In this document: in pieces, positions 1-64,000 of the stretch
Layout of the letters: every line of letters starts with the position of its first letter
Numbering within the stretch: the first letter of the stretch is position 1
Assembly (NCBI GenBank): GCA_024641635.1
Contig: JAHECS010000001.1
Span: forward strand, 119,845 to 183,844
DNA from: Actinomycetes bacterium
GTDB taxonomy: Bacteria; Actinomycetota; Actinomycetes; S36-B12
Direction: 5' to 3'
DNA: 64,000 nucleotides
Made by a program: the position numbers and the translations under genes
The notes under the pieces: model-generated
Database searches by the model: none
Told to the model about the DNA's origin: nothing
Seen by the model: only the letters and a program-made list of their open reading frames with translations

Positions 1-1266
1 GATGGGCTTGAGCCGAGCGCCCCGGCATGCGGGGCAAGGCACCTCGCGCATGTACCCCTCGAACCGTTCGCGGCTGGCGTCGCTGTCTGCCTCGGCATGC
101 CGCCGCTGGACGAAGGGAACGACCCCCTCGTAGGAGGTGTAGTACGACCGCTGCCGTCCGTAGCGGTTCTTGTAGCGGACATGGATCTCCACCGGGTGAC
201 CGTCGAGCAGCGCCGTGCGGGCCGACGCGGGCAGGTCACGCCAGGGGGTCTCCATGCTGACCCCGAGCTCCTCGCACATCGCCTCGAGCAGCCGCCGGAA
301 GTAGTCCGACACCTGGCCCCGTGACCATGGCGCCAGGGCCCCCTCGGCGAGCGACAGGTCCTCGTCAGGCACGATCAGTTCGGGGTCCACCTCTCGCCGG
401 GTGCCGAGGCCCGTGCACTCCGGACATGCGCCGAACGGCGAGTTGAACGAGAAGGACCGTGGCTCGAGCTCCTCGAACGAGAGCCCATCGGTCGTGCAGG
501 CGAGATGCTCGCTGAAGGTCCGCTCGCGCTCAGGGTCGGCCTCGTCCCGGTCGACGAACTCCAGCACCACCAGTCCACCGCTCAGGCCCAGAGCGGTCTC
601 CACCGAGTCGGTGAGCCGGCGCCGGGACTCCGCCTTGACGGTGAGCCGGTCGACGACGACCTCGATGGTGTGCTTCTCCTGCTTCTTCAGGGCCGGGACG
701 TCGTCCAGCCCCACCACGACGCCGTCGACGCGGGCCCGCGAGTAGCCCTGCGCCTGGAGCTGCCGGAAGAGATCGGCGTACTCCCCCTTGCGCTCCCGAA
801 CCACAGGAGCGAGCACCTGGAAGCGGGTCGCCTCGGGGAGGCCGAGCACCTGGTCAACGATCTGCTGCGGGGTCTGCCGGGCGATGACCGACCCGCAGAC
901 CGGGCAGTGCGGCACCCCGATCCGCGCGAACAGGAGGCGCAGGTAGTCGTAGACCTCGGTGATGGTGCCCACCGTGGAGCGGGGGTTTCGCGAGGTGGAC
1001 TTCTGGTCGATGGAGACCGCGGGCGAGAGCCCCTCGATGAAGTCGACGTCCGGCTTGTCCATCTGCCCGAGGAACTGGCGGGCGTAGGAGGACAGGCTCT
1101 CGACGTAGCGTCGCTGGCCCTCGGCGAAGATGGTGTCGAAGGCCAGGCTGGACTTGCCCGAGCCGGACAGGCCGGTGAAGACGATGAGGGCGTCCCGCGG
1201 GAGATCGAGGGACACGTCCTTGAGGTTGTGCTCCCGCGCTCCCCGAACCACCAATCGCTCGCCCAC
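1..1266 (-). CDS. uvrA: Excinuclease ABC subunit A (5' part; truncated at window edge)
   Basis: Minus-strand frame from GTG 1266 reads [15 protein letters not shown]...[28 protein letters not shown], with zinc-finger CxxC motifs; open to base 1; absent from the ORF track because it is truncated. Confidence 0.97.
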
Positions 1267-1331
1267 AGGGTCCTCTTCCGGATTAGTCTTCACAGCGGCC
1301 AGGAACGGAGCCTCGAATGTATAACGGCAGG

Positions 1332-1967
1332 GTGACGGTCGGCGGACCGGCAGACGTGCACGAGCTCGCCCGCCTGCTCGTCAGCAAGCTGGCGGTCGGC
1401 CCATACGACAACAACTGCTACCTCCTGCGCTGTCGACGGACGGGAACCCAGGTCCTCGTGGACGCAGCCGCGGAACCGGATCGAATCATGGACCTCATCG
1501 GGCCCGACGGCATCTCGCTCATCGTCACGACCCACCGCCACCCGGACCACTGGCAGGCCCTCGCCGACATCGTCGAACGCACGGGTGCCCCGACGGCGGC
1601 CCACGTCGACGACGCCCCGGGGATCCCCGTTCCCACCGACATCCTGCTCGAGGACGGCGACACGGTGGACGTCGGCGAGTGCCCCCTGGAGGTGATCCAC
1701 CTCGTCGGCCACACCCCCGGATCCGTGGCGCTCCTCTATGACGACCCTGACGGTCCGCCGCACCTGATCACCGGGGACTGCCTGTTCCCGGGGGGCTTGG
1801 GCAAGACCACGCAACCCGAAGCGTTCGAGTCCCTCTACCGCGATGTGACCGGCAAGATCTTCGACCGCCTCCCGGACGAGACCTGGGTCTACCCCGGCCA
1901 CGGATGGGACACCACCATCGGCCAGGAACGCCCCCAGCTCGCCGACTGGTACGAGCGGAAATGGTGA
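1332..1967 (+). CDS. MBL-fold metallo-hydrolase (glyoxalase II-like)
   Basis: THRHPDH (HxHxDH), GHTPGS, TGDCLF, YPGHG motifs; start set at GTG 1332, 6 nt after TATAAC (probably leaderless); ORF track starts at 1317. Confidence 0.9.
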
Positions 1968-2065
1968 GTCGGCGGCTCGATCTGGCTAGTGCGCTCGGAC
2001 GAGCGGCCACGGCGCTGGCGCCCCGGGCCGCCGCAGAGGCGTGCCGAGGGTCGGGGTAGTCCGGC

Positions 2066-2242
2066 CTACTTTCGGTCCTTGATGACCAGGACGACGATGA
2101 TGCCGATGAGGGGCAGGAAGAAGCCCAGCAGTCCGTAGCCGACAGCGCTGTGACCCTTGTTCCCGGCGACCCGGGCACAGATGAAGGCGACGACGAGGGC
2201 GACGGCGATCGAGATGATCCAGAACCAGGTGTTGTTGCTCAT
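2066..2242 (-). CDS. Small (58 aa) two-helix membrane protein
   Basis: MSNNTWFWIISIAVALVVAFICARVAGNKGHSAVGYGLLGFFLPLIGIIVVLVIKDRK; AAGGAG upstream of ATG 2242. Confidence 0.75.
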   Translation of the reverse strand: MSNNTWFWIISIAVALVVAFICARVAGNKGHSAVGYGLLGFFLPLIGIIVVLVIKDRK

Positions 2243-2409
2243 GGCGAGATGGTCTCCTTGGTGACCGGCCGGGACCGTGTTCCGCTGCGCAACGGTCGTT
2301 TGCCGGGACGCTGGGTTGGCGGCAGCGCTCAAGGGTGGGGTACCCGGACCCCAAAATCAAGCATCCGACGGGCCGCGTCGGAAATCGCTCTACACGCCCA
2401 GGCTCTCGA

Positions 2410-3180
2410 TCAGGGCCTCGAGGGTGGCCTGGTCTCGAGGTCGCCGGGCACGAGTGCCGCGTGGATGGCCCGAACCTGCTCCTGCAGCTCGTCGATCCGC
2501 GCGAGCAGCTCAGCCTGCTCGGTGTCCTCCTGGGCCTGAAGGCGCGCCAGGAAGCCTGACGCCAGGGTGCCGGAAACAACGCCCACGAGACCGATCCCGA
2601 CGAGCATCATTGCCACCGCCACGACGCGACCGGCGCCGGTGACGGGCACCGCGTCGCCGTAGCCCACCGTCGACATCGTGACGAAGGCCCACCACAGCGC
2701 GTCCGGGAAGGTGGTGATCTGGGCACCTTCGACTCCCCGCTCCACGTCGAGTACCGCCAAGGCCCCGACGAGGGCGAGGAACGAGACGGCGACGGCCACC
2801 GCCGTAGCGGTCTGGGCGCTCGCGAGCCGACCGCCGCGACGTACCAGCCACTGGCCGGCGGTGATGACTCGCAGGACCCGGAGGAACCGGAACGCCGGCA
2901 CGGCGACAGCCAGTACGTCGATCGGGTGCTTGAGGAGGTAGCGGTGCCACGACGGGGACATCCCCGCACGCACCGCGAGGTCGACGGCGAAGGTGATCCA
3001 GATCGCCAGCGCGACGACGTCCAGGAAGGCCACGACCGGCGTGGGCAGCTCCGCAACGAGGACCTGGATGGCGAAGACGCCGAGGTAGACCAACGCCAGG
3101 ACCACCATGATCCAGGCAGTGCGATCCTCGTATGCCTCGAGGCGCCTCTTGCGCTCCTCCGCCGTCCTTCGCGTGGCCAT
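2410..3180 (-). CDS. Potassium channel family protein (6TM/ion transport)
   Basis: Selectivity filter TMSTVGYGD, S4-like FRFLRVLRV, multiple TM helices. Confidence 0.9.
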   Translation of the reverse strand: MATRRTAEERKRRLEAYEDRTAWIMVVLALVYLGVFAIQVLVAELPTPVVAFLDVVALAIWITFAVDLAVRAGMSPSWHRYLLKHPIDVLAVAVPAFRFLRVLRVITAGQWLVRRGGRLASAQTATAVAVAVSFLALVGALAVLDVERGVEGAQITTFPDALWWAFVTMSTVGYGDAVPVTGAGRVVAVAMMLVGIGLVGVVSGTLASGFLARLQAQEDTEQAELLARIDELQEQVRAIHAALVPGDLETRPPSRP

Positions 3181-3183
3181 GCC

Positions 3184-4194
3184 TCACTCCATCCGTTCGG
3201 ACTCGATCCGGTGGTGGTCTGCGTCGGTCATCCGGCCCGCATGCGCGATGGCCGTCGGGTCCTTGCGGACCTTGAGCCAGGACGCGACCCCCGTGATGAG
3301 CAGCACGGTGATGATGAAGGCGAGACTGACATTCGTCGGGATCTTGGGGATGGTGTCGGGCCACGTCTCGTGCGCCCAGGTCAGTACGAGCTTGACGCCG
3401 ATGAACACCAGGATGACCGCGAGCCCGGTCGACAGGTAGACCAGTTTGTCGAGCAGTCCCTTCAGGAGGAAGTACAGCGCCCGCAGGCCCAGCAGGGCGA
3501 AGGCGTTCGCCGCGAAGACGAGGTACGGGATCTGGGTCACGCCGAAGGTCGCCGGAATCGAGTCAAGGGCGAAGAGCAGGTCGGTCGAGCCGATCGCGAT
3601 CATGACCAGGAGAAGCGGCGTCATGGCCCGACGGCCGTCGATGCGGGTGAGCAGCCTCGTCCCCTCGTAGTGGTCGGAGACCAGGAACCTCTTGCGCACC
3701 ACCCGGATGACTGGGTTGTCCGCGGGCTCCGGATCCTCGTTGCGATGGCGGGCCAGCTGGATGCCGGTCCAGATGAGGATCGCGCCGAAGATCACGAACG
3801 TGAAGGCGAAGGCGGCGAGCGCCGCGGCGCCGATGGCGATGAAGATCGCCCGCAGGATCAGGGCGAGCACCACTCCCACGAGCAGGACGCGCTGATGCAG
3901 TTCCGCTGGCACGGCGAACTGCGCCAGGATGATGATGAAGACGAAGAGGTTGTCGACGCTGAGCGACTTCTCGACCAGGTAGGCGGCGAAGTACTGGGTG
4001 CCGACGTCGCCGCCCTGCCACACCCACATCGCGATGCCGAAGGCAATGGCGATGCCGATGTAGAAGATCGACCAGAGCAGGGCTTCCCTGAACATCACCT
4101 CGTGCGGCTTGCGGCTGACCGTCACGAAGTCGAGCGCGATGAGCGCGACGATCCCTGCGATCGTCACCGCCCACAGGGTCAGGGTCACGTCCAC
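3184..4194 (-). CDS. TerC/Alx family membrane protein (paralog 2)
   Basis: [12 protein letters not shown] and [12 protein letters not shown] motifs, about 9 TM helices. Confidence 0.92.
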   Translation of the reverse strand: MDVTLTLWAVTIAGIVALIALDFVTVSRKPHEVMFREALLWSIFYIGIAIAFGIAMWVWQGGDVGTQYFAAYLVEKSLSVDNLFVFIIILAQFAVPAELHQRVLLVGVVLALILRAIFIAIGAAALAAFAFTFVIFGAILIWTGIQLARHRNEDPEPADNPVIRVVRKRFLVSDHYEGTRLLTRIDGRRAMTPLLLVMIAIGSTDLLFALDSIPATFGVTQIPYLVFAANAFALLGLRALYFLLKGLLDKLVYLSTGLAVILVFIGVKLVLTWAHETWPDTIPKIPTNVSLAFIITVLLITGVASWLKVRKDPTAIAHAGRMTDADHHRIESERME

Positions 4195-4196
4195 GA

Positions 4197-5183
4197 TCAG
4201 GTGTCTCCCTCACTGCTTGGCGCGGCCCCAGGCTTGGAGCCGCGCGTGGCATAGACACTAGTGAGGGCGGTGACGGCCAGCACGCCGACGATGAACACCA
4301 GGGAGATCCAGATCGGGATGGTCGGGACATCCAGGCTCGTTGTCGTGTGGATGGCCTCGAGGATGAGCTTGACTCCGATGAAGGCGAGGATGATCGCCAG
4401 ACCTCGGTTCAGGTGCTGAAGGCGCTCGAGGAGCCCATGCAGGAGGAAGTACAGCTGCCTGAGCCCCATCAGCGCGAAGGCGTTGACGGCGAACACGAGG
4501 TACGCCTCGCTGGTGATCCCGAAGACCGCGGGGATGCTGTCGAGCGCGAAGAGCAGGTCGGTCGTCCCGATGGCCAGCATCACCATCGCCATCGGCGTGA
4601 GGGCTCGGCGACCCGCGACCCGCGTGACGAGGCGAGCACCGTCGTAGTGCGGGGAGGTCGGCACGCGGGCGCCAACCCAGCGGACCAGGCCGTTGCCGTT
4701 GGGGTCGGGCTCGGTGTCCTCGGACCCCCAGACCTGCCAGGCGGTGAACAGGAGGAAGGCGCCGAAGAGGTAGAAGGTGCCGGAGAACCGCTCGATCAGC
4801 TCCGCACCGATGAGGATCAGCGCGCCGCGGAGGATCAGGGCGATGACGATGCCGACGAGGAGGACCCTGTGCTGGAGTGCCGGAGGAACGGCGAACGAGC
4901 CCATGATCACCATGAACACGAAGAGGTTGTCGACGCTGAGCGAGTACTCCATCAGGTACCCGGCCACGAACTGCCCGCCGTAGACGAGCCCGAAGTACCA
5001 GGCGATGAACACCGCGAAGGCAGCGGCCAGCGCTACGTAGAAGGCCACCCATCGGGCGGCCTGCTTGGGCCCGAAGGGATGCGGTCGACGGTCGACGATG
5101 ATCAGGTCGAGGACGATGATGCCGACCAGGCCGATCAGCGTGGCTGCCCACAACCAGCCGGGGACCTCGAGAGCAGCCGTCAT
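4197..5183 (-). CDS. TerC/Alx family membrane protein (paralog 1)
   Basis: [12 protein letters not shown] and [12 protein letters not shown] motifs; start overlaps the uvrB stop (ATGA). Confidence 0.92.
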
Positions 5184-7243
5184 GCGGTGCCAGCCTCGCG
5201 CATCCCGCGGAGCTCCTTCTTCAGGTCCGACACCTCGTCCCGGAGGCGCGCGGCCAGCTCGAACTGGAGTTCGGCCGCGGCCTGATGCATCTGCGCCGTG
5301 AGCTCCTCGATGAGACGGGTGAGCTCGTCGGCCGCCAGGGAACGACCGCCCGCTCTACGGCTGGGCTTCGCCGCCGCCTGGGACAGCAGTTGCTCGGTGT
5401 CCGCGTCCTCCCGGGCGAGCAGGTCCGTGATGTCCGCGATCCGCTTGCGCAGGGGTTGCGGGTCGAGGCCACGCTCCTCGTTGTAGGCCACCTGCTTCGC
5501 CCGGCGGCGGGAGGTCTCGTCGATCGCCGTCTGCATGGACGGCGTGATCTTGTCGGCGTACATGTGCACCTGCCCGGACACATTGCGCGCCGCCCTGCCG
5601 ATCGTCTGGATGAGCGACGTGCCGGACCGGAGGAACCCTTCCTTGTCGGCGTCGAGGATCGCGACGAGCGACACCTCCGGAAGGTCGAGTCCCTCGCGAA
5701 GGAGGTTGATGCCGACCAGGACGTCGAACACCCCCAGCCGAAGCTCCCGAAGCAGCTCGACGCGTCGGAGGGTGTCGACCTCCGAGTGCAGGTACTGCAC
5801 CCGGACCCCGTGCTCGAGCAGGTAGTCGGTGAGGTCCTCGGCCATCCGCTTCGTCAGGGTCGTGACGAGGACCCGCTCGGACCGCTCGGACCGCTCGCGG
5901 ATCTCGCCCATGAGGTCGTCGATCTGCCCCTTGGTGGGCTTGACGACGATCTCAGGATCGACCAGACCCGTGGGCCGGATCACCTGCTCCACGACGTCGC
6001 CGCCGGCGCGGGTCAGCTCGTACGGACCCGGCGTCGCGGAGAGGAACACCGTCTGGCCGATGCGCTCCACGAACTCGTCCCACCGCAACGGCCTGTTGTC
6101 CATGGCGCTCGGCAGCCGGAAGCCGTGATCCACGAGGGTCCGCTTCCGGCTCATGTCGCCTTCGTACATGGCCCCGATCTGGGGCACCGTCACGTGCGAC
6201 TCGTCGATGACCAGGAGGAAGTCCTCGGGGAAGTAGTCCAGCAGGCAGTTCGGGGGGCTGCCCGGCTCGCGCCCGTCGATGTGCCTGGAGTAGTTCTCGA
6301 TCCCGGCGCACGATCCGATCTGCCGCATCATCTCGACGTCGTACGTGGTCCTCATGCGAAGCCGCTGAGCCTCGAGCAGCTGCCCCTGCCGTTCGAGCTC
6401 GCCGAGCCGCTGCTCCAGCTCGGCCTCGATGCCCGAGATGGCGCGCTCCATGCGCTCCGGCCCGGCCACGTAGTGGGTCGCCGGGAAGACGTAGACCTCC
6501 TCGTCTTCCGTGAGGATCTCCCCGGTGACCGGGTGCAGGGTCATGAGCCGCTCGATCTCGTCACCGAACATCTCGATGCGCACCGGGTGCTGCTCGTACA
6601 CCGGGAACACCTCGACCGTGTCTCCCCTGACCCGGAACGTTCCGCGGGTGAACGCCACGTCGTTGCGCGTGTACTGGATGTCCACGAAGGCACGGAGGAG
6701 GCGGTCCCGGTCGAACTCCTCCCCGACCCTCAGCCGGACCATGCGATCCACGTACTCCTGGGGGGTGCCGAGACCATAGATCGCGGAGACCGTCGCCACC
6801 ACCAGGCAGTCGCGCCGGGTGAGCAGGCTGTTGGTCGCGGAGTGCCGGAGCCGCTCCACCTCCTCGTTGATGGAGGAGTCCTTCTCGATGTAGGTGTCCG
6901 ACTGCGGGATGTACGCCTCGGGCTGGTAGTAGTCGTAGTACGAGACGAAGTACTCGACCGCGTTGTCCGGCAGGAGATCCTTGAACTCCGACGTCAGCTG
7001 CGCGGCCAGCGTCTTGTTCGGGGCCATGACCAGCGTCGGTCGCTGCAGCTGCTCCACGAGCCAGGCCGTGGTCGCGCTCTTGCCCGTGCCCGTCGCGCCA
7101 AGGAGGACGACCTCACCGTCGCCGGCCCGGATCCGCCTCGCGATCTCCGCGATCGCCTCGGGCTGGTCTCCGGCGGGCTCGTAGGGCGCCTTGACCGTGA
7201 ACGGGGCCACGCGCCGCTGGAGGTCGGTTACCGGGCGTGTCAC
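5180..7243 (-). CDS. uvrB: Excinuclease ABC subunit B
   Basis: LGATGTGKS Walker [11 protein letters not shown] beta-hairpin, DESH, C-terminal UVR coil. Confidence 0.98.
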
Positions 7244-7854
7244 CTTTCCACGGTAGTGGATGGGGGCGACACCGACACTCGGGCCCAGAGCGCCCCGACC
7301 TGCTCCTCGGTGGCCTCGATCCCGCCTTCGTTGTCGATGACGACGTCCGCGGCGGCCAGCCGATCGGCGCGGCTGGCCTGCACGCTCATGCGCCGCTGCA
7401 CGTCAGCGTCATCCAGTCCCCGGCCCCCCACGGCCCGGGAGATCTGGACGTCCTCCGGCACATCCACCACCACGACGAGATCGACGAGATCCTGCTGCCC
7501 GGTCTCGACGAGCAGGGGCATGTCGTAGACGACGACAGGCGCCACCGGGTCCGCGGCGAGCCGGCGCTCGGCCTCCGCGCGGATCATCGGGTGCATGATC
7601 GCGTTCAGCCGCCCGGTCGCCCTAGGATCGCTGAAGGCCATCGAGGCGAGCTCCGCACGGCTCAACGAGCCGTCCGCCTGCAGGATGCGCGGCCCGAACT
7701 CGGTCACCAGCTCGGCCAGCGCCGCGCCGCCCGGCTCCACGAGGTCCCGCGCGATCTGGTCGGCATCGACCACGACCGCCCCACGATCCGCGAGCATCCG
7801 GGCGACGGTGGACTTGCCCGAGCCGATTCCGCCCGTCAGGCCGATACGCATCAT
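7240..7854 (-). CDS. coaE: Dephospho-CoA kinase
   Basis: [14 protein letters not shown]-loop, [15 protein letters not shown]. Confidence 0.96.
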
Positions 7855-7866
7855 GCCTGCACCCTA

Positions 7867-7941
7867 GAACGCCGCGAGTGGTGAGGCTCGACCCAACGGG
7901 ACTCAGTCCCGTGAGCCGCGCCTCACCACTCGCGGATGTTC
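7867..7941. repeat. Nested palindrome (16-bp outer stem plus 7-bp inner stem) between rpsA and coaE; terminator or REP-like
   Basis: CCGCGAGTGGTGAGGC (7872-7887) is the exact reverse complement of 7920-7935; inner ACGGGAC-TCA-GTCCCGT at 7896-7912. Confidence 0.8.
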
Positions 7942-7950
7942 GTGCGCGAC

Positions 7951-9408
7951 CTACTCGCCCGTGAGCTTGTCCCGAAGGGCCTGGAGCGCCTCGTCCGAGG
8001 CCAGCGTGCCCTCGGCGTCGGTGCTCTCCGACGAGTAGTTGGACACCGACTCGCCGGACTCCAGCGCGGCCGCCTGATCGGCAGCGCGGGCATCGTCGAC
8101 CTGCTTGCGGTGGGCCTCCCAGCGCGCGTGAGCCTCGGCGTACTGCCGCTCCCACTCTGCCCGCTGGTCCTCCGACCCGGCCTTCCACTCGCCCGTCTCG
8201 GGGTCGAAGCCGTCAGGTCCGATGTAGTCGCCGGCCTCGTTGAACGCCGGCGCCATGCCGTACAGGTAGGGATCGAACTCCTCGCCGGCGGTGCCGTCTG
8301 CGGAGTCGTTCGCCTGCTTGAGCGACAGTGAGATGCGGCGACGCTCGAGGTCGATGTCGATGACCCGAACGAAGATGTCGTCGTTGACCTGGACGATCTG
8401 CTCCGGCAGCTCGATGTGACGCTCGGCCAGCTCAGAGATGTGCACCAGGCCCTCGATGCCCTCCTCGACGCGAACGAACGCACCGAAGGGCACGAGCTTC
8501 GTGACCTTGCCCGGCACGACCTGCCCGATCTGGTGGGTCCGTGCGAAGTGCTGCCACGGATCCTCCTGGGTCGCCTTCAGCGACAGCGAGACCCGCTCGC
8601 GGTCCATGTCGACGTCGAGCACCTCGACGGTGACCTCCTGGCCGACCTCGACAACCTCGGACGGGTGGTCGATGTGCTTCCAGGACAGCTCCGAGACGTG
8701 CACGAGGCCGTCGACGCCCCCGAGGTCCACGAACGCGCCGAAGTTGACGATGCTGGAGACGACGCCGTTGCGGATCTGGCCCTTCTGCAGCTGGGTGAGG
8801 AACGTCTGCCGAACCTCGCTCTGCGTCTGCTCGAGCCAGGCGCGGCGCGACAGGACCACGTTGTTGCGGTTCTTGTCGAGCTCGATGATCTTCGCCTCGA
8901 GGGTCTTGCCCACGTATGGCTGGAGATCGCGCACACGACGCATCTCGACGAGCGACGCCGGCAGGAAGCCGCGCAGGCCGATGTCCAGGATCAGGCCGCC
9001 CTTGACGACCTCGATCACGGAGCCTTCGACGACGCCGTCCTCCTCCTTGATCCGCTCGATCGTGCCCCACGCCCGCTCGTACTGCGCGCGCTTCTTGGAC
9101 AGGATCAGCCGGCCTTCCTTGTCCTCCTTGGTGAGGACGAGGGCCTCGACGTGGTCACCCACGGAGACGACCTGGCTGGGGTCGACGTCGTGCTTGATGC
9201 TCAGCTCGCGGGAGGGGATGACACCCTCGGTCTTGTAGCCGATGTCGAGCAGGACCTCGTCGCGGTCCACCTTGACGATGGTGCCCTCGACGATGTCACC
9301 GTCGTTGAAGTACTTGATCGTGGCGTCGATCGCCGCCATGAAGTCCTCGGCCGAGCCGATGTCGTTGACCGCCACCTGGGCGGGTGCTGCAGTAGTAGAG
9401 GTGGTCAT
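7951..9408 (-). CDS. rpsA: 30S ribosomal protein S1
   Basis: AVNDIGSAEDF, four S1 repeats (GAFVDLGGVDGLVHVSELSW etc.); start set at ATG 9408 (MTTSTT). Confidence 0.98.
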   Translation of the reverse strand: MTTSTTAAPAQVAVNDIGSAEDFMAAIDATIKYFNDGDIVEGTIVKVDRDEVLLDIGYKTEGVIPSRELSIKHDVDPSQVVSVGDHVEALVLTKEDKEGRLILSKKRAQYERAWGTIERIKEEDGVVEGSVIEVVKGGLILDIGLRGFLPASLVEMRRVRDLQPYVGKTLEAKIIELDKNRNNVVLSRRAWLEQTQSEVRQTFLTQLQKGQIRNGVVSSIVNFGAFVDLGGVDGLVHVSELSWKHIDHPSEVVEVGQEVTVEVLDVDMDRERVSLSLKATQEDPWQHFARTHQIGQVVPGKVTKLVPFGAFVRVEEGIEGLVHISELAERHIELPEQIVQVNDDIFVRVIDIDLERRRISLSLKQANDSADGTAGEEFDPYLYGMAPAFNEAGDYIGPDGFDPETGEWKAGSEDQRAEWERQYAEAHARWEAHRKQVDDARAADQAAALESGESVSNYSSESTDAEGTLASDEALQALRDKLTGE

Positions 9409-9544
9409 GGAGTAGGGGATCCTGTAATTGACAGCGCCGGACGCAGGGTGCCGGTGAGCGTGCGGCAACCCCTAGGTCCGGGAAACCACCCCTGTGAACA
9501 GCCTTCCAAGGGTACTCCCTCGTGGATCGTCGCCCGACCACGCC

Positions 9545-12208
9545 CTAGTGTGCGGCCTCCTGCCAGCTGCTCCCCCAGCCGACGGAGACGTCGAGGGGCA
9601 CCGAGAGGTCGGCGGCGCCCGCCATCGCGGACCGCACCAGGGCTTCGAGCGCCTCGCGCTCACCCGGCCAGACCTCGAGGACGAGCTCGTCGTGGACCTG
9701 GAGGAGGAGTCGGCTCCGCAGCCCCTCGCGGTCGAGACCGGCCTGGAGGTCCAGCATCGATACCTTGACGATGTCAGCCGCCGAGCCCTGGATCGGCGCG
9801 TTCAGGGCCATGCGCTCCGCCATCTCCCGCCTCTGCCGGTTCTCGCTGTTGAGATCGGGCAGGAACCTCCTGCGGCCCATCATCGTCTCCGTGTAGCCGT
9901 GCATCCTGGCCCGCTCGACCACCTCCGCGAGGTAGTCGCGGACGCCGCCGAACCGCTCGAAGTAGTCATCCATGAGGCGCCGCGCCTCGTCGGGGCTGAT
10001 GTCGAGCTGCTGCGACAGTCCGTACGCCGACAGCCCGTACGCGAGCCCGTAGGACATCGCCTTGATCCGGCGGCGCATCTCACCATCGACGTCCGCCGCG
10101 CCCACCCCGAACACCCGACTGGCGACTGTCGTGTGCAGGTCCTCCCCTGATCGGAAGGCGTCGATGAGTCCCGCGTCCTCGGACAGGTGCGCCATGATCC
10201 GCATCTCGATCTGGCTGTAGTCGGCGGTGAGGAGGGTCTCGTAGCCCTCCCCGACGACGAAGCACCCGCGGATGCGCCTTCCGGCGTCCGTCCGGATCGG
10301 GATGTTCTGCAGGTTGGGGTCCGCGCTCGACAGCCGGCCGGTCGCTGCGACCATCTGGTTGAAGCTCGTGTGGATGCGGCTGTGGTCGTCCGCGAGCGGG
10401 ATCAGGCCGTCGACGGTCTGCCGTAGTTTCGAGCGGTCCCGCCATGCCAGCAGCTGCTCGAGCAACGGGTCCTCGGTCTGGGCGTACAGCTGCTGCAACG
10501 CCTCGGCATCCGTGGTGTAGCCCGTCTTGATGCGCTTCGTCTTCGGCAGGTTCCGCTCGCCGAACAGGATCTCCTGCAGCTGCTTGGGCGACCCGAGGTT
10601 GAACGGACGCCCCACCAGCCGGTGCGACTCCTCCTCGGCCCGCCGCATGTCGGCGCCGAACTCGGCGGTGAGCGCGCCCAGTCCGACGAGGTCCACGGCG
10701 ATCCCGGCGTTCTCCATGCGAGCGAGCAGCGGGACGAGCGGGAGCTCGACGTCGTCGAGCAGGTGCCGGACTCCCTGGACGTCGAGGCGGGATCCCAGCT
10801 CATCGGCGAGGCGTCGGATGACGCCGGCCTGACGGGCGAGAGAGGCGGCGGCCTCCTCGCCGGTGTCGAGCAGGAGCTGACCGCCCGGGGCCCCGACGTC
10901 GACGGACTCGCCCAGCACCCGTTGGGCCACGTCGGCCAAGCCGTAGCCCCGATGGCCCGGGGAGTCCAGGTAGGCAGCCAGGGCGGTGTCGAGGCGGACC
11001 CCGGCGAGGCTGTGCCCATCGCTCACGACGGCCAGCGCCGGCCCCTTGGCGTCATGGAGGTCCTTGGCGGCGTCCGCGTCGGCCAGCCAGTCGAGGAGCG
11101 CCCTCGAGGTCGGCTCGTCCGTGCAGTCGAAGTAGCCGGCGACCCCGCGGTCGTCGAGCACGGCTGCCGCGGTGATCTCGCCCCGTCCCCGAGCCCACGT
11201 TCCGCTGAGTGCGACCGCTGAGACCCCACGGGTCTCCGCCAGCCACGCCGCGGACTCGTCACCGGCGACCAGCACAAGAGCGGGCTCGTCATCCGCCGTC
11301 CCGGCGGTCGGGGCCTCGTCGTCGGAGCCGCCCGGCCGCACCTTGTCCAGGCGATCCCGCAGGGCGCGGAACTGCAGGGTGTCGAAGAGGCGGTCCACCT
11401 CGGCGCGGTCCCATGGCTCGAGAACCGCAGCGTCGAGGTCGATGTCGACCGGCACGTCGACGACCAGGCTGGTCAGACGGCGGTTGACGAGAACCTGGGG
11501 CAGCGCCGCGCGGAGGGCGTCGCCGACCTTCCCCCGCACCTGGTCCGCTCGGTCCAGGAGGTCGGCGAGCGAGCCGTACTCACGGATCCACTTGGCCGCG
11601 GTCTTCTCACCCACGCCGGGGATGCCGGGCAGGTTGTCGCTCGGGTCCCCGCGGAGGGCTGCGTAGTCGGGGTACTGGGCCGGCGAGAGGCCGTACTTCT
11701 CCTCTACGGCCGCGGGGGTCATCCGCGCGAGGTCGCTCACGCCCTTCTTGGGGTAGAGCACCGTGACTCGGTCGTCCACCAGCTGGAAGGCGTCACGGTC
11801 ACCGGTGACGATGTCGACGTCCCACCCGCGCTCCCCCGACTGCCGGGTGAGCGTGGCGATGATGTCGTCGGCCTCGTAGCCGTCCAGGCTGAGCACGGGG
11901 ATCCGCAGGGCGGTCAGGACCTCCTTGATCAGGTCGACCTGCCCCGCGAACTCGGCCGGCGACGACGCCCTGTTGGCCTTGTACTCCGGGAAGGATTCCG
12001 TTCGGAACGTGTGCCGCGACACGTCGAATGCGACGGCGACGTGCGTCGGGCGCTCGTCGCGGAGCACGTTGATGAGCATCGAGGTGAAGCCGAAGACGGC
12101 GTTGGTCGGCTGGCCGGTGGTCGTCGAGAAGTTCTCGACGGGCAGCGCGTAGAAGGCCCGGTACGCGAGGGAGTGGCCGTCCAGGAGGAGCAGCCGCTCG
12201 GTCGTCAT
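9545..12208 (-). CDS. polA: DNA polymerase I
   Basis: LLDGHSLAYRAF 5'-3' exonuclease, ADYSQIEMR motif A, LQVHDEL motif C. Confidence 0.98.
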   Translation of the reverse strand: MTTERLLLLDGHSLAYRAFYALPVENFSTTTGQPTNAVFGFTSMLINVLRDERPTHVAVAFDVSRHTFRTESFPEYKANRASSPAEFAGQVDLIKEVLTALRIPVLSLDGYEADDIIATLTRQSGERGWDVDIVTGDRDAFQLVDDRVTVLYPKKGVSDLARMTPAAVEEKYGLSPAQYPDYAALRGDPSDNLPGIPGVGEKTAAKWIREYGSLADLLDRADQVRGKVGDALRAALPQVLVNRRLTSLVVDVPVDIDLDAAVLEPWDRAEVDRLFDTLQFRALRDRLDKVRPGGSDDEAPTAGTADDEPALVLVAGDESAAWLAETRGVSAVALSGTWARGRGEITAAAVLDDRGVAGYFDCTDEPTSRALLDWLADADAAKDLHDAKGPALAVVSDGHSLAGVRLDTALAAYLDSPGHRGYGLADVAQRVLGESVDVGAPGGQLLLDTGEEAAASLARQAGVIRRLADELGSRLDVQGVRHLLDDVELPLVPLLARMENAGIAVDLVGLGALTAEFGADMRRAEEESHRLVGRPFNLGSPKQLQEILFGERNLPKTKRIKTGYTTDAEALQQLYAQTEDPLLEQLLAWRDRSKLRQTVDGLIPLADDHSRIHTSFNQMVAATGRLSSADPNLQNIPIRTDAGRRIRGCFVVGEGYETLLTADYSQIEMRIMAHLSEDAGLIDAFRSGEDLHTTVASRVFGVGAADVDGEMRRRIKAMSYGLAYGLSAYGLSQQLDISPDEARRLMDDYFERFGGVRDYLAEVVERARMHGYTETMMGRRRFLPDLNSENRQRREMAERMALNAPIQGSAADIVKVSMLDLQAGLDREGLRSRLLLQVHDELVLEVWPGEREALEALVRSAMAGAADLSVPLDVSVGWGSSWQEAAH

Positions 12209-12230
12209 CCCGTGATCCTATTCTCAGCGC
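12209..12230. promoter_or_regulatory. Overlapping divergent leaderless promoters for polA and the PaaI thioesterase gene
   Basis: Minus strand TAGGAT (12220-12215), 6 nt, ATG 12208; plus strand TATTCT (12219-12224), 6 nt, ATG 12231. Confidence 0.7.
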
Positions 12231-12641
12231 ATGACAACAGACGGCCCCGCTTCGCCCCGCACACCCCTCGGACCCCTGGCTGAGCGCATGGGCATGGTCG
12301 TCGTCGCGGCCGCGCCCGATCGCGTCGTCATCACGATGCCCGTCGAGGGCAACACCCAGGTCCATGGCCTACTCCACGGAGGAGCGAGCGCCGTTCTCGT
12401 GGAGACGGCCGGATCCATCGGCGCCAGCCTTCATGCCGGCGAGGGCCATGCGGTCGTCGGCCTGGACATCAACTGCACGCACCATCGATCCGCGCGGGAG
12501 GGCCTCGTCACCGCCACCGCGGTGCCCGTGTCGCTGGGCCGGACGGTGACGAGCTACGAGGTGAGCGTGGCCGACGAGAAGGGGCGGCGGCTCTGCACCG
12601 GGCGACTCACCTGCCTCATCCGATCGCTGGAGCAGGTCTAG
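12231..12641 (+). CDS. PaaI family hotdog-fold thioesterase
   Basis: NTQVHGLLHGGASAVLVET, INCTHHRS. Confidence 0.92.
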   Translation: MTTDGPASPRTPLGPLAERMGMVVVAAAPDRVVITMPVEGNTQVHGLLHGGASAVLVETAGSIGASLHAGEGHAVVGLDINCTHHRSAREGLVTATAVPVSLGRTVTSYEVSVADEKGRRLCTGRLTCLIRSLEQV

Positions 12642-12668
12642 CTCGCGAGCCGACAGCCGCGTCAGTCG

Positions 12669-12684
12669 GAAACCAGATGGTTAC
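12669..12684 (+). promoter_or_regulatory. GlnR-box-like site upstream of the ABC permease
   Basis: GAAAC-cagatg-GTTAC: 5-mer half sites 6 nt apart, resembling the actinobacterial gTnAc-n6-GaAAc consensus. Confidence 0.35.
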
Positions 12685-12811
12685 CGTTTTGACCCACGGC
12701 GGCCCCCCGACCGTGGATATGCTGCCCGCGCTGACGCAGGTCAGACGCCGCCTTCGGAGTCACCGGAGGGAGCGCATCGCAATGGGAGGAGCGCCGCGCG
12801 TGCACAGACGC

Positions 12812-14074
12812 ATGATGGCCGCCCTGGGCGCCCTGTTCGTGGCACTCGTCGCACTGTTCGCCCTGGCGCAGCCGGCGTCCGCTGAAGGCGAGACCATCGG
12901 CGGTCGGCTCGAGAACCGTGCCGAGGGCACGAGGACCCCCATCAGCGGAGCGACGATCACGGTCGTGGGCGACGGTTTCGAGGGGTCCACGACGAGCGGT
13001 GACGACGGCACGTGGCTGATCGAGGTCCCCGGGCAGGGCGATTACGAGGTCACCCTCGACGTCGCCACGCTGCCGGAGGGGGTGGGGCTCACCGACGCTG
13101 AGAAGGTCACCGTCGTCACGAACGTGAAGCCGCCGACGAAGAATCGCATCGTCATCTTCCCCCTGGGCCAGAGCACCGCGAAGACCACGACGGTGTGGGA
13201 GCAGGCGGCCCAGCTGACCGTGTCAGGCATCCAGTTCGGCCTCATGATCGCGCTCGGTGCCCTTGGCCTGTCCATCATCTACGGCACGACGGGCCTGACC
13301 AACTTCGCGCATGGCGAGATCATGACCTTCGGGGCTCTCGCCACGTGGACGCTGAACGCCGGCATGGGGGTTCCCTTCGTCCTGGCCGCCATCCTCGGTG
13401 TGATCCTGTCCGGCGCGTTCGGCTGGCTGAACAACGCCGGCCTGTGGAAACCGCTGCGCAAACGGGGCACCGGGCTCATCGCCATGATGATCGTGTCGAT
13501 CGGCCTGGCGCTGTTCCTGCGGAACCTCTTCCTGTTCTTCTACGGCGGTGACAAGAAGGCCTACGCGGAGTACGCGGGCCTGGCGGGCTGGGAGTTCGGT
13601 CCGGTGTCGCTGACCCCCACTGACATCGTGTCGATGGCCGTGGCCGTCGTCGCACTCGTCGTGGTGGTCCTCGTCGTGCAGAAGACCCGCATGGGCAAGG
13701 CAACCCGGGCAGTCTCCGACAACCCCAGCCTTGCCTCCAGCGCTGGCATCAACGTCGAGCGCGTCATCACGTTCGTCTGGGTCCTCGGCGCTGCCCTGGC
13801 CGGCCTGGGTGGCCTGCTGCTCGGCTTCAGCCAGCAGGTGTCATTCCAGATGGGCTTCCAGATCCTGCTCCTCATCTTCGCCGCCGTCACACTCGGCGGA
13901 CTCGGCACCATCTGGGGAGCCATCCTCGGTTCGCTCGTGGTCGGGCTCTTCCTGCAGCTCACCACACTCGTCATCCCCACCGAGCTGAAGAGCGTCGGCG
14001 CTCTGTTCGTCCTGATCGTCATCCTCCTTGTCCGTCCATACGGCCTGCTGGGCCGCCGAGAGCGCGTGGGTTAG
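12812..14074 (+). CDS. livH: Branched-chain amino acid ABC transporter permease (LivH-like) with N-terminal extracytoplasmic domain
   Basis: GLTNFAHGE, AVSDNPSLA, AAVTLGGLGT motifs; signal peptide plus about 100 aa beta-rich domain at N-terminus; start uncertain (12782/12800/12812). Confidence 0.88.
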   Translation: MMAALGALFVALVALFALAQPASAEGETIGGRLENRAEGTRTPISGATITVVGDGFEGSTTSGDDGTWLIEVPGQGDYEVTLDVATLPEGVGLTDAEKVTVVTNVKPPTKNRIVIFPLGQSTAKTTTVWEQAAQLTVSGIQFGLMIALGALGLSIIYGTTGLTNFAHGEIMTFGALATWTLNAGMGVPFVLAAILGVILSGAFGWLNNAGLWKPLRKRGTGLIAMMIVSIGLALFLRNLFLFFYGGDKKAYAEYAGLAGWEFGPVSLTPTDIVSMAVAVVALVVVVLVVQKTRMGKATRAVSDNPSLASSAGINVERVITFVWVLGAALAGLGGLLLGFSQQVSFQMGFQILLLIFAAVTLGGLGTIWGAILGSLVVGLFLQLTTLVIPTELKSVGALFVLIVILLVRPYGLLGRRERVG

Positions 14075-14086
14075 GGGGCGGCAGTC

Positions 14087-15082
14087 ATGGATTGGGGATA
14101 CATCCTCTCGGTCATGGTGGTCTCGGCGTTCGGCGTCGAGGCGATCGTCTTCGGACTGGCCGCGATCGGCGTCAACATGCAGTTCGGCTACACCGGACTG
14201 CTCAACTTCGGCCAGTCGGCGTTCATGGCCGTGGGTGGCTACTCCGTCGCCGTCACGGTCATCGAGTTCGGGTTCAACTTCTGGGTCGGCGTCATTCTCG
14301 GGCTGGTCATCGCAGCACTCCTGGCCGTGATCCTGGGCATCCCGACGCTGCGACTTCGCGCCGACTACCTGGCCATCGTGACCATCGCCGCCGCGGAGAT
14401 CGTCCGACTGCTCGTGCGCTCCGTCACGTTCAAGGACTTCTTCGGCGGTTCTGACGGCAAGCAGAGCTTCGCCAGCGGCTTCTTCGCCCTCAGCCCGCTG
14501 GCCAGCGACGTCTCGTTGCGCATCGGCCCGGTGGCCCTCAACAACCGGCAGATCTTCGTTCTCATCGTCGGCTGGGCAATCGTCTTCCTGGGCTGCCTGC
14601 TCGTCTGGCTGATGGTGCGCTCGCCCTGGGGTCGCGTCCTCAAGGGCATCCGTGAGGACGAGGACGCGGTTCGCAGCCTCGGCAAGAACGTGTACCTGTA
14701 CAAGATGCAGGCCCTGGTCATCGGTGGCATGTTCGGCGCGATCGCCGGCTTCGTCTACGCCGTCGGCAACGAGGCGGTCAGCCCGGACTTCTTCGGGACG
14801 GACACGACGTTCTTCGTCTACGCCATCCTCATCCTCGGCGGCGCCGCGCGGGTCTTCGGGCCGGTCCTCGGCACGGTCATCTTCTGGGCAATCATCCAGG
14901 GGACGGACGTCTTCCTGCGGTCCGCGATCGACGTCGGAGTGCCCGTCATCTCGCTGATGAACGGCACGCAGGCGGCGGTCGTCCGCTTCATGCTCGTCGG
15001 ACTCGGGATCATGCTCCTCATGATCTTCCGACCACAGGGAATCCTCGGAGATCGAAAGGAGCTGGCCCTCGATGCCCGATAG
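14087..15082 (+). CDS. livM: Branched-chain amino acid ABC transporter permease (LivM-like)
   Basis: GYTGLLNFGQ, LRLRADYLAIVT, WGRVLKGIREDE. Confidence 0.92.
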   Translation: MDWGYILSVMVVSAFGVEAIVFGLAAIGVNMQFGYTGLLNFGQSAFMAVGGYSVAVTVIEFGFNFWVGVILGLVIAALLAVILGIPTLRLRADYLAIVTIAAAEIVRLLVRSVTFKDFFGGSDGKQSFASGFFALSPLASDVSLRIGPVALNNRQIFVLIVGWAIVFLGCLLVWLMVRSPWGRVLKGIREDEDAVRSLGKNVYLYKMQALVIGGMFGAIAGFVYAVGNEAVSPDFFGTDTTFFVYAILILGGAARVFGPVLGTVIFWAIIQGTDVFLRSAIDVGVPVISLMNGTQAAVVRFMLVGLGIMLLMIFRPQGILGDRKELALDAR

Positions 15083-15980
15083 CCCTGACGCCGCGTCCGG
15101 CTCGCGCAAGGACGCCGCCGTCCGAGCCCTGGCCGACGTGCCCCGTACCCCGGGCTCACCGAAGCCGGATCCCATCCTCGTCGCCGATCACGTCATCCGG
15201 CGCTTCGGTGGCCTGACCGCCGTCGACGTCGAGCACGTCGAGGTGCAGCGCGGCGCGATCACTGCGCTCATCGGGCCCAACGGCGCCGGCAAGACGACCT
15301 TCTTCAACCTCCTCACCGGCTTCGACACCCCGGACACAGGGAGTTGGCTGTTCAACGGCAAGGACATCGCGGGAGTGCCGTCCTACAAGGTGGCCCGCCT
15401 CGGCATGATCCGCACCTTCCAGCTGACCAAGGCACTGTCCAAGATGACGGTCCTGGAGAACATGCGGCTCGGTGCGACGGCGCAGAAGGGCGAGCGCCTG
15501 CTGGCCTCGATGTTCGGGTTCCTCTGGGGGGCCCAGGAGAAGGCGATCACCGAGAAGGCCGACGACCTGCTCAAGCGCTTCAACATGCATGCGAAGCGCG
15601 CTGACTTCGCGGGCGAGCTGTCGGGCGGCCAGCGCAAGCTGCTGGAGATGGCGAGAGCCCTCATGACCGACCCCGAGATGGTCATGCTCGACGAGCCCAT
15701 GGCCGGCGTGAACCCAGCCCTCACCCAGTCTCTGCTGGAACACATCAAGAACCTCCGGGAGCAGGGAATGACGGTCCTGTTCGTCGAACACGACATGGAC
15801 ATGGTCCGCGACATCAGCGACTGGGTCATCGTCATGGCCCAGGGCAAGGTCATCGCCGAGGGTCCCCCAGATGAGGTCATGCGCGACGAGGCCGTCATCG
15901 TGGCCTACCTGGGCGGCCACCATGACAAGGCGCTGACGTCGACCGGCGTGTCCTTCACCGAGGAGGGTGAGGACCAGTGA
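15072..15980 (+). CDS. livG: Branched-chain amino acid ABC transporter ATPase (LivG-like)
   Basis: GPNGAGKTT, RTFQ, LSGGQRKLLE, MLDEP. Confidence 0.93.
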   Translation: MPDSPDAASGSRKDAAVRALADVPRTPGSPKPDPILVADHVIRRFGGLTAVDVEHVEVQRGAITALIGPNGAGKTTFFNLLTGFDTPDTGSWLFNGKDIAGVPSYKVARLGMIRTFQLTKALSKMTVLENMRLGATAQKGERLLASMFGFLWGAQEKAITEKADDLLKRFNMHAKRADFAGELSGGQRKLLEMARALMTDPEMVMLDEPMAGVNPALTQSLLEHIKNLREQGMTVLFVEHDMDMVRDISDWVIVMAQGKVIAEGPPDEVMRDEAVIVAYLGGHHDKALTSTGVSFTEEGEDQ

Positions 15981-16849
15981 GCGAGCAGCTTCCCGGCGAT
16001 CTGCCCCAGTACGTCTCCCCCCATCAGCGGGAGGAGGCCCTCGACCTCGACGCGGGTCAGCGGGACGAGCCGCGCACCCTCAGCAACTCCGAGGTCCGCG
16101 ACCGCAACGCGCACATTGAAGGGGCGAAGGACGCCCTGATCGTGGCCGACGACCTCATCGCCGGGTACATCCCAGGAGTCAACATCCTCAACGGATCGGA
16201 CCTCTACGCGAAGTCCGGCGAGATGGTCGGGATCATCGGGCCGAACGGGGCAGGCAAGTCCACGCTGCTCAAGGCGATGTTCGGGCTGGTCAAGGTGCGC
16301 ACCGGTCGCGTGACGCTTGCCAACGGGGACATCACGAACGTCCGCGCCGATCAGCTCGTCAACATGGGGATCGGCTTCGTCCCGCAGACCAACAACGTGT
16401 TCCCCTCACTGACCATCCAGGAGAACCTGGAGATGGGCTGCTACCAGGCACCCAAGAAGTTCACCGAGCGGTTCGACTTCGTGTGCGACCTCTTCCCCGC
16501 CCTCGGCGAGCGGCGGGCGCAGCGCGCCGGCCAGCTCTCGGGTGGCGAGCGCCAGATGGTCGCCATGGGCAGGGCACTGATGATGGACCCGTCAGTCCTG
16601 CTGCTCGACGAGCCGTCGGCGGGCCTGTCCCCCATCCTCACCGACGAGGTGTTCGTCCGGGTCAAGGAGATCAACGCGACGGGCGTGACCGTGATCATCG
16701 TCGAGCAGAACGCGATGCGTTGCCTGCAGATCGTGGATCGCGGCTACGTGCTCGACCAGGGCCGTAACGCCTACACGGGGACTGGCCGCGCGCTCGCGAC
16801 GGACCCGAAGGTGGTCCAGCTGTACCTGGGCACCCTCGCCAAGGCCTGA
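15977..16849 (+). CDS. livF: Branched-chain amino acid ABC transporter ATPase (LivF-like)
   Basis: GPNGAGKST, LSGGERQMVA, LLDEPS, VEQN. Confidence 0.93.
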   Translation: MSEQLPGDLPQYVSPHQREEALDLDAGQRDEPRTLSNSEVRDRNAHIEGAKDALIVADDLIAGYIPGVNILNGSDLYAKSGEMVGIIGPNGAGKSTLLKAMFGLVKVRTGRVTLANGDITNVRADQLVNMGIGFVPQTNNVFPSLTIQENLEMGCYQAPKKFTERFDFVCDLFPALGERRAQRAGQLSGGERQMVAMGRALMMDPSVLLLDEPSAGLSPILTDEVFVRVKEINATGVTVIIVEQNAMRCLQIVDRGYVLDQGRNAYTGTGRALATDPKVVQLYLGTLAKA

Positions 16850-16856
16850 CCCTCCC

Positions 16857-16922
16857 CCGCCGAGAGGCAAGCTGTGGTCGTGTAACCGGCCACGTTCACG
16901 ACCATTGCCTGCCTCTCGGCGG
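16857..16922. repeat. REP-like palindrome, family copy A
   Basis: CCGCCGAGAGGCA (16857-16869) pairs with TGCCTCTCGGCGG (16910-16922); TGGTCGTG (16875-16882) pairs with CACGACCA (16897-16904). Confidence 0.88.
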
Positions 16923-16972
16923 CCTGTGGACAGGCATTTGGCACGAGACCCGAGAGTCGGCACCGTTGGCCC

Positions 16973-17980
16973 GTGCCGAACCCGCAGCGCATCCGCGCCA
17001 CCGTCGATGCCCTGGCTGCTCTCCCCCAGCCGGTCGCGCTCGGCGATCTCCCGGGGATCGGACTCACCCGGGGCCGGACCCGATCGGCCATCGCAGCGGG
17101 CGCGCTGGTGCAGGTGCGCCGCGGCTTCGTCGTTCCGACCGACCTGTGGGAGCAGGCCGACCCACGGGCGCGGCACGACCTCAGGCTGCGCGCCGCACTA
17201 CGCGCTTATCCGGGCACATGGGCCAGCCGAGAGTCGGCGGGCCGGCTGGTAGGGCTGCCCGTCTTCGACGACGGGCCGGACGATCCCCACGTGCACATCA
17301 GCAGAAGCGGGACGACGGCGCGGGAGCCGCACGTCACGGTCCACGGCAACGAGGTGCCCGACGGATTCGTGGACACCATTGCCGGGCTACGCACGACGAA
17401 CCTCGTCCGGACCGCGGTCGAACTGTCCGCCGTTCCCTCACAGCGACGCGCGATCGCGGTCATGGATGCTGCGATGCGTCTCATGATCGCCAGCCGCGAC
17501 CCGGATGACGTGCGCGCCCGAGTCCTCGACGCAGCGGCGCGCGACCACGCACGGCACGTCCTCGATGCCGCCATCGGGCCGTACAGCCGGCATCGCTGGG
17601 TCACCAGCGTCCGGCGGGCCGTCGCATCGGCGAATCCGGCGGCGGAGTCAGTGCTCGAGTCGTTCTCACGCGTGGCCATGTGCGACGCACGGCTCCCCGA
17701 GCCGGAGTGCGGCGTCCCAGTGGTCGGCGACGATGGCCGGACCTACTGGGCGGACTTCCTGTGGCGGAGGCACCGAGTGATCGGCGAAGCAGACGGAGCG
17801 GCCAAGTATCGCCAGGTCAGCCAGCTCGTCGAGGAGAAGAGGCGTGAAGAAGCGCTTCGCGGAGCCGGTTGGACCGTGGTCCGCTGGGGTTGGCCAGAGG
17901 CCGTCACGGACCCCCAGGTGATGGTGCGACGACTGCGGGCCGCCCTCGCCGCCCCGCCGACAGGCACGCCGTGGTCGTGA
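16973..17980 (+). CDS. AbiEi-like N-terminal domain plus C-terminal DUF559/Vsr-like nuclease protein
   Basis: LVQVRRG, SRESAGRLVGLP, TTNLVRTAVEL (AbiEi-like); AESVLES, ADFLW..VIGEADG..KY, EKRREEALRGAGWTVVRW (DUF559/Vsr-like). Confidence 0.85.
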   Translation: MPNPQRIRATVDALAALPQPVALGDLPGIGLTRGRTRSAIAAGALVQVRRGFVVPTDLWEQADPRARHDLRLRAALRAYPGTWASRESAGRLVGLPVFDDGPDDPHVHISRSGTTAREPHVTVHGNEVPDGFVDTIAGLRTTNLVRTAVELSAVPSQRRAIAVMDAAMRLMIASRDPDDVRARVLDAAARDHARHVLDAAIGPYSRHRWVTSVRRAVASANPAAESVLESFSRVAMCDARLPEPECGVPVVGDDGRTYWADFLWRRHRVIGEADGAAKYRQVSQLVEEKRREEALRGAGWTVVRWGWPEAVTDPQVMVRRLRAALAAPPTGTPWS

Positions 17981-18019
17981 AGACCCCCCGTTTGACGACC
18001 ACGGCGTGCCTCTCGGCGG
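17954..18019. repeat. REP-like palindrome, family copy B (overlaps the 3' end of the nuclease gene)
   Basis: 25-bp inverted repeat with one mismatch, 17954-17978 vs 17995-18019, 16-nt loop. Confidence 0.9.
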
Positions 18020-18038
18020 ATGGGGGTGTCCGAAGACG

Positions 18039-18074
18039 ACTGTGGGGGCCGTCCCGAAGGACGGCCCCCACAGT
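18039..18074. terminator. Intrinsic terminator-like hairpin downstream of the binding-protein gene
   Basis: Perfect 16-bp stem ACTGTGGGGGCCGTCC-CGAA-GGACGGCCCCCACAGT. Confidence 0.8.
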
Positions 18075-18087
18075 GCGTGGTGCGTGA

Positions 18088-19464
18088 CTAGCTGGCAGCG
18101 TTCGGGCCGATGCCCTGCTTCACCAGCTCCTGGATGATCTGAGCCGACTCATCGAAGCCGATGAGCACGATCGCCTCAGGTCCAGCAGCCTTGATCTTCG
18201 CCACGTCAGCGGCGAAGTCGGTGGCCTTGGGGTCGTAGACGACGTTGGCGACAACCTCGCCACCGCCCTCGGTGACCGCCTTGGTGACGTTCTCGTTCAG
18301 ACCGTCACCGTAGGAGTCCTGCAGGGACATGATGGCGACCTTGGTGAAGCCATCCTGCAGAACCATCGAGCCGACGAAGGCGCCCTGGAGCACGTCCGAC
18401 GGAGCGTTGCGCCAGTAGAGGCCCTTGTCCGGAGCGGTGGTCAGCGCAGGCGAGGTGTTCGCCGGGCTGAACATCAGGACGCCGGCATTGGTGACCTGGT
18501 CGAGAACCGACAGGGTCGAGCCCGACGAAGCCGCACCGATGAGCACGTCGATGCCCAGCGGCAGCAGGCGCTTCACGGTCTGCTTTCCGGTCTCGGTCGA
18601 CGTGTCGCCCGAGTCGCCCTCCTCGAGAACGACCTTGTCGAAGCCGGGGATGCCACCGGCCGCCTCGATGTCCTGGATAGCGAGCTTCACGCCCGCGACC
18701 TCCGGTGGCCCGAGGAAGGCAAGGTTGCCCGTCAGCGGCAGGAAGGTTCCGACCTTGAAGACGCCGTCGCCAGCGCCCTCGCCGGGCTTCCCGTCGATCG
18801 GGTTCGCGTCACCCTCGGGGACGATCTCGCCCTCCATGTAGGTGACCTCAGAGCTCAGCGTGTTGTCCGGCCCGAAGGTGTAGACGCCGATCGAGGCGCT
18901 GGTGGGGTCACCCGCGTCCCAGAAGTTGATGGCGCCGGAACGACCGTTGTAGTCGATGTCCTTGCCCTGGGCGAGGAGCTCGATGCAGCCTGCGTAGTCA
19001 TTGCAGATCTCGGTGCCGTTCGTGATCGGAACGAGCTGCTTGGCCATGTCTGGGCCCGCATCGGACTTGGCCTTGGCCGCCGCCAGAGCGCTCAGGATGA
19101 CCGCGTCGTACGACTCCGGCGCGTAGGCGAAGTCGACAAGCTCGGGATCGACCCCAAGGAGTGCATCCTTGAAGTCCTGGGTGTTCTCGGCGCCGGGGAT
19201 GGTGCCCTTCACGCCATCGAGAGTCCCCGCAGGGAGCTTCTCGCCCAGAGCATTGCCCGTGTTTCCGTCAACCAGGTAGAGCGGAGTGCCAGACGAGGCG
19301 GGTGCCTCAGAGGCGGGAGCCTCCGACGCGGGAGCCTCGGACGCCGGCGCCTCGCTGGCGGCCGCGCTCGACTCGGATGAGCTGCTGCTTCCACCGCAAG
19401 CGGCGAGAGTCAGCGAGGCAACACCGAGCACAGCGGCCGTCTTGAAGACCGTGGTGCGCTTCAT
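18088..19464 (-). CDS. ABC transporter substrate-binding lipoprotein (LivJ/LivK-like type I PBP), apparently circularly permuted
   Basis: Lipobox LAAC23, four SEAPA repeats, then YLVDGN...YAPESYDAVIL...DIDYNGRSGAINF, with the usual N-terminal KVGTFLPLTGNLAFLG only from residue 237. Confidence 0.88.
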   Translation of the reverse strand: MKRTTVFKTAAVLGVASLTLAACGGSSSSSESSAAASEAPASEAPASEAPASEAPASSGTPLYLVDGNTGNALGEKLPAGTLDGVKGTIPGAENTQDFKDALLGVDPELVDFAYAPESYDAVILSALAAAKAKSDAGPDMAKQLVPITNGTEICNDYAGCIELLAQGKDIDYNGRSGAINFWDAGDPTSASIGVYTFGPDNTLSSEVTYMEGEIVPEGDANPIDGKPGEGAGDGVFKVGTFLPLTGNLAFLGPPEVAGVKLAIQDIEAAGGIPGFDKVVLEEGDSGDTSTETGKQTVKRLLPLGIDVLIGAASSGSTLSVLDQVTNAGVLMFSPANTSPALTTAPDKGLYWRNAPSDVLQGAFVGSMVLQDGFTKVAIMSLQDSYGDGLNENVTKAVTEGGGEVVANVVYDPKATDFAADVAKIKAAGPEAIVLIGFDESAQIIQELVKQGIGPNAAS

Positions 19465-19532
19465 GCAGTCTCCTTAGAGAATGACAAACGACGGCGGATA
19501 CCGTCGTGTTAGGGCTACCTTAGGGATCAGCG

Positions 19533-19588
19533 GTTACGTGCGGGTAACCGGGTGTTACATCGTTGGCGCTTCGTGACGCATCTGTGAC
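19533..19588. promoter_or_regulatory. Cluster of GTNAC half sites (GlnR-box-like) upstream of the binding-protein gene
   Basis: GTTAC 19533, GTAAC 19544, GTTAC 19554, GTGAC 19573, GTGAC 19584; two pairs have a 6-nt spacer. Confidence 0.5.
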
Positions 19589-19602
19589 TTTTCTGTCCCG
19601 TT

Positions 19603-20190
19603 TCAGGGTGTTTCGGACACCACGAGGGCCGCGACCTCGGCAAGCGTCACCCGACGATCCATCGCCGCCTTGCGCAGCCAGGCGAACGCCTCGGGCTCCG
19701 AGACGCCCAGTTTCAGCTCGAGAACGCGCTTGGCGCGATCGACGACGTCCCGCGCATCCTGGCGCTCGCGCAGCCCGGAGATCTGCTCCTCCAGGGCCTG
19801 CATCTGCTGCCACCGAGCGACCGCGACCTCGATGGCGGGGGTGAGGTCAGCGCGCGTGAACGGCTTCACGAGATAGCCGAGGACGCCCGCCGCCGTGGCC
19901 CGCTGAACCGTCTCGCGCTGGCTGAAGGCCGTGACCATGACGACGGGGGCGAGCCCCTCGGACACGATCTCCTCAGCAGCGGACAGCCCGTCGCGGCGCG
20001 GCATGGCCACGTCGAGGAAGACCACATCGGGCCGCAGCGCCCGAGCCTGGTCGACGGCCGCCTGACCGTCCGACACCTGTCCCACCACCCGGTAGCCGCA
20101 CTCGCCCAGCAGCTCGACGAGGTCCATCCTGATCAACGCCTCGTCCTCGGCGACGAGGACGGTGATGGGTGGCGGGTCTTGGGTGGTCAT
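19603..20190 (-). CDS. ANTAR-domain response regulator (PdtaR-like)
   Basis: Receiver domain VAEDEALIR/FLDVAMP/YLVKPF plus ANTAR VVDRAKRVL...EPEAFAWLRKAAMD; TAGGCT 6 nt before ATG. Confidence 0.93.
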   Translation of the reverse strand: MTTQDPPPITVLVAEDEALIRMDLVELLGECGYRVVGQVSDGQAAVDQARALRPDVVFLDVAMPRRDGLSAAEEIVSEGLAPVVMVTAFSQRETVQRATAAGVLGYLVKPFTRADLTPAIEVAVARWQQMQALEEQISGLRERQDARDVVDRAKRVLELKLGVSEPEAFAWLRKAAMDRRVTLAEVAALVVSETP

Positions 20191-20232
20191 GTGGCCAGCC
20201 TAGGAGTCGCCGATGGCTACCCTTGTCATCGC

Positions 20233-20306
20233 GCCCCGGTATCCCAACCGGCAGAGGAAGCGGTCTCAAACACCGTCCAGTGTGGGTTCGAATCCCACCC
20301 GGGGCA
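20233..20306 (+). tRNA. tRNA-Leu(CAA), 74 nt, short variable loop, CCA not encoded
   Basis: Acceptor GCCCCGG/CCGGGGC, anticodon arm GCGGT-CTCAAAC-ACCGT, T-arm GTGGG-TTCGAAT-CCCAC, discriminator A. Confidence 0.93.
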
Positions 20307-20441
20307 CGCTCGTGATCTCTCGATCCGGCTCGTCCATCCATGGCTGCCCCGGCGCGGACCGGCCACCCCGAGGTGCGCGTTGCGGCGTCGCGGGGATTGC
20401 CTAGAGTTTCCCTCGTACCACCGACGAGGCAGGGGCGAGGC

Positions 20442-21161
20442 GTGCGCGGAACCGTCGTGGCAGCCGTCCTTCTCGCGGTCATCGCGTCCGTGGGCGCGCC
20501 GGCCGCGCAGGCCCAGCCTGCTCCGGACGCGCCCGCCTCCGCGGGTACGGGATGGACATCCTTCTTCGCCAGCGGCCCTCTCCAGGAGAGCGGCTGGGCT
20601 GGGTGCGACGTTCCCATCGGCGTCAGCATCGACGACACCTCGAAGTTCTCGGCCACGGTGGCAGGCAAGGTCGCGCAGGCACTGACCAACGCCGTGCAGC
20701 TGTGGTCGTCCAACTCCCCCCTGACGTTCACCTTCACCGGTCTGGTCCCCATGCAGCACGACTCCCAGAGTGGGGTCACCTCGCCGGTCGACGGGGTTCA
20801 GCGGCGGCGGCATCTCTACATCGCCTTCGTCGCGGACAGCCAGTCCGAAGCACTGAACAAGGACATCGTCGGCCTGGGCCTGCCCACCAGCGTCGATGCC
20901 GCCAACAAGGCGATCCTGCTCGCCGAGGCGACCTTCGAGCGCGACTACGTGGTGAACTCGACGCTCAAACAGGTCACCGCGCTCTTCACCCACGAGATGG
21001 GCCACGCACTGGGGCTGGGGCACAGCACGGACAGGCGCGACATCATGTACCCGATCGTCCGCTCGGCGACGAAGCTCGGCCCGGGGGATGTGATCGGACT
21101 GCAATCCCTGCTGCGCCCCTGTCTCGACCCCAGCGCCTCGCGCGACTATCCGCTCCCGTAG
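20442..21161 (+). CDS. Secreted matrixin-like zinc metalloprotease (metzincin)
   Basis: Signal peptide ending AQA; HEMGHALGLGH zinc motif; Met-turn DIMYP; start set at GTG 20442. Confidence 0.88.
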   Translation: MRGTVVAAVLLAVIASVGAPAAQAQPAPDAPASAGTGWTSFFASGPLQESGWAGCDVPIGVSIDDTSKFSATVAGKVAQALTNAVQLWSSNSPLTFTFTGLVPMQHDSQSGVTSPVDGVQRRRHLYIAFVADSQSEALNKDIVGLGLPTSVDAANKAILLAEATFERDYVVNSTLKQVTALFTHEMGHALGLGHSTDRRDIMYPIVRSATKLGPGDVIGLQSLLRPCLDPSASRDYPLP

Positions 21162-21375
21162 CCGCAGCGGCCCTGACCCATCGGCTCGTGACGTGGCGGC
21201 CACGTAGGACCGCGGACGGGACGCCGGAGGACGCTGCCGACGGCTGCGCGGTTCAGGTCGCCGCGACTGCTGCGGACGGCGTGACGACGCTCGTCGTCAC
21301 GGCTTCCGCCGCCTCGCTGCAGCAGCACCGCGTCGGCCGTCGTACCCGAGCCAACCAGCGGGATACCGTGCACCC

Positions 21376-21906
21376 GTGATCCCACCGCTGCGACTGTCAC
21401 TGGCCCTGGCGGCGGCCGGGGTGTGCGCCGTGGCAGCCACGGGATGCACTCCGGCGGGCGACATCTCCGCTCAGGGGGACACGACCACCGCGGCAGCGGC
21501 TACGGAGTCGGCGCCGACGAACGAGGCGATCCCCGCGACACCATCAGCCGAGCAGGCGGAGGGCGGCGGCATCGCCCTCGGCGGAGACGAGCTCCCCCCG
21601 GGGTGGCCCGCCGACCTGCCCGCCTACACCGGAGGACGCCTCGTCAGCGCCGTGGTCACGGACGACGGACTGAACATCAACGCGGTCTGGGGAACGGCGG
21701 CCTCGCCCGAGGAGGCGTGGGCCGATATGGACGCCCGGCTCCGGGCTGCCGGCTTCCTGCCCAGCGGGGAATCCGGTGGCGAGGACATGCGCCTGGCCGA
21801 CGACTCGATGACGAGCGACGTGTACACGCGGGGCTCACTCGAGGCGAACCTCATCGTGGTCTCGGGTGACGAGACCAGCGTGCTGCTCAACGCCTCGCAG
21901 CTGTAG
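21376..21906 (+). CDS. Hypothetical lipoprotein
   Basis: Hydrophobic leader ending ATGC, Ala/Thr-rich linker, LPPGWPADLP domain. Confidence 0.7.
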   Translation: MIPPLRLSLALAAAGVCAVAATGCTPAGDISAQGDTTTAAAATESAPTNEAIPATPSAEQAEGGGIALGGDELPPGWPADLPAYTGGRLVSAVVTDDGLNINAVWGTAASPEEAWADMDARLRAAGFLPSGESGGEDMRLADDSMTSDVYTRGSLEANLIVVSGDETSVLLNASQL

Positions 21907-21921
21907 GGCGAGACGCGACGG

Positions 21922-22365
21922 TCAGGCGGTGGCCGTATCCGGCCCGACTGCCAGCCGCGGCTTGAGCTCCAGCAGGCGCCCGAGCAGCCCGTTGACGAAC
22001 GACGACGACTCGTCTGTCGACAGATCCTGGGCCAGGGCGACGGCCTCGGCGATAGCCACCGCGTCCGGCACGTCGTCGCGCCACAGCAGCTCGTACGCAC
22101 CGATCCGCAGGATGGCGCGGTCCACGGCGGGCATGCGCTCCAGCGTCCATCCCATGGAGTAGCTCGCGAGCAGCTCGTCGATGTACGCGCGATGCGCAGT
22201 TACGCCGTCGACCACCTCAGCCACGTAGGCGTTCATCGATGCCTGGCCCTCGTCGGCGCGACGCTGCTCTGTCGCCGCAAGGACGTCAGCGGCCGCCAAG
22301 CCACGGATGTCCGCCTCGTACAGGACGTCGAGCGCCCGCTTCCGCGCCTTGCTGCGGGCGGACAT
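21922..22365 (-). CDS. nusB: Transcription antitermination factor NusB
   Basis: [33 protein letters not shown]; ATG overlaps efp stop. Confidence 0.96.
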   Translation of the reverse strand: MSARSKARKRALDVLYEADIRGLAAADVLAATEQRRADEGQASMNAYVAEVVDGVTAHRAYIDELLASYSMGWTLERMPAVDRAILRIGAYELLWRDDVPDAVAIAEAVALAQDLSTDESSSFVNGLLGRLLELKPRLAVGPDTATA

Positions 22366-22928
22366 TAGTCGTTGACGCGGCCGAGGTACGACCCGTCGCG
22401 GGTGTCCACCTTGACCTTCGTGTCGGACTCGAGGAACAGCGGCACCTGGATCTCGGCCCCCGTCTCGAGGGTGGCCGGCTTCGTGCCGCCCGTGGACCGG
22501 TCGCCCTGGAGCCCTGGCTCGGTGTACGTGACCATGAGCTCGACCGACGCCGGCAACTCGATGTAGATCGGAGCGCCTTCGTGGGTGGCGACGGTGGCGT
22601 TGTTGTTCTCGAGCAGGTACTTCGACATCTCGCCGACCACCGTCGACGGGACGTGGACCTGGTCGTAGGTCTGGGTGTCCATGAAGATCCAGTCCTCGCC
22701 GTCCTTGTAGAGGTACTGCATCTCCCGCTTGTCGACCGTGGCCGTCTCGACCTTGGTGCCTGCATTGAACGTCTTGTCGACGACCTTCCCGGTCAGCACG
22801 TTCTTCAGCTTCGTCCGCACGAACGCCCCGCCCTTGCCGGGCTTGACATGCTGGAACTCGACGACGGTCCAGAGCTGGCCGTCGAGGTTGAGGACGAGTC
22901 CGTTCTTCAGGTCGTTCGTGGTGGCCAC
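22365..22928 (-). CDS. efp: Elongation factor P
   Basis: [29 protein letters not shown]. Confidence 0.98.
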
Positions 22929-22954
22929 GTGCGGTGCTCCCAGCTGGTCGAGCG

Positions 22955-24028
22955 TCAGCCGACGACGCGCAGCCCGCGGGGAGCCTCAGTGAGGATCCGT
23001 GGACCGGCGTCGGTGACGACGAGGGTGTCTTCGATGCGAACTCCGCCTCGTCCGGGGAGGTATACCCCCGGCTCGACGGTGATCGCCATGTCGGCGTCGA
23101 TGGTACCTGTCGCCCGGGCCCCGACATTGGGCGCCTCGTGGATCTCGAGTCCCACCCCATGCCCCAGGCCGTGGGTGAACCGGTCGCCCAGACCCGCGTC
23201 CACGAGCAGGTCTCGGGCGAGGGCATCGATCCCGCGCGCGTCCGCCCCAGGCAGGTATCCCGCCGTCGCGGCCGACTGGGCGGCCAGGACCCCGGCGTGG
23301 ATCTCCGCCTGCCAGTCCTCCGGTTCCTGCCCGACCACGAAGGTTCGCGTCATGTCGGCGTGGTAGCCGTCGACCCGCGCGCCGGCGTCGACGACGACGA
23401 GATCGCCCCTCACGAGCGCGCGCTGGCCTGGCTGGTGGTGCGGGATGGCGGAGTGCGGACCCGACCCCACGATGGTGTCGAAGGCGCGGTCCTCCGCCCC
23501 GAGCTCCCCGAAGAGCTGCTCGAGTCGGCGTGCCAGCGCCAGTTCGGTGACGCCGATCCGCATCTCCCCGGCCAGCAGGTCGAGCCCCTCCACCGTGATC
23601 GCACAGGCACGGGTGAGGGCTGCTAGCTCCCCTTCGTCCTTGACGGCCCGATGGCGCTCGACGACTCCGTTCGCCACGGCCGGCAGGCCGAACGCCTGCT
23701 GGACTATGCCGGCCTGACCGACGGACATCAGGGACTCGACGGCGGGGCGCGCCGCACCCAGCGCGTCCAGGACGGCTCGGACGGTGTCACGGTCGATCAG
23801 CGTGGCCACTCCGGGCGCCTCTGCCGCCACCTGGTCGACGTACCTGCCATCCGTCCCGAGGAGGTCGTCCCCCGACTCGAGGCTCAGTGCCAGGACGGCA
23901 TTGCTGCCCGAGAAACCCGTCAGGTACCGGACATTGGGCAGGTGGGTGATGAGCAGGATCGACGCATCAAGCTCAGCCTGGGCATCTGCCCGCACCCGGT
24001 CGCGTCGGTCACGATGGAGGTCCGTCAT
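22955..24028 (-). CDS. pepQ: Xaa-Pro (M24) aminopeptidase
   Basis: [32 protein letters not shown]. Confidence 0.92.
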
Positions 24029-24468
24029 TCTGCGTTCGCCAGGAGAGCGGCAACCGCCCGCAGACCCAGCCGGTAGGAGTCCACGCCGAAGCCGGCGATC
24101 GTCCCGGTCGCGACGCCGGAGACCACCGAGGTGTGCCTGAACTCCTCGCGCGCTGCCGGGTTGGACAGGTGCACCTCGACCAGCGGGGCCGACAGCATCG
24201 CGCACGCATCGCGGAGTGCGTACGAGTAGTGGGTGAACGCGGCCGGGTTGAGGACGACGGCCGCGCCGTCGTCCTGGGCCTCGTGCAGCCAGCCGATGAG
24301 CTCCGACTCGTCGTTCGTCTGCCGCACCGTCACCGTGAGCCCCAGGGCCTGGCCGGTCGCCACGCAGTCGGCGGCCAGCTCGTCGAATGTCGTGCTCCCG
24401 TAGATGTCCGGCTCGCGGGTGCCGAGGCGGTTCAGGTTCGGTCCGTTGAGGACGTAGACGTGCGGCAT
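24025..24468 (-). CDS. aroQ: Type II 3-dehydroquinate dehydratase
   Basis: NGPNLNRLGTREPDIYG, NPAAFTHYS, EVHLSN. Confidence 0.97.
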   Translation of the reverse strand: MPHVYVLNGPNLNRLGTREPDIYGSTTFDELAADCVATGQALGLTVTVRQTNDESELIGWLHEAQDDGAAVVLNPAAFTHYSYALRDACAMLSAPLVEVHLSNPAAREEFRHTSVVSGVATGTIAGFGVDSYRLGLRAVAALLANAE

Positions 24469-24487
24469 GGCGAGGACTCTACGCGGA

Positions 24488-25585
24488 TCAGTCGCTGATC
24501 GAGGCGTACGCGGCCAGCAGGAGTGCAGGGTCCGGACCCTCCCAGATCACCGGGTGCCCGATGCCGTTGAGCACGACGAAGCGGAGGAGAGACCCACGTG
24601 CCTTCTTGTCGATGGACATGGCGCCGAGCAGGTCGTCCCAGTGGCCCGGTGCGTAGGTCGTGGGCAGGCCCAGCGCCGAGAGAACCGAGCGGTGCCGGTC
24701 GACCTCGGCCTCGGACAGCCGGCCGCCCAGCGCCGCCAGCTCGGCCACGAACATCATGCCGACGGCCACGGCCGCACCGTGGCGCCAGCGGTACCGCTCA
24801 CGCCGCTCGACGGCATGCCCGAAGGTGTGGCCGTAGTTCAGGACCTCGCGCCCGATCGACCCGTCGCCGGACGTTGCCGACGTCTCGTGGAAGTCCCTGC
24901 TCACCACGTCGGCCTTGACCTGGACGGCGCGGCGAATGAGGTCGGGAAGCAGGTCACCGGACGCATCGGTCGCGGAGAACGGGTCGCGCTCGACATCGTC
25001 GAGGATGCTGACGTCGTGGACGAAGCCCACCTTGACGACCTCCGCCATCCCGGCGAGCAGGTCGTTCCGGGGCAGGGTCTCGAGGGCGTTGATGTCGCAG
25101 AGCACGCCCCCGGGGCTCCAGAACGAGCCGACGAGGTTCTTCCCTGCAGCCGTGTTGATCCCGGTCTTGCCACCGACGGCGGCGTCGACCATCCCGAGCA
25201 GCGTGGTCGGCACCTGGATGACCCGAATCCCGCGGAGCCATGTGGCTGCCACGAAACCCGCCAGGTCGGTGGTGGCGCCACCACCCAGCCCGATGACCGA
25301 GTCGCTGCGGGTGAGTCCGGCGGTGCCGAGAACGGACCAGCAGAAGGCCGCCACCTCCGCGGTCTTCGCATCCTCCGCCTCCGGCACCTCGATGAGGGTG
25401 ACGTCGAAGCCGCCCGACCCCAGGTCATCGCGGATCGCCTCGGCCGAGGCGAGGAGGGCGCCCGGATGGATGACGGCCACCCGCTGGGAGCCGACGAGCA
25501 TCGAGGGCAGGTGGTCCAGCAGCCCTCTCCCGATGACGACCTCGTACTGCCGCTCGGCGGAGACGGCGATCACGGCGTCAGCCAT
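24488..25585 (-). CDS. aroB: 3-dehydroquinate synthase
   Basis: GGGATTDLAGF, DAAVGGKTGIN, LNYGHTFGHA. Confidence 0.97.
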   Translation of the reverse strand: MADAVIAVSAERQYEVVIGRGLLDHLPSMLVGSQRVAVIHPGALLASAEAIRDDLGSGGFDVTLIEVPEAEDAKTAEVAAFCWSVLGTAGLTRSDSVIGLGGGATTDLAGFVAATWLRGIRVIQVPTTLLGMVDAAVGGKTGINTAAGKNLVGSFWSPGGVLCDINALETLPRNDLLAGMAEVVKVGFVHDVSILDDVERDPFSATDASGDLLPDLIRRAVQVKADVVSRDFHETSATSGDGSIGREVLNYGHTFGHAVERRERYRWRHGAAVAVGMMFVAELAALGGRLSEAEVDRHRSVLSALGLPTTYAPGHWDDLLGAMSIDKKARGSLLRFVVLNGIGHPVIWEGPDPALLLAAYASISD

Positions 25586-26117
25586 CGCGCACCACCCGCA
25601 GCACGTCATCCGTTACCTCGCGCAGCGACCGGCCGCTCGTGTCGACGACATCGGTGGAGACCTGCTCGTAGATCGGAGTGCGCTGCTCGAGCAGCGTCAG
25701 CAAGGTGCCCCGAACGTTCCCGAGCAGGAGCGGTCGGGACGCGTTCATCCCGACCCGTGTGGTGGCGTCCGACAGGCTGACCCGGAGCCAGACCACCCGG
25801 CGCCCGGCGAGGCGATCACGGGTGTCCGCGCTCAGCACGGCTCCCCCACCGAGCGAGAGCACGCCGTCGTGCTCCGCCAGTGCGCGCGCCACCGCCTCAC
25901 CCTCGAGCCGGCGGAACTCATCCTCGCCCAAGGTCACGAAGATGTCCGCGACGGTCATTCCGGACGCCTCCTCGACGAGCGCGTCCGTGTCGACGAAAGG
26001 CACGTGCAGCCGGGCGGCGAGACGACGGCCCACACTCGACTTCCCGGCTCCCGGGGACCCGATGAGGACCACGACCGGGCCAGATCCAGCCCGTTCCCCA
26101 GTCTCCTTCGTGGGCAT
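25578..26117 (-). CDS. aroK: Shikimate kinase
   Basis: LIGSPGAGKSSVG, GEDEFRRLE, LGGGAV; ATG overlaps aroC stop. Confidence 0.95.
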   Translation of the reverse strand: MPTKETGERAGSGPVVVLIGSPGAGKSSVGRRLAARLHVPFVDTDALVEEASGMTVADIFVTLGEDEFRRLEGEAVARALAEHDGVLSLGGGAVLSADTRDRLAGRRVVWLRVSLSDATTRVGMNASRPLLLGNVRGTLLTLLEQRTPIYEQVSTDVVDTSGRSLREVTDDVLRVVRDG

Positions 26118-27298
26118 CAGCGGACGGTGAGGTTGTCGAGGTAGCCCTGGATGTTCCGCTGGACCTCGACGACGCTGTCTCCGCCGAACTTCTCGACGAC
26201 GGCGTCGGCAAGGACGAGCAGGACCATGGCCTCGGCGACCACTCCCGCGGCCGGGACGGCGCACACGTCTGATCGCTGGTTGATGGCGGCCGCCGCCTCG
26301 CCGGTGGCGACGTCCACCGTGCGGAGGGCCTTCGGGATCGTGGAGATCGGCTTCATCGCGGCGCGCACGCGCAGGACCTCGCCGGTGGACATCCCGCCCT
26401 CCGTGCCTCCTGACCTGCCGGAGGTCCGCTCGAGCCCGGTCGCGCCCGCGACGATCTCGTCCTGGGCCTGGGATCCGCGCACGGCCGCCAGACCGAAGCC
26501 GTCCCCCACCTCGACGCCCTTGATCGCCTGGATCCCCATGAGCGCGCCCGCGAGCCTGGAGTCGAGGCGACGATCCCAGTGCACATGGCTGCCCAGGCCC
26601 GGGGGCAGGCCGTACGCCAGTACCTCGACCACGCCGCCGAGGGTGTCGCCGTCGCGATGCGCCGCCGAGATCTCCGCCTCCATCGCCTGGGCCGCGTCCG
26701 GGTCGAGGCAGCGCACCGGGTTCTCGTCGATCGACGGAAGGTCCCCGGGGAGCGGCACCCGGGCGTCGTCGGGCACGGCGGCTGCTCCGATGCGGACGAC
26801 GTGACTGAGCACCTCGACGCCGGCCACCTGGCGGAGGAAGGCGCGGGCGACGGCGGCGAGGGCCACCCGCGCCGCGGTCTCGCGGGCACTTGCCCGCTCG
26901 AGGATCGGGCGGGCGTCGGTGAACCCGTACTTCTGCATGCCGACGAGGTCGGCGTGCCCCGGACGGGGGCGGGTCAGCGGCGCGTTGCGAGCCAGTTCCG
27001 CAAGAGCGGCGTCGTCGACCGGATCGGGCGACATGACCTGCTCCCACTTCGGCCACTCCGCGTTGCCCACCTCGATGGCGACAGGACCGCCGAGCGTGCG
27101 CCCGTGCCGGACCCCGCCGAGGATCCGCACCTCGTCGCGCTCGAACTTCATCCGGGCGCCGCGCCCCGCGCCCAGCCGACGACGAGCCAGATCGTCGGAG
27201 ATGTCCGCCGAAGTGACGGCGATGCCGGCAGGCAGGCCCTCGGCGATCGTCACGAGGGCGGGGCCATGCGACTCCCCAGCAGTCAACCAGCGCACCAT
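26117..27298 (-). CDS. aroC: Chorismate synthase
   Basis: [32 protein letters not shown]. Confidence 0.97.
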
Positions 27299-27331
27299 GC
27301 CCCGAATCCTTCCAGACGACCCGGTACGCAC

Positions 27332-28138
27332 TCAGGCCGGGAGAGCCGCCGCCATGGCCGCGACGTCGGGCTCGGACCCGGTCATCAGGCGCACCTGCTC
27401 GACCGCCTGCCACAGCAGCATGTCGCGCCCGCTCGCGACCCGGCCGCTCCCCCACGATGCGGCCAGCGGGGTCGGCCACGGGTGGTACGACGCGTCGAGC
27501 AGTACACCCCCTGCCCCGCCAGCGAGAGCCGCCCAGTCCTCAGCCGCATGCCCGGGGAGAGTGCTGATCACCACGTCAGCCCCGGCTCGAGCCGGATCAG
27601 GGTCGAGGGTCCCCACCCGTGCGCGCAGCCCCATCAGGTGGGCCAGCTCGACGACGTCGGCCGCTGCCGCGGGGCGGCGAGCGCAGACGACCAGCTCGGG
27701 CCGCCCCAGTCGGGCGAGCGCCGCCACGCCACTGCGTGCCGTCGCGCCCGCTCCGAGGAGCGTCGCCGTCCTGGGTGTCGATTCGAGCCCGCTCTCGAGG
27801 AGAGCCTGCGTCATGCCGTACACGTCGGTGTTGGTGCCCCTCCAGCCCGTTCCGGACGGGAGGACGGTGTTGACCGACCGCAGGAGTCGCGCCTCATCAT
27901 CGACGCTGAGCAGGAGCGGGATCACAGCCTGCTTGAGCGGCATCGTGAGCGAGAGGCCGGCCCACGTGGCATCGAGCCGCGCAAGGAAGCCGGGCAGGGT
28001 CTCCTCGTCCACCTCGTACGCGTCGTAGACCCAGTCGAGGCCCAGACTCGCATAGGCGGCCCGGTGAAGGGCAGGCGACAGGGAGTGGGCGATCGGTGAG
28101 CCGAGGACCCCGGCACGGGTCCGCGCTGCATCACCCAT
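27332..28138 (-). CDS. aroE: Shikimate dehydrogenase
   Basis: LGSPIAHSLSP, SLTMPLK, NTD, LGAGATA. Confidence 0.95.
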   Translation of the reverse strand: MGDAARTRAGVLGSPIAHSLSPALHRAAYASLGLDWVYDAYEVDEETLPGFLARLDATWAGLSLTMPLKQAVIPLLLSVDDEARLLRSVNTVLPSGTGWRGTNTDVYGMTQALLESGLESTPRTATLLGAGATARSGVAALARLGRPELVVCARRPAAAADVVELAHLMGLRARVGTLDPDPARAGADVVISTLPGHAAEDWAALAGGAGGVLLDASYHPWPTPLAASWGSGRVASGRDMLLWQAVEQVRLMTGSEPDVAAMAAALPA

Positions 28139-29264
28139 TCGACTGGTCGTCCTGCGCCTGCTGCTGCTCCTTCTCGTACTGGGCGAGGTTGGCCTGGAAC
28201 TCTCGCTTCAGCTCGAGGAACTTCTCGTACGACTTGGCGAACTTGGTCTCACCCGTGCGCGGGTCGACGGAGACGAAGTACAGCCACTTGCCCTTGGCCG
28301 GGTTGAGCGCAGCCTCCATCGCCGCCTCGCCGGGCGAGTTGATCGGCCGCGGAGGCAGGCCGCGCCGCACGTAGGTGTTGTACGGCGAGGAGGTGGCGAG
28401 CTGATCCTCGTTGAGCTGGATGTCGCTGATGCCCAGGGCGTACGAGACCGTCGAGTCGAGCTGGAGCGGCATGTCCGCATCGAGCCGGTTGTAGATGACG
28501 CGAGCCGCCTTGGCGAAGTCACCCGGCGTGACCTCGGCCTGGACCAGCGAGGCCACGATGAGCGCCTGGTAGGGATTGAGTCCGACGTCCTTCGCCCGCT
28601 CCTCGAGGCCGACATCGGCGCTTGCCTGGCTGAAGCGCTTCACCAGCGTTCGGAGTGTGGATCGTGCCGTCTCCTCGCCGGTGAGGTCGTACGTCGCCGG
28701 GAACATGAAGCCCTCGGGACGGTCCTTGGCCCAGTCCGGCAGCCCGAGGGACTTCGGGTTGCGCAGCACCGCCTGGAAGTCGGACTTCGGCAATGATGTC
28801 GCGTCGGCGGCGATGGCCACCGTCTGCTCCAGGCGCAGGCCCTCCGGCAGCACGAGACGGCTGTCCGCACGGGACGAGGGGTCCAGCATGAGCTCGAGAG
28901 CGTCGATCGAGTTCATCTGCCGGCGCATCGTGTACTTGCCCGGCCCGATGCTGGACGCCCGATCGTCGACAGAGGCGGCGTTGACGAAGGACGCGGCGGC
29001 GAGGACGACGCCAGCGTCCTCGAGCTTCTGGCCGATCTCGGTCAGCGTGTCCCCACTCGAGACGACGACGGTGACCTCGCCCGTGCCACCACCGGCGTAC
29101 TCGTCGGCGGTCGGCTCGGGCCCGCGCAGCAGCAGGATGGAGGCACCGATCATGGCCAGCGCCAGCCCGACCGAGATGAGGGCAGCGATGCGCTTGCCCC
29201 ACGAGCTGCGGTTACGCGAAGGAGGCAGCGGATCGGAGGACATCATGGGTGCCAGCTGGCTCAT
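28131..29264 (-). CDS. mltG: Endolytic transglycosylase MltG
   Basis: N-terminal TM helix, EGFMFPATY, ASLVQAE, PYNTY, PPRPINSPG. Confidence 0.95.
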   Translation of the reverse strand: MSQLAPMMSSDPLPPSRNRSSWGKRIAALISVGLALAMIGASILLLRGPEPTADEYAGGGTGEVTVVVSSGDTLTEIGQKLEDAGVVLAAASFVNAASVDDRASSIGPGKYTMRRQMNSIDALELMLDPSSRADSRLVLPEGLRLEQTVAIAADATSLPKSDFQAVLRNPKSLGLPDWAKDRPEGFMFPATYDLTGEETARSTLRTLVKRFSQASADVGLEERAKDVGLNPYQALIVASLVQAEVTPGDFAKAARVIYNRLDADMPLQLDSTVSYALGISDIQLNEDQLATSSPYNTYVRRGLPPRPINSPGEAAMEAALNPAKGKWLYFVSVDPRTGETKFAKSYEKFLELKREFQANLAQYEKEQQQAQDDQSNG

Positions 29265-29722
29265 TCGTTCTCCTCTCGTCTCACGAGCTCGCCCGGCGGC
29301 TCCCCTGCCCGTTGCTCGGCCTCAAGGACCGACTGCAGCACCATGACAGCAGAAGCACTGTCGATGAGGGACCGCGACTGGCGTGTCGAGCGCCCGCCGG
29401 CTCGCAGGGCGCGCTGCGCCTGCACGGTGGAGAGCCGCTCGTCCATCAGACGAACCGGCACGTCGATGCGTTCCGCCAGATCTGCTGCCCAGGACCGGAC
29501 GAGACCGGCGGACGTGCCTTCGACCCCACTCAGGTGCAGGGGCAGGCCCACGTAGACGTCGCTGGCCTCCCACTCGTTCACGAGCGCGGCCACCGCATCC
29601 ATCGACCCATCCCCCGCCCGCACAGCGTCGAGGGGAACCGCGAGGAGGCCCGAGGCATCGCTGCGGGCCACCCCGATCCGCGCGGAGCCGACATCGAGGG
29701 CGAGTCGGACCCCCGGGCGCAT
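29261..29722 (-). CDS. ruvX: Holliday junction resolvase-like / pre-16S rRNA nuclease RuvX (YqgF)
   Basis: LALDVGSARIGVA, DERLST, IDSASA. Confidence 0.95.
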   Translation of the reverse strand: MRPGVRLALDVGSARIGVARSDASGLLAVPLDAVRAGDGSMDAVAALVNEWEASDVYVGLPLHLSGVEGTSAGLVRSWAADLAERIDVPVRLMDERLSTVQAQRALRAGGRSTRQSRSLIDSASAVMVLQSVLEAEQRAGEPPGELVRREENE

Positions 29723-29726
29723 GCGG

Positions 29727-32402
29727 CTACTGCCCCGTCCGGCCGTGGATGAGCGACTCGACGGCGGCGAAGGCGGGCCCGATGCCCTCGGGGTCCGTCC
29801 CGCCACCCTGGGCGAAGTCGTCCTTGCCACCGCCCCGACCCGAGACGGCCGGAAGGGCCACCTGGAGCATGGCGTTCGCCGTGACGCCGAGGGCCACGGC
29901 CTCCGGCGAGGCACCCGTGACGATAGCGACCTTCCCGTCCGAGACGGCCGCGCCGACGAGGACCGCGGGGATGTCGGCACGACTGCGCCCCTTGGCCTTC
30001 ACCACGAGCTCGCGCAGATCACCGCCCGACGTTCCGTCCGGCGCACGGAAGGCCCACATCCGGACGGGCCCGATGTCCTTGCCCTCGCCGACGATGCCGT
30101 CGATGCTCGCGGTGAGCTGCGCACTGCGAACCTTGGCGAGATCGCGCTCCGCATCCTTGAGCGAGGCGATGGTCCGCTCGACCCGTTCCACGAGCTGGTC
30201 GGCGGGAGCCTTCACGAGCTCGGAGAGACGGGACACGAGCACGTGCTCGCGGGCGAGGAACTGGTACGCGTCAGCGCCGACGAGCGCCTCCACACGTCGT
30301 ACTCCGGCGCCGATCGAGCCCTCGGACAGGAAGGTGACGACCCCGAGCTGACCTGACCGCTGGGCATGCGTGCCACCGCAGAGCTCGTGGGCCCAGTCGC
30401 CGACAGACACCACACGGACCCGGTCGCCGTACTTCTCCCCGAACAGGGCCATGGCGCCCATGGCTCGCGCCTCGTCCTGCGTCATGGTGTGCGCGGACAC
30501 CGACAGGTCCTCGATGAGGACCTCGTTGACGTGCTGCTCCACCTCACGCAGGACGGCCGGGGCCACGGGAGCGGGGCTGGGGAAGTCGAAGCGGAGACGC
30601 CCGGGAGCGTTCTCCGAGCCCATCTGCGTCGCGGTGTCGCCCAGGCGCTCCCGGAACGCCCGGTGGATCATGTGGGTCGCCGTATGGGCGCGGGAGATGG
30701 CGCGTCGGCGCCCGGCGTCGACCTCGCTCGCGACCGTCGTGCCACTGACCAGCTCGCCGTCGATGACCTCCCCACGGTGGACGAAGAGCCCGGGCACGGG
30801 GGTCTGGACGTCGTACACGTCCACCACCGCCCCGTCGCCGCTGACCAGCCGGCCGTGATCGCCCAGCTGACCACCGGCCTCGGCGTAGAAGGGGGTGCGG
30901 TTGAGGACGATCTCGACGTGCTCACCCACGCGGGCGGCCGGAACGGTCTCGCCGTCCTTGACGATCCCGATGACCTGGGACTCGCTCACGGACTCCGTGT
31001 AGCCGGTGAAGGTCGTCGTCCCGCCCACCTGAAGGATCTCGCGGTAGGCGGTCGTCGCGGCGACCCCGCTCTTGCGCGCCTGCGAGTCGGCCTTGGCGCG
31101 CTCCCGCTGCTGCTGCATGAGCCGCCGGAAGCCCTCCTCATCAACGCTGAGTCCCTGCTCCGCAGCCATCTCGAGGGTCAGGTCGATTGGGAAGCCGTAC
31201 GTGTCGTGCAGGGCGAAGGCCTGGTCTCCCGGCAGCCTCTTCGAACCCGCCGCCCTGAGGTCGGCGACCGCCGTGTCGAAGATCGTCGTTCCGGTGCGGA
31301 GCGTCTGCAGGAAGGCAGCCTCCTCGCCGACCGCGATCTGCCGGACGCGATTGGCCTCGTCATTGAGCTCCGGGTACTGCGGGGCCATCGTCGCCACAGT
31401 CGCGTCGACGAGCTCCCTCATCGTCGCCTCGTGCGCGCCCAGGAGGCGCATCATCCGGATGGTGCGACGCATGAGCCGGCGGAGCACGTAGCCACGGCCC
31501 TCGTTCCCGGGGATCACCCCATCGCCGATGAGGAACACGCACGTCCGGGCGTGGTCGGCGACGACCCGCAGCGCGACGTCGTCGCGTTCGTTGGCCCCGT
31601 AGCGCGCGCCGCTCAGCTCGCAGGCACGATCGAGGATTCCCCTCGTCGTGTCGATCTCGTAGAGATTGTCGACCCCCTGCAGGACGGTCGCCATGCGCTC
31701 GAGACCCATGCCGGTGTCGATGTTCCTCGCCGGGAGCGGCTGCTTGATGTCGAAGTCCATCTTGGAACGCACCGCTGACAGTTCGTCCTGCATGAAGACC
31801 AGGTTCCACACCTCGAGGTAGCGATCCTCGTCGGCCTCGGGCCCACCCTCGCGCCCGTGCTCCGGACCGCGGTCGTAGTAGATCTCCGAGCAGGGGCCGC
31901 CCGGTCCCGGCACGCCCATGGACCAGTAGTTGTCCTTGGCACTGCGACGCTGGATGCGATCCAGCGGCAGGCCCACAACGCGATGCCAGATGTCCAGCGC
32001 CTCATCGTCGTCCTGGTAGACGGTGGCCCAGAGCTTCTCCTCGGGGAAGCCGTAGCCGCCGTCGGCGACCGGCTTCGTGAGCAGCTCCCAGGCGAGCGGG
32101 ATCGCCCCCTCCTTGAAGTAGTCGCCGAAGGAGAAGTTCCCGGCCATCTGGAAGAAGGAGGCATGCCGGGCGGTCTTGCCCACCTCCTCGATGTCCAGAG
32201 TGCGAACCACCTTCTGCACGCTGGTCGCGCGGGGGTAGGGCGGCGGCGCCTCTCCGAGGAAGTACGGCTTGAAGGGCACCATGCCCGCATTGACGAAGAG
32301 CAGCGTCGGGTCGTCGAGCAGCAGCGACGCCGAAGGGACCACCTGGTGCCCGCGGTCGGCGAAGTAACGAAGGAAGCGGCTACGGATCTCGGCGGAGTCC
32401 AT
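29727..32402 (-). CDS. alaS: Alanine--tRNA ligase
   Basis: LLFVNAGMVPFK, IDTGMGLER, HTATH editing motif, ELCGGTH, GGGK; start ATG 32402 or GTG 32405. Confidence 0.98.
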   Translation of the reverse strand: MDSAEIRSRFLRYFADRGHQVVPSASLLLDDPTLLFVNAGMVPFKPYFLGEAPPPYPRATSVQKVVRTLDIEEVGKTARHASFFQMAGNFSFGDYFKEGAIPLAWELLTKPVADGGYGFPEEKLWATVYQDDDEALDIWHRVVGLPLDRIQRRSAKDNYWSMGVPGPGGPCSEIYYDRGPEHGREGGPEADEDRYLEVWNLVFMQDELSAVRSKMDFDIKQPLPARNIDTGMGLERMATVLQGVDNLYEIDTTRGILDRACELSGARYGANERDDVALRVVADHARTCVFLIGDGVIPGNEGRGYVLRRLMRRTIRMMRLLGAHEATMRELVDATVATMAPQYPELNDEANRVRQIAVGEEAAFLQTLRTGTTIFDTAVADLRAAGSKRLPGDQAFALHDTYGFPIDLTLEMAAEQGLSVDEEGFRRLMQQQRERAKADSQARKSGVAATTAYREILQVGGTTTFTGYTESVSESQVIGIVKDGETVPAARVGEHVEIVLNRTPFYAEAGGQLGDHGRLVSGDGAVVDVYDVQTPVPGLFVHRGEVIDGELVSGTTVASEVDAGRRRAISRAHTATHMIHRAFRERLGDTATQMGSENAPGRLRFDFPSPAPVAPAVLREVEQHVNEVLIEDLSVSAHTMTQDEARAMGAMALFGEKYGDRVRVVSVGDWAHELCGGTHAQRSGQLGVVTFLSEGSIGAGVRRVEALVGADAYQFLAREHVLVSRLSELVKAPADQLVERVERTIASLKDAERDLAKVRSAQLTASIDGIVGEGKDIGPVRMWAFRAPDGTSGGDLRELVVKAKGRSRADIPAVLVGAAVSDGKVAIVTGASPEAVALGVTANAMLQVALPAVSGRGGGKDDFAQGGGTDPEGIGPAFAAVESLIHGRTGQ

Positions 32403-32404
32403 CA

Positions 32405-32668
32405 CTACTCCCCGTGGCCAGCGCCGCGCAGGACGCGTGCGGCCGCCGATCCCGGGGTCGCCGCCTGACGTTCGCGCGGGTCGACGGCTGATGCGGCGCC
32501 GCCCGCCATGGCGCGAGCCGCATTGAGCGCGGTCACCGCGGACAGCCCGACCTGCTGTGCGCTGAGCACCACGCCGCGCTCACGGGCATCGGCCACGGCC
32601 TGCTGGGCGCGCCGGTAGACGACGATGCCACCGGCCGCACCCACGGCGATCCAGACGATCCTTCGCAT
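32405..32668 (-). CDS. Small membrane-anchored hypothetical protein upstream of alaS
   Basis: MRRIVWIAVGAAGGIVVYRRA N-terminal anchor; stop adjoins alaS start. Confidence 0.75.
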   Translation of the reverse strand: MRRIVWIAVGAAGGIVVYRRAQQAVADARERGVVLSAQQVGLSAVTALNAARAMAGGAASAVDPRERQAATPGSAAARVLRGAGHGE

Positions 32669-32679
32669 GAGGCCCAACC

Positions 32680-34017
32680 CTAACGGTCGTCGCTTCGACG
32701 CAGCTCTCGCAGGCGGGCGTCGACGTCCGCCCACGCGGCCTCGGCCCCGTGCCTCGTCGGGTGGTAGTACACCCGGTCGACGAGCTCGTCCGGGAGGTGC
32801 TGCTGGGGGGCGACGCCGCCGGGGAGGTCGTGCGGATAGACATAGCCGGCACCGTGACCGAGGCGCCCCGCACCCGGGTAGTGCGCGTCCCGGAGGTGCG
32901 CGGGCACGCGACCGATCCCGCCGGCCCGCACGTCGGCGGTCGCCTCGCCCAGGCCGACGACGACGGCATTGGACTTCGGCGCGAGGGCAGCGTGGATCGT
33001 GGCGTGCGCGAGGATGATCCCTGCCTCGGGCATGCCCACCATCGCCACCGCCTGGGCTGCCGCCACGGCCGTCTGCAGCACGGTTGGCTCGGCCATGCCG
33101 ATGTCCTCGCTGGCCAGGATCATCAGGCGGCGCGCCACGAAGCGCGGGTCCTCCCCCGCCTCGAGCATGCGGGCGAGGTAGTGCAGCGCGGCGTCCGGAT
33201 CGCTGCCACGCACGCTCTTGATGAAGGCACTGGTGACGTCGTAGTGCTGGTCGCCGTCCTTGTCGTACAGGATGGCCGCCTGCTGGACGGCGCGCTCGGC
33301 GTCCGAGCGGGTGACGCGCACCTGCCCCTCGGGTCCGGCCACGGCCGACGCTGCCGCCGCCTCCAGGCCGGTGAGCGCCCGCCGGACGTCGCCGTTCGCC
33401 GTCCGGACGAGGTGGGCCAGCGCCTCCTCGTCGACGGCCACCGACCCACCGAGGCCGCGAGGGTCGTCGATGGCCCGCGCGAGGAGCGCCGCCACGTGCT
33501 CACTCGTCAGAGGCGACAACCGCACCATGACGCTTCGGGACATCAGGGGTGCGATGACCGAGAAGCTCGGGTTCTCCGTCGTCGCAGCGATGAGGGTGAC
33601 CCAGCCGTTCTCCACGGCCGGGAGCAGGGCGTCCTGCTGGCTCTTGCTGAACCGGTGCACCTCGTCGATGAACAGGACGGTGCCGCGTCCGTGCATGGCC
33701 AGGCCGTCCCGGGCCCGCTCGATCACCGCGCGCACATCCTTGACCCCTGCGGTGACGGCGGACAGCTCGACGAAGGACCGGCCGCTGCCCGCGGACAGGA
33801 GGGTGGCCAGCGTGGTCTTCCCGGTGCCGGGCGGCCCCCAGAGGATGACCGACACGACTGCTGCCTCGGCCGGGGCGGTGAGGAGTGTCCGCAGGGGCGA
33901 ACCCGGAGCGAGGGCGGCCTCCTGACCGACGACCTCGTCCAAGGTGCGCGGCCGCATCCGGACCGCGAGCGGCGCCGACGCCCGGGACCCGGAGAGCCCG
34001 TCGTCGAACAGCGTCAT
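32680..34017 (-). CDS. rarA: Replication-associated recombination protein A (RarA/MgsA)
   Basis: [45 protein letters not shown]. Confidence 0.96.
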
Positions 34018-34032
34018 GCCCGAACCCTACGT

Positions 34033-34108
34033 CCGCCGAGAGGCAAGCAGTGGTCGCGCCGGGGGCCCTTGGGGGCCGGTTTCACGACCACGACGTGCCT
34101 CTCGGCGG
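34033..34108. repeat. REP-like palindrome, family copy C (solo)
   Basis: CCGCCGAGAGGCA (34033-34045) pairs with TGCCTCTCGGCGG (34096-34108); inner GTGGTCG/CGACCAC arms; same arms as copies A and B. Confidence 0.88.
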
Positions 34109-34831
34109 GAGGGCGTGCGCGAGCAGGCCCGAGCGGTACCTCCCCACCTCGGTGAAGCCCAGCGCCCCGTAGGTCCTTCGGCCGGCCTCGTTCGCGACAT
34201 ACATCTCGAGAACGAGCATCGGCGCCCTCTCCTCCACCGCCGCCCGCATGATCCGCAGGCACACCTGGCGTGCCAGCCCCCGCCCCCGGTACTCCGGATC
34301 TGTGCACACGCTGACGATGTGAGCCGCTCCTGACGGCTCCCGGACCTGGGCGGCCACGGACACCAGCCGGTCATCCTCCAGGACGCCCACCCAACGCTCG
34401 AGCCGCGGATTGCCGGGGAAGATGTGGGCGGAGTCCGAGTACTCGAGAAGCGGACCGATGCGGGGGTCGTCCATCGCGAGGTCGACCGCAACGTCCGGGC
34501 CGACGACCGCCTCGGCGGGGTCCAGGGTCCAGAAGCACCAGTGGCCGGGGTCGGGACTCTGCAGGGCCACAGGCAGCAGCTCGAAGGCGTCCTCGGTGAC
34601 CGTGACTCCGTCGACCTCGTGATCGCCGGACAGTGCCTCGACCAGTTCCGCCACGACGCGCGGCTCGTCGCCCAGTCCGGTGACCCACTTCTCGCCCGGC
34701 CTCGCGGCCCGACCGAGCCAGGCAACGTTCCCCCCTTGCGCGAGGATCGCCGGGGGTTGCCGGTCGGCGACCATCCACCTGACCAGCGGGTCGTCGGGGC
34801 GGACGTCCCTCGCGTGGGTCGGCGCGCTCAC
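34082..34831 (-). CDS. GNAT family N-acetyltransferase (FR47-like C-terminal domain)
   Basis: [14 protein letters not shown] acetyl-CoA motif, [13 protein letters not shown]; start overlaps aspS stop. Confidence 0.88.
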
Positions 34832-36573
34832 TCCTCGTCGTCGGGCACGGCGTCGATGCCGGCCTCGGCGCGCTGTGCCGCGGTGATCGGGGTGGGAGCG
34901 CCGGTCAGCGGATCCTGCCCGCCGCCCGTCTTCGGGAAGGCGATGACGTCGCGGATGGACGAGGCGCCCGCGAGCAGCATGCAGATCCGGTCGAGGCCGT
35001 ACGCGATCCCGCCGTGTGGTGGCGGGCCGTACTGGAAGGCATCGAGCAGGAAGCCGAACTTCTCCTGGGCCTCGGCGCCCGAAAGCCCCAGCAGCGCGAA
35101 AACCCGCTGCTGGACGTCTCCCTGGTGGATACGCACGGATCCGCCGCCGATCTCGTTGCCGTTGCAGACGAGGTCATAGGCCCACGCGAGCGCCTCCCCG
35201 GGGGACTCCTCGAAGCGGTCGAGCCACTCGTCGTTGGGCGACGTGAACGGGTGGTGCACCGCCGTCCAGCCGAGGACGACTCCGTCCTCGACGGCCTCCT
35301 CGAACATCGGCGCGTCGATCACCCAGACGAACGACCACTGCGACTCGTCGATCAGCCCGAGCCGGCGCCCGATCTCAAGGCGCGCTGCTCCGAGCAGGGC
35401 GCGGGCATCCGAGATGCGGCCGGCCGCGAAGAACACCGCGTCTCCGGGACCGGCCCCTGCCGCGGCCGCAAGTCCCGCTCGCTCGTCGTCGCTGATGTTC
35501 TTCGCCACGGGGCCGCCCAGCGTGCCGTCCTCGCCGACGGTGACGTAGGCGAGTCCCCTCGCGCCCCGCTGCTTGGCCCACTCCTGCCACGCGTCGAACT
35601 GCTTCCGCGGCTGGTCGGCACCGCCCGGCATGACCACCGCTCCGACGTACTCGGCCTGGAACACCCGGAACGGCGTGCCGGAGAAGAACGCGGTGAGGTC
35701 GACAAGCTCGACCCCGAAGCGAAGGTCCGGCTTGTCCGTTCCGAATCGGCGCATCGCCTCGGCGTAGGTCATGTGCGGGACCTCGCCGATGTCGTAGCCC
35801 AGGATCCCCTGCCACAACGCCCTGATGACCTCTTCGCCAACCTCGATGACGTCTGCCTGCTCCACGAAGGACATCTCGATGTCGAGCTGGGTGAACTCCG
35901 GCTGGCGGTCGCCTCGGAAGTCCTCGTCGCGGTAGCACCGTGCGATCTGGAAGTACCGTTCCATGCCCGCCACCATGAGCAGCTGCTTGAACAGCTGGGG
36001 GGACTGCGGCAGCGCGTACCAGTGGCCGGGCTGGAGGCGCACCGGGACGAGGAAGTCGCGGGCTCCCTCCGGGGTGGATCGGGTGAGCGTCGGTGTCTCG
36101 ATCTCGAGGAAGTCGCGCTCGAGCAGGATGTTGCGGCAGATCTGGTTCACCCGCGAACGCATCCGGATGGCGTCACCCGCGCTCTGACGACGCAGGTCGA
36201 GGTATCGGTGCCGCAGCCGCACCTCCTCGCCCACCGTGACCCGATCGTCGATGGGGAAGGGCAGCGGAGCCGCGGTCGAGAGCACCTCGACGGCCTCCGC
36301 CATCACCTCGATCTCTCCGGTGGCCAGATCGGGGTTCTCGTTGCCCTCGGGCCGACGGCCCACCGTACCGACGACCCTGATGCAGAACTCGTCGCGAAGG
36401 GGGTGAGCCACCTCGGGATCGTGGACGACCACCTGCACCACGCCGCTCGCGTCCCGCAGGTCGAGGAAGGCGACGCCGCCATGGTCGCGTCGGCTGGCCA
36501 CCCATCCGGCGAGCGTGACCTGCTGCCCGGCGTCGGCGGACCCGAGCGAGCCTGCAGTGTGGGTGCGAATCAC
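34828..36573 (-). CDS. aspS: Aspartate--tRNA ligase (probably non-discriminating Asp/Asn)
   Basis: [40 protein letters not shown]. Confidence 0.97.
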
Positions 36574-37913
36574 GGACGTGCCTCCTGGCTGGACGAGGGA
36601 GTGACGGTGGGATGCAGGTCGGAGATGTGCGGCGACCACGAGTCGGCCTCGGCCGACACCTGGTCTCCCGTTCGGATGTCCTTGACGGTGTCCCCCGCCA
36701 CGTCAGGGAACCAGACGAAGGGGATCCCCCGGCGGTCGGCGTGACGGATCTGCTTGCCGAACTTGTCGGCGGCAGGTGCCACCTCGCAGGGTATTCCGCG
36801 CGCCCGCAGACGCGACGCCACGATCTCGCTGTCGGCGCGGGCGTCCTCATCCACGACGGCGACGAGAACAGCGGAGGGAACGGACCGGGACACCTCGACG
36901 AGGTCTCGGCCCAGCAGGATCGACACGAGTCTCGTCACGCCGAGCGAGATCCCGACTCCCGGGTAGGTCTGCCGCCCGTCCGAGGCAAGGGAGTCGTAGC
37001 GGCCGCCCGAGGCGATGGAGCCGACTGATTCGTGGCCCACCAGCTGCGTCTCGTAGACCGTGCCCGTGTAGTAGTCGAGTCCCCGTGCGATGCGCAGGTC
37101 CGCCACGACGGATCCGGGCCTCCGGGCATTGGCGCCGGTGACCACCGCGGCCAGCTCGGCGACGCCCTCGTCCATCATCGGGTCGGCGACGCCCAGGGAC
37201 ATGACGGCGTCGGCGAAGGAGTCGTCCACCGTTCGGATCGATGCCATGCGAAGGCAGGTCTCGGCGGCGCTGGCGGACAGGCCGGCATCCGTCTCGAGCA
37301 GCCGTGCGACTCCTTCAGCGCCGATCTTGTCCAGCTTGTCGATGGCGCGCAGCACCGACGCGGCGTCGGGGGCGCCCACCCCGCGGTAGAAGCCCTCGGC
37401 GAGCTTGCGGTTGTTGACCTGGATCACAGCAGGCGGGATGGGGAGGTCGGCCAGCACGCTCGACATGACGACGGCCATCTCGACCTCGTGGTGGAAGGAC
37501 AGCGCGTCGCGCCCGACGACGTCGATGTCCGCCTGGGTGAACTCGCGGAACCGGCCCTCCTGCGGCCGCTCCCCCCGCCACACCTTCTGGATCTGGTAGC
37601 GACGGAACGGGAACTCGAGCTGGCCTGCATGCTCGAGGACGTAGCGGGCGAACGGCACGGTGAGGTCGAAGTGCAGTCCCAGGCCAGGATCGGCCTCGCT
37701 CTGCGCCGCGTGCAGGCGGCGGAGGACGTACACCTCCTTGTCGATCTCCCCCTTGCGAAGCATCGTCTCCAGAGGTTCGACCGAACGCGTCTCCAGCCCC
37801 GCGAAGCCGTGCAGCTCGAACACGCGACGGGCGGTGTCCAGGACGAGCTGCTCGACCACCTGCCCGGCCGGCAGCCACTCGGGGAACCCTGACAACTTCG
37901 ATGACCGCGCCAC
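36570..37913 (-). CDS. hisS: Histidine--tRNA ligase
   Basis: [31 protein letters not shown]. Confidence 0.97.
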
Positions 37914-37914
37914 G

Positions 37915-38613
37915 TCACAGGCCCTTTGCGTTTCGGGGCACGGTGGCGTCGGCGAGCAGGGGCACCAGGTAGGGATTGGTCGCCTTCTCCTGCCCGATGG
38001 TGGTCTGCGGCCCGTGGCCGGGAAGGACGACGAGGTCGTCGGGAGCGGGAACGATCACCCGCCGAAGGGACTCGATCATCCGGGCGTGATCGCCTCCCGG
38101 AAGGTCGGTGCGGCCGATCGAGCCGGCGAAGAGGACGTCACCGCTGAACATCAGCTCGTCGAGCTCGAACACCGCGGAGCCCTCGGTGTGACCCGGGGCA
38201 TGGCGGACGCGGAGCCGCATGCCGGCCAGCTCCAGGGTCTGCTCGTCGTGAAGCACCTGAACGTCCGAGGGCTCGGTGAGCTCCAGTGAGTTCTTGGTCA
38301 TGGCCAGGAGCTGCTCGCGTGCGGCCGCGAAGCTCGTTCCGGCGGGGTCAGCGAGGCGACCGCGGTCGTCGGCGTGGATCAGGGCGGGCACGTCGAACTC
38401 GGCCGACAGGGGGGCCACCGACCACACATGGTCGATGTGCCCGTGGGTGAGGAGCACGGCGGCGGGCGCCAGCCGATGCTCGCGGAGGATGTCGTGGACT
38501 CCATCGATCGAGTCCTGACCCGGATCGATGATCAGGCACGGCTGGCCGGGGCCCGGGGCGATGACGTAGCAGTTGGTCGCCCAGGAGCCCGCGGGAAAGC
38601 CAGCAATCAGCAC
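37915..38613 (-). CDS. MBL-fold metallo-hydrolase (glyoxalase II-like)
   Basis: THGHIDH, GHTEGS, FSGDVLF, PGHG; GTG 38613 preceded by GAGGGG RBS. Confidence 0.92.
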   Translation of the reverse strand: MLIAGFPAGSWATNCYVIAPGPGQPCLIIDPGQDSIDGVHDILREHRLAPAAVLLTHGHIDHVWSVAPLSAEFDVPALIHADDRGRLADPAGTSFAAAREQLLAMTKNSLELTEPSDVQVLHDEQTLELAGMRLRVRHAPGHTEGSAVFELDELMFSGDVLFAGSIGRTDLPGGDHARMIESLRRVIVPAPDDLVVLPGHGPQTTIGQEKATNPYLVPLLADATVPRNAKGL

Positions 38614-38650
38614 GTCCAGCCCCTCAGTGTCTCGGAGGCGCCAGCCTATC

Positions 38651-38749
38651 GGCGAGGTCGGCGAGGTCACGAGCGGCCGGACAGGCGAGGTCGGCGAGGT
38701 CACGAGCGGCCGGACAGGCGCGGTCGGGGAGGTCACGGGCAGGCGGGCG
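38651..38749. repeat. 33-bp tandem repeat (2 perfect plus 1 degenerate units) with internal 9-bp repeats
   Basis: GGCGAGGTC-GGCGAGGTC-ACGAGCGGCCGGACA at 38651 and 38684; degenerate third unit 38717-38749. Confidence 0.9.
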
Positions 38750-38815
38750 GGCGAGGCCGGGGCCTCCACCACGGCCGCATAGACTCCCCACGCCGTCACG
38801 TCGAAGGGGTCCCAC

Positions 38816-39658
38816 ATGTCCGGCAGCAAGCGCCAGCGCGAGCTCGCCCGAGCGAAGTACGAGCGTCAGCAGGCCCGACGGGCCGCCCAGTCCGACCGAC
38901 GACGCCGGAACCAGCGGATCACGGCGGTGGTGGTCGTCGGGGTCCTCGTAGTCGGCGCGCTCGCCTACGTCGGGATCAGCAGGACGACCTCGGATGACGC
39001 CGTGACGGCCGAGGCCACCGCGCCCGCCAGTGCATCCGCGAGCGCCGAGCCGACCGCAGCCGCCTCGGAGGGGGCCTCTGGCGCCCCGATCGAGGAGTCG
39101 GCCGTCCTCGACTGCGCCGCCCCGATGACTCCGCGCCCGGACGACATCACGTTCGACGCGCCGGGAGATGCGGGAACGGCGACCACGATCACCTTGACAA
39201 CCAACTGCGGCGACATCGTCATTGCCCTGGATGAGGCAGCCCCTGAGACGGTCGCGAGCGAGGCCTTCCTCGCGCAGCAGGGCTTCTACGACGCCACGCA
39301 GTGCCACCGGCTCACGACGCAGGGCATCTTCGTGCTCCAGTGCGGCGACCCCGCCGGGGACGGCACCGGGGGCCCGGGCTACACCGTCCCGGACGAGAAC
39401 CTTCCCGCCGACGGTGAGGCGAACTACCCCGCGGGCACGGTGGCGATGGCGAACGCCGGCCCAGGAACGGCGGGCTCGCAGTTCTTCATCGTCTACGACG
39501 ACACAACCCTGCCCGGCGACTACACGATCTGGGGCACCGTCACGTCCGGCCTCGACATCGTGCAGGAGGTCGCGTCGGCGGGGACCGAGGACGGTGGATC
39601 GGACGGTCCGCCGCGTCAGCCCGTGGTTATCGAAACGGCAACGGTGCAGCCGAACTAG
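38816..39658 (+). CDS. Membrane-anchored cyclophilin-type peptidyl-prolyl isomerase
   Basis: N-terminal TM, CHRLTT, LQCGDP, AMAN, GSQFF, YTIWG. Confidence 0.93.
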   Translation: MSGSKRQRELARAKYERQQARRAAQSDRRRRNQRITAVVVVGVLVVGALAYVGISRTTSDDAVTAEATAPASASASAEPTAAASEGASGAPIEESAVLDCAAPMTPRPDDITFDAPGDAGTATTITLTTNCGDIVIALDEAAPETVASEAFLAQQGFYDATQCHRLTTQGIFVLQCGDPAGDGTGGPGYTVPDENLPADGEANYPAGTVAMANAGPGTAGSQFFIVYDDTTLPGDYTIWGTVTSGLDIVQEVASAGTEDGGSDGPPRQPVVIETATVQPN

Positions 39659-39741
39659 TAGCGCCTACTAGGGTGAATCCCCGAGAGTGGACAGGCCCGC
39701 GTCGCACCCCGGCGGCGCGTCCCCGGAAAGCAGGATGATCG

Positions 39742-40983
39742 ATGCCCGAGAACGGCGTCCCCACGCCAGCGGCGCTTCGCCCGCCCGCGGCGGTCACGTC
39801 GAGTGACCCCTCGCGGTTCGGCCGCGTCGAGCCGGACGGCACCGTGATCCTCCTCGCGCCCGAGGGCGAGGTGGTCGTCGGCCAGTGGGCGGCTGGCGAT
39901 CCGGCAGACGGTCTCGCCTTCTTCGGCCGCAAGTACGACGATCTCGTGGTCGAGATGGATCTCACCGAGAAGCGCCTTGAGGACGGGCGCGCGACGGCCG
40001 AGCAGGCCGACGCCGTCCTCACGAAGGTGAGGGAGGGCCTCGAGGCACGGTCCTTCGTCGGCGACATCCCCAGCCTCGAGGCGCGGTGCGATCGGCTGGC
40101 CACGGCGATCGGGGCGGCTCGCGAGGAGTCCCGCCTCCGGAAGGCCGAGCAGCGCGAGGCTGCCATGGTCACCCGGCGGGCGTTGGCGGATGAGGCAGAG
40201 TCCCTGAGCGAATCCACCTCGTGGAAGGGCACGACCGAGCGCTACGCCGCCATCGTCGAGGAGTGGAAGGCGCTGCCTCGAGGCGACCGCGGTGCCGAGC
40301 AGGAGCAGTGGCAGCGCATCAGCTCGGCCCGCACGGCATTCGACAAGCGGCGGCGCCAGCACTTCGGCGAGCTGGACAGCCAGCGCAAGGAGGCAGTCAC
40401 CCGCAAGCGGGACCTGATCGCCAAGGCCGAGGCGCTCGCCACCTCCACCGACTGGGCTCGGACGTCCAAGCAGCTGCGCGACCTCATGGGTGACTGGAAG
40501 GCAGCCCCACGCGGGTCCCGTGCGGACGAGGACCGACTCTGGAAGCGCTTCAAGGCCGCCCAGGACGTGTTCTACACCGCCCGCACTGCTGCCGAGGACG
40601 CCGAGCAGGAGCAGCTGCGCGAGAACGTGCCGGCCAAGGAGTCCCTCGTCGTCGAGGCCGAGGCCCTGCTGCCTCTGGGAGACCTCAAGGCCGCCAAGAC
40701 CAGCCTCCGCTCGATCCAGGATCGTTGGGACAAGGTCGGCGATCTGCCTCGCAACGACCGAGAGCGGCTCGAGAAGCGGCTCAAGAAGGTCGAGGAGGCC
40801 ATCCGAGCGGCTGAGGCGGACGCCTGGAAGGGCTCCACCGGCGGTGTCGCGACCGATGCCTTCACGGAGGCCCTGGCCCGACTCCAGGAGAAGCGCGACG
40901 CGGCCGCGGCACGCGGCGACGACGAGACGGCCTCGGCACTCGACGAGCAGATCGCGTCGACACGAGCCCTGATGGGCCGGTAG
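39742..40983 (+). CDS. DUF349 domain protein
   Basis: FGRVEPDG start, repeated W..L..EWK/LWKRF helical units typical of this actinobacterial protein. Confidence 0.88.
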   Translation: MPENGVPTPAALRPPAAVTSSDPSRFGRVEPDGTVILLAPEGEVVVGQWAAGDPADGLAFFGRKYDDLVVEMDLTEKRLEDGRATAEQADAVLTKVREGLEARSFVGDIPSLEARCDRLATAIGAAREESRLRKAEQREAAMVTRRALADEAESLSESTSWKGTTERYAAIVEEWKALPRGDRGAEQEQWQRISSARTAFDKRRRQHFGELDSQRKEAVTRKRDLIAKAEALATSTDWARTSKQLRDLMGDWKAAPRGSRADEDRLWKRFKAAQDVFYTARTAAEDAEQEQLRENVPAKESLVVEAEALLPLGDLKAAKTSLRSIQDRWDKVGDLPRNDRERLEKRLKKVEEAIRAAEADAWKGSTGGVATDAFTEALARLQEKRDAAAARGDDETASALDEQIASTRALMGR

Positions 40984-40989
40984 CAGCGG

Positions 40990-43269
40990 TCAGACGCGGT
41001 ACGCGTCGAACACGCCTTCCACCTGACGCACGGCCTTGAGCACCGACCCGAGGTGCTTGGGGTCGGCCATCTCGAAGGTGAACCGGGAGATGGCGATCCG
41101 CTCCCGGGATGTCGTCACCGAGGCACTCAGGATGTTCACGTGGGTGTCGGACAGTGCTCGGGTGACGTCGGACAGCAGCCGAGCCCGGTCGAGGGCCTCC
41201 ACCTGGATGTTCACCAGGAAGACGCTGCTCGACGTCGGCGCCCACTCGACCTCGACCATGCGGTCCGGCTCGGCCTGAAGGCCAGGGACGTTCACGCAGT
41301 CGGCGCGGTGGACGGAGACGCCCGCCCCGCGAGTGACGAATCCGACGATGTCGTCGCCGGGCACGGGGGTGCAGCAGCGGGCCAGCTTGATCCAGACATC
41401 GTCGACGCCCTTGACCACGACGCCGACGTCCCCCTGCGTCCGTTGCCGGGACCCCTGCACCTGCGTCGGGCTGATCGCCTCGGCCGCGTCGTCAACCGCC
41501 CCCTCGACGCCGCCCGCCGAATCGACGAGCCGCTTGACGATGGTGTCTGCCGAGATGCGGCCCTCCCCCACGGACGCATAGAGGGCCGAGATGTCCGCTT
41601 GGTGAAGGCCCGCGGCGATCGTCGTCAGGGCCTGATTGGTCATCATGCGCTGCAGCGGCAGTCCCTGCTTGCGCATGGCCCGGACGATGGCGTCCTTGCC
41701 GGTCTCGACCGCCTCGTCGCGTCGCTCCTTCGAGAACCAGGCCTTGATCTTCGACCGGGCTCGCGGGGACTGCACGTAGGTCAGCCAGTCACGACTCGGG
41801 CCGGCGCCCTCGGCCTTCGAGGTGAAGATCTCCACGACGTCGCCGTTCTCGAGCGAGGACTCGAGGGGAACGAGCTTGCCGTTGACCCGGGCACCGACGC
41901 ATCGGTGTCCGACCTCGGTGTGGACGGAGTACGCGAAGTCGACGGGGGTCGCATTCGCAGGCAGCGCGATCACATCGCCCTTCGGCGTGAACACGAACAC
42001 CTCTGAGGACCCGAGGTCATAGCGAAGCGAGTCCAGGAACTCGTCGGGGTCCTCGGTCTCGCGCTGCCACTCGAGCAGCTGTCGCAGCCAGCCGAAGTCG
42101 TCCGGGGCGCTCTTCCCCGACCCGTCCTGCTGCTTGTAGCGCCAGTGCGCGGCCACGCCGAACTCCGCGGAACGGTGCATGTCCTGCGTCCGGATCTGCA
42201 GCTCGACCGGCTTGCCCTCAGGTCCGATCACCGTGGTGTGGAGGGATTGGTACATGTTGAACTTCGGCATGGCGATGAAGTCCTTGAAGCGCCCCGGGAC
42301 CGGACTCCACTTCGAATGCACGATGCCCAGCGCGGCGTAGCAGTCGCGCACGCTCTCGACGAGGATGCGGACGCCGACGAGGTCATAGATGTCGGCGAAG
42401 TCACGGCCGCGCACGATCATCTTCTGGTAGACGGAGTAGTAGTGCTTCGGGCGACCGGTCACGACCGCCTTCACCTTGGCACCCTTGAGATCCGCCTCGA
42501 TCTGGTCGATGACGACCGCGAGGTACTGGTCCCGCGAAGGGGCGCGCTGGCCGACGAGGCGGACGATCTCCTCGTACATCTTCGGGTACAGCGTGGCGAA
42601 GGAGAGGTCCTCGAGTTCCCACTTGATCGCGTTCATGCCGAGGCGATGCGCGAGCGGCGCGTAGATCTCCAGCGTCTCGCGGGCCTTGGTCTGCTGCTTG
42701 TCGTCCGGCATCCATCGCAGCGTGCGCATGTTGTGCAGGCGGTCGGCGAGCTTGATGACGAGCACCCGGATGTCGCGGGCCATGGCGATGACCATCTTCC
42801 GCACCGTCTCGGCCGCAGACGCCTCCCCGTAACGGACACGGTCGAGCTTCGTCACACCGTCGACGAGTTGGGCGATCTCGTCGCCGAAGTCCTCGCGGAG
42901 CGCATCCAGCGCGTACCCGCAGTCCTCGACGGTGTCGTGCAGGAGGGCCGCGGCGAGCGTCGGAGCGGTCATGCCCAGGTCGGCCAGGATCGTCGCCACC
43001 GCGAGGGGGTGGGTGATGTACGCCTCGCCGGAGCGTCGCTTCTGGTCCCGGTGCAGGTACGCAGCCATCTCGTAGGCGCGTTCGACCAGGCGCGCGTCAG
43101 CCTTCGGGTGGTACTTGCGCAGGGTGCGGAGAAGCGGCTCGAGCTCGGGGAAGTTCGGACGGGACCCGGCCAATCGGGCGAAACGCGAGCGAAAGCCACC
43201 GGAGTCCGACACGACGACGGTCGGGGCCGCGGAAAGCGGCTCCGACGGAAGCGCGTCCTCCTTCGCCAA
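40990..43269 (-). CDS. relA: Bifunctional (p)ppGpp synthetase/hydrolase Rel
   Basis: YITHP, LLHD, GRPKH, RFKD, YQSLH, TGS, CC and ACT domains; start set at TTG 43269 after GGGGAGGGGAG. Confidence 0.96.
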
Positions 43270-43292
43270 CTCCCCTCCCCGGTTGCGTGCCC

Positions 43293-43850
43293 TCAGTGTA
43301 CGGGCGCGTCGCCGTCCAGCAGCGCGGCGACGGCCACGCCGCGGTCGCGTACGCGCTCGCCGCCGCCGAGTGACGGCAGGTCCATGATCACGGCGAGATG
43401 GGCTATCTCCGCGCCGGTTCGACGCACGAGATCGATGGCGGCGCACGCCGTGCCACCTGTCGCGAGGACGTCGTCCACGATGATGACCCGCGTCCCCGAG
43501 CTGAGCGCGTCCTGATGCAGCTCAAGGGACGCCGAGCCGTACTCCAGGTCGTATGACTCCCTGTGGACCTCTCCCGGGAGCTTCCCGGGCTTGCGCAGCG
43601 TGACGAACCCGGCCCCGAGGTGGTACGCCAGCGCGGCTGCGTAGGGGAAGCCTCGGGCCTCGATCCCCACGACCGCGTCCACGCGTCCACGGCCGAGCTC
43701 GACGGCCATCAGATCCACGGCCGTCCCGAAGGCGTGCGGATCGGCCATCAGCGGACTGAGGTCGCGGAAGAGCACTCCCGGCTTGGGCCAGTCGGCGATG
43801 TCCCGGACGCGCGACCACAGCAGCCGCTCGGCGGCCGTCCGGTCGAACAC
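43293..43850 (-). CDS. apt: Adenine phosphoribosyltransferase
   Basis: [34 protein letters not shown]. Confidence 0.96.
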
Positions 43851-43851
43851 G

Positions 43852-44979
43852 TCAGCCCTTGCGCTTGGAGCGGGCCTGGCGCCGCGGCTGCTGCCGTGTG
43901 GACGAATCGGTGCGCGTGAGGGATCCCGTCGCACCAGACGTGGGCCGCTTGGTCGCGCCCTTGTCGCCCTCCGTCTCGTCGCCCGCGTCGGCAGCCGGCG
44001 CTGACGTGCCCTGCGACTGCTTGCGTCGGGCCAGGACCCGGGCCTGCAGCGACTTCATGTCGGGCTGACGCTCCTTGAGCTGGACGAGGAACGGCGTCGC
44101 GATGAAGATCGACGAGTAGGTGCCTGCTGCCATGCCGATGGCCAGGGCCACCGCGAGGTCGAGCAGCGTGCCCGCGCCCAGGAAGCCTGCGCCGACGACG
44201 ATGATGGCCAGGACGGGCAGCAGCGCGACGACCGACGTATTGATCGATCTGACGAGCGTCTGGTTCATGGCCAGGTTGGCGGCCTCGCCGTACGTCATCA
44301 CCGACTGCCCGGCGATCCCTCGCGTGTTCTCCTTGACCTTGTCGAACACGACGACGGTGTCATACAGCGAGTACCCGAGGATCGTGAGGAGACCGATGAC
44401 CGTTGCCGGCGTGACCTCCAGACCGGTGAGCGCGTAGATGCCCACCGTGATGACGAGGTCGTGCGCCAGCGCCACGAGGGCCGCCGCCGCCATCCGCCAT
44501 TCGAAGTAGAGCGAGAGGAACACCGTCACCAGGAGGAGGAACACGATCAGGCCCTGGAGTGCCTTCTTGGAGATCTCCTCGCCCCACGTCGGCCCGACGA
44601 CCTGGACCTTGACCTCCTCCTTGGGGATCCCGCATGCCTCCGCGAGCTGACCCGCGACGACCGAGCTCTCCGCCGGCGTGAGGGTCTCAGTCTGGACACG
44701 GATCGTTCCGCTGGCCGTCTCCGTGACGATGACCTGGGCCCCCGTCGACGCCTCGCCGACAGTCCTGGCCTCCTCCACCGAGCAGGTCGCGTTGGGCAGC
44801 GAGAAGTCCGCTCCCCCTCGGAACTCGATGCCGAGGTTCAGCTGGCGCGTGAAGAGTGCCGCGATCGCGACCAGGACGATGACGGCCGAGATGGCGTACC
44901 AGCGACGTCGTCGGCCGACGAAGTCGTACGAGACCTCACCGGCGTAGAGCCGATGGCCCAGCCCTCCGATGCGACTCAT
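43852..44979 (-). CDS. secF: Protein translocase subunit SecF
   Basis: LGIEFRGG, GYSLYDTVVVFD, RSINTS. Confidence 0.96.
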   Translation of the reverse strand: MSRIGGLGHRLYAGEVSYDFVGRRRRWYAISAVIVLVAIAALFTRQLNLGIEFRGGADFSLPNATCSVEEARTVGEASTGAQVIVTETASGTIRVQTETLTPAESSVVAGQLAEACGIPKEEVKVQVVGPTWGEEISKKALQGLIVFLLLVTVFLSLYFEWRMAAAALVALAHDLVITVGIYALTGLEVTPATVIGLLTILGYSLYDTVVVFDKVKENTRGIAGQSVMTYGEAANLAMNQTLVRSINTSVVALLPVLAIIVVGAGFLGAGTLLDLAVALAIGMAAGTYSSIFIATPFLVQLKERQPDMKSLQARVLARRKQSQGTSAPAADAGDETEGDKGATKRPTSGATGSLTRTDSSTRQQPRRQARSKRKG

Positions 44980-46682
44980 GAGGACACCTCCTGCTTGGGG
45001 CTGCGTCGTCTCGACGCCTTGGCGAGGGAGCCGGCGACCGAGGCGCCCCCCAGTCGGTCAGGATCGAGTCCCGTCCACCGCGAGCCGCGCTGCATCCACG
45101 ACGAGCGACCCATGAGGACGACCAGGGGGTGGCTGAACCAGAAGGCGACGATGACGTCGATCAGGGTGGTCAGGCCCAGAACGAAGGCGAAGCCCCGGAC
45201 ACTGCCCACGGACAGGAAGTACAGGACCACCGCAGCCAGCAGCGAGACGAAGTCGGCCGCCAGCAGTGTGCGCCGAGCACGGACCCAGCCAGTGTCACAT
45301 GCCTGACGAAGCGAGCGCCCCTCGCGAATCTCGTCACGGATGCGCTCGAAGTAGACGATGAACGAGTCCGCCGTGATGCCGATGGCGACAATGGCACCGG
45401 CAATTCCCGCCAGGGTCAGCGTCAGGCCGATCGTCTTGCTGAGCACCACGAAGGTCAGGTAGAGGATGACGCCCGCGACCGCCAGGGACAGCACCGCGAC
45501 GACGCCCAGCGCCCGGTAGTACGCCAGGAGGTAGACGGCGACGAGCAGCAGTCCCAGTGCGCCGGCGATGATGCCGGCCCGCAGCTGGTCGCTCCCGACG
45601 GTGGGCGACACGGTCGTGATGTCGACGGGCTCCAGGGTCACCGGCAGGGCGCCGTACTTGAGGACGTTCGCGAGGTCGCGAGCCTCCTGAGCGGTGAAGT
45701 TGCCCTCGATCTGCGCCTGGCCGCCGAGGATCGGCTCGTTGAACCGGGGCGCCGACGTCACGACGCCGTCAAGGACGATGGCGAACGCGTTGCAGGGATT
45801 GGCGCCCTGCAGACCGCACTCGGGCAGCGAGGTGAGCTTCGTGGATGCCTCGGCGAGCGCCTTGGCGCCCTCCGAGTCGAACTCCAGGGAGACAACCCAC
45901 CCGACGCCGCCCTGAGGCAGCACCGCGTTGGCATTGGTCACGTTGGTGCCCTGGATGAACGCGGGCTCGAGGTTGTACTTCGTCGTCCCCGAGGTGTCGC
46001 AGGTGCCCAGCCACAGATTCGGGTCGTCCGGGCGACCGCCCGTGAAGTTGACCGGATTGGTGCAGTCGAGGGCGGCGATCTGCTGCTGGAACTCGGGCGT
46101 GTTGTCCGCTGCCTGGATGAGGTCGGGAGCGGGGGCTGCCGAATCCGTGGGCGAGGCGCTGGGCTGGGCGCTGGCAGCCGGCTCGGCGGTGGCTGAGGCG
46201 GCAGGGCTGGCCGAGGCCTGCGGCGACGCCGACGACTCGGGTGCCGCCGACGGCGACGCTGAAGCGTCTGCCGCTGTCGGATCGGCGATCGGGCTGTAGA
46301 TGCCCCAGACCGGCCGGAAGTCGAGCAGCGCTGTGCGCTGGACGAGGTCGACGACACGATCCTGGTTCACCCCCGGGACCGATACGACGATGACGGCACC
46401 GTCACCAGAGCCCTGCGTCGTCACCTCGGCCTCGGAGACGCCAAGCCCGTTGACACGCTGGCGGATGATGGACACCGTCTGCTGCAGTTGCTCCTCGGTG
46501 ATGCTGGCGCCCTCGGTCACCGGGTTGGGCTTGAGGATGACCTGCGTACCGCCCTGCAGGTCGAGACCGAGCCGCACGGACGTGTCCGTGCCCGGCCAGA
46601 ACGCGACTGCCGACAGTCCGATGATCAGGACGGCGAGTGCGACGAGCAGCCGGACCGGCTTGCTGCTGGGCGGTGGCGCCAC
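44976..46682 (-). CDS. secD: Protein translocase subunit SecD
   Basis: LGLDLQGG, LKYGALP, GITADSFIVYFERIRDE. Confidence 0.96.
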   Translation of the reverse strand: MAPPPSSKPVRLLVALAVLIIGLSAVAFWPGTDTSVRLGLDLQGGTQVILKPNPVTEGASITEEQLQQTVSIIRQRVNGLGVSEAEVTTQGSGDGAVIVVSVPGVNQDRVVDLVQRTALLDFRPVWGIYSPIADPTAADASASPSAAPESSASPQASASPAASATAEPAASAQPSASPTDSAAPAPDLIQAADNTPEFQQQIAALDCTNPVNFTGGRPDDPNLWLGTCDTSGTTKYNLEPAFIQGTNVTNANAVLPQGGVGWVVSLEFDSEGAKALAEASTKLTSLPECGLQGANPCNAFAIVLDGVVTSAPRFNEPILGGQAQIEGNFTAQEARDLANVLKYGALPVTLEPVDITTVSPTVGSDQLRAGIIAGALGLLLVAVYLLAYYRALGVVAVLSLAVAGVILYLTFVVLSKTIGLTLTLAGIAGAIVAIGITADSFIVYFERIRDEIREGRSLRQACDTGWVRARRTLLAADFVSLLAAVVLYFLSVGSVRGFAFVLGLTTLIDVIVAFWFSHPLVVLMGRSSWMQRGSRWTGLDPDRLGGASVAGSLAKASRRRSPKQEVSS

Positions 46683-46762
46683 GGTGCTCCTTCAGGGTCA
46701 AGCGTGCGGACGTGCGTGGTCCGCCGACGCGCGGTGTGAACGCGACAGGTCGGCGAGCGCGG

Positions 46763-47077
46763 TCAGTCTACGGGGGGTTCCTCGCCGGTCGGCTCAGGCA
46801 CGTCCCCGTCGCCGCCGCCGGCCGGCTCGATGACCCGAGCGACGGCCGCCGGGACGATCCGCAGGAACACGCCCGGGGACACCTCGAGGCTCACCTGCTC
46901 AGCCGTGACGACGGCCACAGTCCCGAAGATGCCGGCGGTGGTCATGACCTCCGCCCCCGGCTGCAGCGCGGCAACCAGCGCCTGCTGCTGCTTCTGGCGC
47001 TGCCGCCCTGGTCGGATGATGAGGAAGTAGAAGGCAGCACCGGCACCCACGAGCAAGAGCAGGCTGGTGGGGTCCAC
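46763..47077 (-). CDS. yajC: Preprotein translocase subunit YajC
   Basis: FYFLIIRPGRQRQK, PGAEVMTTAGIFG; GTG start 47077. Confidence 0.93.
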   Translation of the reverse strand: MDPTSLLLLVGAGAAFYFLIIRPGRQRQKQQQALVAALQPGAEVMTTAGIFGTVAVVTAEQVSLEVSPGVFLRIVPAAVARVIEPAGGGDGDVPEPTGEEPPVD

Positions 47078-47135
47078 GGCATCTCCAGGGTTCGGGCGCC
47101 AACCGGCGCGACCACAGGAGGCTACCTGAGCCCCT

Positions 47136-48157
<1,022 letters not shown>

Positions 48158-48161
<4 letters not shown>

Positions 48162-48784
48162 GAGCGGTCCAGGCCCCTCAGGGCGGCCTTCAGCAGCGCA
48201 CCGACATCGACCGACGGCCCTGCGGCGGTCGCCTCGGCCGCCACCTGGGGGTCGATGGTGGCGATGGCCGCATCCGCCTCTCGGGCGGACCAGCCCAGCG
48301 AGGTGAGCCCGGCCGCCACGGCGGCCTGCCAGCCCCCGGCCGTGGTGCTGGCCGACCCCGGCGCGGTCGACACCGACGAGGGCAGTGGGCCGAGACGGTC
48401 GGCGAGCTCGAGGATGAGGCGCTGCGCGCCCTTGCGGCCGATACCCGGCACCTTCGTGAGGGCCGCCTCGTCCCCCGAGGCCATCGCGCGTCGCAGCTCG
48501 TCCGGCGTGAGGGTGCCCAGCAGGGCCAGGGCGATGCGCGGCCCGATGCCCGACACCGTCTGGACCTGCTCGAAGACGGCGCGCTCATCGGGATCGGCGA
48601 ACCCAAACAGGGTCCAGCCGTCCTCGCGCACCACCATCGTTGTCATGAGCTCGACGTGCTCGCCGTGGCGCAGCCCCATCGCAGTGCCGGGAGTGCACTG
48701 GACCGTCACGCCGACCGAGCCGAGGTCGACGACGACGGTGTCCGGACCGGCGTGCAGCACCGTGCCGCGAACGAACGAGATCAT
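48158..48784 (-). CDS. ruvA: Holliday junction branch migration protein RuvA
   Basis: [32 protein letters not shown] HhH motifs. Confidence 0.96.
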
Positions 48785-49293
48785 CGAGCGGCCGCCACGG
48801 CACGCTCGAGGCGTCGCTGCGCCTCGCCACGCCACACCTGGCAGATGGCGATCGCGACGGCATCGGCCGCGTCGGCGGGGCGCGGAGGAGCCGGCAGCCT
48901 GAGCAGCCGGGTGACCATGGACGTCACCTGCGCCTTGTCGGCGCGACCACTGCCCGTGACGGCAGCCTTGACCTCGGTGGGAGTGTGCAGGGACACCGGG
49001 ATCCCCAGCCGGCCGGCGATCAGCAGCCCCATGGCCGCCGCCTGGGCCGTCCCCATCGCCGTGCGCACGTTGTGCTGGCTGAAGACCCGCTCGATCGCGA
49101 TGGCGTCAGGTGAATGCTCCTCGACCAGCTCGAGCAGGCCTGCCTCCACGCTCGCCAGCCGGCGTTCGATGGGCTCACCCGGATCGGTGCGGATCACGCC
49201 GATGTGGACGGCGGTCAGGGTGCGCCCCGGAGCACCGTCGACGACGGCCGTGCCGCAACGGGTGAGGCCGGGATCGACGCCGAGGACCCGCAT
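48781..49293 (-). CDS. ruvC: Crossover junction endodeoxyribonuclease RuvC
   Basis: [25 protein letters not shown]. Confidence 0.97.
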
Positions 49294-49328
49294 CGCCGCC
49301 TCCGTCCGGTCCCGGGTGGCCGGATCGT

Positions 49329-49344
49329 CCGAACACCTGTTCGG
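49329..49344. promoter_or_regulatory. LexA (SOS) box upstream of ruvCAB
   Basis: CCGAAC-ACCT-GTTCGG palindrome matches the Gram-positive CGAAC-N4-GTTCG consensus; abuts a minus-strand TAACCT -10 at 49351-49346. Confidence 0.85.
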
Positions 49345-49364
49345 AAGGTTAGTGGGTCGGGCCG

Positions 49365-50849
49365 TCAGACTCCGGGACCAGCGAGGTCCGCCGATGGCGT
49401 GTCGCCGCCACCGGAGACGTCCGGGGTGACCGGCTCGGCATAGCGGTCCGCCGGCCCGACGGGGATCCCGGTGACCTCCGTGAAGCCGGCCCGCAGGTCA
49501 TCGACGAGGTCGGCAAGATCGGTGACGGCACGATCGTCGGCGGAGATCCCGATGTAGGCGGTCGCGTCGTAGGTGACCATCGTGATGTTGACGGCCGCGC
49601 CGATGGTCGCCACGAGCGGGTAGACGGCGATCATGCGCACGCCCGCCAGGTAGAGGGGGATCGGCGGCCCCGGCACGTTGCTCGTCGTCACATCGGACGC
49701 CTGAGCGGCCTGGGCGAGCATGGGGACGGGGACGAACCAGCTGACCTCCGCCAGCGGGTCGGCGAGTCGGATCGCGGGCTCCTCGCGCCAGTGCTCCACG
49801 AGCGCGTGCGCGCTCTCCATGTGCTCGACGGTCGTGAGGCCGGCCACCGGCAGCGGGAAGCGGGCGATGCTGACGGCGTTCGAGGCCTGCCCTGAGCGAT
49901 CTCCGGCATCGCCACGCAGGCTGATGGGAACGTTCATCCGCAGTTCCTCGACGACCACCCCATGCCGCCGGTGGTACGCGTCCATCCCGAGGGCGATCGC
50001 CGCCAGGAACGCGTCATTGACGCTGAAGCCCTTGTCCTTGGCGGCTTTCCGGATCCCGGTGAAGGGCAGATCGAACGCGGCGAACCGATAGGTGGTCCCG
50101 CGCCCGACCATCACGGGAGAGAGCGGGCCATCGGGCACGGACGCGACTCGTCCGATCGACGTGACGGTGTCCCACGCCCTGCCCCATGTCGCTCGTGCAT
50201 CGGTCACCGTCCCCTTGGCGAGGTCGATGCTGCCGCGCACCGTCGATACCGCCAGGTCGGTCCCCCGGCGGAGCGTGTCGGCGAGGTTGGCATAGGTCAC
50301 GTCGCGGAGGCCGACGCTCTCCGCCTCCGGCGCCGGCGGCGGTTCGGCCTCGTTGGCGTCCGGCTCAGCGCCGAACTCGAACAGACTCAAGCCCATCATC
50401 ACGGTCGCCTGCCCGTCGGCGATGGAGTGGTGCAGCTTGAGGAGGAAGGCCGACTGGCCGTCGGGCAGGCCCTCGACAAGGGCCGCCTCCCACAGCGGGC
50501 GATTGTGATCGAAGTCGGTCAGGCTCATCCGGCGCGCGTCGTCGAGCAGCACCTGCCAGCCGCCGTCGCTGGGCAGTCGGTACCGCCGAAGGTGAACGTC
50601 GAGGTCGAAGTCCGGGTCGGCCGCCAGGCGGGGCGCCGTGAGCCCGAAGGCCCCATAGAGCGGCCGCATCCTGAGTGTGGGCACGAAGAGGGTGAGTCGC
50701 TCCACCCTGGCGCGCAGACGATCCCACTGGGGCGTGCCGTCGAGAACGGCGAGCGCGACGACGGTCGAGCGCATCGTCGGATCCCCGCTGGCCGTGCGGA
50801 ACGTCGCAGCATCCCAGCCCCGCATCTGGGTGCCGACGAAGTCGTTCAT
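49365..50849 (-). CDS. Wax ester synthase / diacylglycerol acyltransferase (WS/DGAT)
   Basis: Catalytic HHSIADG, RPLWE, SNVPGP; start overlaps yebC stop. Confidence 0.92.
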
Positions 50850-51598
50850 CCGACGGCTTCCATCACGTCGTCGCTGACGTCGAAGTTGGCGAACACGTTC
50901 TGGACGTCGTCACTGTCCTCCAGGGCCTCGATCAGGCGGAAGACCTTGCGGGCGCCGTCCTCGTCCAGCTCGACGCTCACGCTGGGCAGGAAGTTGGCAT
51001 CGGCGGACTCGTAGTCGATGCCCGCGTCCTGGATGGCCTTGCGAACGGCCACGAGGTCCGTGGCCTCGGAGATGATCTCGAAGGACTCCCCCAGGTCGTT
51101 CACCTCCTCCGCGCCCGCATCGAGGACGACCAGCAGGATGTCGTCCTCGGTGACGCCTTCGGCCTTGGGCACAAGGACCACGCCCTTGCGGTTGAAGAGG
51201 TAGGAAACGGATCCGGGGTCGGCCATCGAGCCGCCGTTGCGGGTCATGGCGACCCTGACCTCGGATGCAGCGCGATTGCGATTGTCGGTGAGGCACTCGA
51301 CGAGGACGGCCACCCCGTTGGGTGCGTAGCCCTCGTACATGATGGTCTGCCAGTCCGCGCCGCCGGCCTCGGCGCCCGACCCGCGCTTGACGGCTCGGTC
51401 GATGTTGTCCAGCGGGACCGAGTTCTTGCGGGCCTTCTGGATGGCGTCGTAGAGGGTCGGGTTCCCGTCCGGGTCGCCGCCACCCTGGCGTGCCGCCACC
51501 TCGATGTTCTTGACGAGGCGGGCGAAGAGCTTGCCGCGCCGGGCGTCGATGACCGCCTTCTTGTGCTTGGTGGTCGCCCACTTGGAGTGGCCGCTCAT
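50846..51598 (-). CDS. yebC: YebC/PmpR family protein
   Basis: [28 protein letters not shown]. Confidence 0.96.
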
Positions 51599-52206
51599 GA
51601 ATGCTTCCTCACCATCTCGACGAACAGTTCGTGGACGCGCGCGTCGCCCGTCAGCTCGGGGTGGAACGCGGTAGCCATCAGTGGTCCCTGCCGGACCGCC
51701 ACGATCGTACCGTCGTCGCCCGCCCGGGTGATGGTGGCGACCACGTCCACTCCGACGCCGACCGACTCCACCCACGGCGCCCGAATGAACACCGCGGGGA
51801 ACGGCTTCCCGACCAGTGCCGGGATGACCACGTCTGCCTCGAAGGAGTCCACCTGCCGACCGAAGGCGTTGCGGCGCACCGTCATGTCGATGCCGCCAAC
51901 CACTTCCTGGTCAGGGCGCGCGTCCTCGACCCGATCCGCAAGCATGATCATGCCGGCGCAGGAGCCGAACATGGGAAGGCCGGCCCTCCTCGCATCGCGG
52001 AGTGGCTCCATCAGCCCGTCGATGACGGCGAGCTTGGAGATCGTCGTGGACTCGCCACCCGGGATGACGAGCGCGTCCACCCGGGACAACTCCTCAACAC
52101 TGCCGACTCGCGCTGCACGGGCACCCGACGATTCCAGGGCGTGGAGATGCTCGCGCACGTCACCCTGCAACGACAGGACCCCGACCAGCGGCCCTGGTGA
52201 GGTCAC
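51595..52206 (-). CDS. pdxT: Pyridoxal 5'-phosphate synthase glutaminase subunit
   Basis: [28 protein letters not shown]. Confidence 0.96.
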
Positions 52207-53099
52207 CAGCCTCGGTCCTCCAGGCGGTGATGCACGGGAAGGTCGGCCACATTGATGCCCACCATGGCCTCGCCGAGTCCTCGGGACACCTTCGCCACGA
52301 TCGCGGGGTCGTCGAAGTGCCGCGTCGCCTGGACGATGGCATTGGCCCGCGCCGCAGGGTCGCCGGACTTGAAGATGCCGGATCCGACGAACACGCCGTC
52401 GGCACCAAGCTGCATCATCATCGCCGCATCCGCCGGAGTGGCGATGCCGCCGGCCGTGAACAGCACGACGGGGAGGGAACCGCGCTCGGCCACCTCCTTG
52501 ACCAGGTCGTACGGCGCCTGCAGCTCCTTGGCCGCGACGTAGAGCTCGTCCTTGGACATCGCCTGAAGCCCTCGGATCTCGCCGAGGATCTTCCGCATGT
52601 GGGTGACGGCGTTCGACACGTCTCCGGTGCCCGCCTCGCCCTTGGACCGGATCATCGCCGCGCCCTCGCTGAGGCGGCGGAGGGCCTCGCCCAGGTTCGT
52701 CGCCCCGCACACGAACGGCACGGTGAACTGCCACTTGTCGATGTGGTTCGCGTAGTCGGCGGGGGTGAGCACCTCGGACTCGTCGATGTAGTCGACGCCC
52801 AGTGACTGCAGCACCTGCGCCTCGGCGAAGTGACCGATGCGGGCCTTGGCCATGACCGGGATGGACACGGCGTCGATGATCCCGTCGATCATGTCGGGGT
52901 CCGACATGCGGGAGACGCCGCCCTGAGCGCGGATGTCCGCAGGCACCCGCTCGAGCGCCATCACAGCGACCGCGCCTGCGTCCTCGGCGATCTTCGCCTG
53001 CTCGGCGGTGACGACGTCCATGATCACGCCACCCTTGAGCATCTCCGCCATGCCGCGCTTGACCCGGTCCGTACCGACGACTGGGGAAACGTCCGTCAC
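52203..53099 (-). CDS. pdxS: Pyridoxal 5'-phosphate synthase lyase subunit
   Basis: [30 protein letters not shown]; GTG start 53099. Confidence 0.97.
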
Positions 53100-53219
53100 G
53101 TCAACCTCGCTTGTCTGGGCACGGCTGCGACCGTGCAAGGGCACCAATCCTAGGGCCTCTCCCGGGATCCGACCCACGCCGGGCGTTCGGGCGGGCGGCC
53201 GGGGCCAGCGGGCCGTCGC

Positions 53220-53771
53220 CTACCGGGTGACCAGCTCGTCCGGCTTCCGGTCGTCCATCTCGACGGTCTCCGGCCACGGGGTGTGCCCGGCGAGGCGAAA
53301 CAGGCGGACCATGCGCTGGCGACGCAGCTGGCGGCAGGCGCGAACCGCGTCATTGTGGAATCGCCGGGACAGCTGGACACGCCGGCAGGCGGCGTCCAGC
53401 TCGGCGAGCATCTCGGCTCCCAGGAGCGCGTGTCGTACCTCCTCGACGTCCTCGGGTTCGAGCGCCGCCATGAGCGCGGCAGTGAGATCGGACTCGGCCA
53501 TCGCCTGCGCATCCGGGCCCTCATCGACGGAGTTCCGGGCAAGGTGCGCCGCGTCCGCGAGCAGCATGCTCGACGCCGGGTCGAGAAGGCTGGAGGCGGC
53601 CAGCTCGGAGCACACGGCCGAGCGCCTCAGCAGCTGTCCCTCGAGGGCCAGGTGCGACGTGTCGATCCGACGATGCAGGTGGTCCAGCCGACCGGCCGTC
53701 ATGCTCAGGTAGAGCCCCACCAGGACGATGACGACAAGCAGTGCCACACCGAGAACGACCCATCCGTTCAC
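53220..53771 (-). CDS. LemA-like membrane protein
   Basis: N-terminal TM, RLDHLHRR, RRFHNDAV; usual position downstream of pimA. Confidence 0.75.
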   Translation of the reverse strand: MNGWVVLGVALLVVIVLVGLYLSMTAGRLDHLHRRIDTSHLALEGQLLRRSAVCSELAASSLLDPASSMLLADAAHLARNSVDEGPDAQAMAESDLTAALMAALEPEDVEEVRHALLGAEMLAELDAACRRVQLSRRFHNDAVRACRQLRRQRMVRLFRLAGHTPWPETVEMDDRKPDELVTR

Positions 53772-54949
53772 GAGGAGCCCCCACCGGGGCCGCCTCGGGA
53801 CAACCGCCCCACCAACTGCCCGCGCAGGTCCTCGGTCACCTTCTCCCCCGCCATGTGCACGCTGTCGTAGACGGCGATGACGTCGTCCACGACCGTGTCC
53901 CAGTCGAACTGCCGGACGCGACGATCCGCGGAGGAGACGTAGGCCGCCCGTGCCTCCGGATCGAGGAGGACGTCCACCAGGGCACCGGCGAGTGCGGACG
54001 AGTCGCGGTTCGGGAACAGCCGGCCGCTGCGACCGTCCTCCAGCACGCGCCGGAAGGCAGGCAGGTCGGAGGACACGACGCAGGCCTGCGCGGCCATCGC
54101 CTCGGCCAGCACGATCCCGAACGACTCCCCCCCGGTGTGCGGGGCCACGTAGACGTCCACCGAACGCAGTGCCCTCGCCTTGTCCTCGTCACTGATCCGG
54201 CCGAGGAACCGCACGTGAGACCGGATGTCAGCGGGGATGAGCTCGCCCTGCTCATCCGCGTCGCCCGGTCCGGCAATGAGCACCTGGACGTCGGGGACGC
54301 CGGCCACCACCGCGGGCAACGCTTCCAGAAGCACGTCGAGCCCCTTGCGCGGCTCATCGAGGCGCCCCAGGAACATGATGGCGGGCCGGTCCGGATCCAC
54401 CTCCGGAAGTCGTGAGTGCGAGGCGAACGCGGACACGCGCACACCGTTGGGGATCAGGACCGCGTCACCGCCGAGGTGGTTGACCAGGGTGCGTCGCGCG
54501 TCCTCGCTCACGGCTATCCGTCCTCGTACCTTCTCCATCGCCGTCTGCCCGATGTAGTAGCCGGCGGAGAGGATGCGGGAGCGGTCATGCGACGAGTGCC
54601 ACGTCGCGACGATCGGGCCCCGGGCCACCCAGAGGGCAAGGATGGACAGGCTCGGAGCGACGGGCTCGTGGACATGGAGGATGTCGAAGTCGCCCTCGCG
54701 GATCCATGCCCTCACTCGGCGGGTGGCCTTGACGCCGAAGTTCAGGCGGGCAACCGATCCGTTGTAGCGCACCGCGATCGGTCGACCGCCGTCGACGACC
54801 CACTCGGGCAGCTCCTCGGGATCCTCCGCGGGCGCGAGCACGCTGATGTCGTGGCCGTGATCGCGAAGGGCCATGGCGAGGTCGGCGACGTGGGAGCGCA
54901 CCCCACCGGGGACGTCCCATGCGTAGGGGCAGACCAGGCCGACCCTCAC
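53768..54949 (-). CDS. pimA: Phosphatidyl-myo-inositol alpha-mannosyltransferase (GT4)
   Basis: VCPYAWDVPGGV, HVHEP, ESFGIVLAEAMA; in the pgsA-patA-pimA operon. Confidence 0.92.
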   Translation of the reverse strand: MRVGLVCPYAWDVPGGVRSHVADLAMALRDHGHDISVLAPAEDPEELPEWVVDGGRPIAVRYNGSVARLNFGVKATRRVRAWIREGDFDILHVHEPVAPSLSILALWVARGPIVATWHSSHDRSRILSAGYYIGQTAMEKVRGRIAVSEDARRTLVNHLGGDAVLIPNGVRVSAFASHSRLPEVDPDRPAIMFLGRLDEPRKGLDVLLEALPAVVAGVPDVQVLIAGPGDADEQGELIPADIRSHVRFLGRISDEDKARALRSVDVYVAPHTGGESFGIVLAEAMAAQACVVSSDLPAFRRVLEDGRSGRLFPNRDSSALAGALVDVLLDPEARAAYVSSADRRVRQFDWDTVVDDVIAVYDSVHMAGEKVTEDLRGQLVGRLSRGGPGGGSS

Positions 54950-55908
54950 CCGACCGCCTCGGCGTCGACGCCCGAGACTCCGGACCGGCGGCGCGTCGGG
55001 TCCAGGTCGGCAAGCCAGACCGGCTGCATCATGTGCCAGTCGGCGCTGTGCTCCCTGATCCCGGCCTCGAACGCGTTCGCGATGCCCTGCGTCACCGCGC
55101 GGATGCGCTCCTCCCGCGTCCCTGACGACGGCACGTCGATGCGCTCGTGCACCTGCCCGGTCGCGAGCGGACCGTCGTACCAGAGACTGACCGGGAGGAT
55201 CGGCGCCTGGGTCAGCATGCCGAGGACCGCCGGGCCCGCCGGCAGCGACGCCGGCTCGCCGAAGAGATCGACACTGACGCCGTTTCGGCCGATGTCCCGA
55301 TCGCCCATGAGCGGCACGAGCCGACCCTCCTGGAGCCTCCGGGCCAGAGCCCTGATGATGTCCGGCTGCCCGGTGGGCAGGATCTCCATGCCCAGCGACT
55401 CGCGGTAGTCGGCGAAGCGCTGGTACAGCCCCTCGGGCTTCAGCCGCTCGGCGACCGTCGTCAGGCCGCCGTAGCGGGCGCATGCCCACGCGCCGGCGTG
55501 GTCCCAGTTCCCGCCGTGGTTGACCACCATGATCGCGCCGGACCCGGACGCCACCGCGGCGTCCATGAGTTCCTTGCGATCGAGGTCGAAGGTGCCGGAC
55601 ACCTTCTCCGGCGACCAGGTGGGCAGCCGGAAGGCGTCGCACCAGTAGCGAAGGTAGCTCCGCAACCCCTGCCGGCTCAGGTCGCGAAGGTCGGCCGATG
55701 AGGCCTGCGGGTGGATACGCGCCTGGTTGCGCTCGAACTGCAGGACGCCCGGTCCGCGCCGGCGCCAGATGGCGTCAGCGGCCTGGTCGAAGACCGCGTA
55801 GGCCGAGCGCTCGGGCAGGTGCTTGACGACGGTCCATCCGGTCGCGAAGGCCCACTCCGTCGCCGCGTCCCCCGCCCCCTGCAGGAGGCTCGAGCGTCGC
55901 TCACTCAT
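54946..55908 (-). CDS. Phosphatidylinositol mannoside acyltransferase (PatA-like)
   Basis: HGGNWD (HxxxxD), AERLKPE, MGDRD. Confidence 0.9.
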   Translation of the reverse strand: MSERRSSLLQGAGDAATEWAFATGWTVVKHLPERSAYAVFDQAADAIWRRRGPGVLQFERNQARIHPQASSADLRDLSRQGLRSYLRYWCDAFRLPTWSPEKVSGTFDLDRKELMDAAVASGSGAIMVVNHGGNWDHAGAWACARYGGLTTVAERLKPEGLYQRFADYRESLGMEILPTGQPDIIRALARRLQEGRLVPLMGDRDIGRNGVSVDLFGEPASLPAGPAVLGMLTQAPILPVSLWYDGPLATGQVHERIDVPSSGTREERIRAVTQGIANAFEAGIREHSADWHMMQPVWLADLDPTRRRSGVSGVDAEAVG

Positions 55909-56527
55909 GCGGCTCGGGAGCCTGCCGGGGGCGCAGTTGCGTCCGTACCGTCAGGATCCGTTGGGCGATGGTGACCAGCCCGAGACCGCCGATCAGCCAC
56001 AGGGCCACGGGAAGGACATAGGGAACGCCGAAGCCGGCCAGCAGGACGGCCACCCCTGCGATCAGCAGGCGCTCCGCGCGCTCCGCGATGCCGACATTGG
56101 CGGTGGCGCCGACCGCCTCGGCCCTGGCCTTGGCATACGAGGTCACCTGTCCCGTCACGAGTGCCAGCGTGGCGGCGGCGGTCACCCACGGCTGGTCCTG
56201 GAAGGCACCGTAGAGGGCGAGTCCGCCGAACACCGCACCGTCAGCCACCCGGTCCAGGGTCGCGTCGAGGAAGTTCCCCCACGGTCCGGAGGTGCCCGAC
56301 AATCGGGCCATCGTGCCGTCGAGGAGATCGCTCATCGTCAGCACGAGCATGATGAGAACGGCGGCGACGAACCATCCCTGAGGCAGGCAGATGAGTGCCG
56401 TGGCCGTCGTGGCAACGGTCCCGACGACGGTCACGGCGTCCGGTGACACGTGCGCACGCAGCAGAAGGCGGGCCGGCGGCTCGATGGCTCCGCTCACCAT
56501 CTTCCTTGCCGCAGGGTTGTTCAGCAC
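55901..56527 (-). CDS. pgsA: Phosphatidylinositol phosphate synthase (CDP-alcohol phosphatidyltransferase)
   Basis: DLLDGTMAR...G..LD..LD signature; SYAKARAE. Confidence 0.93.
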   Translation of the reverse strand: MLNNPAARKMVSGAIEPPARLLLRAHVSPDAVTVVGTVATTATALICLPQGWFVAAVLIMLVLTMSDLLDGTMARLSGTSGPWGNFLDATLDRVADGAVFGGLALYGAFQDQPWVTAAATLALVTGQVTSYAKARAEAVGATANVGIAERAERLLIAGVAVLLAGFGVPYVLPVALWLIGGLGLVTIAQRILTVRTQLRPRQAPEPHE

Positions 56528-56624
56528 GGCACGGACTCTATCGCCGCGCGTTCATGGACCCCGGTTTGCTTCCGCCGTCCGGCAGGGTGGAGGCTTGCCG
56601 GACACACGAGAAGGAGCCCCCTAC

Positions 56625-58769
56625 ATGGCCGAGAAGCGATCAGACCGGAAGCCCGGAGCCGCCCCCAGCGCATCGTCGCCGGACCGGATCCGCAACGTGG
56701 CTCTGGTGGGACCGGCCGGCTCAGGGAAGACCTCGCTGATGGAATCGCTCCTGCATGCTGCGGGAGCGACGTCGCGTCGGGGCTCGGTCGGCGAAGGCAC
56801 GACCGTGGGCGACAGCGACCCGGTGGCCATCCGGCAGAGCCGCTCGGTCGGCCTGTCTGTCGCCTCCTTCGACTGGAAGGACTCGGTGATCACCCTTCTC
56901 GACACCCCGGGGTACGCCGACTTCATGGGCGAGCTGCGCGCGGGGCTCCGCGGCGCGGATGCCGCGCTGTTCGTCGTCTCCTCCGTCGACGGCGTCGATC
57001 CGGCCACGGCCCGACTGTGGGACGAGTGCGAGTTCGTGGGCCTGCCCCGGGCCATCGTGGTGACGAATCTCGACAAGGACCGGGCCAATTTCGACGAGAC
57101 GGTAGCGGTGTGCCAGCGCGCCTTCACGGGTGGCGGGGGCGTGCTCCCGATCTTCCTGCCCCTTCATGGGGACGACGACGTCGTCGCCGGCTTCATCGAC
57201 CTTCTCGACGAGCAGATCTGGGACTGGAGCGAAGGCTCGGTCACGGTCAAGGATGCCGAGGACCGGCATCGCGAGCTGATCGAGACCGAGCGCGCTTCCC
57301 TCATCGAGGGCGTGGTGACCGAGTCCGAGGACGAGGAGCTCATGGACCGGTTCATCGGCGGTGAGCACGTCGAGGTCGACATGCTCACCAGCGACCTCGA
57401 GAAGGCCGTCGCCCGTGGGCACTTCCACCCCGTCATGGGCCATGCGGTCACCGCCGCCAACGTCGGTTCCGAGCTGATCCTGGATCTCATCGTCCGCGGC
57501 TTCCCGTCTCCGACCGAGCACCCACTCCCTACGGTCTCGCGGATCGACGGGTCGCCGGCCGAGCCGATCTCGGCCGACCCCGACGGCCCACTCGTCGCTG
57601 AGGTGATCAAGACGACGTCCGATCCGTACGTGGGCAAGGTCTCAGTGGTCAGGGTGTTCTCTGGCACCCTCGGGAGCGACGCCGTCGTGCATGTGTCGGG
57701 ACACTTCGGCCCCGAGACGGGGCACGAGGATCACGACGTCGACGAGCGCATCGGTCACCTGACGGCAATGCTCGGCAGCCAGCACGCCGACGTGCCCCAG
57801 GCCATCGCGGGCAGCATCGTCGCGGTCAGCAAGCTGACGAAGGCCGAGACGGGGGACACGCTGTCGTCACCGGAGAACCCACTGCTCATGGAGCCCTGGC
57901 GCATGCCCGAGCCGCTGCTGCCGCTGGCGATCACTCCGCGGAGTGCCGGCGACGAGGACAAGCTGGGAACAGCGCTCAGCCGCGTGGTGGCCGAGGATCC
58001 CACCCTGAGGATCGAGCACCCCGAGGAGACCGGGCAGATCATCCTGTGGACGCTCGGCGAGGCCCATGCCGATCTCGTCCTCGACCGGATCAAGTCGCGG
58101 TACGGGGTCGAGGTGGACTCGGCAGAGGTCGTCGCGTCGATGCGCGAGACGTTCGGCGGTCCGACGCCGGGCAACGGCCGGCTGGTCAAGCAGTCCGGCG
58201 GGCACGGCCAGTACGCCGTGGTCGACATCACCGTCGAGCCGCTGCCGGCCGGCACGGGCTTCGAGTTCGTGGACAAGATCGTCGGCGGAGCCGTGCCCAG
58301 GAACTACATCCCCTCAGTCGAGAAGGGAGTGCGCCAGCAGATGACCCTGGGCGTGGCGGCCGGGTTCCCGGTAGTCGACATCCGCGTGACGCTCGTCGAC
58401 GGCAAGTTCCACAGTGTTGACTCGTCGGACATGGCGTTCCAGACGGCCGGTGCCATGGCCCTCAAGGATGCCGCGGCACGGACGACCATCAACCTGCTCG
58501 AGCCCATCGTCACCCTGACCGTGGTGGTGCCGGACGAGCACGTCGGCGCCGTCATCGCCGACGTGTCCACGCGGCGCGGCATGATCAGGGGGACGAACTC
58601 GCTGCCGGGCGGCAAGTCCCAGGTGGTCGCAGACGTCCCGGAGTCCGAGATCTCGCGCTACGCCATCGACATCCGCAGCATCACGCACGGCACCGGGGAG
58701 TTCATGCGCGAGCCGGCCGGCTACGCACCCGTCCCCGCCAACCTTGCGAAGAAGCTGATCGAGGGGTAG
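56625..58769 (+). CDS. fusA2: Elongation factor G-like protein EF-G2
   Basis: GPAGSGKTS, DTPG, KQSGGHGQY, VDSSDMAF, LLEP; AAGGAG RBS before ATG 56625. Confidence 0.93.
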   Translation: MAEKRSDRKPGAAPSASSPDRIRNVALVGPAGSGKTSLMESLLHAAGATSRRGSVGEGTTVGDSDPVAIRQSRSVGLSVASFDWKDSVITLLDTPGYADFMGELRAGLRGADAALFVVSSVDGVDPATARLWDECEFVGLPRAIVVTNLDKDRANFDETVAVCQRAFTGGGGVLPIFLPLHGDDDVVAGFIDLLDEQIWDWSEGSVTVKDAEDRHRELIETERASLIEGVVTESEDEELMDRFIGGEHVEVDMLTSDLEKAVARGHFHPVMGHAVTAANVGSELILDLIVRGFPSPTEHPLPTVSRIDGSPAEPISADPDGPLVAEVIKTTSDPYVGKVSVVRVFSGTLGSDAVVHVSGHFGPETGHEDHDVDERIGHLTAMLGSQHADVPQAIAGSIVAVSKLTKAETGDTLSSPENPLLMEPWRMPEPLLPLAITPRSAGDEDKLGTALSRVVAEDPTLRIEHPEETGQIILWTLGEAHADLVLDRIKSRYGVEVDSAEVVASMRETFGGPTPGNGRLVKQSGGHGQYAVVDITVEPLPAGTGFEFVDKIVGGAVPRNYIPSVEKGVRQQMTLGVAAGFPVVDIRVTLVDGKFHSVDSSDMAFQTAGAMALKDAAARTTINLLEPIVTLTVVVPDEHVGAVIADVSTRRGMIRGTNSLPGGKSQVVADVPESEISRYAIDIRSITHGTGEFMREPAGYAPVPANLAKKLIEG

Positions 58770-58781
58770 CGGCCGCCAGGA

Positions 58782-59228
58782 CTACGGGGTGGGCCAGCCG
58801 GTGGCGGCGCGCCCGGTCTCCGTGGCCACCAGTTCCGCATCGGGGGCTCCGGCGAAGCGCAGCACCCAGCGCTGAGGGGTCAAGGGGCGGTAGCGGTGCT
58901 CCGCTCCTCGGATGGCGACGACGTCCCCGGATTCCAGGAGGACGGGCACCGGACCCTCCATCGTGACGAATTCCATGATGCCCTCGCCGGAGGCGACGAC
59001 GTGGACCTCGTCGACCGCGTTGACATGCCAGGCGCCCATGCCGGAGTCGGGGTCCAGCGGCACTGCGATCTCCACGTCGGCACGGATCTGACGGGCGCCC
59101 TCGGGCAGCACTGCGGCCACGAGCTCCGCGGGCGCGTCGCCCCCATCGTCGACGACAGTCAGTGTCACGCCGGCCGCGTCGAGCAGGGCGTGCACGTCAT
59201 CGGCGTCCCACTGCATCATTCGGGCCAT
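58782..59228 (-). CDS. Cupin protein, acireductone dioxygenase (ARD)-like
   Basis: H68-x-N70-x3-E74...H111 spacing, GEG..EF, GDVVAI. Confidence 0.7.
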   Translation of the reverse strand: MARMMQWDADDVHALLDAAGVTLTVVDDGGDAPAELVAAVLPEGARQIRADVEIAVPLDPDSGMGAWHVNAVDEVHVVASGEGIMEFVTMEGPVPVLLESGDVVAIRGAEHRYRPLTPQRWVLRFAGAPDAELVATETGRAATGWPTP

Positions 59229-59229
59229 G

Positions 59230-59742
59230 TCACCCCGCCTCCCACGTCGCAGCGATCAGATCGCGGGTGTCGTTGAGGAGCTGCGGGATCACCTTTGTGC
59301 CGCCGATGATCGGCATGAAGTTCGAGTCACCGCCCCATCGTGGAACGACATGCTGGTGGAGGTGGCCGGCGATCCCTGCCCCCGACACCGAGCCCTGGTT
59401 CATACCGATGTTGAAGCCGTGGGCACCAGACACCTCGCGAACGACCCGCATCGCCTTCTGGGTGAACGCGCCGAGCTCGGCGACCTCTGAGGCCGTGAGC
59501 TCGGTGTAGTCGGCAACGTGTCGGAACGGGCAGATCATGAGGTGCCCGGAGTTGTACGGGTAGAGGTTGAGCACGCCGTACACCTCGTCGCCACGGGCGA
59601 ACACGAGCCCTTCATCCTCGGGAAGCGACGGCGCCCGGCAGAACGGGCAGCTGTCCCCGGCCTCATGGGAGTCGGGCTTCCCCTCACCGCGGAGGTACAC
59701 CATCCGGTGCGGCGTGTAGAGCCGTTCCCACGAGTCCGTCAC
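59230..59742 (-). CDS. HIT family protein (Ap4A phosphorylase-like)
   Basis: LYTPHRM, CPFC, LNLYPYNSGH, HLHQH. Confidence 0.93.
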   Translation of the reverse strand: MTDSWERLYTPHRMVYLRGEGKPDSHEAGDSCPFCRAPSLPEDEGLVFARGDEVYGVLNLYPYNSGHLMICPFRHVADYTELTASEVAELGAFTQKAMRVVREVSGAHGFNIGMNQGSVSGAGIAGHLHQHVVPRWGGDSNFMPIIGGTKVIPQLLNDTRDLIAATWEAG

Positions 59743-59743
59743 A

Positions 59744-61765
59744 TCACACCTGCACGCGGGTCTCGACGGCCTCGACGATCTCGGCGATCGCGGCGTCCAC
59801 GGGGACACCGTTCTTCTGGCTGCCGTCGCGATACCGGAAGGACACCGCGCCTGCGGTGACGTCGTCATCGCCGGCGATGAGCATGAACGGCACCTTGGCG
59901 CGCTGGGCGTTGCGGATCTTCTTCTGCATGCGGTCATCGGCCGTGTCCACCTCGACGCGGACGCCGCGACCCCGAAGGCGGGCAGCGACGTCCTGCAGGT
60001 AGGCGTTGTGCCCATCGGTGACGGGAATGGCCACGACCTGCACGGGCGCGAGCCAGGGCGGGAACGCTCCCGCATAGTGCTCGAGCAGAACGGCGAAGAA
60101 GCGCTCGATGGAGCCGAACAGGGCTCGGTGGATCATCACCGGTCGCTGGCGTGAGCCATCGGCCGCCTGGTACTCGAGACCGAAGCGCTCGGGCAGGTTG
60201 AAGTCCACCTGGATGGTGGACATCTGCCAGGTGCGCCCGATGGCGTCCTTGGCCTGCACGGAGATCTTCGGGCCGTAGAACGCGGCGCCGCCCTCGTCGA
60301 GGACCAGCTCGAGCCCCTGCCTCTCGGCGGCCTCCCGGAGCGTCTCCGTGGCCTCGAGCCAGACCTCTTCGGTGCCGACGCTCTTCTGAGGGTCACGTGT
60401 CGACAGCTCGAGGTAGAAGTCGGAAAGCCCGTAGTCGCGCAGCAGTCCGAGTACGAACGTGAGGAGGTTGTCGAGCTCCAGCCCCATCTGCTCCTTGGTG
60501 CAGTAGATGTGCGCGTCGTCCTGCGTGAATCCACGTGCGCGGGTGAGCCCTTGGACGACGCCCGACTTCTCGTACCGGTAGACGGTTCCGAACTCGAACA
60601 GCCTCAGCGGGAGCTCCCGGTAGGAGCGACCGCGCGCGCCGAAGATGAGGTTGTGCATGGGACAGTTCATCGGCTTCAGGTAGTAGTCCTGTGCCTGCTT
60701 CCGGACATTGCCCTCGGCATCGTGCTCGACGTCGAGCTGCATCGGCGGGTACATGCCCTCGGCATACCAGTCGAGATGGCCGGAGAGCTCGAACAGCGTG
60801 CCCTTGGTGATGTGCGGGGTGTTGACGAACTCGTAGCCCGCCTCCTCGTGCCGGCGGCGCGAGTAGTCCTCCATGATGCGACGCACGACGCCGCCCTTGG
60901 GGTGGAAGACGGCCAGGCCCGAGCCGATCTCCTCCGGGAAGCTGAACAGGTCGAGCTCTGCGCCCAGCTTGCGATGGTCGCGCTTCTCCGCCTCCTCGAG
61001 GAACGTGAGATGCGCGCGCAGCTCGTCCTTCGACGGCCACGCAGTCCCGTAGATCCGCTGGAGCTGCTCGTTGCGCTGGTCGCCCAGCCAGTACGCAGCG
61101 GCGGACCGCATGAGCCTGACGGCATTCGGGGGGATGTATCCGGTGTCGGGCACGTGCGGACCGCGGCACAGGTCGCCCCAGCAGCGCTCCCCCGTCTTCG
61201 CGTCGAGGTTGTCGTAGATGGTGAGCTCAGCGCCGCCGACCTCCATGACGTCGGCGCCGCCCTCACTCCCGATCAGTCGCAGCTTGTAGGGCTCGTCGGC
61301 CAGCTCGCGGACGGCGTCTTCCTCAGTGACGACCCGTCGTTCGAACTTCTGGCGGGACTTCAGGATCGCGACCATTCGCTTCTCGAGCTGGGCGAGGTCG
61401 TCCGGAGTGAACGGCGTCTCGACATCGAAGTCGTAGTAGAAGCCGTCCTTGATCGGCGGACCGATCCCGAGCTTCGCCTCCGGGAAGACGTCCTGGACTG
61501 CCTGCGCGAGCACATGCGCCGTCGAGTGACGCAGGACGGCAAGGCCCTCAGGTGAGCCGACGCTCACCGGCTCGACCACGTCGACGTCGGTGACCTCGGT
61601 CCCGAGATCACGCAGCTCGCCGTTGATCCGGGCGACGACGACGGACCGGTCGCCGCCCACCAGGTCCCGGGCGGTTGTTGCCACCGGCCTGCTCCTTGTC
61701 CTCGTGATGACTCGCGTCTGGCTGGCCTGCATGCGAGCCAGTGGCCAACCACGCTGAGAGGTCAT
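59744..61765 (-). CDS. thrS: Threonine--tRNA ligase
   Basis: [29 protein letters not shown]; start may be GTG 61684 (AAGGAG RBS) rather than 61765. Confidence 0.97.
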
Positions 61766-61910
61766 GACCGCCTCGCTGCCTCGTCAATCCTAGGGGTTCG
61801 CCGGTGCCCTGGATCCGGGGACGCCCGGACCCCTATCGCGACGACTCGGGATCTGCCACGATGCGCCGTGCCCCGAGGTATCCCCCTCGGGCCCTCTGGA
61901 AGGAATCACC

Positions 61911-62384
61911 GTGCGCCGATCTCTTCTTCTGCCCGTCCTTGCCATCTCCGCCACGAGTCTCGCCCTTGTCGCCCTGCCCACAGCGGCGAACGCGAGCGTT
62001 CCTGCAGCAGCCAACAAGACCTTCACCCTGGTCGAGCACGCCGACACCGACGTGGTGACCGACACCGGCAAGAAGGGCGACTCCGCCGGCGACCTGCTCA
62101 CCTTCGCCAACGACCTCTACAACGCCGGCAACACGACGAAGGTCGGCACCGACAACGGCTACTGCGTCAGGACGGTTGTCGGCAAGGCGTGGGAGTGCTG
62201 GTGGACGGCAACGCTCAAGGGTGGCCAGATCACGGTCCAGGGTCCCTTCTATGACGCGGGCGACAGCACGTTGGCGATCACCGGTGGCACGGGGATCTAC
62301 GCCAAGGCCCGCGGGTATATGACGCTGCACGCTCGCAACGACCAGGGCAGCGAATACGACTTCACCTATCACGTCAAGCGCTGA
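61911..62384 (+). CDS. Secreted allene oxide cyclase / dirigent-like beta-barrel protein
   Basis: Signal peptide ending ANA; LVEH, GDLLTFANDLY, GYCV, ITVQGPFY, LAITGGTGIY resemble plant AOC. Confidence 0.8.
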   Translation: MRRSLLLPVLAISATSLALVALPTAANASVPAAANKTFTLVEHADTDVVTDTGKKGDSAGDLLTFANDLYNAGNTTKVGTDNGYCVRTVVGKAWECWWTATLKGGQITVQGPFYDAGDSTLAITGGTGIYAKARGYMTLHARNDQGSEYDFTYHVKR

Positions 62385-62394
62385 CCCGGTGCTC

Positions 62395-62435
62395 GCAGAC
62401 CGCCCCTTCGATCACGTTTCGGAGGGGCGGTGTGC
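62395..62435. terminator. Bidirectional terminator-like hairpin
   Basis: GCAGACCGCCCCTTCGA / TCGGAGGGGCGGTGTGC, 17-bp imperfect stem between convergent genes. Confidence 0.7.
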
Positions 62436-62470
62436 GGCAACCGCTCGTGCCACCCGCGGACGGCCTTCGG

Positions 62471-62542
<72 letters not shown>

Positions 62543-62650
62543 GAAGCGGTGGAACTCTACCTCACGCGTTCGCGTGCGTTTCGTGTGTACTCCCGCATCG
62601 CGGCGCGTGCGCCTCTACCATCGACGTACCAGCACACGGTGGAGGTCGCC

Positions 62651-63592
62651 ATGCCGAAGCGCGCACTCAAGGTCCTCATTCTCGCCACAGTCGTGGCCGT
62701 CGGAACCGCCCTCGTGGCGCCGCCCGCGTCGTCAGTACCGGCCGCGTCGTCGGGCATCAGCTTCACCAGCGGGACGCTGGCGAGGATCGGCGAGTACAAC
62801 TGGCTGAGCGTGGCGATCGGCACCTCGACCGGAACGCGCCCCAGTGGCGCCGTCCAGTTCTTCAACACCGACGGGGCCATCGTTGGCACCGCAAGCACGA
62901 GCGCCTCAGGCACGTCGGGCGCCACCGCCAGCATCCCGTGGTTCCCGACCGAGGAGAGGACCTACTCCTTCAACGCGACGTTCATCTCGGACAATCCGGC
63001 CGTGACGGGGTCCTCGACCACCGTGCCCTTCACCGTCTTCGCCACGCCGAGCGGCCAACCCCTGTCGATCTCGGTGCCCCAGCTCTACCAGGGCATCCCC
63101 GCCACCATCGTTGCCACGGTGTACCCCTCCAGCCTCGAAGGTTCTGTCGGGTTCTCCGTGAACGAGGCGAAGTACGGCGTCGGGCCGTCGGTCCCTGTGG
63201 TCAAGGGTCTGGCCACGCAGACGTTCACGCCCACGATGCGAGGCTGGAACCAGTTCATCGCCTCATTCACCGCGACCAACTCCCCCGGCACCCAGGGAGC
63301 TGTCGGGCAGTGGGTGAACGTCCTGCCGCCGATCGGCACGGATGACATCACGCTGATCCCGGCGGTCTCGTCTCTCTACCGGTACCAGAAGGTCGCCTTC
63401 ACCGTGTCGACGACGGCAGGCGCACCCGTGACCCTGACGGCGACGGGCGGCTGCGTGCTCGACGGGACGATCCTGACCGCGACGAAGAAGAGCGGCACGT
63501 GCGTCGTGACCGGTACCTCGCCGAGCACGGGCGGATACCTGGGCACGACCGAGTCGTGGACCATTGCGCTGACCCCGCGGCCGAAGAAGTAG
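62651..63592 (+). CDS. Secreted beta-rich protein with probable Ig-like domains
   Basis: GGAGG RBS, signal peptide, Ser/Thr/Gly-rich repeats with 'GAVQFF' and 'YSFNATF' Ig-like strands; C-terminal Cys pair. Confidence 0.75.
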   Translation: MPKRALKVLILATVVAVGTALVAPPASSVPAASSGISFTSGTLARIGEYNWLSVAIGTSTGTRPSGAVQFFNTDGAIVGTASTSASGTSGATASIPWFPTEERTYSFNATFISDNPAVTGSSTTVPFTVFATPSGQPLSISVPQLYQGIPATIVATVYPSSLEGSVGFSVNEAKYGVGPSVPVVKGLATQTFTPTMRGWNQFIASFTATNSPGTQGAVGQWVNVLPPIGTDDITLIPAVSSLYRYQKVAFTVSTTAGAPVTLTATGGCVLDGTILTATKKSGTCVVTGTSPSTGGYLGTTESWTIALTPRPKK

Positions 63593-63604
63593 CCCTCCGC
63601 GTTT

Positions 63605-63622
63605 CCCTGCGCCTTCGCAGGG
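63605..63622. terminator. Short hairpin after the secreted-protein gene
   Basis: CCCTGCG-CCTT-CGCAGGG. Confidence 0.45.
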
Positions 63623-63665
63623 TGGGCGGGTCTACCGTGATCACCATCCGACCGAAGGGAAGTCC

Positions 63666-64000
63666 ATGTCCTCAACCCGCCGCACCCGCGGACTCCTGGC
63701 CAGTTCGAGCGCCGTCGCCGCGGTCCTGCTGAGCACGCTGGCGGTGGCCGCGCCACCGGCCTCGGCCAACGTCATCGGCTTCGGCGGTCCCGTGGGTGTG
63801 CCGCAGACTGTGACGGTGTCCAACACCAGCCCCAACTTGGTCGGCCAGTCCACCTGCACCGTGGTCCCGACCATCAACGGGGTCGCCCAATTGCCCGCCA
63901 CTGGCGCGCTCATCAACGGCACGCTGACCTTCCCGTGGACACCGCAGGTCGTCGGCGCTGCGACCTTCAGCCTGGCTGACTGCTCAACCACCTCGAACAT
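63666..64000 (+). CDS. Secreted protein (5' part; truncated at window edge)
   Basis: MSSTRRTRGLLASSSAVAAVLLSTLAVAAPPASA signal peptide, then a beta-rich sequence with FPWTP resembling IPWFP of the upstream gene; open to the end of the window. Confidence 0.7.
   Translation, partial: MSSTRRTRGLLASSSAVAAVLLSTLAVAAPPASANVIGFGGPVGVPQTVTVSNTSPNLVGQSTCTVVPTINGVAQLPATGALINGTLTFPWTPQVVGAATFSLADCSTTSN

What the first reader, a model, noticed from the sequence alone, without database searches (positions are those of the whole stretch)
16857..18019. Candidate undescribed mobile system: AbiEi/DUF559 nuclease gene bracketed by its own palindromic repeats
Seen: a solo 335-aa gene lies between two members of one palindrome family (16857-16922 and 17954-18019). 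The outermost arms make 25-bp terminal inverted repeats for the whole 1163-bp module (CCGCCGAGAGGCAAGCTGTGGTCGT vs CCGCCGAGAGGCACGCCGTGGTCGT, 23/25), and each end can also fold as its own hairpin. The module sits between livF and the transporter's binding-protein gene. Known: REP palindromes flank RAYT genes, which are HUH tyrosine transposases, and AbiEi antitoxins normally pair with an AbiEii nucleotidyltransferase toxin; neither partner type is here. Inference: this may be a REP/RAYT-like or IS/MITE-like system driven by a DNA-binding plus PD-(D/E)XK (Vsr/DUF559) nuclease fusion that spreads or maintains the palindromes.
Basis: partly seen in the sequence, partly recalled or inferred. Interest (0 to 1): 0.82.

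Follow-up and report, generated by a model that had tools for sequence, protein, structure and literature searches.

The report
Nuclease gene framed by its palindromes
A gene for a DNA-binding nuclease sits between two copies of a 66-base hairpin repeat that occurs 27 more times in the genome, and each of its three distant sister genes is framed by a different hairpin family of its own. This points to an apparently undescribed repeat-plus-enzyme partnership in actinobacteria that resembles REP/RAYT systems but uses an unrelated enzyme.

Summary
Two 66-nt hairpins (16857-16922 and 17954-18019) bracket a 335-aa gene (16973-17980). The gene encodes an AbiEi-like DNA-binding module fused to a Vsr/DUF559 nuclease, supported by both sequence and predicted fold.

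The gene-repeat link is real and general:
- The genome holds 29 copies of this hairpin.
- Its three distant paralogs (27-31% identity) are each framed by a different, multi-copy hairpin family.
- An unbiased census finds only five multi-copy long-hairpin families. Four pair with the four paralogs. The fifth resembles hairpins that flank such genes in sister genomes.
- Across 34 plus 11 homolog loci in other genomes, hairpins are 43- to 78-fold denser at the gene boundaries than elsewhere.

The "mobile module" reading is weaker:
- The gene is single-copy per clade, its tree follows its chromosomal site, and it is absent from typical plasmids.
- No target-site duplications are present.
- The two flanking hairpins are among the most decayed family members.

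The best fit is a REPIN/RAYT-like partnership with a hydrolytic nuclease in place of an HUH transposase. The mechanism is inferred, not shown. I found no published description.

The parts
16857..16922 (.). Upstream 66-nt hairpin of family F0. It is a degenerate member with 7 arm-to-arm mismatches and starts 8 nt after the livF-type stop codon.
16923..16972 (+). 50-nt spacer between the upstream hairpin and the GTG start. It contains the conserved box CTGTGGACAG (16924-16933). The spacer length (50-53 nt; 57 in L008) and the YTGTGGAYAG box are conserved in the genus homolog loci, and a GTGGAC/GTCCAC core recurs in the three paralog cassettes. It is a candidate operator, promoter or processing site.
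16973..17980 (+). 335-aa gene. Residues ~30-193 form an AbiEi-like winged-helix DNA-binding module and residues ~245-326 a Vsr/DUF559 PD-(D/E)XK nuclease. E229, D261, E272, D274, G275 and R291 are invariant in 19 homologs. The last ~9 codons and the stop are encoded by the hairpin arm.
17954..18019 (.). Downstream 66-nt hairpin of family F0 (5 arm-to-arm mismatches). It overlaps the gene's stop codon.
34033..34108 (.). Solo third copy of family F0 in the window (76 nt, longer loop, 9 arm-to-arm mismatches).

Best explanation
The locus is one cassette of a REPIN/RAYT-like repeat-enzyme partnership built on an unrelated enzyme. A single-copy chromosomal gene encodes an AbiEi-type winged-helix DNA binder fused to a Vsr/DUF559 nuclease. 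The gene is framed by two copies of its cognate ~66-nt hairpin, and the same hairpin is scattered 27 more times, almost always within 0-50 bp after stop codons.

Shown: the cassette architecture, the one-to-one pairing of four paralogous genes with four hairpin families in this genome, recurrence in many other genomes, co-divergence of hairpin type with nuclease clade, and an intact nuclease motif set.

Inferred: the winged-helix part recognises the cognate hairpin (the conserved apical stem GTCGTGAAA/TTTCACGAC is the likeliest determinant), either as duplex palindrome or as extruded hairpin. The nuclease nicks or cuts there. Host break repair or gene conversion from other copies then duplicates and homogenises the hairpins, which would explain arms that co-vary perfectly. 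The conserved box after the upstream hairpin may serve AbiEi-style autoregulation. The cassette itself is inherited vertically at a given site, evolves fast and is often lost, sometimes leaving a solo hairpin or nothing.
For: (1) Paralog-specific pairing. tblastn finds three paralogs at 27-31% identity. Each is framed by a distinct hairpin family, and each family is multi-copy: about 29, 27, 8 and 3-6 copies.
(2) Census. An unbiased census of long hairpins gives only five families with at least 3 copies. Four pair with the four genes. The fifth (CGCGAGTGG...) resembles hairpins flanking C61-clade genes in sister genomes.
(3) Recurrence. Of 34 homolog loci, 22 have same-family hairpins on both sides, 5 on one side and 7 have none; density is 2.25/kb at gene boundaries versus 0.052/kb elsewhere. 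In a second clade of 11 loci the split is 8/3/0, at 2.37 versus 0.030/kb. Cultured carriers include Nesterenkonia alba DSM 19423 and Microbacterium algihabitans.
(4) Hairpin type follows nuclease clade. Site-A genes carry CCGAGAGGC arms (except G015, whose arms differ), B/C genes CGACGCGAC and D genes CGACACGAC...GGTTG, while the apical motif is kept as far as Nanopelagicales MAGs.
(5) Co-occurrence. Within the genus, the apical-motif hairpin is in 5 of 10 genomes with a P0001-clade gene and in 1 of 15 without. The exception, G010, is 83% complete and lacks the livF region altogether.
(6) Arm variation. Solo copies are near-perfect (0-2 arm mismatches) and their variation is mostly compensated on both arms: 33 compensated versus 18 uncompensated positions outside five decayed copies.
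(7) Protein. The model has pLDDT 93.4 and matches AbiEi (6y8q) plus the I-Bth0305I homing-endonuclease catalytic domain (3r3p, TM 0.71) and Vsr. The acidic motif residues are invariant.
(8) No conventional partner. The genome has no Y1/RAYT transposase and no AbiEii.
(9) RAYT-like population behaviour. The gene tree follows chromosomal site and there is a single copy per clade. RAYTs are likewise described as typically one copy per genome (abstract of PMC5581495).
Against: There is no biochemical evidence that the protein binds or cuts the hairpin.
A hydrolytic PD-(D/E)XK nuclease has no known way to insert a 66-bp element at a new site, so the copying step rests on unspecified host repair.
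Some genomes have an intact gene with no hairpins (G017, L007). Others apparently have only the flanking pair (G020: one strict match genome-wide). Dispersal is therefore not an obligatory activity.
Repeat families can exist without a detectable gene: G000 family F2 has 10 near-perfect copies, and G010 carries F0-type hairpins.
Copy numbers (3-29) are far below classical REPs.
Co-occurrence counts are small and not phylogenetically independent.
Contigs from the source metagenome show no excision, inversion or insertion variants (weak test).
A note from this scan reports that a pre-set gene/repeat co-occurrence test failed on other DNA (unverified).
Confidence: 0.6

Rival explanations
1. Autonomous mobile element. 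The hairpin-gene-hairpin unit transposes or homes as a whole, driven by its nuclease. Solo hairpins are MITE-like derivatives, or scars left when recombination between the two flanking hairpins deletes the gene.
For: The gene occupies four different chromosomal sites within one genus, and one genome (G022) has two copies at sites C and D.
Presence at the livF/SBP site is patchy. Truly empty junctions occur in G021, G001 and G011, and G003 has a solo hairpin at the same spot.
The nuclease fold matches a bona fide homing endonuclease.
Cutting a solo hairpin and repairing it from a hairpin-gene-hairpin donor through arm homology would reproduce the double-hairpin architecture (inference).
Against: The nuclease tree follows insertion site (site A 90/90, B 100, D 100), so copies at one site are orthologs and moves are rare and ancient.
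No near-identical gene copies exist in the genome; paralogs are at most 31% identical.
The flanking hairpins are the most degenerate, while solo copies are near-identical to each other, so solos are not recent scars or copies of this cassette.
There are no target-site duplications.
G003's solo hairpin at site A is of G003's own subfamily, not the site-A type.
The family is essentially absent from plasmids, with 2 weak hits on megaplasmids.
Confidence: 0.15
2. The hairpins are the gene's own regulatory or structural signals: an AbiEi-style operator upstream and a terminator or mRNA stabiliser downstream. The nuclease does something else (defence, toxin-like activity or repair). Solo copies spread by host processes unrelated to the protein.
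For: AbiEi antitoxins autoregulate by binding inverted repeats in their promoters (my knowledge of the S. agalactiae AbiE system, whose AbiEi structure 6y8q is the Foldseek hit).
The spacer length and a conserved box lie next to the upstream hairpin.
The downstream hairpin overlaps the stop codon like a terminator.
Solo copies sit at 3' gene ends where terminator-like elements are tolerated.
Repeat families persist without a detectable gene: F2 and G010.
Against: It does not explain why the same ~60-80-nt element is used on both sides.
It does not explain why four paralogs in one genome each have a different multi-copy family, or why four of the five multi-copy hairpin families in the genome have such a resident gene.
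No other candidate mobiliser was found for the hairpins: the genome has no Y1 transposase.
There is no T-run after the hairpins (flanks; direct reading).
Confidence: 0.2
3. Coincidence. A generic intergenic REP-like palindrome happens to lie on both sides of an unrelated gene, as it does for other genes.
For: Same-family hairpins also bracket unrelated genes: a methyltransferase-like gene and a TetR-like pair on C68, a small ORF on C55, a sugar transferase on C62, and Ni-SOD/SodX in G010.
Against: With about 29 copies among roughly 3000 intergenic regions, double flanking of a given gene is expected at about 1e-4 (rough inference). Yet all four paralogs show it, each with its own family, as do 30 of 45 homolog loci elsewhere, with 43-78-fold boundary enrichment.
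Confidence: 0.02

Closest known systems
REP/REPIN-RAYT systems (REPtrons) of Proteobacteria
   Same: A single-copy, largely vertically inherited enzyme gene is framed by its own cognate palindromic repeats. The same repeats are dispersed in extragenic space, mostly at 3' gene ends. Several orthogonal enzyme/repeat pairs can coexist in one genome. Repeat sequence co-diverges with the enzyme. There are no target-site duplications.
   Different: The enzyme is a winged-helix plus Vsr/DUF559 PD-(D/E)XK hydrolase, not an HUH Y1 transposase, and the genome contains none. The repeat unit is one long 57-83-nt hairpin with 25-31-bp arms and no GTAG head. Copy numbers are 3-29 rather than hundreds. The host range is Actinomycetota (plus one Acidobacteria MAG). 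No activity has been demonstrated.
IS200/IS605 family (TnpA Y1, subterminal hairpins)
   Same: Hairpin-forming ends on both sides of a small gene. No terminal duplication of the target.
   Different: The two ends here are copies of the same symmetric palindrome. There is no Y1 transposase and no multiple identical element copies.
AbiE type IV toxin-antitoxin / abortive infection system (AbiEi-AbiEii)
   Same: The N-terminal ~190 residues match AbiEi by sequence (PADLOC 1.6e-6) and fold (6y8q). A repeat-containing region lies just upstream of the gene, as in autoregulated abiE operons.
   Different: There is no AbiEii nucleotidyltransferase next to the gene or anywhere in the genome. The AbiEi-like module is fused to a nuclease instead.
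Vsr endonuclease and the Vsr-like (EDxHD) homing endonuclease I-Bth0305I
   Same: The C-terminal domain is Pfam DUF559 above cut-off. Its fold matches 3r3p (TM 0.71) and 1vsr, and a profile hits the DUF559 structure 3hrl. PMC3424549 groups Vsr, DUF559 and a group I intron homing endonuclease in one clade.
   Different: It does not lie beside a cytosine methyltransferase (the neighbours are ABC-transporter genes). It is not inside an intron or intein. It carries an AbiEi-like DNA-binding module and cognate flanking hairpins.
MITEs / Correia-type and other orphan palindromic repeats
   Same: Short, structured, multi-copy palindromic elements at gene ends that can supply stop codons or ORF tails.
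   Different: Here a specific candidate protein partner is physically and phylogenetically linked to each repeat family. No DDE-type transposase or target-site duplication is involved.

Membership tests
REP/RAYT (REPtron) | Enzyme is an HUH Y1 transposase (Pfam Y1_Tnp, PF01797) | tested here: not met
   P0001 hits only DUF559/MTES_1575. PF01797 has no match in the whole genome, although the control genomes ring.
REP/RAYT (REPtron) | Gene flanked on both sides by its cognate palindromic repeat | tested here: met
REP/RAYT (REPtron) | Same repeat dispersed in many extragenic copies | tested here: met
   29 copies, nearly all within 50 bp of stop codons. The number is low compared with classical REPs.
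REP/RAYT (REPtron) | Single-copy gene, vertically inherited, co-diverging with its repeat | tested here: met
   The tree follows chromosomal site, and hairpin type follows clade except in G015, whose arms differ.
REP/RAYT (REPtron) | Enzyme binds and cleaves its REP | not testable with these tools
   Needs biochemistry.
AbiE type IV TA | AbiEi winged-helix antitoxin domain | tested here: met
   PADLOC AbiEi E 1.6e-6 at residues 30-193. Foldseek 6y8q prob 1.0. Pfam AbiEi_4 in 8 of 19 family members, though not in P0001 itself.
AbiE type IV TA | Adjacent AbiEii nucleotidyltransferase toxin | tested here: not met
   The neighbours are ABC-transporter genes. PF08843 is absent from the genome.
Vsr/DUF559 nucleases | Pfam DUF559 above the gathering score, with a Vsr-like fold | tested here: met
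   26.8 bits against a 20.6 cut-off; 3r3p, 1vsr; 3hrl.
Vsr/DUF559 nucleases | Conserved acidic catalytic motif | tested here: met
   E229, D261, E272 and D274 are invariant in 19 sequences. Their catalytic role is inferred by analogy.
Vsr/DUF559 nucleases | Genuine Vsr: partnered with a Dcm-type methyltransferase, T:G mismatch nicking | tested here: not met
   There is no methyltransferase among the immediate neighbours. Activity is not testable here.
IS / MITE transposon | Known transposase class encoded | tested here: not met
IS / MITE transposon | Terminal inverted repeats | tested here: met
   The outer arms match 23/25, but each end is a full palindrome.
IS / MITE transposon | Target-site duplications | tested here: not met
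   Boundary direct repeats are at most 3 nt in F0 and at most 5 nt in F1, no more than at random positions.
IS / MITE transposon | Multiple near-identical copies of the full element | tested here: not met
   The gene is single-copy; its paralogs are 27-31% identical.
Homing endonuclease gene | Occupied and empty alleles of the same site among relatives | tested here: inconclusive
   Occupied (G000, G007, G015, UBA10649), solo-hairpin (G003) and empty (G021, G001, G011) junctions all exist. The comparisons are between species, and the gene tree indicates vertical descent.

The most novel reading that the evidence does not exclude
AbiEi-like/DUF559 nucleases are the enzyme partners of REP-like hairpin repeats in Actinomycetota. 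This would be an independent, second invention of the REPIN-RAYT type of repeat-enzyme symbiosis, based on a hydrolytic Vsr-type nuclease instead of an HUH transposase. Each paralog reads its own hairpin (four orthogonal pairs in this one genome). By nicking it, the paralog drives copying and arm-to-arm correction of the scattered copies through host repair.
Probability: 0.45. Interest if true: 0.88.

Novelty: new variant of a known kind. Interest (0 to 1): 0.78.

Why it matters
Palindromic repeats in high-GC Gram-positive genomes have no known maker, and DUF559 and "AbiEi-domain" proteins are among the commonest uncharacterised actinobacterial genes.

A specific, testable protein partner for each hairpin family would explain both. 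It would show that REPIN/RAYT-like repeat-enzyme symbioses arose more than once with different chemistry. It would also provide a natural set of orthogonal protein/hairpin recognition pairs: four in this genome alone, with a conserved apical motif and variable outer stem. That set is useful for studying DNA-hairpin recognition and possibly as tools.

The finding also affects annotation. These genes are not antitoxins or Vsr repair enzymes, and the hairpins break assemblies and supply stop codons to neighbouring genes.

Tried and rejected
- Rfam scan of the region: only spurious microRNA-hairpin hits far below gathering scores.
- NCBIfam: no family for the protein.
- The search for related loci with the 19-sequence alignment failed for lack of a conserved stretch. 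A 12-sequence alignment worked.
- Source-metagenome runs: only assembler contigs are available. The cassette is contiguous at flank-like depth and no excision, inversion or deletion joints appear, so the test is uninformative.
- Exact-arm pattern searches as a co-occurrence test: arms turn over too fast between species to be informative. I replaced them with the apical-motif pattern and direct inspection of homolog flanks.
- G010 module-sized hairpin pair: it brackets Ni-SOD and its protease, not a nuclease gene.
- Family F2 closely spaced pairs: they bracket a sugar transferase and a membrane protein, not a nuclease gene.
- Plasmid search: the family is essentially chromosomal.
- Literature searches (DUF559 + palindrome; DUF559 + AbiEi; REP + Actinobacteria + endonuclease; RAYT + restriction-endonuclease-like; Vsr-like + palindromic + mobile): no description of this association. 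The nearest is a table row listing "DUF559 domain-containing protein" as enriched among predicted programmed-inversion targets (PMC9881135), probably a by-product of the flanking inverted repeats.
- I did not attempt empty-versus-filled site alignment for solo hairpins. Intergenic DNA between the available species is too diverged, as the livF junctions show.
Full report
**1. The observation**

Window 16857-16922 and 17954-18019 are two 66-nt palindromes of one family. They are 78% identical as direct repeats, and the outer arms match 23/25 as quoted. As single-stranded DNA they fold to -29.3 and -33.3 kcal/mol (z -8.6 and -8.5). Between them lies one ORF, 16973-17980 (335 aa, GTG start). Its last codons and TGA stop are encoded by the left arm of the downstream hairpin. 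The neighbours are a LivH/M/G/F-type ABC transporter and, convergently, its Peripla_BP_6 binding protein.

**2. The protein**

- Pfam gives DUF559 at residues 257-320, above the cut-off.
- PADLOC's AbiEi models match residues 30-193 with E 1.6e-6.
- An AlphaFold model built on 19 homologs is confident (pLDDT 93.4, pTM 0.89).
- Foldseek finds the AbiEi antitoxin 6y8q for the N-terminal part. For the C-terminal part it finds the catalytic domain of the Vsr-like homing endonuclease I-Bth0305I (3r3p, TM 0.71, rmsd 3.1) and Vsr itself.
- A profile search of PDB sequences finds the DUF559 structure 3hrl.
- E229, D261, E272, D274, G275 and R291 are invariant in 19 sequences that are as little as 26% identical. 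The nuclease is therefore probably active; this is an inference.
- The genome (96.9% complete) has neither an AbiEii toxin nor any Y1/RAYT transposase.

**3. The repeat in the genome**

The window lies on contig C57 of a 3.06-Mb, 69.5% GC draft genome. The hairpin occurs 29 times. Nearly all copies lie 0-50 bp after a stop codon, often between convergent genes, and about ten abut a stop codon directly. No target-site duplication is present.

Solo copies are almost perfect hairpins with 0-2 arm mismatches; the consensus copy folds to -46.1 kcal/mol. Their sequence variants are mostly changed on both arms at once. The two copies flanking the gene are among the most decayed, with 7 and 5 arm mismatches.

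**4. The decisive test: paralogs**

tblastn finds three paralogs of the gene at 27-31% identity, on C28, C35 and C61, all intact. None is near an F0 hairpin. Each is framed by hairpins of a different family, and each family is itself multi-copy (about 8, 3-6 and 27 copies).

An unbiased census of all long hairpins in the genome gives only five families with three or more copies. Four of them pair with the four genes. The fifth family (10 copies, CGCGAGTGG...) has no gene here. It does resemble the hairpins that flank C61-clade genes in sister genomes, so it looks like a repeat family that outlived its gene or whose gene is unassembled.

Same-family hairpins also bracket unrelated genes. Bracketing alone therefore means little; the paralog-specific pairing is what counts.

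**5. Other genomes**

The organism belongs to an uncultured Actinomycetales genus known only from MAGs.

- Close homologs (43-60% identity) in nine other genomes carry genome-specific hairpins on both sides in seven cases, on one side plus a remnant arm in one, and none in one.
- A survey of 34 loci found 22 framed on both sides by same-family hairpins, 5 on one side and 7 not at all. Hairpin density was 2.25/kb in the boundary windows against 0.052/kb elsewhere. The loci include Nanopelagicales MAGs, an Acidobacteria MAG, Nesterenkonia alba DSM 19423 and Microbacterium algihabitans. Some come from closely related MAGs and are not independent.
- The C61 clade replicates this: 8/3/0 of 11 loci, at 2.37 versus 0.030/kb.
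- Within the P0001 clade the apical stem GTCGTGAAA/TTTCACGAC is conserved over large distances while the outer stem changes.
- The upstream hairpin ends 50-53 nt (57 in L008) before the start codon in the genus loci. It is followed by a conserved YTGTGGAYAG box, and a GTGGAC/GTCCAC core recurs in all four cassettes of this genome.

**6. Is the cassette mobile?**

In the genus the gene sits at four sites:

| Site | Genomes |
|---|---|
| A (livF/SBP) | G000, G007, G015, UBA10649 |
| B | G020, G009 |
| C | G003, G017, G022 |
| D | G005 and a second copy in G022 |

The nuclease tree follows the sites: A 90/90, B 100, D 100, and G017+G022 100. Copies at one site are therefore orthologs inherited vertically. 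They evolve fast, at 47-60% identity where the adjacent ATPase is about 91% identical.

The livF/SBP junction is short and empty in G021, G001 and G011. In G003 it holds a solo hairpin of G003's own subfamily, and in several other genomes it holds other repeats or inserts.

This adds up to rare ancient moves plus frequent loss, not an active transposon. Further points against an IS/MITE reading:
- No near-identical gene copies exist.
- No target-site duplications are present.
- The flanking hairpins are decayed.
- The family is essentially absent from plasmids.
- Metagenome contigs show no variants, although that is a weak test.

**7. Does the repeat go with the gene?**

The apical-motif hairpin occurs in G000 (20 strict matches), G003, G009 and G010 (5 each), G007 (2) and G020 (1). 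It occurs in none of the other 35 relatives, and controls give 0. Within the genus that is 5 of 10 genomes with a P0001-clade gene and 1 of 15 without. The exception, G010, is 83% complete and lacks the livF region entirely, so its site A may simply be unassembled.

Against a strict dependence:
- G017 has an intact gene and no hairpins.
- G020 has little beyond the flanking pair.
- Family F2 persists without a gene.

The counts are small and not phylogenetically independent.

**8. Interpretation**

The best reading (about 0.6) is a REPIN/RAYT-like partnership. A mostly vertically inherited, single-copy gene has a product that recognises the hairpin family framing it and, by nicking or cutting it, promotes copying and homogenisation of scattered copies through host repair. 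The association, the paralog-specific pairing and the co-divergence are shown. Binding, cutting and the copying route are inferred.

A Vsr-type mismatch nuclease acting on hairpin stems would neatly explain perfectly compensated arms, but that is speculation.

The rivals are:
- an autonomous homing or transposing cassette (0.15);
- hairpins as the gene's own operator and terminator, with an unrelated nuclease function (0.2);
- coincidence (0.02).

**9. Novelty**

No paper in the searchable library links DUF559 or AbiEi-domain nucleases with flanking palindromes. The nearest item is a table row listing DUF559 proteins among predicted inversion targets (PMC9881135). PMC3424549 places DUF559 with Vsr and a group I intron homing endonuclease.

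Databases name these proteins "hypothetical", "DUF559", "very-short-patch-repair endonuclease" or "AbiEi family antitoxin domain-containing".

Earlier AI notes of this scan describe similar cassettes in many other genomes. I used them only as leads, and they prompted the co-occurrence tests above.

I rate this a new variant of a known kind: REPtron-like in architecture and population behaviour, with an unrelated enzyme and an unknown mechanism.

Noticed in passing
G000 contigs C3:4219-4931, C62:25839-27585, C11:37038, C36:84972, C43:36572 and 70314, C66:34465, C79:1496: Orphan hairpin family F2 (10 near-perfect palindromes, CGCGAGTGGTCACTGCGCGCA) has no DUF559 gene in this assembly. Pairs of it bracket a polyprenyl glycosylphosphotransferase-like gene and a membrane protein. 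Its arms resemble hairpins flanking C61-clade nuclease genes in sister genomes.
   Followed up: partly
window 18039-18074: A perfect 16-bp stem hairpin (ACTGTGGGGGCCGTCC/GGACGGCCCCCACAGT) lies just after the binding-protein gene's stop. It is conserved almost unchanged across the genus while the rest of the junction is unalignable. It is probably the true terminator of that gene.
   Followed up: partly
loci L016 (G004), L025 (G002), L027 (G020), L019 (G018), L017 (G006), L028 (G009): the livF/SBP junction: The same junction is a hot spot. It holds other palindrome families (CGTTTGTCCCGG..., CCGCGAGTGGGCAGTTGTGGC...) and unexamined inserts of 0.9 to over 1.5 kb in several relatives.
   Followed up: no
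window 17954-17980 and 34033-34108; also G000 C28:15152-15216 and C61:33472-33535: Hairpin arms supply the last codons and the stop codon of the nuclease genes (P0001, C28 and C61 paralogs). About ten solo copies abut a neighbouring gene's stop codon with 0 nt between. Flanks are C-rich on the left and G-rich on the right.
   Followed up: partly
G000 C6:76860-77185: Several F3-type arms (CGGCCGACCTTGAGGTTGCGGGC) stand in the same orientation at ~31-nt spacing. This is a tandem array rather than a hairpin, next to one normal F3 hairpin.
   Followed up: no
G000 contig ends (C22:120, C63:77, C16:186, C81:215) and G010/G007 contig ends: Hairpin copies lie within ~100-250 nt of contig ends, and some contigs in relatives start inside an arm. 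These repeats appear to break short-read assemblies, so copy numbers are lower bounds.
   Followed up: no
L011 (G010:C36:4238-5467): Two F0-type hairpins 1.08 kb apart bracket a Ni-superoxide dismutase gene and its SodX-type protease in a sister species.
   Followed up: yes
model md47a1e614f7b against PDB: The top full-length Foldseek hits include unassigned large-subunit proteins of the Toxoplasma gondii mitoribosome (9g6k_L9, E 9.6e-4). This hints that AbiEi-like plus DUF559-like folds were recruited there.
   Followed up: no
window 25537-25560: A single arm-like match to the F0 pattern (2 mismatches, minus strand) has no partner arm. It may be chance or a relic.
   Followed up: no

What the first reader, a model, noticed from the sequence alone, without database searches (positions are those of the whole stretch)
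18088..19464. Naturally circularly permuted ABC substrate-binding lipoprotein
Seen: after the lipobox (Cys23) and SEAPA x4 tether, the mature protein starts at G59 (19290) with TPLYLVDGN...GVKGTIPGA...FAYAPESYDAVIL...DIDYNGRSGAINF...GDPTSASIGVYTF. A roughly 30-aa Gly/Pro/acidic linker follows, and only at G232 (18771) comes GDGVFKVGTFLPLTGNLAFLGPPE...SPANTSP...RNAPSD...IVLIGFDE, ending at GIGPNAAS. Known: in LivJ/LivK-type (type I PBP) proteins the 'K(I/V)G.L.PLTG' strand is the first element and the 'YA..(S/A)YDA' and 'G.(S/T)G.I.F...GD' motifs lie in the last third. So the canonical C-terminal third has been moved to the front, with a single copy of each part and an intact frame. Inference: the lipid anchor is now attached to a different lobe, which may change docking with the permease or ligand kinetics. 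I know of no described natural permutant in this family, but cannot check.
Basis: partly seen in the sequence, partly recalled or inferred. Interest (0 to 1): 0.8.

Follow-up and report, generated by a model that had tools for sequence, protein, structure and literature searches.

The report
Circularly permuted LivJ-type binding lipoprotein
The nutrient-binding lipoprotein of this actinobacterial amino-acid ABC importer really has its last third moved to the front of the chain, and this swap has arisen more than once among its relatives and has displaced the normal-order gene at the same locus in one genus.

Summary
The ORF at 18088-19464 (-) encodes a 458-aa lipoprotein.

Against a normal-order relative from the same gene neighbourhood in a Frankiales MAG:
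- residues 233-455 align to its residues 1-222 (61% identical)
- residues 57-214 align to its residues 222-379 (58% identical)

This is a clean circular permutation. The cut lies between ...QGIGPN and PLYLVDGN, and an 18-residue Pro/Gly/acidic bridge (215-232) joins the old ends.

It is not an assembly error. The gene is present in 30 of 33 genomes of its genus, both pieces have dN/dS of 0.09-0.36, and independent contigs span the junction. It sits in a conserved neighbourhood: pdtaR, then the binding protein, then convergent livFGMH.

Sister genera and other orders carry the normal-order gene at that position. Some genomes of the same genus carry the permuted and normal genes side by side. 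Most have lost the normal one.

Among the 150 closest cluster representatives, 42 are permuted and 101 are normal. Two cut sites about 22 residues apart are used. A single origin of the site-A forms is rejected (AU p = 1e-6). In-frame tandem doubles also exist.

A permuted type I binding protein is already published: TpMglB-2 of Treponema pallidum, in the sugar-binding family with a different cut. I found no description for the Leu/Ile/Val-binding family. I rate it a new variant of a known kind, of moderate interest.

The parts
18088..19464 (-). Whole CDS of the circularly permuted LivJ-type substrate-binding lipoprotein (458 aa plus stop)
19396..19464 (-). Signal peptide and lipobox (residues 1-23, LAAC, Cys23)
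   Evidence: Read from the translation. R3, L20, A21, A22 and C23 are invariant in 31 homologues.
19291..19395 (-). Low-complexity Ser/Ala/Pro/Glu tether (residues 24-58), including SEAPA four times
   Evidence: 15-nt tandem repeat, 3.8 copies. pLDDT below 50. dN/dS 0.23-0.52, relaxed compared with the folded parts.
18823..19290 (-). N piece (residues 59-214). It is homologous to the last ~157 residues of normal-order relatives: the rest of the C-lobe, the second half of the N-lobe and the final beta-hairpin. It contains the invariant DGNTGN motif with D66.
   Evidence: BLASTP to L036 residues 222-379, 58% identical. phmmer against 101 normal-order representatives. Secondary-structure elements map one to one. 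dN/dS 0.09-0.36 (computed on residues 59-213).
18769..18822 (-). New bridge (residues 215-232, VPEGDANPIDGKPGEGAG) joining the old C-terminus to the old N-terminus
   Evidence: It has no counterpart in normal-order relatives: L036 ends opposite residue 214 and starts opposite residue 233. It resembles the acidic Gly/Pro lipoprotein tethers of normal relatives and the inter-unit linkers of tandem doubles.
18091..18768 (-). C piece (residues 233-458). It is homologous to the first ~222 mature residues of normal-order relatives: the first half of the N-lobe and most of the C-lobe.
   Evidence: Pfam Peripla_BP_6 positions 3-217 of 343. BLASTP to L036 residues 1-222, 61% identical. PDB sequence hits to 4n0q, 4gnr, 1usg and 1z15.
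19465..19602 (-). 138-nt leader between pdtaR and the binding-protein gene, with hairpins and an AAGGAG ribosome-binding site
   Evidence: The fold is not significantly more stable than shuffled sequence (z = -1.45).
19603..20190 (-). PdtaR-like response regulator with an ANTAR output domain, directly upstream on the same strand. This adjacency is conserved in relatives.
   Evidence: Pfam Response_reg plus ANTAR. Synteny.
12677..16849 (+). The cognate ABC importer genes, convergent to the binding-protein gene: livH-like (12677-14074), livM-like (14087-15082), livG-like (15072-15980) and livF-like (15977-16849)
   Evidence: Pfam BPD_transp_2 twice, ABC_tran twice and BCA_ABC_TP_C. Conserved synteny in 30+ loci.

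Best explanation
**What it is**
- This is the functional substrate-binding lipoprotein of the adjacent LivHMGF-type ABC importer. The ligand is most likely an amino acid.
- It is a true natural circular permutant of the LivJ/LivK (Peripla_BP_6, type I) fold.

**Chain layout**
1. Signal peptide and lipobox, ending at Cys23.
2. A disordered S/A/P/E tether.
3. The segment that normally forms the last ~37% of the protein. It starts at a C-lobe beta-strand, 7 residues before the invariant Asp66. Asp66 aligns with the acidic residue that binds the ligand's amino group in LivJ.
4. An 18-residue Pro/Gly/acidic bridge.
5. The segment that normally forms the first ~63% of the protein, ending right after a C-lobe helix.

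**How it should work (inferred)**
- The two pieces are predicted to assemble into the usual two-lobed Venus-flytrap. It would close on the ligand and dock on LivH/LivM.
- Both chain termini now lie in the C-lobe.
- The bridge adds a fourth inter-lobe connection.
- The membrane tether pulls on the C-lobe instead of the N-lobe.

**How it arose (inferred)**
- The normal order is ancestral at this locus.
- Permuted genes arose from in-frame tandem fusions (A-B-A-B) trimmed at both ends. This happened at one of two permissive loop sites about 22 residues apart, and more than once in the subfamily.
- In the window's genus a site-A permuted gene was added between pdtaR and the normal gene. In most species it then replaced the normal gene.

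**Shown versus inferred**
- Shown: the permutation, its conservation under purifying selection, the synteny, the two cut sites, and the coexistence and replacement series.
- Inferred: the ligand class, the lobe assignment of the termini, the fourth crossover, the duplication-and-trimming route, and any functional consequence.
For: **The permutation itself**
- Swapped-order homology to the same proteins:
  - 61% and 58% identical to L036, with exact junctions.
  - among the 150 closest 50%-cluster representatives, 101 have the C piece followed directly by the N piece, and 42 have the query's order. Example: in P0124 the C piece matches 53-275 and the N piece 277-428.
- The de-permuted sequence restores collinear matches to Pfam and PDB.
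- NCBIfam's LivJ model covers positions 27-226 of 370 in the query, but 26-365 in the normal-order relative P0124.

**Predicted fold**
- AF2 model of the query: pTM 0.79, with folded parts mostly at pLDDT 70-97.
- Its secondary-structure elements map one to one, after rotation, onto the AF2 model of the normal-order relative.
- Foldseek aligns the normal-order model over 376-390 columns to LivJ-family structures (TM 0.84-0.86). It aligns the permuted model over only ~220 columns to the same structures (TM 0.52-0.56).

**Real and functional**
- More than 100 full-length clusters at 70-91% identity come from independent assemblies.
- The gene is present in 30 of 33 genomes of the genus, including single-contig genomes.
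- dN/dS is 0.09-0.36 in both pieces.
- Putative ligand-contact motifs are invariant.
- Logan contigs tile the gene, including the internal junction at 18771.

**Role**
- The gene is convergent to livHMGF and downstream of pdtaR in 30+ loci.

**Evolution**
- Normal-order genes occupy the same position in sister genera and in Frankiales, Mycobacteriales, Nitriliruptorales and Acidimicrobiales.
- Permuted and normal genes sit in tandem in G012, G017, G005, G022 and L032.
- Site-B forms carry a 21-23 aa C-terminal tail that corresponds to the query's N-terminal strand and helix.
- The AU test rejects a single clade of site-A forms (p = 1e-6).
- Trees of each piece alone are also polyphyletic.
- Tandem A-B-A-B lipoproteins exist, with similar inter-unit linkers.
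Against: - No experimental structure, ligand or transport data exist.
- The lobe assignment of the termini and the extra hinge crossover rest on my recollection of the LivJ domain boundaries.
- The window's permuted clade is not the sister of the neighbouring normal-order clade in the tree. So an origin from the local gene is not shown; an old paralogue or horizontal acquisition is equally possible.
- The counts of independent events come from 'quick' IQ-TREE and FastTree trees with short, weakly supported backbones. Gene conversion among paralogues could inflate them.
- The same cut site A recurring in several clades could instead reflect fewer origins.
Confidence: 0.92

Rival explanations
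1. There were only one or two ancient permutation events, one per cut site. The apparent scattering of permuted forms among normal-order ones would then be a tree artefact, or the result of gene conversion or recombination between paralogous binding-protein genes.
For: - All site-A forms share the same cut position to within a few residues.
- Backbone branches are short, and many are unsupported: 51-55 of 124-142 forks are drawn open.
- Many rows have deviant amino-acid composition.
- Site B could be a single origin on the 127-row tree: the fewest changes forced by well-supported branches is 1.
Against: - The AU test rejects monophyly of the site-A forms (lnL difference 242, p = 1e-6).
- Trees of the C piece alone and the N piece alone each force at least 3 changes.
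- The 145-row tree forces at least 6 changes for site A and at least 3 for site B through branches with SH-aLRT support of 95% or more.
- Bridge sequences are unrelated between site-A clades.
- Two different cut sites already require at least two events.
Confidence: 0.25
2. The gene is a non-functional or chimeric remnant. On this view a 3' fragment of one binding-protein gene was fused to a 5' fragment of another. The two parts would not assemble into one binding fold, or the protein would no longer serve the transporter.
For: - No experimental data exist.
- Standard profiles see only two thirds of a domain.
- The own genome holds four further full-length, normal-order Peripla_BP_6 genes.
Against: - Both pieces are under purifying selection (dN/dS 0.09-0.36).
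- About 190 columns are invariant across 31 homologues, including the predicted ligand-contact motifs.
- In most species of the genus it is the only binding-protein gene left at the livHMGF locus.
- AF2 predicts one compact fold (pTM 0.79). Its elements map one to one onto the normal-order model.
- Metatranscriptome contigs of close relatives cover parts of the gene.
Confidence: 0.04
3. The swapped order is an assembly or binning artefact of the metagenome-assembled genome.
For: The genome is a draft of 82 contigs.
Against: - The same architecture is found in more than 100 protein clusters from NCBI, JGI, ENA and Logan assemblies.
- It is found in 30 genomes of the genus, including single-contig chromosomes.
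- Independent Logan contigs from two sediment samples cover 18680-19431 and 18244-18709 with 0 differences, spanning the internal junction.
Confidence: 0.01

Closest known systems
Normal-order LivJ/LivK-type Leu/Ile/Val-binding proteins (Pfam Peripla_BP_6 PF13458; HAAT-family, type I / cluster B SBPs; PDB 1Z15, 2LIV, 1USG, 4GNR, 4N0Q, 3IPC)
   Same: - Clear sequence homology of both pieces. Identity reaches 61% and 58% to actinobacterial normal-order relatives and 24-30% to solved structures.
- The same predicted secondary-structure elements.
- The same partner genes (livHMGF).
- A lipoprotein tether, as in Gram-positive members.
- Conserved counterparts of the ligand-contact motifs.
   Different: - The chain order is rotated: the last ~37% comes first.
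- The new termini lie in a C-lobe loop.
- The old termini are joined by an 18-aa bridge, which is inferred to be a fourth inter-lobe connection.
- Standard profiles and sequential structure aligners cover only about 220 residues.
TpMglB-2 (Tp0684) of Treponema pallidum and relatives, proposed 'Type Ic / Cluster Bc' ligand-binding proteins (PMC4990184)
   Same: - A naturally circularly permuted type I / cluster B binding protein.
- A tethered lipoprotein.
- The permutation adds a fourth hinge crossover.
- Ligand binding and closing are retained in that protein.
   Different: - A different family (MglB-type sugar binding), with no detectable sequence relation to this protein.
- There, the first ~100 residues (three N-lobe strands) are moved to the C-terminus. 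Here, the cut is in the C-lobe.
- There, the moved part has only ~13% identity to normal relatives, and its origin is unclear. Here, both parts are 55-61% identical to normal relatives.
- Here the normal, tandem-fused and two differently permuted forms all still exist.
In-frame tandem double LivJ-type binding proteins (for example representatives P0128, P0222, P0225)
   Same: - The same subfamily.
- Lipoproteins.
- The inter-unit linker between the last strand of unit 1 and the first strand of unit 2 resembles the query's internal bridge in length and composition.
   Different: They keep two complete units (A-B-A-B). The query keeps only the inner B-A.

Membership tests
LivJ/LivK-type SBP (Pfam Peripla_BP_6, HAAT family, type I / cluster B) | Significant match to the family profile above the curated cut-off | tested here: met
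   PF13458 scores 115.7 bits against a cut-off of 31.7. PDB LivJ-family hits have E-values of 1e-13 to 1e-18.
LivJ/LivK-type SBP (Pfam Peripla_BP_6, HAAT family, type I / cluster B) | Collinear order: the first N-lobe strand (K[IV]G..P.TG) at the mature N-terminus, and the YDA and G.SG...F...GD motifs in the last third | tested here: not met
   The profile is covered only at positions 3-217 of 343, by residues 237-454. The rest lies upstream at 59-214. Collinearity is restored only after in-silico de-permutation.
LivJ/LivK-type SBP (Pfam Peripla_BP_6, HAAT family, type I / cluster B) | Two-lobed alpha/beta Venus-flytrap fold | tested here: met
   This is a prediction only. AF2 gives pTM 0.79. 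All elements map one to one onto the AF2 model of a normal-order relative, which superposes on LivJ-family structures with TM 0.84-0.86. No permutation-aware superposition could be run.
LivJ/LivK-type SBP (Pfam Peripla_BP_6, HAAT family, type I / cluster B) | Genetic linkage to LivH/LivM-type permeases and LivG/LivF-type ATPases | tested here: met
   BPD_transp_2 twice and ABC_tran twice, directly convergent to the gene. The arrangement is conserved in 30+ loci.
LivJ/LivK-type SBP (Pfam Peripla_BP_6, HAAT family, type I / cluster B) | Binds branched-chain or other amino acids in the inter-lobe cleft | not testable with these tools
   Indirect evidence only. S313/S314, A335-N336-T337, Y385, F437-D438 and D66 are invariant. 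They align by motif with the LivJ ligand-contact positions, which I recall from the literature.
'Type Ic / Cluster Bc' (TpMglB-2-like permuted type I LBPs, PMC4990184) | Circularly permuted relative to normal-order type I / cluster B proteins | tested here: met
'Type Ic / Cluster Bc' (TpMglB-2-like permuted type I LBPs, PMC4990184) | Homology to TpMglB-2 / MglB-type sugar-binding proteins | tested here: not met
   No MglB or Tp0684 chain appears among the 46 PDB sequence hits at E <= 0.01, nor among the top 50 Foldseek hits. All of the closest hits are Leu/Ile/Val-binding-family proteins.
'Type Ic / Cluster Bc' (TpMglB-2-like permuted type I LBPs, PMC4990184) | Cut in the N-lobe, with its first three strands moved to the C-terminus | tested here: not met
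   Here the cut falls at about residue 222 of the mature normal-order protein. That corresponds to about LivJ residue 218, which lies in the C-lobe by the published domain boundaries as I recall them.

The most novel reading that the evidence does not exclude
This actinobacterial LivJ-type subfamily is a natural hot spot of circular permutation.
- Gene order has switched between normal and permuted at least four to six times.
- The switches went through in-frame tandem fusions that still exist.
- They always resolved at one of two permissive loop sites about 22 residues apart in the C-lobe.
- In one genus the permuted gene has displaced the normal one at the same locus, with the side-by-side stage still present in some species.
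- Permuted modules have also been recruited as extracellular sensor domains of Ser/Thr kinases.

If so, the subfamily would be a living series for testing the duplication-and-trimming model. It would also allow a test of whether moving the tether point or adding a fourth hinge strand changes the dynamics of a binding protein.
Probability: 0.45. Interest if true: 0.7.

Novelty: new variant of a known kind. Interest (0 to 1): 0.55.

Why it matters
- **Annotation.** Profile-based annotation covers only two thirds of these proteins. Sequential structure aligners cover only about 220 residues. Permuted members are therefore easily mistaken for truncated or two-domain proteins.
- **Protein evolution.** Natural circular permutants are rarely found together with their normal-order relatives at 55-61% identity. 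Here the tandem-fused intermediates, a second cut site and a side-by-side locus also survive. This gives a concrete system for testing the duplication-and-trimming model.
- **Binding-protein function.** It allows a direct test of whether the tether attachment point and the hinge connectivity matter for a Venus-flytrap binding protein.
- **Engineering.** LivJ-type proteins are used as biosensor scaffolds. The two naturally tolerated cut sites show where new termini or insertions are accepted.

Tried and rejected
1. **A misreading of my own, corrected.** I first took the 'query residues 59-455' column of the search for related loci to mean collinear permuted orthologues in Frankiales, Mycobacteriales, Nitriliruptorales and Acidimicrobiia. 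Separate tblastn searches with each piece showed otherwise:
   - L036-L044 have the normal order.
   - L034 and L035 are cut at site B.
   - The window's site-A orthologues are confined to its own genus.
2. **In-situ origin from the neighbouring normal gene.** The permuted clade and the local normal-order clade are not sisters. This origin is not supported, though it is not excluded.
3. **A link between the permutation and the N-terminal extension of LivH.** The extension is also present at loci with normal-order binding proteins. Rejected.
4. **PDB search with a junction-spanning fragment.** It returned only spurious pentatricopeptide-repeat hits and gave no residue-level LivJ alignment across the junction.
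5. **Rfam scan of 17900-20400.** No riboswitch or ANTAR-target family was found in the leader. It found only a tRNA and spurious miRNA-like hits on a palindrome. The leader fold is not significantly stable.
6. **Literature searches for a permuted LivJ-type, solute-binding or branched-chain amino-acid binding protein.** They returned only engineered biosensors. The one natural precedent found is TpMglB-2.
7. **Permutation-aware 3D superposition.** This was not possible, because model coordinates are not exposed to the scripts.
Full report
**1. Observation**

The minus-strand ORF at 18088-19464 is intact and encodes 458 aa. Its layout is:
- a signal peptide with the lipobox LAAC (Cys23)
- a Ser/Ala/Pro/Glu tether containing SEAPA four times (a 15-nt repeat, 3.8 copies)
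- two folded parts

Profile searches show the anomaly. Pfam Peripla_BP_6 matches only residues 237-454, on profile positions 3-217 of 343. NCBIfam's LivJ model covers positions 27-226 of 370 in the query, but 26-365 in a normal-order relative. PDB LivJ-family chains match only query residues 231-455.

**2. It is a true circular permutation**

- The N-terminal part alone hits the end of the ANF_receptor profile (positions 271-349 of 353, E = 0.0025).
- A sequence rotated in silico (232-458 followed by 59-231) matches across the junction:
  - Peripla_BP_6 positions 3-308 and ANF_receptor positions 6-349
  - 4gnr residues 8-303
- An exhaustive phmmer search of 1.84 billion cluster representatives, followed by searches with each piece separately, classified the 150 closest representatives:

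| Order of pieces | Representatives |
|---|---|
| C piece followed directly by N piece (normal order) | 101 |
| Query's order (permuted) | 42 |
| One piece only | 7 |

- As an example of the normal order, in P0124 the C piece matches 53-275 and the N piece 277-428.
- BLASTP against the relative from the same neighbourhood in a Frankiales MAG (L036) gives exact junctions:
  - query 233-455 matches 1-222 (61% identical, E = 1e-89)
  - query 57-214 matches 222-379 (58% identical, E = 2e-52)

The cut therefore lies between ...QELVKQGIGPN and (G)TPLYLVDGN. Residues 215-232 (VPEGDANPIDGKPGEGAG) are a new 18-aa bridge between the old ends.

**3. Predicted fold**

- AF2 on 31 homologues gives pTM 0.79. 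The tether is disordered, and the folded parts are mostly at pLDDT 70-97.
- An AF2 model of the normal-order relative gives pTM 0.81.
- All 26 elements of the permutant correspond one to one to those of the normal model. The residue offset is 165 for the N piece and 232 for the C piece.
- Foldseek, a sequential aligner, behaves as expected for a permutant:

| Model | Aligned columns | TM | E-value |
|---|---|---|---|
| Normal-order relative | 376-390 | 0.84-0.86 | ~1e-22 |
| Permuted query | ~220 | 0.52-0.56 | ~1e-10 |

- The targets are the same in both cases (3ip5, 3td9, 4gnr, 4n0q).
- No solved structure matched the query collinearly over both pieces.

By motif alignment, G59 corresponds to about LivJ residue 218, and the invariant D66 to LivJ Glu226. 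The LivJ domain boundaries, as I recall them, are N-lobe 1-120 and 250-329, and C-lobe 121-249 and 330-346. On that basis:
- both new termini lie in the C-lobe
- the tether now attaches to the C-lobe
- the bridge adds a fourth inter-lobe connection

These three points are inference, not measurement.

**4. It is real and functional**

- More than 100 protein clusters at 70-91% identity and full length come from independent NCBI, JGI, ENA and Logan assemblies.
- 30 of 33 genomes of the window's GTDB genus carry the gene collinearly (64-91% identical for the query's own type). Several of these genomes are single contigs.
- Logan contigs from two sediment samples tile the gene with 0 differences across the internal junction at 18771.
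- Metatranscriptome contigs of close relatives cover parts of the gene.
- dN/dS is 0.09-0.36 for each folded piece, against 0.23-0.52 for the tether.
- Mean column identity over 31 homologues is 74%. The invariant motifs are DGNTGN, GAASSG, SPANTSP, QD.YG.GL and GFDES.

**5. Genomic role**

The gene lies downstream of a PdtaR-like response regulator with an ANTAR domain. It is convergent to livH, livM, livG and livF. This neighbourhood is conserved in more than 30 loci. In most species of the genus it is the only binding-protein gene at the locus. The most likely function is therefore the ligand receptor of this importer. An amino-acid ligand is inferred from family membership and the conserved contact motifs.

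**6. Evolution**

I first misread and corrected it with piece-wise tblastn. The corrected picture is:

| Form at the pdtaR / binding protein / livFGMH position | Where found |
|---|---|
| Normal order | sister genera of the same family; another family of the order; Frankiales, Mycobacteriales, Nitriliruptorales and Acidimicrobiales MAGs |
| Site-A permuted gene directly followed by a normal-order gene | G012, G017, G005, G022 (same genus) and L032 |
| Site-A permuted gene only | the window and most of its genus |
| Site-B permuted gene | Ilumatobacteraceae and other Acidimicrobiia (L034, L035; L035 is a short contig with livG-livF upstream and co-directional, no pdtaR seen) |

Site B is a second cut, about 22 residues further along. 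These proteins keep ...YGVDGN.GNALGE.FDAG as a C-terminal tail, and their N piece starts later.

Trees were built on de-permuted concatenations of the two pieces:
- Permuted and normal-order forms are interleaved, with 9-11 changes of state.
- Branches with SH-aLRT support of 95% or more force at least 4-6 of these changes for site A.
- The AU test rejects a single site-A clade (lnL difference 242, p = 1e-6).
- Trees of each piece alone agree.

In a phylum-wide even sample of 401 genomes, 7 other genomes carried collinear permuted hits. They fall in at least four families and two classes. Eleven genomes carried normal-order close relatives.

In-frame tandem doubles A-B-A-B exist in the same subfamily (P0128, P0222, P0225; P0193 has three or more units). 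Their inter-unit linkers resemble the query's bridge. Normal-order relatives have acidic Gly/Pro tethers ending in ...GDG. before the first strand, as the bridge does. All of this fits the duplication-and-trimming route.

One caveat applies. The window's permuted clade is not the sister of the local normal-order clade. Whether it arose at this locus or arrived as an old paralogue or by transfer is open.

**7. Comparison with what is known**

The closest family is the normal-order Leu/Ile/Val-binding group. The protein meets its profile, predicted-fold and operon criteria, but fails collinearity.

The published precedent for natural permutation of a type I binding protein is TpMglB-2 (Tp0684; PMC4990184). 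Its authors proposed the label 'Type Ic / Cluster Bc'. They noted a fourth hinge crossover and speculated about adaptation to tethering. That protein differs in three ways:
- it is in the sugar-binding family
- it is cut in the N-lobe
- its moved part is only ~13% identical to normal-order relatives

I found no paper describing a permuted LivJ-type protein. The library does not cover subscription journals.

The tethering idea gets no special support here. The normal-order relatives are also lipoproteins with long tethers.

Earlier AI notes of this scan report the same phenomenon in other Actinomycetota, Acidimicrobiia, haloarchaea and Clostridia. I treated them as leads. Here I independently reproduced the two cut sites, the multiple origins and the tandem doubles.

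**8. Verdict**

This is a new variant of a known kind. It is of moderate interest on its own, and of more interest as part of a subfamily in which all stages of permutation survive.

Noticed in passing
window 16857-18019 (DUF559 gene at 16973-17980 +): The gap between livF and the binding-protein gene holds a solo DUF559-domain gene. Homologues (47-56% identical) sit at the same position in only 3 of about 30 related loci (L012, L024, L029). Most others have a gap of 130-370 nt, and some hold other inserts of 0.9-2 kb. The site therefore looks like an insertion hot spot with presence/absence polymorphism.
   Followed up: partly
window 17955-18025: The palindrome just downstream of the binding-protein stop codon has about 30-fold higher summed contig depth than its flanks in the source-like metagenome (1006 vs 33-40 in X1). 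Many short contigs end there, so it is a multi-copy dispersed repeat. Rfam gives only spurious miRNA-like hits on both strands.
   Followed up: partly
window 19465-20190 (-): A PdtaR-like ANTAR response regulator lies directly upstream of the binding-protein gene. This adjacency is conserved from the window's genus to Frankiales, Mycobacteriales and Nitriliruptorales, whatever the order of the binding protein. The 138-nt leader has a 7-bp hairpin with a hexaloop and an 8-bp GC-rich hairpin followed by UUUGUCAUU. The fold is not significantly stable (z = -1.45), and no Rfam family matched.
   Followed up: partly
window 12677-14074 (+): The LivH-type permease has an N-terminal extension of about 180 aa. 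It consists of a signal-anchor and a segment with a sub-threshold CarboxypepD_reg-like hit (25.3 bits against a cut-off of 32.3). Most of the extension is also conserved at loci with normal-order binding proteins, so it is not linked to the permutation. Its role is unknown.
   Followed up: partly
representatives P0135, P0149, P0146, P0194, P0139, P0137, P0158 (not in the window): Both orders of this binding domain occur as C-terminal modules of larger proteins. The permuted module follows Ser/Thr kinase domains (P0135, P0149) and Bmp/PnrA-type binding proteins (P0146, P0194). The normal-order module follows a kinase (P0139), an RDD domain (P0137) and a TIR-NB-ARC STAND ATPase (P0158).
   Followed up: partly
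L032 8001-10658; L047 4722-7403; L048 6212-8940: In some genomes of the window's genus a site-A permuted gene and a normal-order gene lie head to tail between pdtaR and livF. This is the apparent intermediate stage before loss of the normal-order copy.
   Followed up: yes
window 20233-20306 (+): A tRNA gene (Rfam, 53 bits) lies between pdtaR and the matrixin-like metalloprotease gene (20340-21161 +).
   Followed up: no

What the first reader, a model, noticed from the sequence alone, without database searches (positions are those of the whole stretch)
34033..34108. Solo third copy of the palindrome family, 16 kb from the nuclease gene
Seen: same 13-bp outer arms (CCGCCGAGAGGCA/TGCCTCTCGGCGG) and same inner GTGGTCG/CGACCAC arms as copies A and B, but a longer, different loop (about 24 nt), 76 bp in total. 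It lies between the GNAT gene and rarA, 3 bp from the leaderless-type -10 of rarA (TAGGGT, 34029-34024). Inference: conserved arms with variable loops are what a non-autonomous, trans-mobilised unit would look like, and it could influence read-through into rarA.
Basis: partly seen in the sequence, partly recalled or inferred. Interest (0 to 1): 0.62.

Follow-up and report, generated by a model that had tools for sequence, protein, structure and literature searches.

The report
Solo copy of nuclease-linked hairpin repeat
The 76-base palindrome is a worn, stand-alone copy of a hairpin repeat found 29 times in this actinobacterial genome. It was inserted in this lineage only, into the end of one gene just ahead of rarA, and the family belongs to an apparently undescribed partnership between hairpin repeats and a DNA-binding nuclease.

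Summary
The palindrome at 34033-34108 is real, but it is not a "third copy". The genome holds 29 copies of this family (26 of 65-66 bp, 3 of 76 bp), plus four other dispersed palindrome families.

The focal copy is a lineage-specific insertion:
- In 13 same-genus genomes and 2 metagenome relatives the GNAT-rarA junction is empty. In those whose tail I translated (G021, G048, L214, L218), the GNAT stop overlaps the rarA start as ATGA.
- In seven other lineages the same point holds a different palindrome (four other families).
- The insert supplies GNAT's last 8 codons and its stop, and ends 3 bp from rarA's -10.
- It has the most stem mismatches of all 29 copies (8 of 30), so it is probably an old copy.

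All five palindrome families of this genome bracket one gene each, five distantly related AbiEi-wHTH/Vsr-like (DUF559) nucleases. The same bracket recurs in the genus (20 of 29 loci), across Actinomycetes and in a cultured Arthrobacter. No RAYT is present.

Best reading: a REPIN-like repeat spread in trans by its partner nuclease at 16973-17980. The insertion and family membership are near certain; the enzyme's role is inferred. A plain conserved terminator is refuted. No transcript or read data could be obtained.

The parts
34033..34108 (.). Focal 76-bp palindrome: a solo, degenerate copy of family Fam1
   Evidence: sequence and fold; 8 stem mismatches in 30, the most of 29 copies; the orthologous site is empty in relatives.
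34033..34045 (+). Left outer arm CCGCCGAGAGGCA, identical to the family consensus
34096..34108 (+). Right outer arm TGCCTCTCGGCGG, identical to the family consensus
34063..34078 (.). 16-nt central segment that marks the 76-bp subtype; it forms a 5-bp mini-hairpin
   Evidence: Exact-arm copies in relatives G007 and G010 are all 76 bp, and so are the copies that bracket the nuclease gene in G007 and G041.
34082..34831 (-). GNAT acetyltransferase gene. Its last 8 codons (PPRGTSWS) and its stop (34082-34084) are encoded by the palindrome
   Evidence: translation; Pfam Acetyltransf_1, 9.6e-11; tails in relatives.
34024..34029 (-). Candidate -10 of rarA (TAGGGT, then 6 nt, then ATG; leaderless type). 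It is conserved as TAGGGT or TACGCT in relatives
   Evidence: Its function is inferred, not shown; the sigma-70 scan found nothing.
32680..34017 (-). rarA/mgsA gene, downstream of the insert
   Evidence: MgsA_C 1.2e-64, AAA.
16973..17980 (+). Partner gene: AbiEi-type wHTH plus Vsr-like (DUF559) nuclease. Its ORF also stops at the TGA inside a Fam1 copy
   Evidence: AF2 model with pLDDT 93.9; fold hits to AbiEi (1ZEL, 6Y8Q) and to I-Bth0305I and Vsr.
16857..16922 (.). Fam1 copy A, the left bracket of the nuclease gene (6 stem mismatches)
17954..18019 (.). Fam1 copy B, the right bracket of the nuclease gene (4 stem mismatches)

Best explanation
The element is a solo, ageing member of a mobile hairpin-repeat family, Fam1. 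The consensus is a 30-bp arm, CCGCCGAGAGGCACGCTGTGGTCGTGAAAC, then a 4-6 nt centre, then the reverse complement of the arm. The genome has 29 copies.

In the lineage of this species it was inserted into the last codons of the GNAT gene, directly 5' of the -10 of rarA.

Shown:
- It belongs to the family.
- It is an insertion, because the orthologous site is empty in relatives.
- It replaced GNAT's last codons (5 in the nearest empty-site relatives) with 8 of its own plus a TGA.
- It replaced the GNAT stop/rarA start overlap (ATGA) seen at the translated empty sites with a 64-nt gap that holds a hairpin of about -60 kcal/mol.

Inferred:
- The family is spread in trans by the single-copy gene at 16973-17980, which is itself bracketed by two Fam1 copies.
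- That protein has an AbiEi-like winged-helix domain, which would bind the invariant outer arms, and a Vsr/I-Bth0305I-like nuclease domain, which would nick or cut the extruded hairpin or cruciform.
- Host repair or replication would then complete the copying.

The logic is that of REPIN/RAYT systems: one vertically inherited enzyme gene per repeat family, and repeats that multiply on their own. The enzyme, however, is unrelated to RAYTs.

As side effects the insert probably lowers read-through and translational coupling from GNAT into rarA, leaving rarA on its own leaderless promoter.
For: Family and structure:
- 29 copies.
- In the 25 65/66-bp copies aligned, 97.5% of stem cells pair. Eight pairs show changes on both sides (32 cells), a value reached by 0 of 500 shuffles.

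Insertion:
- The junction is empty (25-44 bp) in G021, G048, G012, G015, G016, G002, G043, G003, G018, G008, G046 and G045, in G041 and in L214 and L218.
- It is filled at the same point by other palindromes in G047, G007, G006, G020, L215, L216 and L217. With Fam1 that makes five families.

Link to the nuclease:
- Five of five de novo palindrome families in this genome bracket one of the five nuclease homologues, and each family has solo copies: 29, 27, 14 plus arrays, 11 and 4-5 copies.
- 20 of 29 nuclease loci in the genus, and at least 14 of 29 from other Actinomycetes families, show a same-sequence palindrome pair about 1.05 kb apart.
- The junction palindromes of G047, G006 and G020 match the brackets of a nuclease gene elsewhere in the same genome.
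- Bracket palindromes of G047 and G020 have 6 to more than 20 dispersed solos; one G020 family has only one further copy.

The gene stays put while the solos move:
- The Fam1 nuclease sits at the same livF-SBP site in G000, G007, G041 and G015.
- Its brackets are degenerate, whereas most solos are near-identical.
- There is no second copy and no pseudogene remnant of any nuclease.
- The family is almost absent from plasmids.

Protein:
- The E..D..E.DG motif is invariant.
- The fold combines AbiEi with a Vsr/I-Bth0305I-type domain.

No RAYT gene is present.
Against: - No experiment or read data show movement.
- A PD-(D/E)xK/Vsr-type hydrolase can cut DNA but cannot by itself join strands, so the 'paste' step has no assigned enzyme.
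- No target-site duplication is visible.
- The cognate nuclease for the G007 junction palindrome was not found.
- 3 of 29 genus loci and about 6 of 29 class-level loci show no bracket at all.
- G003 has a solo Fam1-like palindrome exactly where other species carry the whole gene unit. That fits loss by recombination rather than trans-mobilisation.
- AbiEi domains are known as repressors that bind inverted repeats, so the brackets could be operators only.
- The effect on rarA expression is untested.
Confidence: 0.6

Rival explanations
1. Solo-LTR-like scar. The mobile thing is the whole 1.15-kb cassette (palindrome, nuclease gene, palindrome). Each solo palindrome, including the focal one, is what remains after recombination between the two bracket copies deleted the gene.
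For: - The two brackets are direct as well as inverted repeats of each other, so recombination between them would leave exactly one copy (sequence logic).
- G003 has a solo Fam1-related palindrome at the livF-SBP site, where G000, G007, G041 and G015 carry the full cassette. The G003 nuclease of that clade sits elsewhere.
- One class-level genome (G197) shows two equal-scoring copies of the gene.
Against: - Each of the five families in this genome has exactly one gene.
- There are no nuclease fragments near any of the roughly 80 solos.
- The resident brackets are the most degenerate copies, while the solos are near-identical, so the solos are younger than the only cassette.
- The cassette is syntenic in four species.
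- This model needs 27 cassette insertions, each followed by a clean deletion, for Fam1 alone.
Confidence: 0.15
2. Protein-binding sites only. The palindromes are operators or chromosomal binding sites for the AbiEi-type domain (autoregulation at the brackets, other roles at solos). They were dispersed by some other route, and the nuclease domain serves an unrelated function such as repair or defence.
For: - The N-terminal domain matches AbiEi antitoxins, which are known to bind inverted repeats in their own promoters (established knowledge of AbiEi).
- Bracket copy A ends 51 bp upstream of the nuclease start.
- The outer 13 bp are invariant in nearly all copies.
Against: - It does not explain how 29 near-identical 66-bp sequences reached unrelated gene ends.
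- It does not explain why five families hit one junction in different lineages.
- Positions that vary freely between copies still pair within each copy, right up to the loop. That points to base pairing or fold-back copying, not only to symmetric protein contacts.
- The nuclease motif is invariant.
Confidence: 0.12
3. Plain conserved transcription terminator, or a 3'-end stabiliser of the GNAT mRNA that arose in place.
For: - It is a strong GC-rich hairpin.
- Most family members lie 0-55 bp after a stop codon, and many lie between convergent genes.
Against: - There is no U-tract.
- It is absent at the orthologous site in 13 genus genomes and 2 metagenome relatives, and is replaced there by unrelated palindromes in others.
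- 28 further copies exist elsewhere in the genome.
- A true conserved terminator, 18040-18073, is present at its site in all 12 genus genomes whose livF-SBP junction was read, which shows what in-place conservation looks like here.
- A secondary terminator role after insertion remains possible, and it is compatible with the best explanation.
Confidence: 0.03

Closest known systems
REP/REPIN-RAYT systems (REPtrons) of Proteobacteria
   Same: - Dispersed extragenic palindromes that form long hairpins with compensatory changes.
- Several families per genome.
- One distinct, single-copy, chromosomally inherited enzyme gene per family, flanked by its own repeats.
- Repeats sit mostly at gene 3' ends.
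(REPIN features as described in PMC3116915. Here.)
   Different: - The associated gene is not a Y1 (IS200/IS605-like) transposase. PF01797 is absent from the genome.
- The gene is instead an AbiEi-wHTH plus Vsr-like PD-(D/E)xK-type nuclease, which cannot form the covalent intermediates of Y1 transposition.
- The unit is one continuous, near-perfect 30-bp-arm palindrome, not two short REP hairpins in inverted order.
- The host is a high-GC actinomycete.
MITEs (miniature inverted-repeat transposable elements, such as Correia or RPE-type elements) that insert at or into gene ends
   Same: - Short, non-coding and multi-copy.
- Terminal inverted repeats.
- Insertion polymorphism between relatives.
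- Can extend or terminate ORFs; here the element gives 8 codons and a stop to GNAT and to the nuclease gene.
   Different: - No target-site duplication is seen.
- No parent IS with a DDE transposase carries the same ends. The only bracketed gene is the nuclease.
- The whole element is a palindrome rather than a pair of TIRs around unrelated DNA.
AbiEi antitoxins (Rv2827c, S. agalactiae AbiEi) and free-standing Vsr-like homing endonucleases (I-Bth0305I)
   Same: - The N-terminal fold and the PADLOC/Pfam AbiEi hits.
- The C-terminal nuclease fold: TM 0.74 to 3R3P, plus Vsr and PvuRts1I.
   Different: - There is no AbiEii toxin partner in the 1.16-kb unit.
- It is not in a phage, intron or intein.
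- It is bracketed by full palindromes that also occur as dozens of solos.

Membership tests
REP/REPIN-RAYT system | Dispersed extragenic palindromic repeats that form hairpins, with compensatory changes | tested here: met
   29 copies. 97.5% of stem cells pair, and 8 pairs show changes on both sides (0 of 500 shuffles reach this).
REP/REPIN-RAYT system | One distinct single-copy enzyme gene per repeat family, flanked by that family's repeats | tested here: met
   Five of five families bracket one of five nuclease homologues. There are no extra copies.
REP/REPIN-RAYT system | The enzyme is a RAYT, a Y1 tyrosine transposase (Pfam Y1_Tnp, PF01797) | tested here: not met
   No PF01797 match in the 96.9%-complete genome; the controls matched in 6 of 14 genomes. 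The bracketed gene is AbiEi plus DUF559.
REP/REPIN-RAYT system | Conserved GTAG (or CGTC) tetranucleotide at the REP 5' end (recalled from the REP literature, not from a tool) | tested here: not met
   Fam1 starts CCGCCGAG, Fam2 (T)CGTTGAG and Fam3 CGCGAGTG. None carries a GTAG tag.
MITE | Target-site duplication flanking the element | tested here: not met
   The flanks of 29 copies show no direct repeat. They are C-rich on the left and G-rich on the right, so they extend the stem. Comparing filled and empty sites leaves at most 2-3 nt ambiguous.
MITE | A parent autonomous IS with the same ends that encodes a transposase | tested here: not met
   The only gene between Fam1 ends is the nuclease.
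Intrinsic terminator | GC-rich hairpin followed by a U-tract | tested here: not met
   The scan of 33700-34500 found none. The 3' flank on the RNA strand is ACGUAGGGUUCGGGC.
Intrinsic terminator | Conserved in place at the orthologous junction | tested here: not met
   The site is empty in 13 genus genomes and 2 metagenome loci.
AbiE (AbiEi/AbiEii) toxin-antitoxin system | AbiEi-type N-terminal winged-helix domain | tested here: met
   PADLOC AbiEi, 1.6e-6, residues 30-193. Fold hits 1ZEL and 6Y8Q. Homologues carry PF13338 and PF09407.
AbiE (AbiEi/AbiEii) toxin-antitoxin system | Adjacent AbiEii nucleotidyltransferase toxin gene | tested here: not met
   The unit holds one ORF, between livF and the SBP gene.
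Vsr-like / DUF559 nuclease fold (partner protein) | Conserved acidic catalytic motif and Vsr-like fold | tested here: met
   PF04480, 5e-6. 3HRL, 1.3e-5. Invariant E225/E229, D261, E272 and D274. 3R3P at TM 0.74. Catalysis itself was not tested.

The most novel reading that the evidence does not exclude
The very common actinobacterial 'AbiEi/DUF559' orphan genes (found in 210 of 251 sampled Actinomycetes genomes) are the enzyme half of a class-wide, REPIN-like replicator system. Each nuclease maintains and spreads its own population of 55-85 bp hairpin repeats. The repeats insert at gene ends, often donating a stop codon. This would be a second, independent invention of the 'one domesticated enzyme, one repeat population' arrangement, built on a hydrolytic nuclease instead of a Y1 transposase.
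Probability: 0.5. Interest if true: 0.85.

Novelty: new variant of a known kind. Interest (0 to 1): 0.7.

Why it matters
- REP/REPIN-RAYT systems are the only well-described case of short repeats that persist vertically with a dedicated single-copy enzyme. They are known mainly from Proteobacteria.
- Here the same genomic logic appears in high-GC actinomycetes with an unrelated enzyme. Its family is annotated only as 'AbiEi antitoxin domain' or 'DUF559' and is present in most Actinomycetes sampled.
- The focal copy supplies something the bracketed gene cannot: direct evidence of insertion. Relatives have empty sites, and one junction was hit by five families in at least eight lineages.
- It also shows a cost to the host. 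A gene tail was rewritten, and an overlapping gene pair upstream of the replication-associated gene rarA was split by a strong hairpin.
- If the nuclease does move the repeats, that would give a function to a large orphan family. It would also reveal a route to DNA mobility that relies on a hydrolytic nuclease plus host repair.
- A cultured Arthrobacter with the same arrangement makes the idea testable.

Tried and rejected
- Rfam scan of 16000-36000: only a tRNA and spurious mir-3150 hits on copy B. No known RNA family.
- RAYT search: none found.
- Pattern scan of genome contigs with CCGCCGAGAGGCANNNNNNGGTCG: too loose, mostly single chance hits in unrelated phyla. Its one use was to name two same-genus MAGs, 'Ca. 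Nanopelagicales bacterium Tobar13.5m-G2' and 'Actinomycetes bacterium ELA605'.
- Arm-alone matches in the window at 25548 and 60318: both lie in coding sequence, and the count of arm matches at up to 2 mismatches is not above chance (12 against 7.9 expected). Only the paired full copies are meaningful.
- Sigma-70 and U-tract scans of the junction: nothing found.
- Exact-protein look-up of rarA: not on record.
- Metagenome scan with GNAT: the nearest relatives are only 62-71% identical, so no strain-level polymorphism could be seen.
- Plasmid searches: the nuclease is essentially absent from plasmids.
- Literature searches found no description of this association. Terms tried: DUF559 with palindromic; DUF559 with AbiEi; DUF559 alone; REP with RAYT and Actinobacteria; REPINs with Actinobacteria; AbiEi with endonuclease, inverted repeats and Mycobacterium.
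- I considered whether the C14-to-A change in the left arm creates a -35 for rarA. The spacing, 11 nt, is wrong, so I dropped the idea.

Full report
**Observation**

Window 34033-34108 is a 76-bp palindrome.
- The outer arms are perfect 13-mers: CCGCCGAGAGGCA and TGCCTCTCGGCGG.
- The inner arms are GTGGTCG and CGACCAC.
- As RNA it folds at -60.4 kcal/mol (+ strand) or -62.9 (- strand), far below shuffled controls.

Two details need correction.
- The GNAT ORF (34082-34831, - strand; Acetyltransf_1 9.6e-11) does not end before the element. It reads 27 nt into it and ends ...[15 protein letters not shown], with the TGA at 34082-34084.
- The copy is not one of three.

**The family**

The whole assembly is 3.06 Mb in 82 contigs, 69.5% GC. 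The window is C57:119845-183844.

It holds 29 full copies. Twenty-six are 65-66 bp and three are 76 bp, including the focal one. The consensus is a 30-nt arm, CCGCCGAGAGGCACGCTGTGGTCGTGAAAC, then a variable 4-6 nt centre, then the reverse complement of the arm.

In an alignment of 25 of the 65/66-bp copies, one search gives:
- 97.5% of stem cells pair.
- Eight stem positions show changes on both sides (32 cells). Examples are U-A, C-G and A-U at position 17, and whole inner blocks such as GCTGC/GCAGC.
- None of 500 shuffles reaches these values.

Positions that differ freely between copies therefore stay complementary within each copy. That points to base pairing or fold-back copying, not only to a symmetric protein site.

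Most copies lie 0-55 bp after a stop codon. At least ten lie between convergent genes, and eight abut a stop codon exactly. No target-site duplication is visible. The flanks tend to be C-rich on the left and G-rich on the right.

Rfam has no matching family.

**The focal copy is an old, lineage-specific insertion**

It has 8 mismatches between its two 30-nt arms, the most of all 29 copies. The two copies that bracket the nuclease gene have 6 and 4, and most solos have 0-2. Its outer 13 bp and its GTGGTCG blocks are still intact.

The 76-bp form is the only form found for exact-arm copies in the related genomes G007 and G010. The copies that bracket the nuclease gene in G007 and G041 are also 76 bp. 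The 66-bp copies therefore look like a later burst in this genome.

The state of the orthologous GNAT-rarA junction in relatives:
- **Empty (25-44 bp):** G021, G048, G012, G015, G016, G002, G043, G003, G018, G008, G046 and G045. G041 is also empty, although G041 carries a Fam1-like family. The metagenome loci L214 and L218 are empty too.
- **At the empty sites I translated** (G021, G048, L214, L218), GNAT ends ...ALPTLQP* or similar, and its TGA overlaps the rarA ATG as ATGA. In G046 GNAT stops 24 nt earlier.
- **Filled with other palindromes at the same point:**
  - G047: CGTTGAGTGCGG..., GNAT tail ALPPR*.
  - G007 and G006: GATGCCTCGTCACTCGTGG...
  - G020: CGCGAGTGGGCACTTGTCGGGG...
  - L215 and L217: CCGACCTTGAGG..., tail ALPPRRP*.
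  - L216: a Fam1 relative, tail ALPPRRPEVS*.

Counting Fam1, five families have entered this one junction in at least eight lineages. Where the boundary can be placed, the insert follows the GNAT codons ...GCC CTN (or the GNAT stop), and it always lies directly 5' of the conserved TAGGGT or TACGCT, which is followed by 6 nt and the ATG.

For contrast, the hairpin at 18040-18073 next to the SBP gene is present, nearly unchanged, in all 12 genus genomes whose livF-SBP junction I read. That is how a terminator conserved in place looks in this genus. The focal element does not behave like that. It also has no U-tract.

**Link to the nuclease**

A de novo scan for long palindromes found five dispersed families in this genome.

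| Family | Arm sequence starts | Copies |
|---|---|---|
| Fam1 | CCGCCGAGAGGCA | 29 |
| Fam2 | CGTTGAGTGCGGGGTTGTTGGG | 27 |
| Fam3 | CGCGAGTGGTCACTGCGCGCA | 14, plus about 30 half-sites in arrays |
| Fam4 | CCGACCTTGAGGTTGGCGCC | 11, plus half-sites |
| Fam5 | ATCCTGCAGCTGCCGTCACAA | 4-5 |

A profile of the window's DUF559 protein and its relatives finds exactly five genes in the genome. Each is bracketed by a different one of the five families:
- Window 16973-17980: Fam1 copies A and B.
- C61:33533-34525: Fam2.
- C61:132452-134107: inverted arrays of Fam3 half-sites.
- C28:14073-15161: Fam4.
- C35:99021-100280: Fam5.

The two complete proteins I compared share only 30% identity, and only over the C-terminal 110 residues. 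tblastn finds no further copies or fragments near any solo.

The arrangement is general:
- In the genus, 31 of 33 genomes have 1-6 such genes. Of 29 loci read, 20 show a same-sequence palindrome pair about 1.0-1.05 kb apart around the ORF, six show one palindrome (three of these at contig ends) and three show none.
- In the class, 210 of 251 sampled Actinomycetes genomes have 1 to 9 or more homologues. At least 14 of 29 loci from other families show the bracket.

**A prediction that held**

If the junction palindromes are nuclease-linked, each should match the brackets of a nuclease gene elsewhere in its own genome. This held for G047 (L204), G006 (L209) and G020 (L211). For G007 no cognate gene was found.

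In G047 and G020 the bracket palindromes also have dispersed solos: at least 20, 10 and 6 in G047, and at least 8 and 20 in G020, where a third family has only one further copy.

A cultured example exists. In Arthrobacter sp. StoSoilB13 a homologue (NZ_AP024649.1 546127-547026) is bracketed by a 57-nt palindrome 1049 bp apart, and further copies lie on another replicon.

**The gene stays while the solos move**

- The Fam1-type nuclease lies at the same livF-SBP junction in G000, G007 and G041, with Fam1-like 76-bp brackets. It is also there in G015, where both the protein (72% identity) and the brackets have diverged together.
- The family is essentially absent from 72,556 plasmid records.
- No RAYT (PF01797) is present.

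**The protein**

- Pfam gives weak DUF559 and REase_MTES_1575 hits at the C-terminus.
- Homologues carry AbiEi_4, AbiEi_1 and DUF559. Sources name them 'AbiEi family antitoxin domain-containing', 'DUF559 domain-containing' or 'very-short-patch-repair endonuclease'.
- PADLOC hits AbiEi at residues 30-193. No AbiEii partner exists in the one-gene unit.
- An AlphaFold2 model (pLDDT 93.9, pTM 0.90) matches AbiEi antitoxins (1ZEL Rv2827c, 6Y8Q) through its N-terminal part. Its C-terminal part matches the I-Bth0305I homing-endonuclease catalytic domain (3R3P, TM 0.74), Vsr and PvuRts1I/AbaSI.
- The acidic motif (E225/E229, D261, E272, D274) is invariant in 35 homologues.

**Interpretation**

Shown:
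- The focal element belongs to a multi-copy family.
- It is an insertion specific to this lineage.
- It rewrote the GNAT tail and supplied its stop codon.
- It separated a gene pair that overlaps (ATGA) in the empty-site relatives whose tails I read.
- Families of this kind map one-to-one onto bracketed nuclease genes.

Inferred:
- The nuclease binds the invariant outer arms through its winged-helix domain and cuts hairpin or cruciform DNA, so that copies spread in trans.
- The hairpin lowers read-through and coupling into rarA, which would then rely on its own TAGGGT-N6-ATG promoter.

The logic matches REPIN/RAYT systems as described in PMC3116915: symmetric hairpins, compensatory changes, and single-copy, family-specific enzyme genes flanked by the repeats. 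The defining enzyme is absent, so this is not a member of that family.

**Weak points**
- A hydrolytic nuclease cannot join DNA by itself.
- There is no target-site duplication.
- G003 has a solo Fam1-related palindrome exactly where four species have the full cassette. Some solos may therefore be recombination scars.

**Earlier notes of this scan**

Two earlier notes reached the same reading for the bracketed gene and for the donated stop codons. I re-derived both independently here.

**Verdict**

The element is a new variant of the REP/REPIN kind, with an unrelated partner enzyme.

Noticed in passing
window 18040-18073: Hairpin CTGTGGGGGCCGTCCCGAAGGACGGCCCCCACAG next to the SBP gene. It is conserved almost unchanged in all 12 genus genomes whose livF-SBP junction I read. 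It looks like a genuine terminator conserved in place, and it is a useful contrast to the mobile palindromes.
   Followed up: partly
G000 C61:133485-133616 and 134070-134175 (outside the window): The third nuclease homologue is flanked by tandem arrays rather than single palindromes: 5 direct copies of a 27-nt Fam3 half-site on the left and 4 inverted copies on the right. The gene itself contains a 100-N gap.
   Followed up: partly
G000 C68:3749-3814, 5148-5212, 6727-6792 and C55:53657-53722, 54060-54125: Clusters of Fam1 solos: three copies 1.3-1.5 kb apart on C68, and two copies 337 bp apart on C55. No nuclease remnant lies between them. The reason for the clustering is unknown.
   Followed up: partly
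L015 (G004), L017 (G001), L022 (G042); L031 (G020): Some relatives carry an extra gene of about 600 bp between GNAT and rarA. In G004, G001 and G042 it looks HAD-hydrolase-like from its translation, with apparent frame breaks in G004 and G001. In G020 it is a TPR-like gene. I did not run either against Pfam.
   Followed up: no
L168 (G003), livF-SBP junction: A solo Fam1-related palindrome (CCGCCGAGACGACCCGAGGGGTCGTGAAAA...) sits where G000, G007, G041 and G015 carry the whole nuclease cassette. It is preceded by three direct CCGCCACCACCCC repeats. This may be a scar left by loss of the cassette.
   Followed up: partly
L161 (G021), L169 (G006), L145 (G022): A further, shorter palindrome type (for example GTTTGTCCCGG-ATA-CCGGGACAAAC and GTGCCGTTTCTCCCGCG...) occurs at the livF-SBP junction of G021 and G006. 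It also brackets a weakly related nuclease homologue in G022.
   Followed up: no
L219 (Arthrobacter sp. StoSoilB13, NZ_AP024649.1 545973-546029 and 547022-547078): A cultured Arthrobacter carries the same arrangement: a homologue bracketed by a 57-nt palindrome, with further copies on a second large replicon (NZ_AP024648.1). Neither replicon record has any annotation at these sites.
   Followed up: partly
G197 C4:821842-822729 and C7:732-1619: Two nuclease homologues in one genome have identical score and length. They may be a recent duplication of a cassette or an assembly duplicate.
   Followed up: no
window 20233-20306: A tRNA gene (Rfam RF00005, 53 bits), 2.2 kb downstream of the nuclease cassette.
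   Followed up: no
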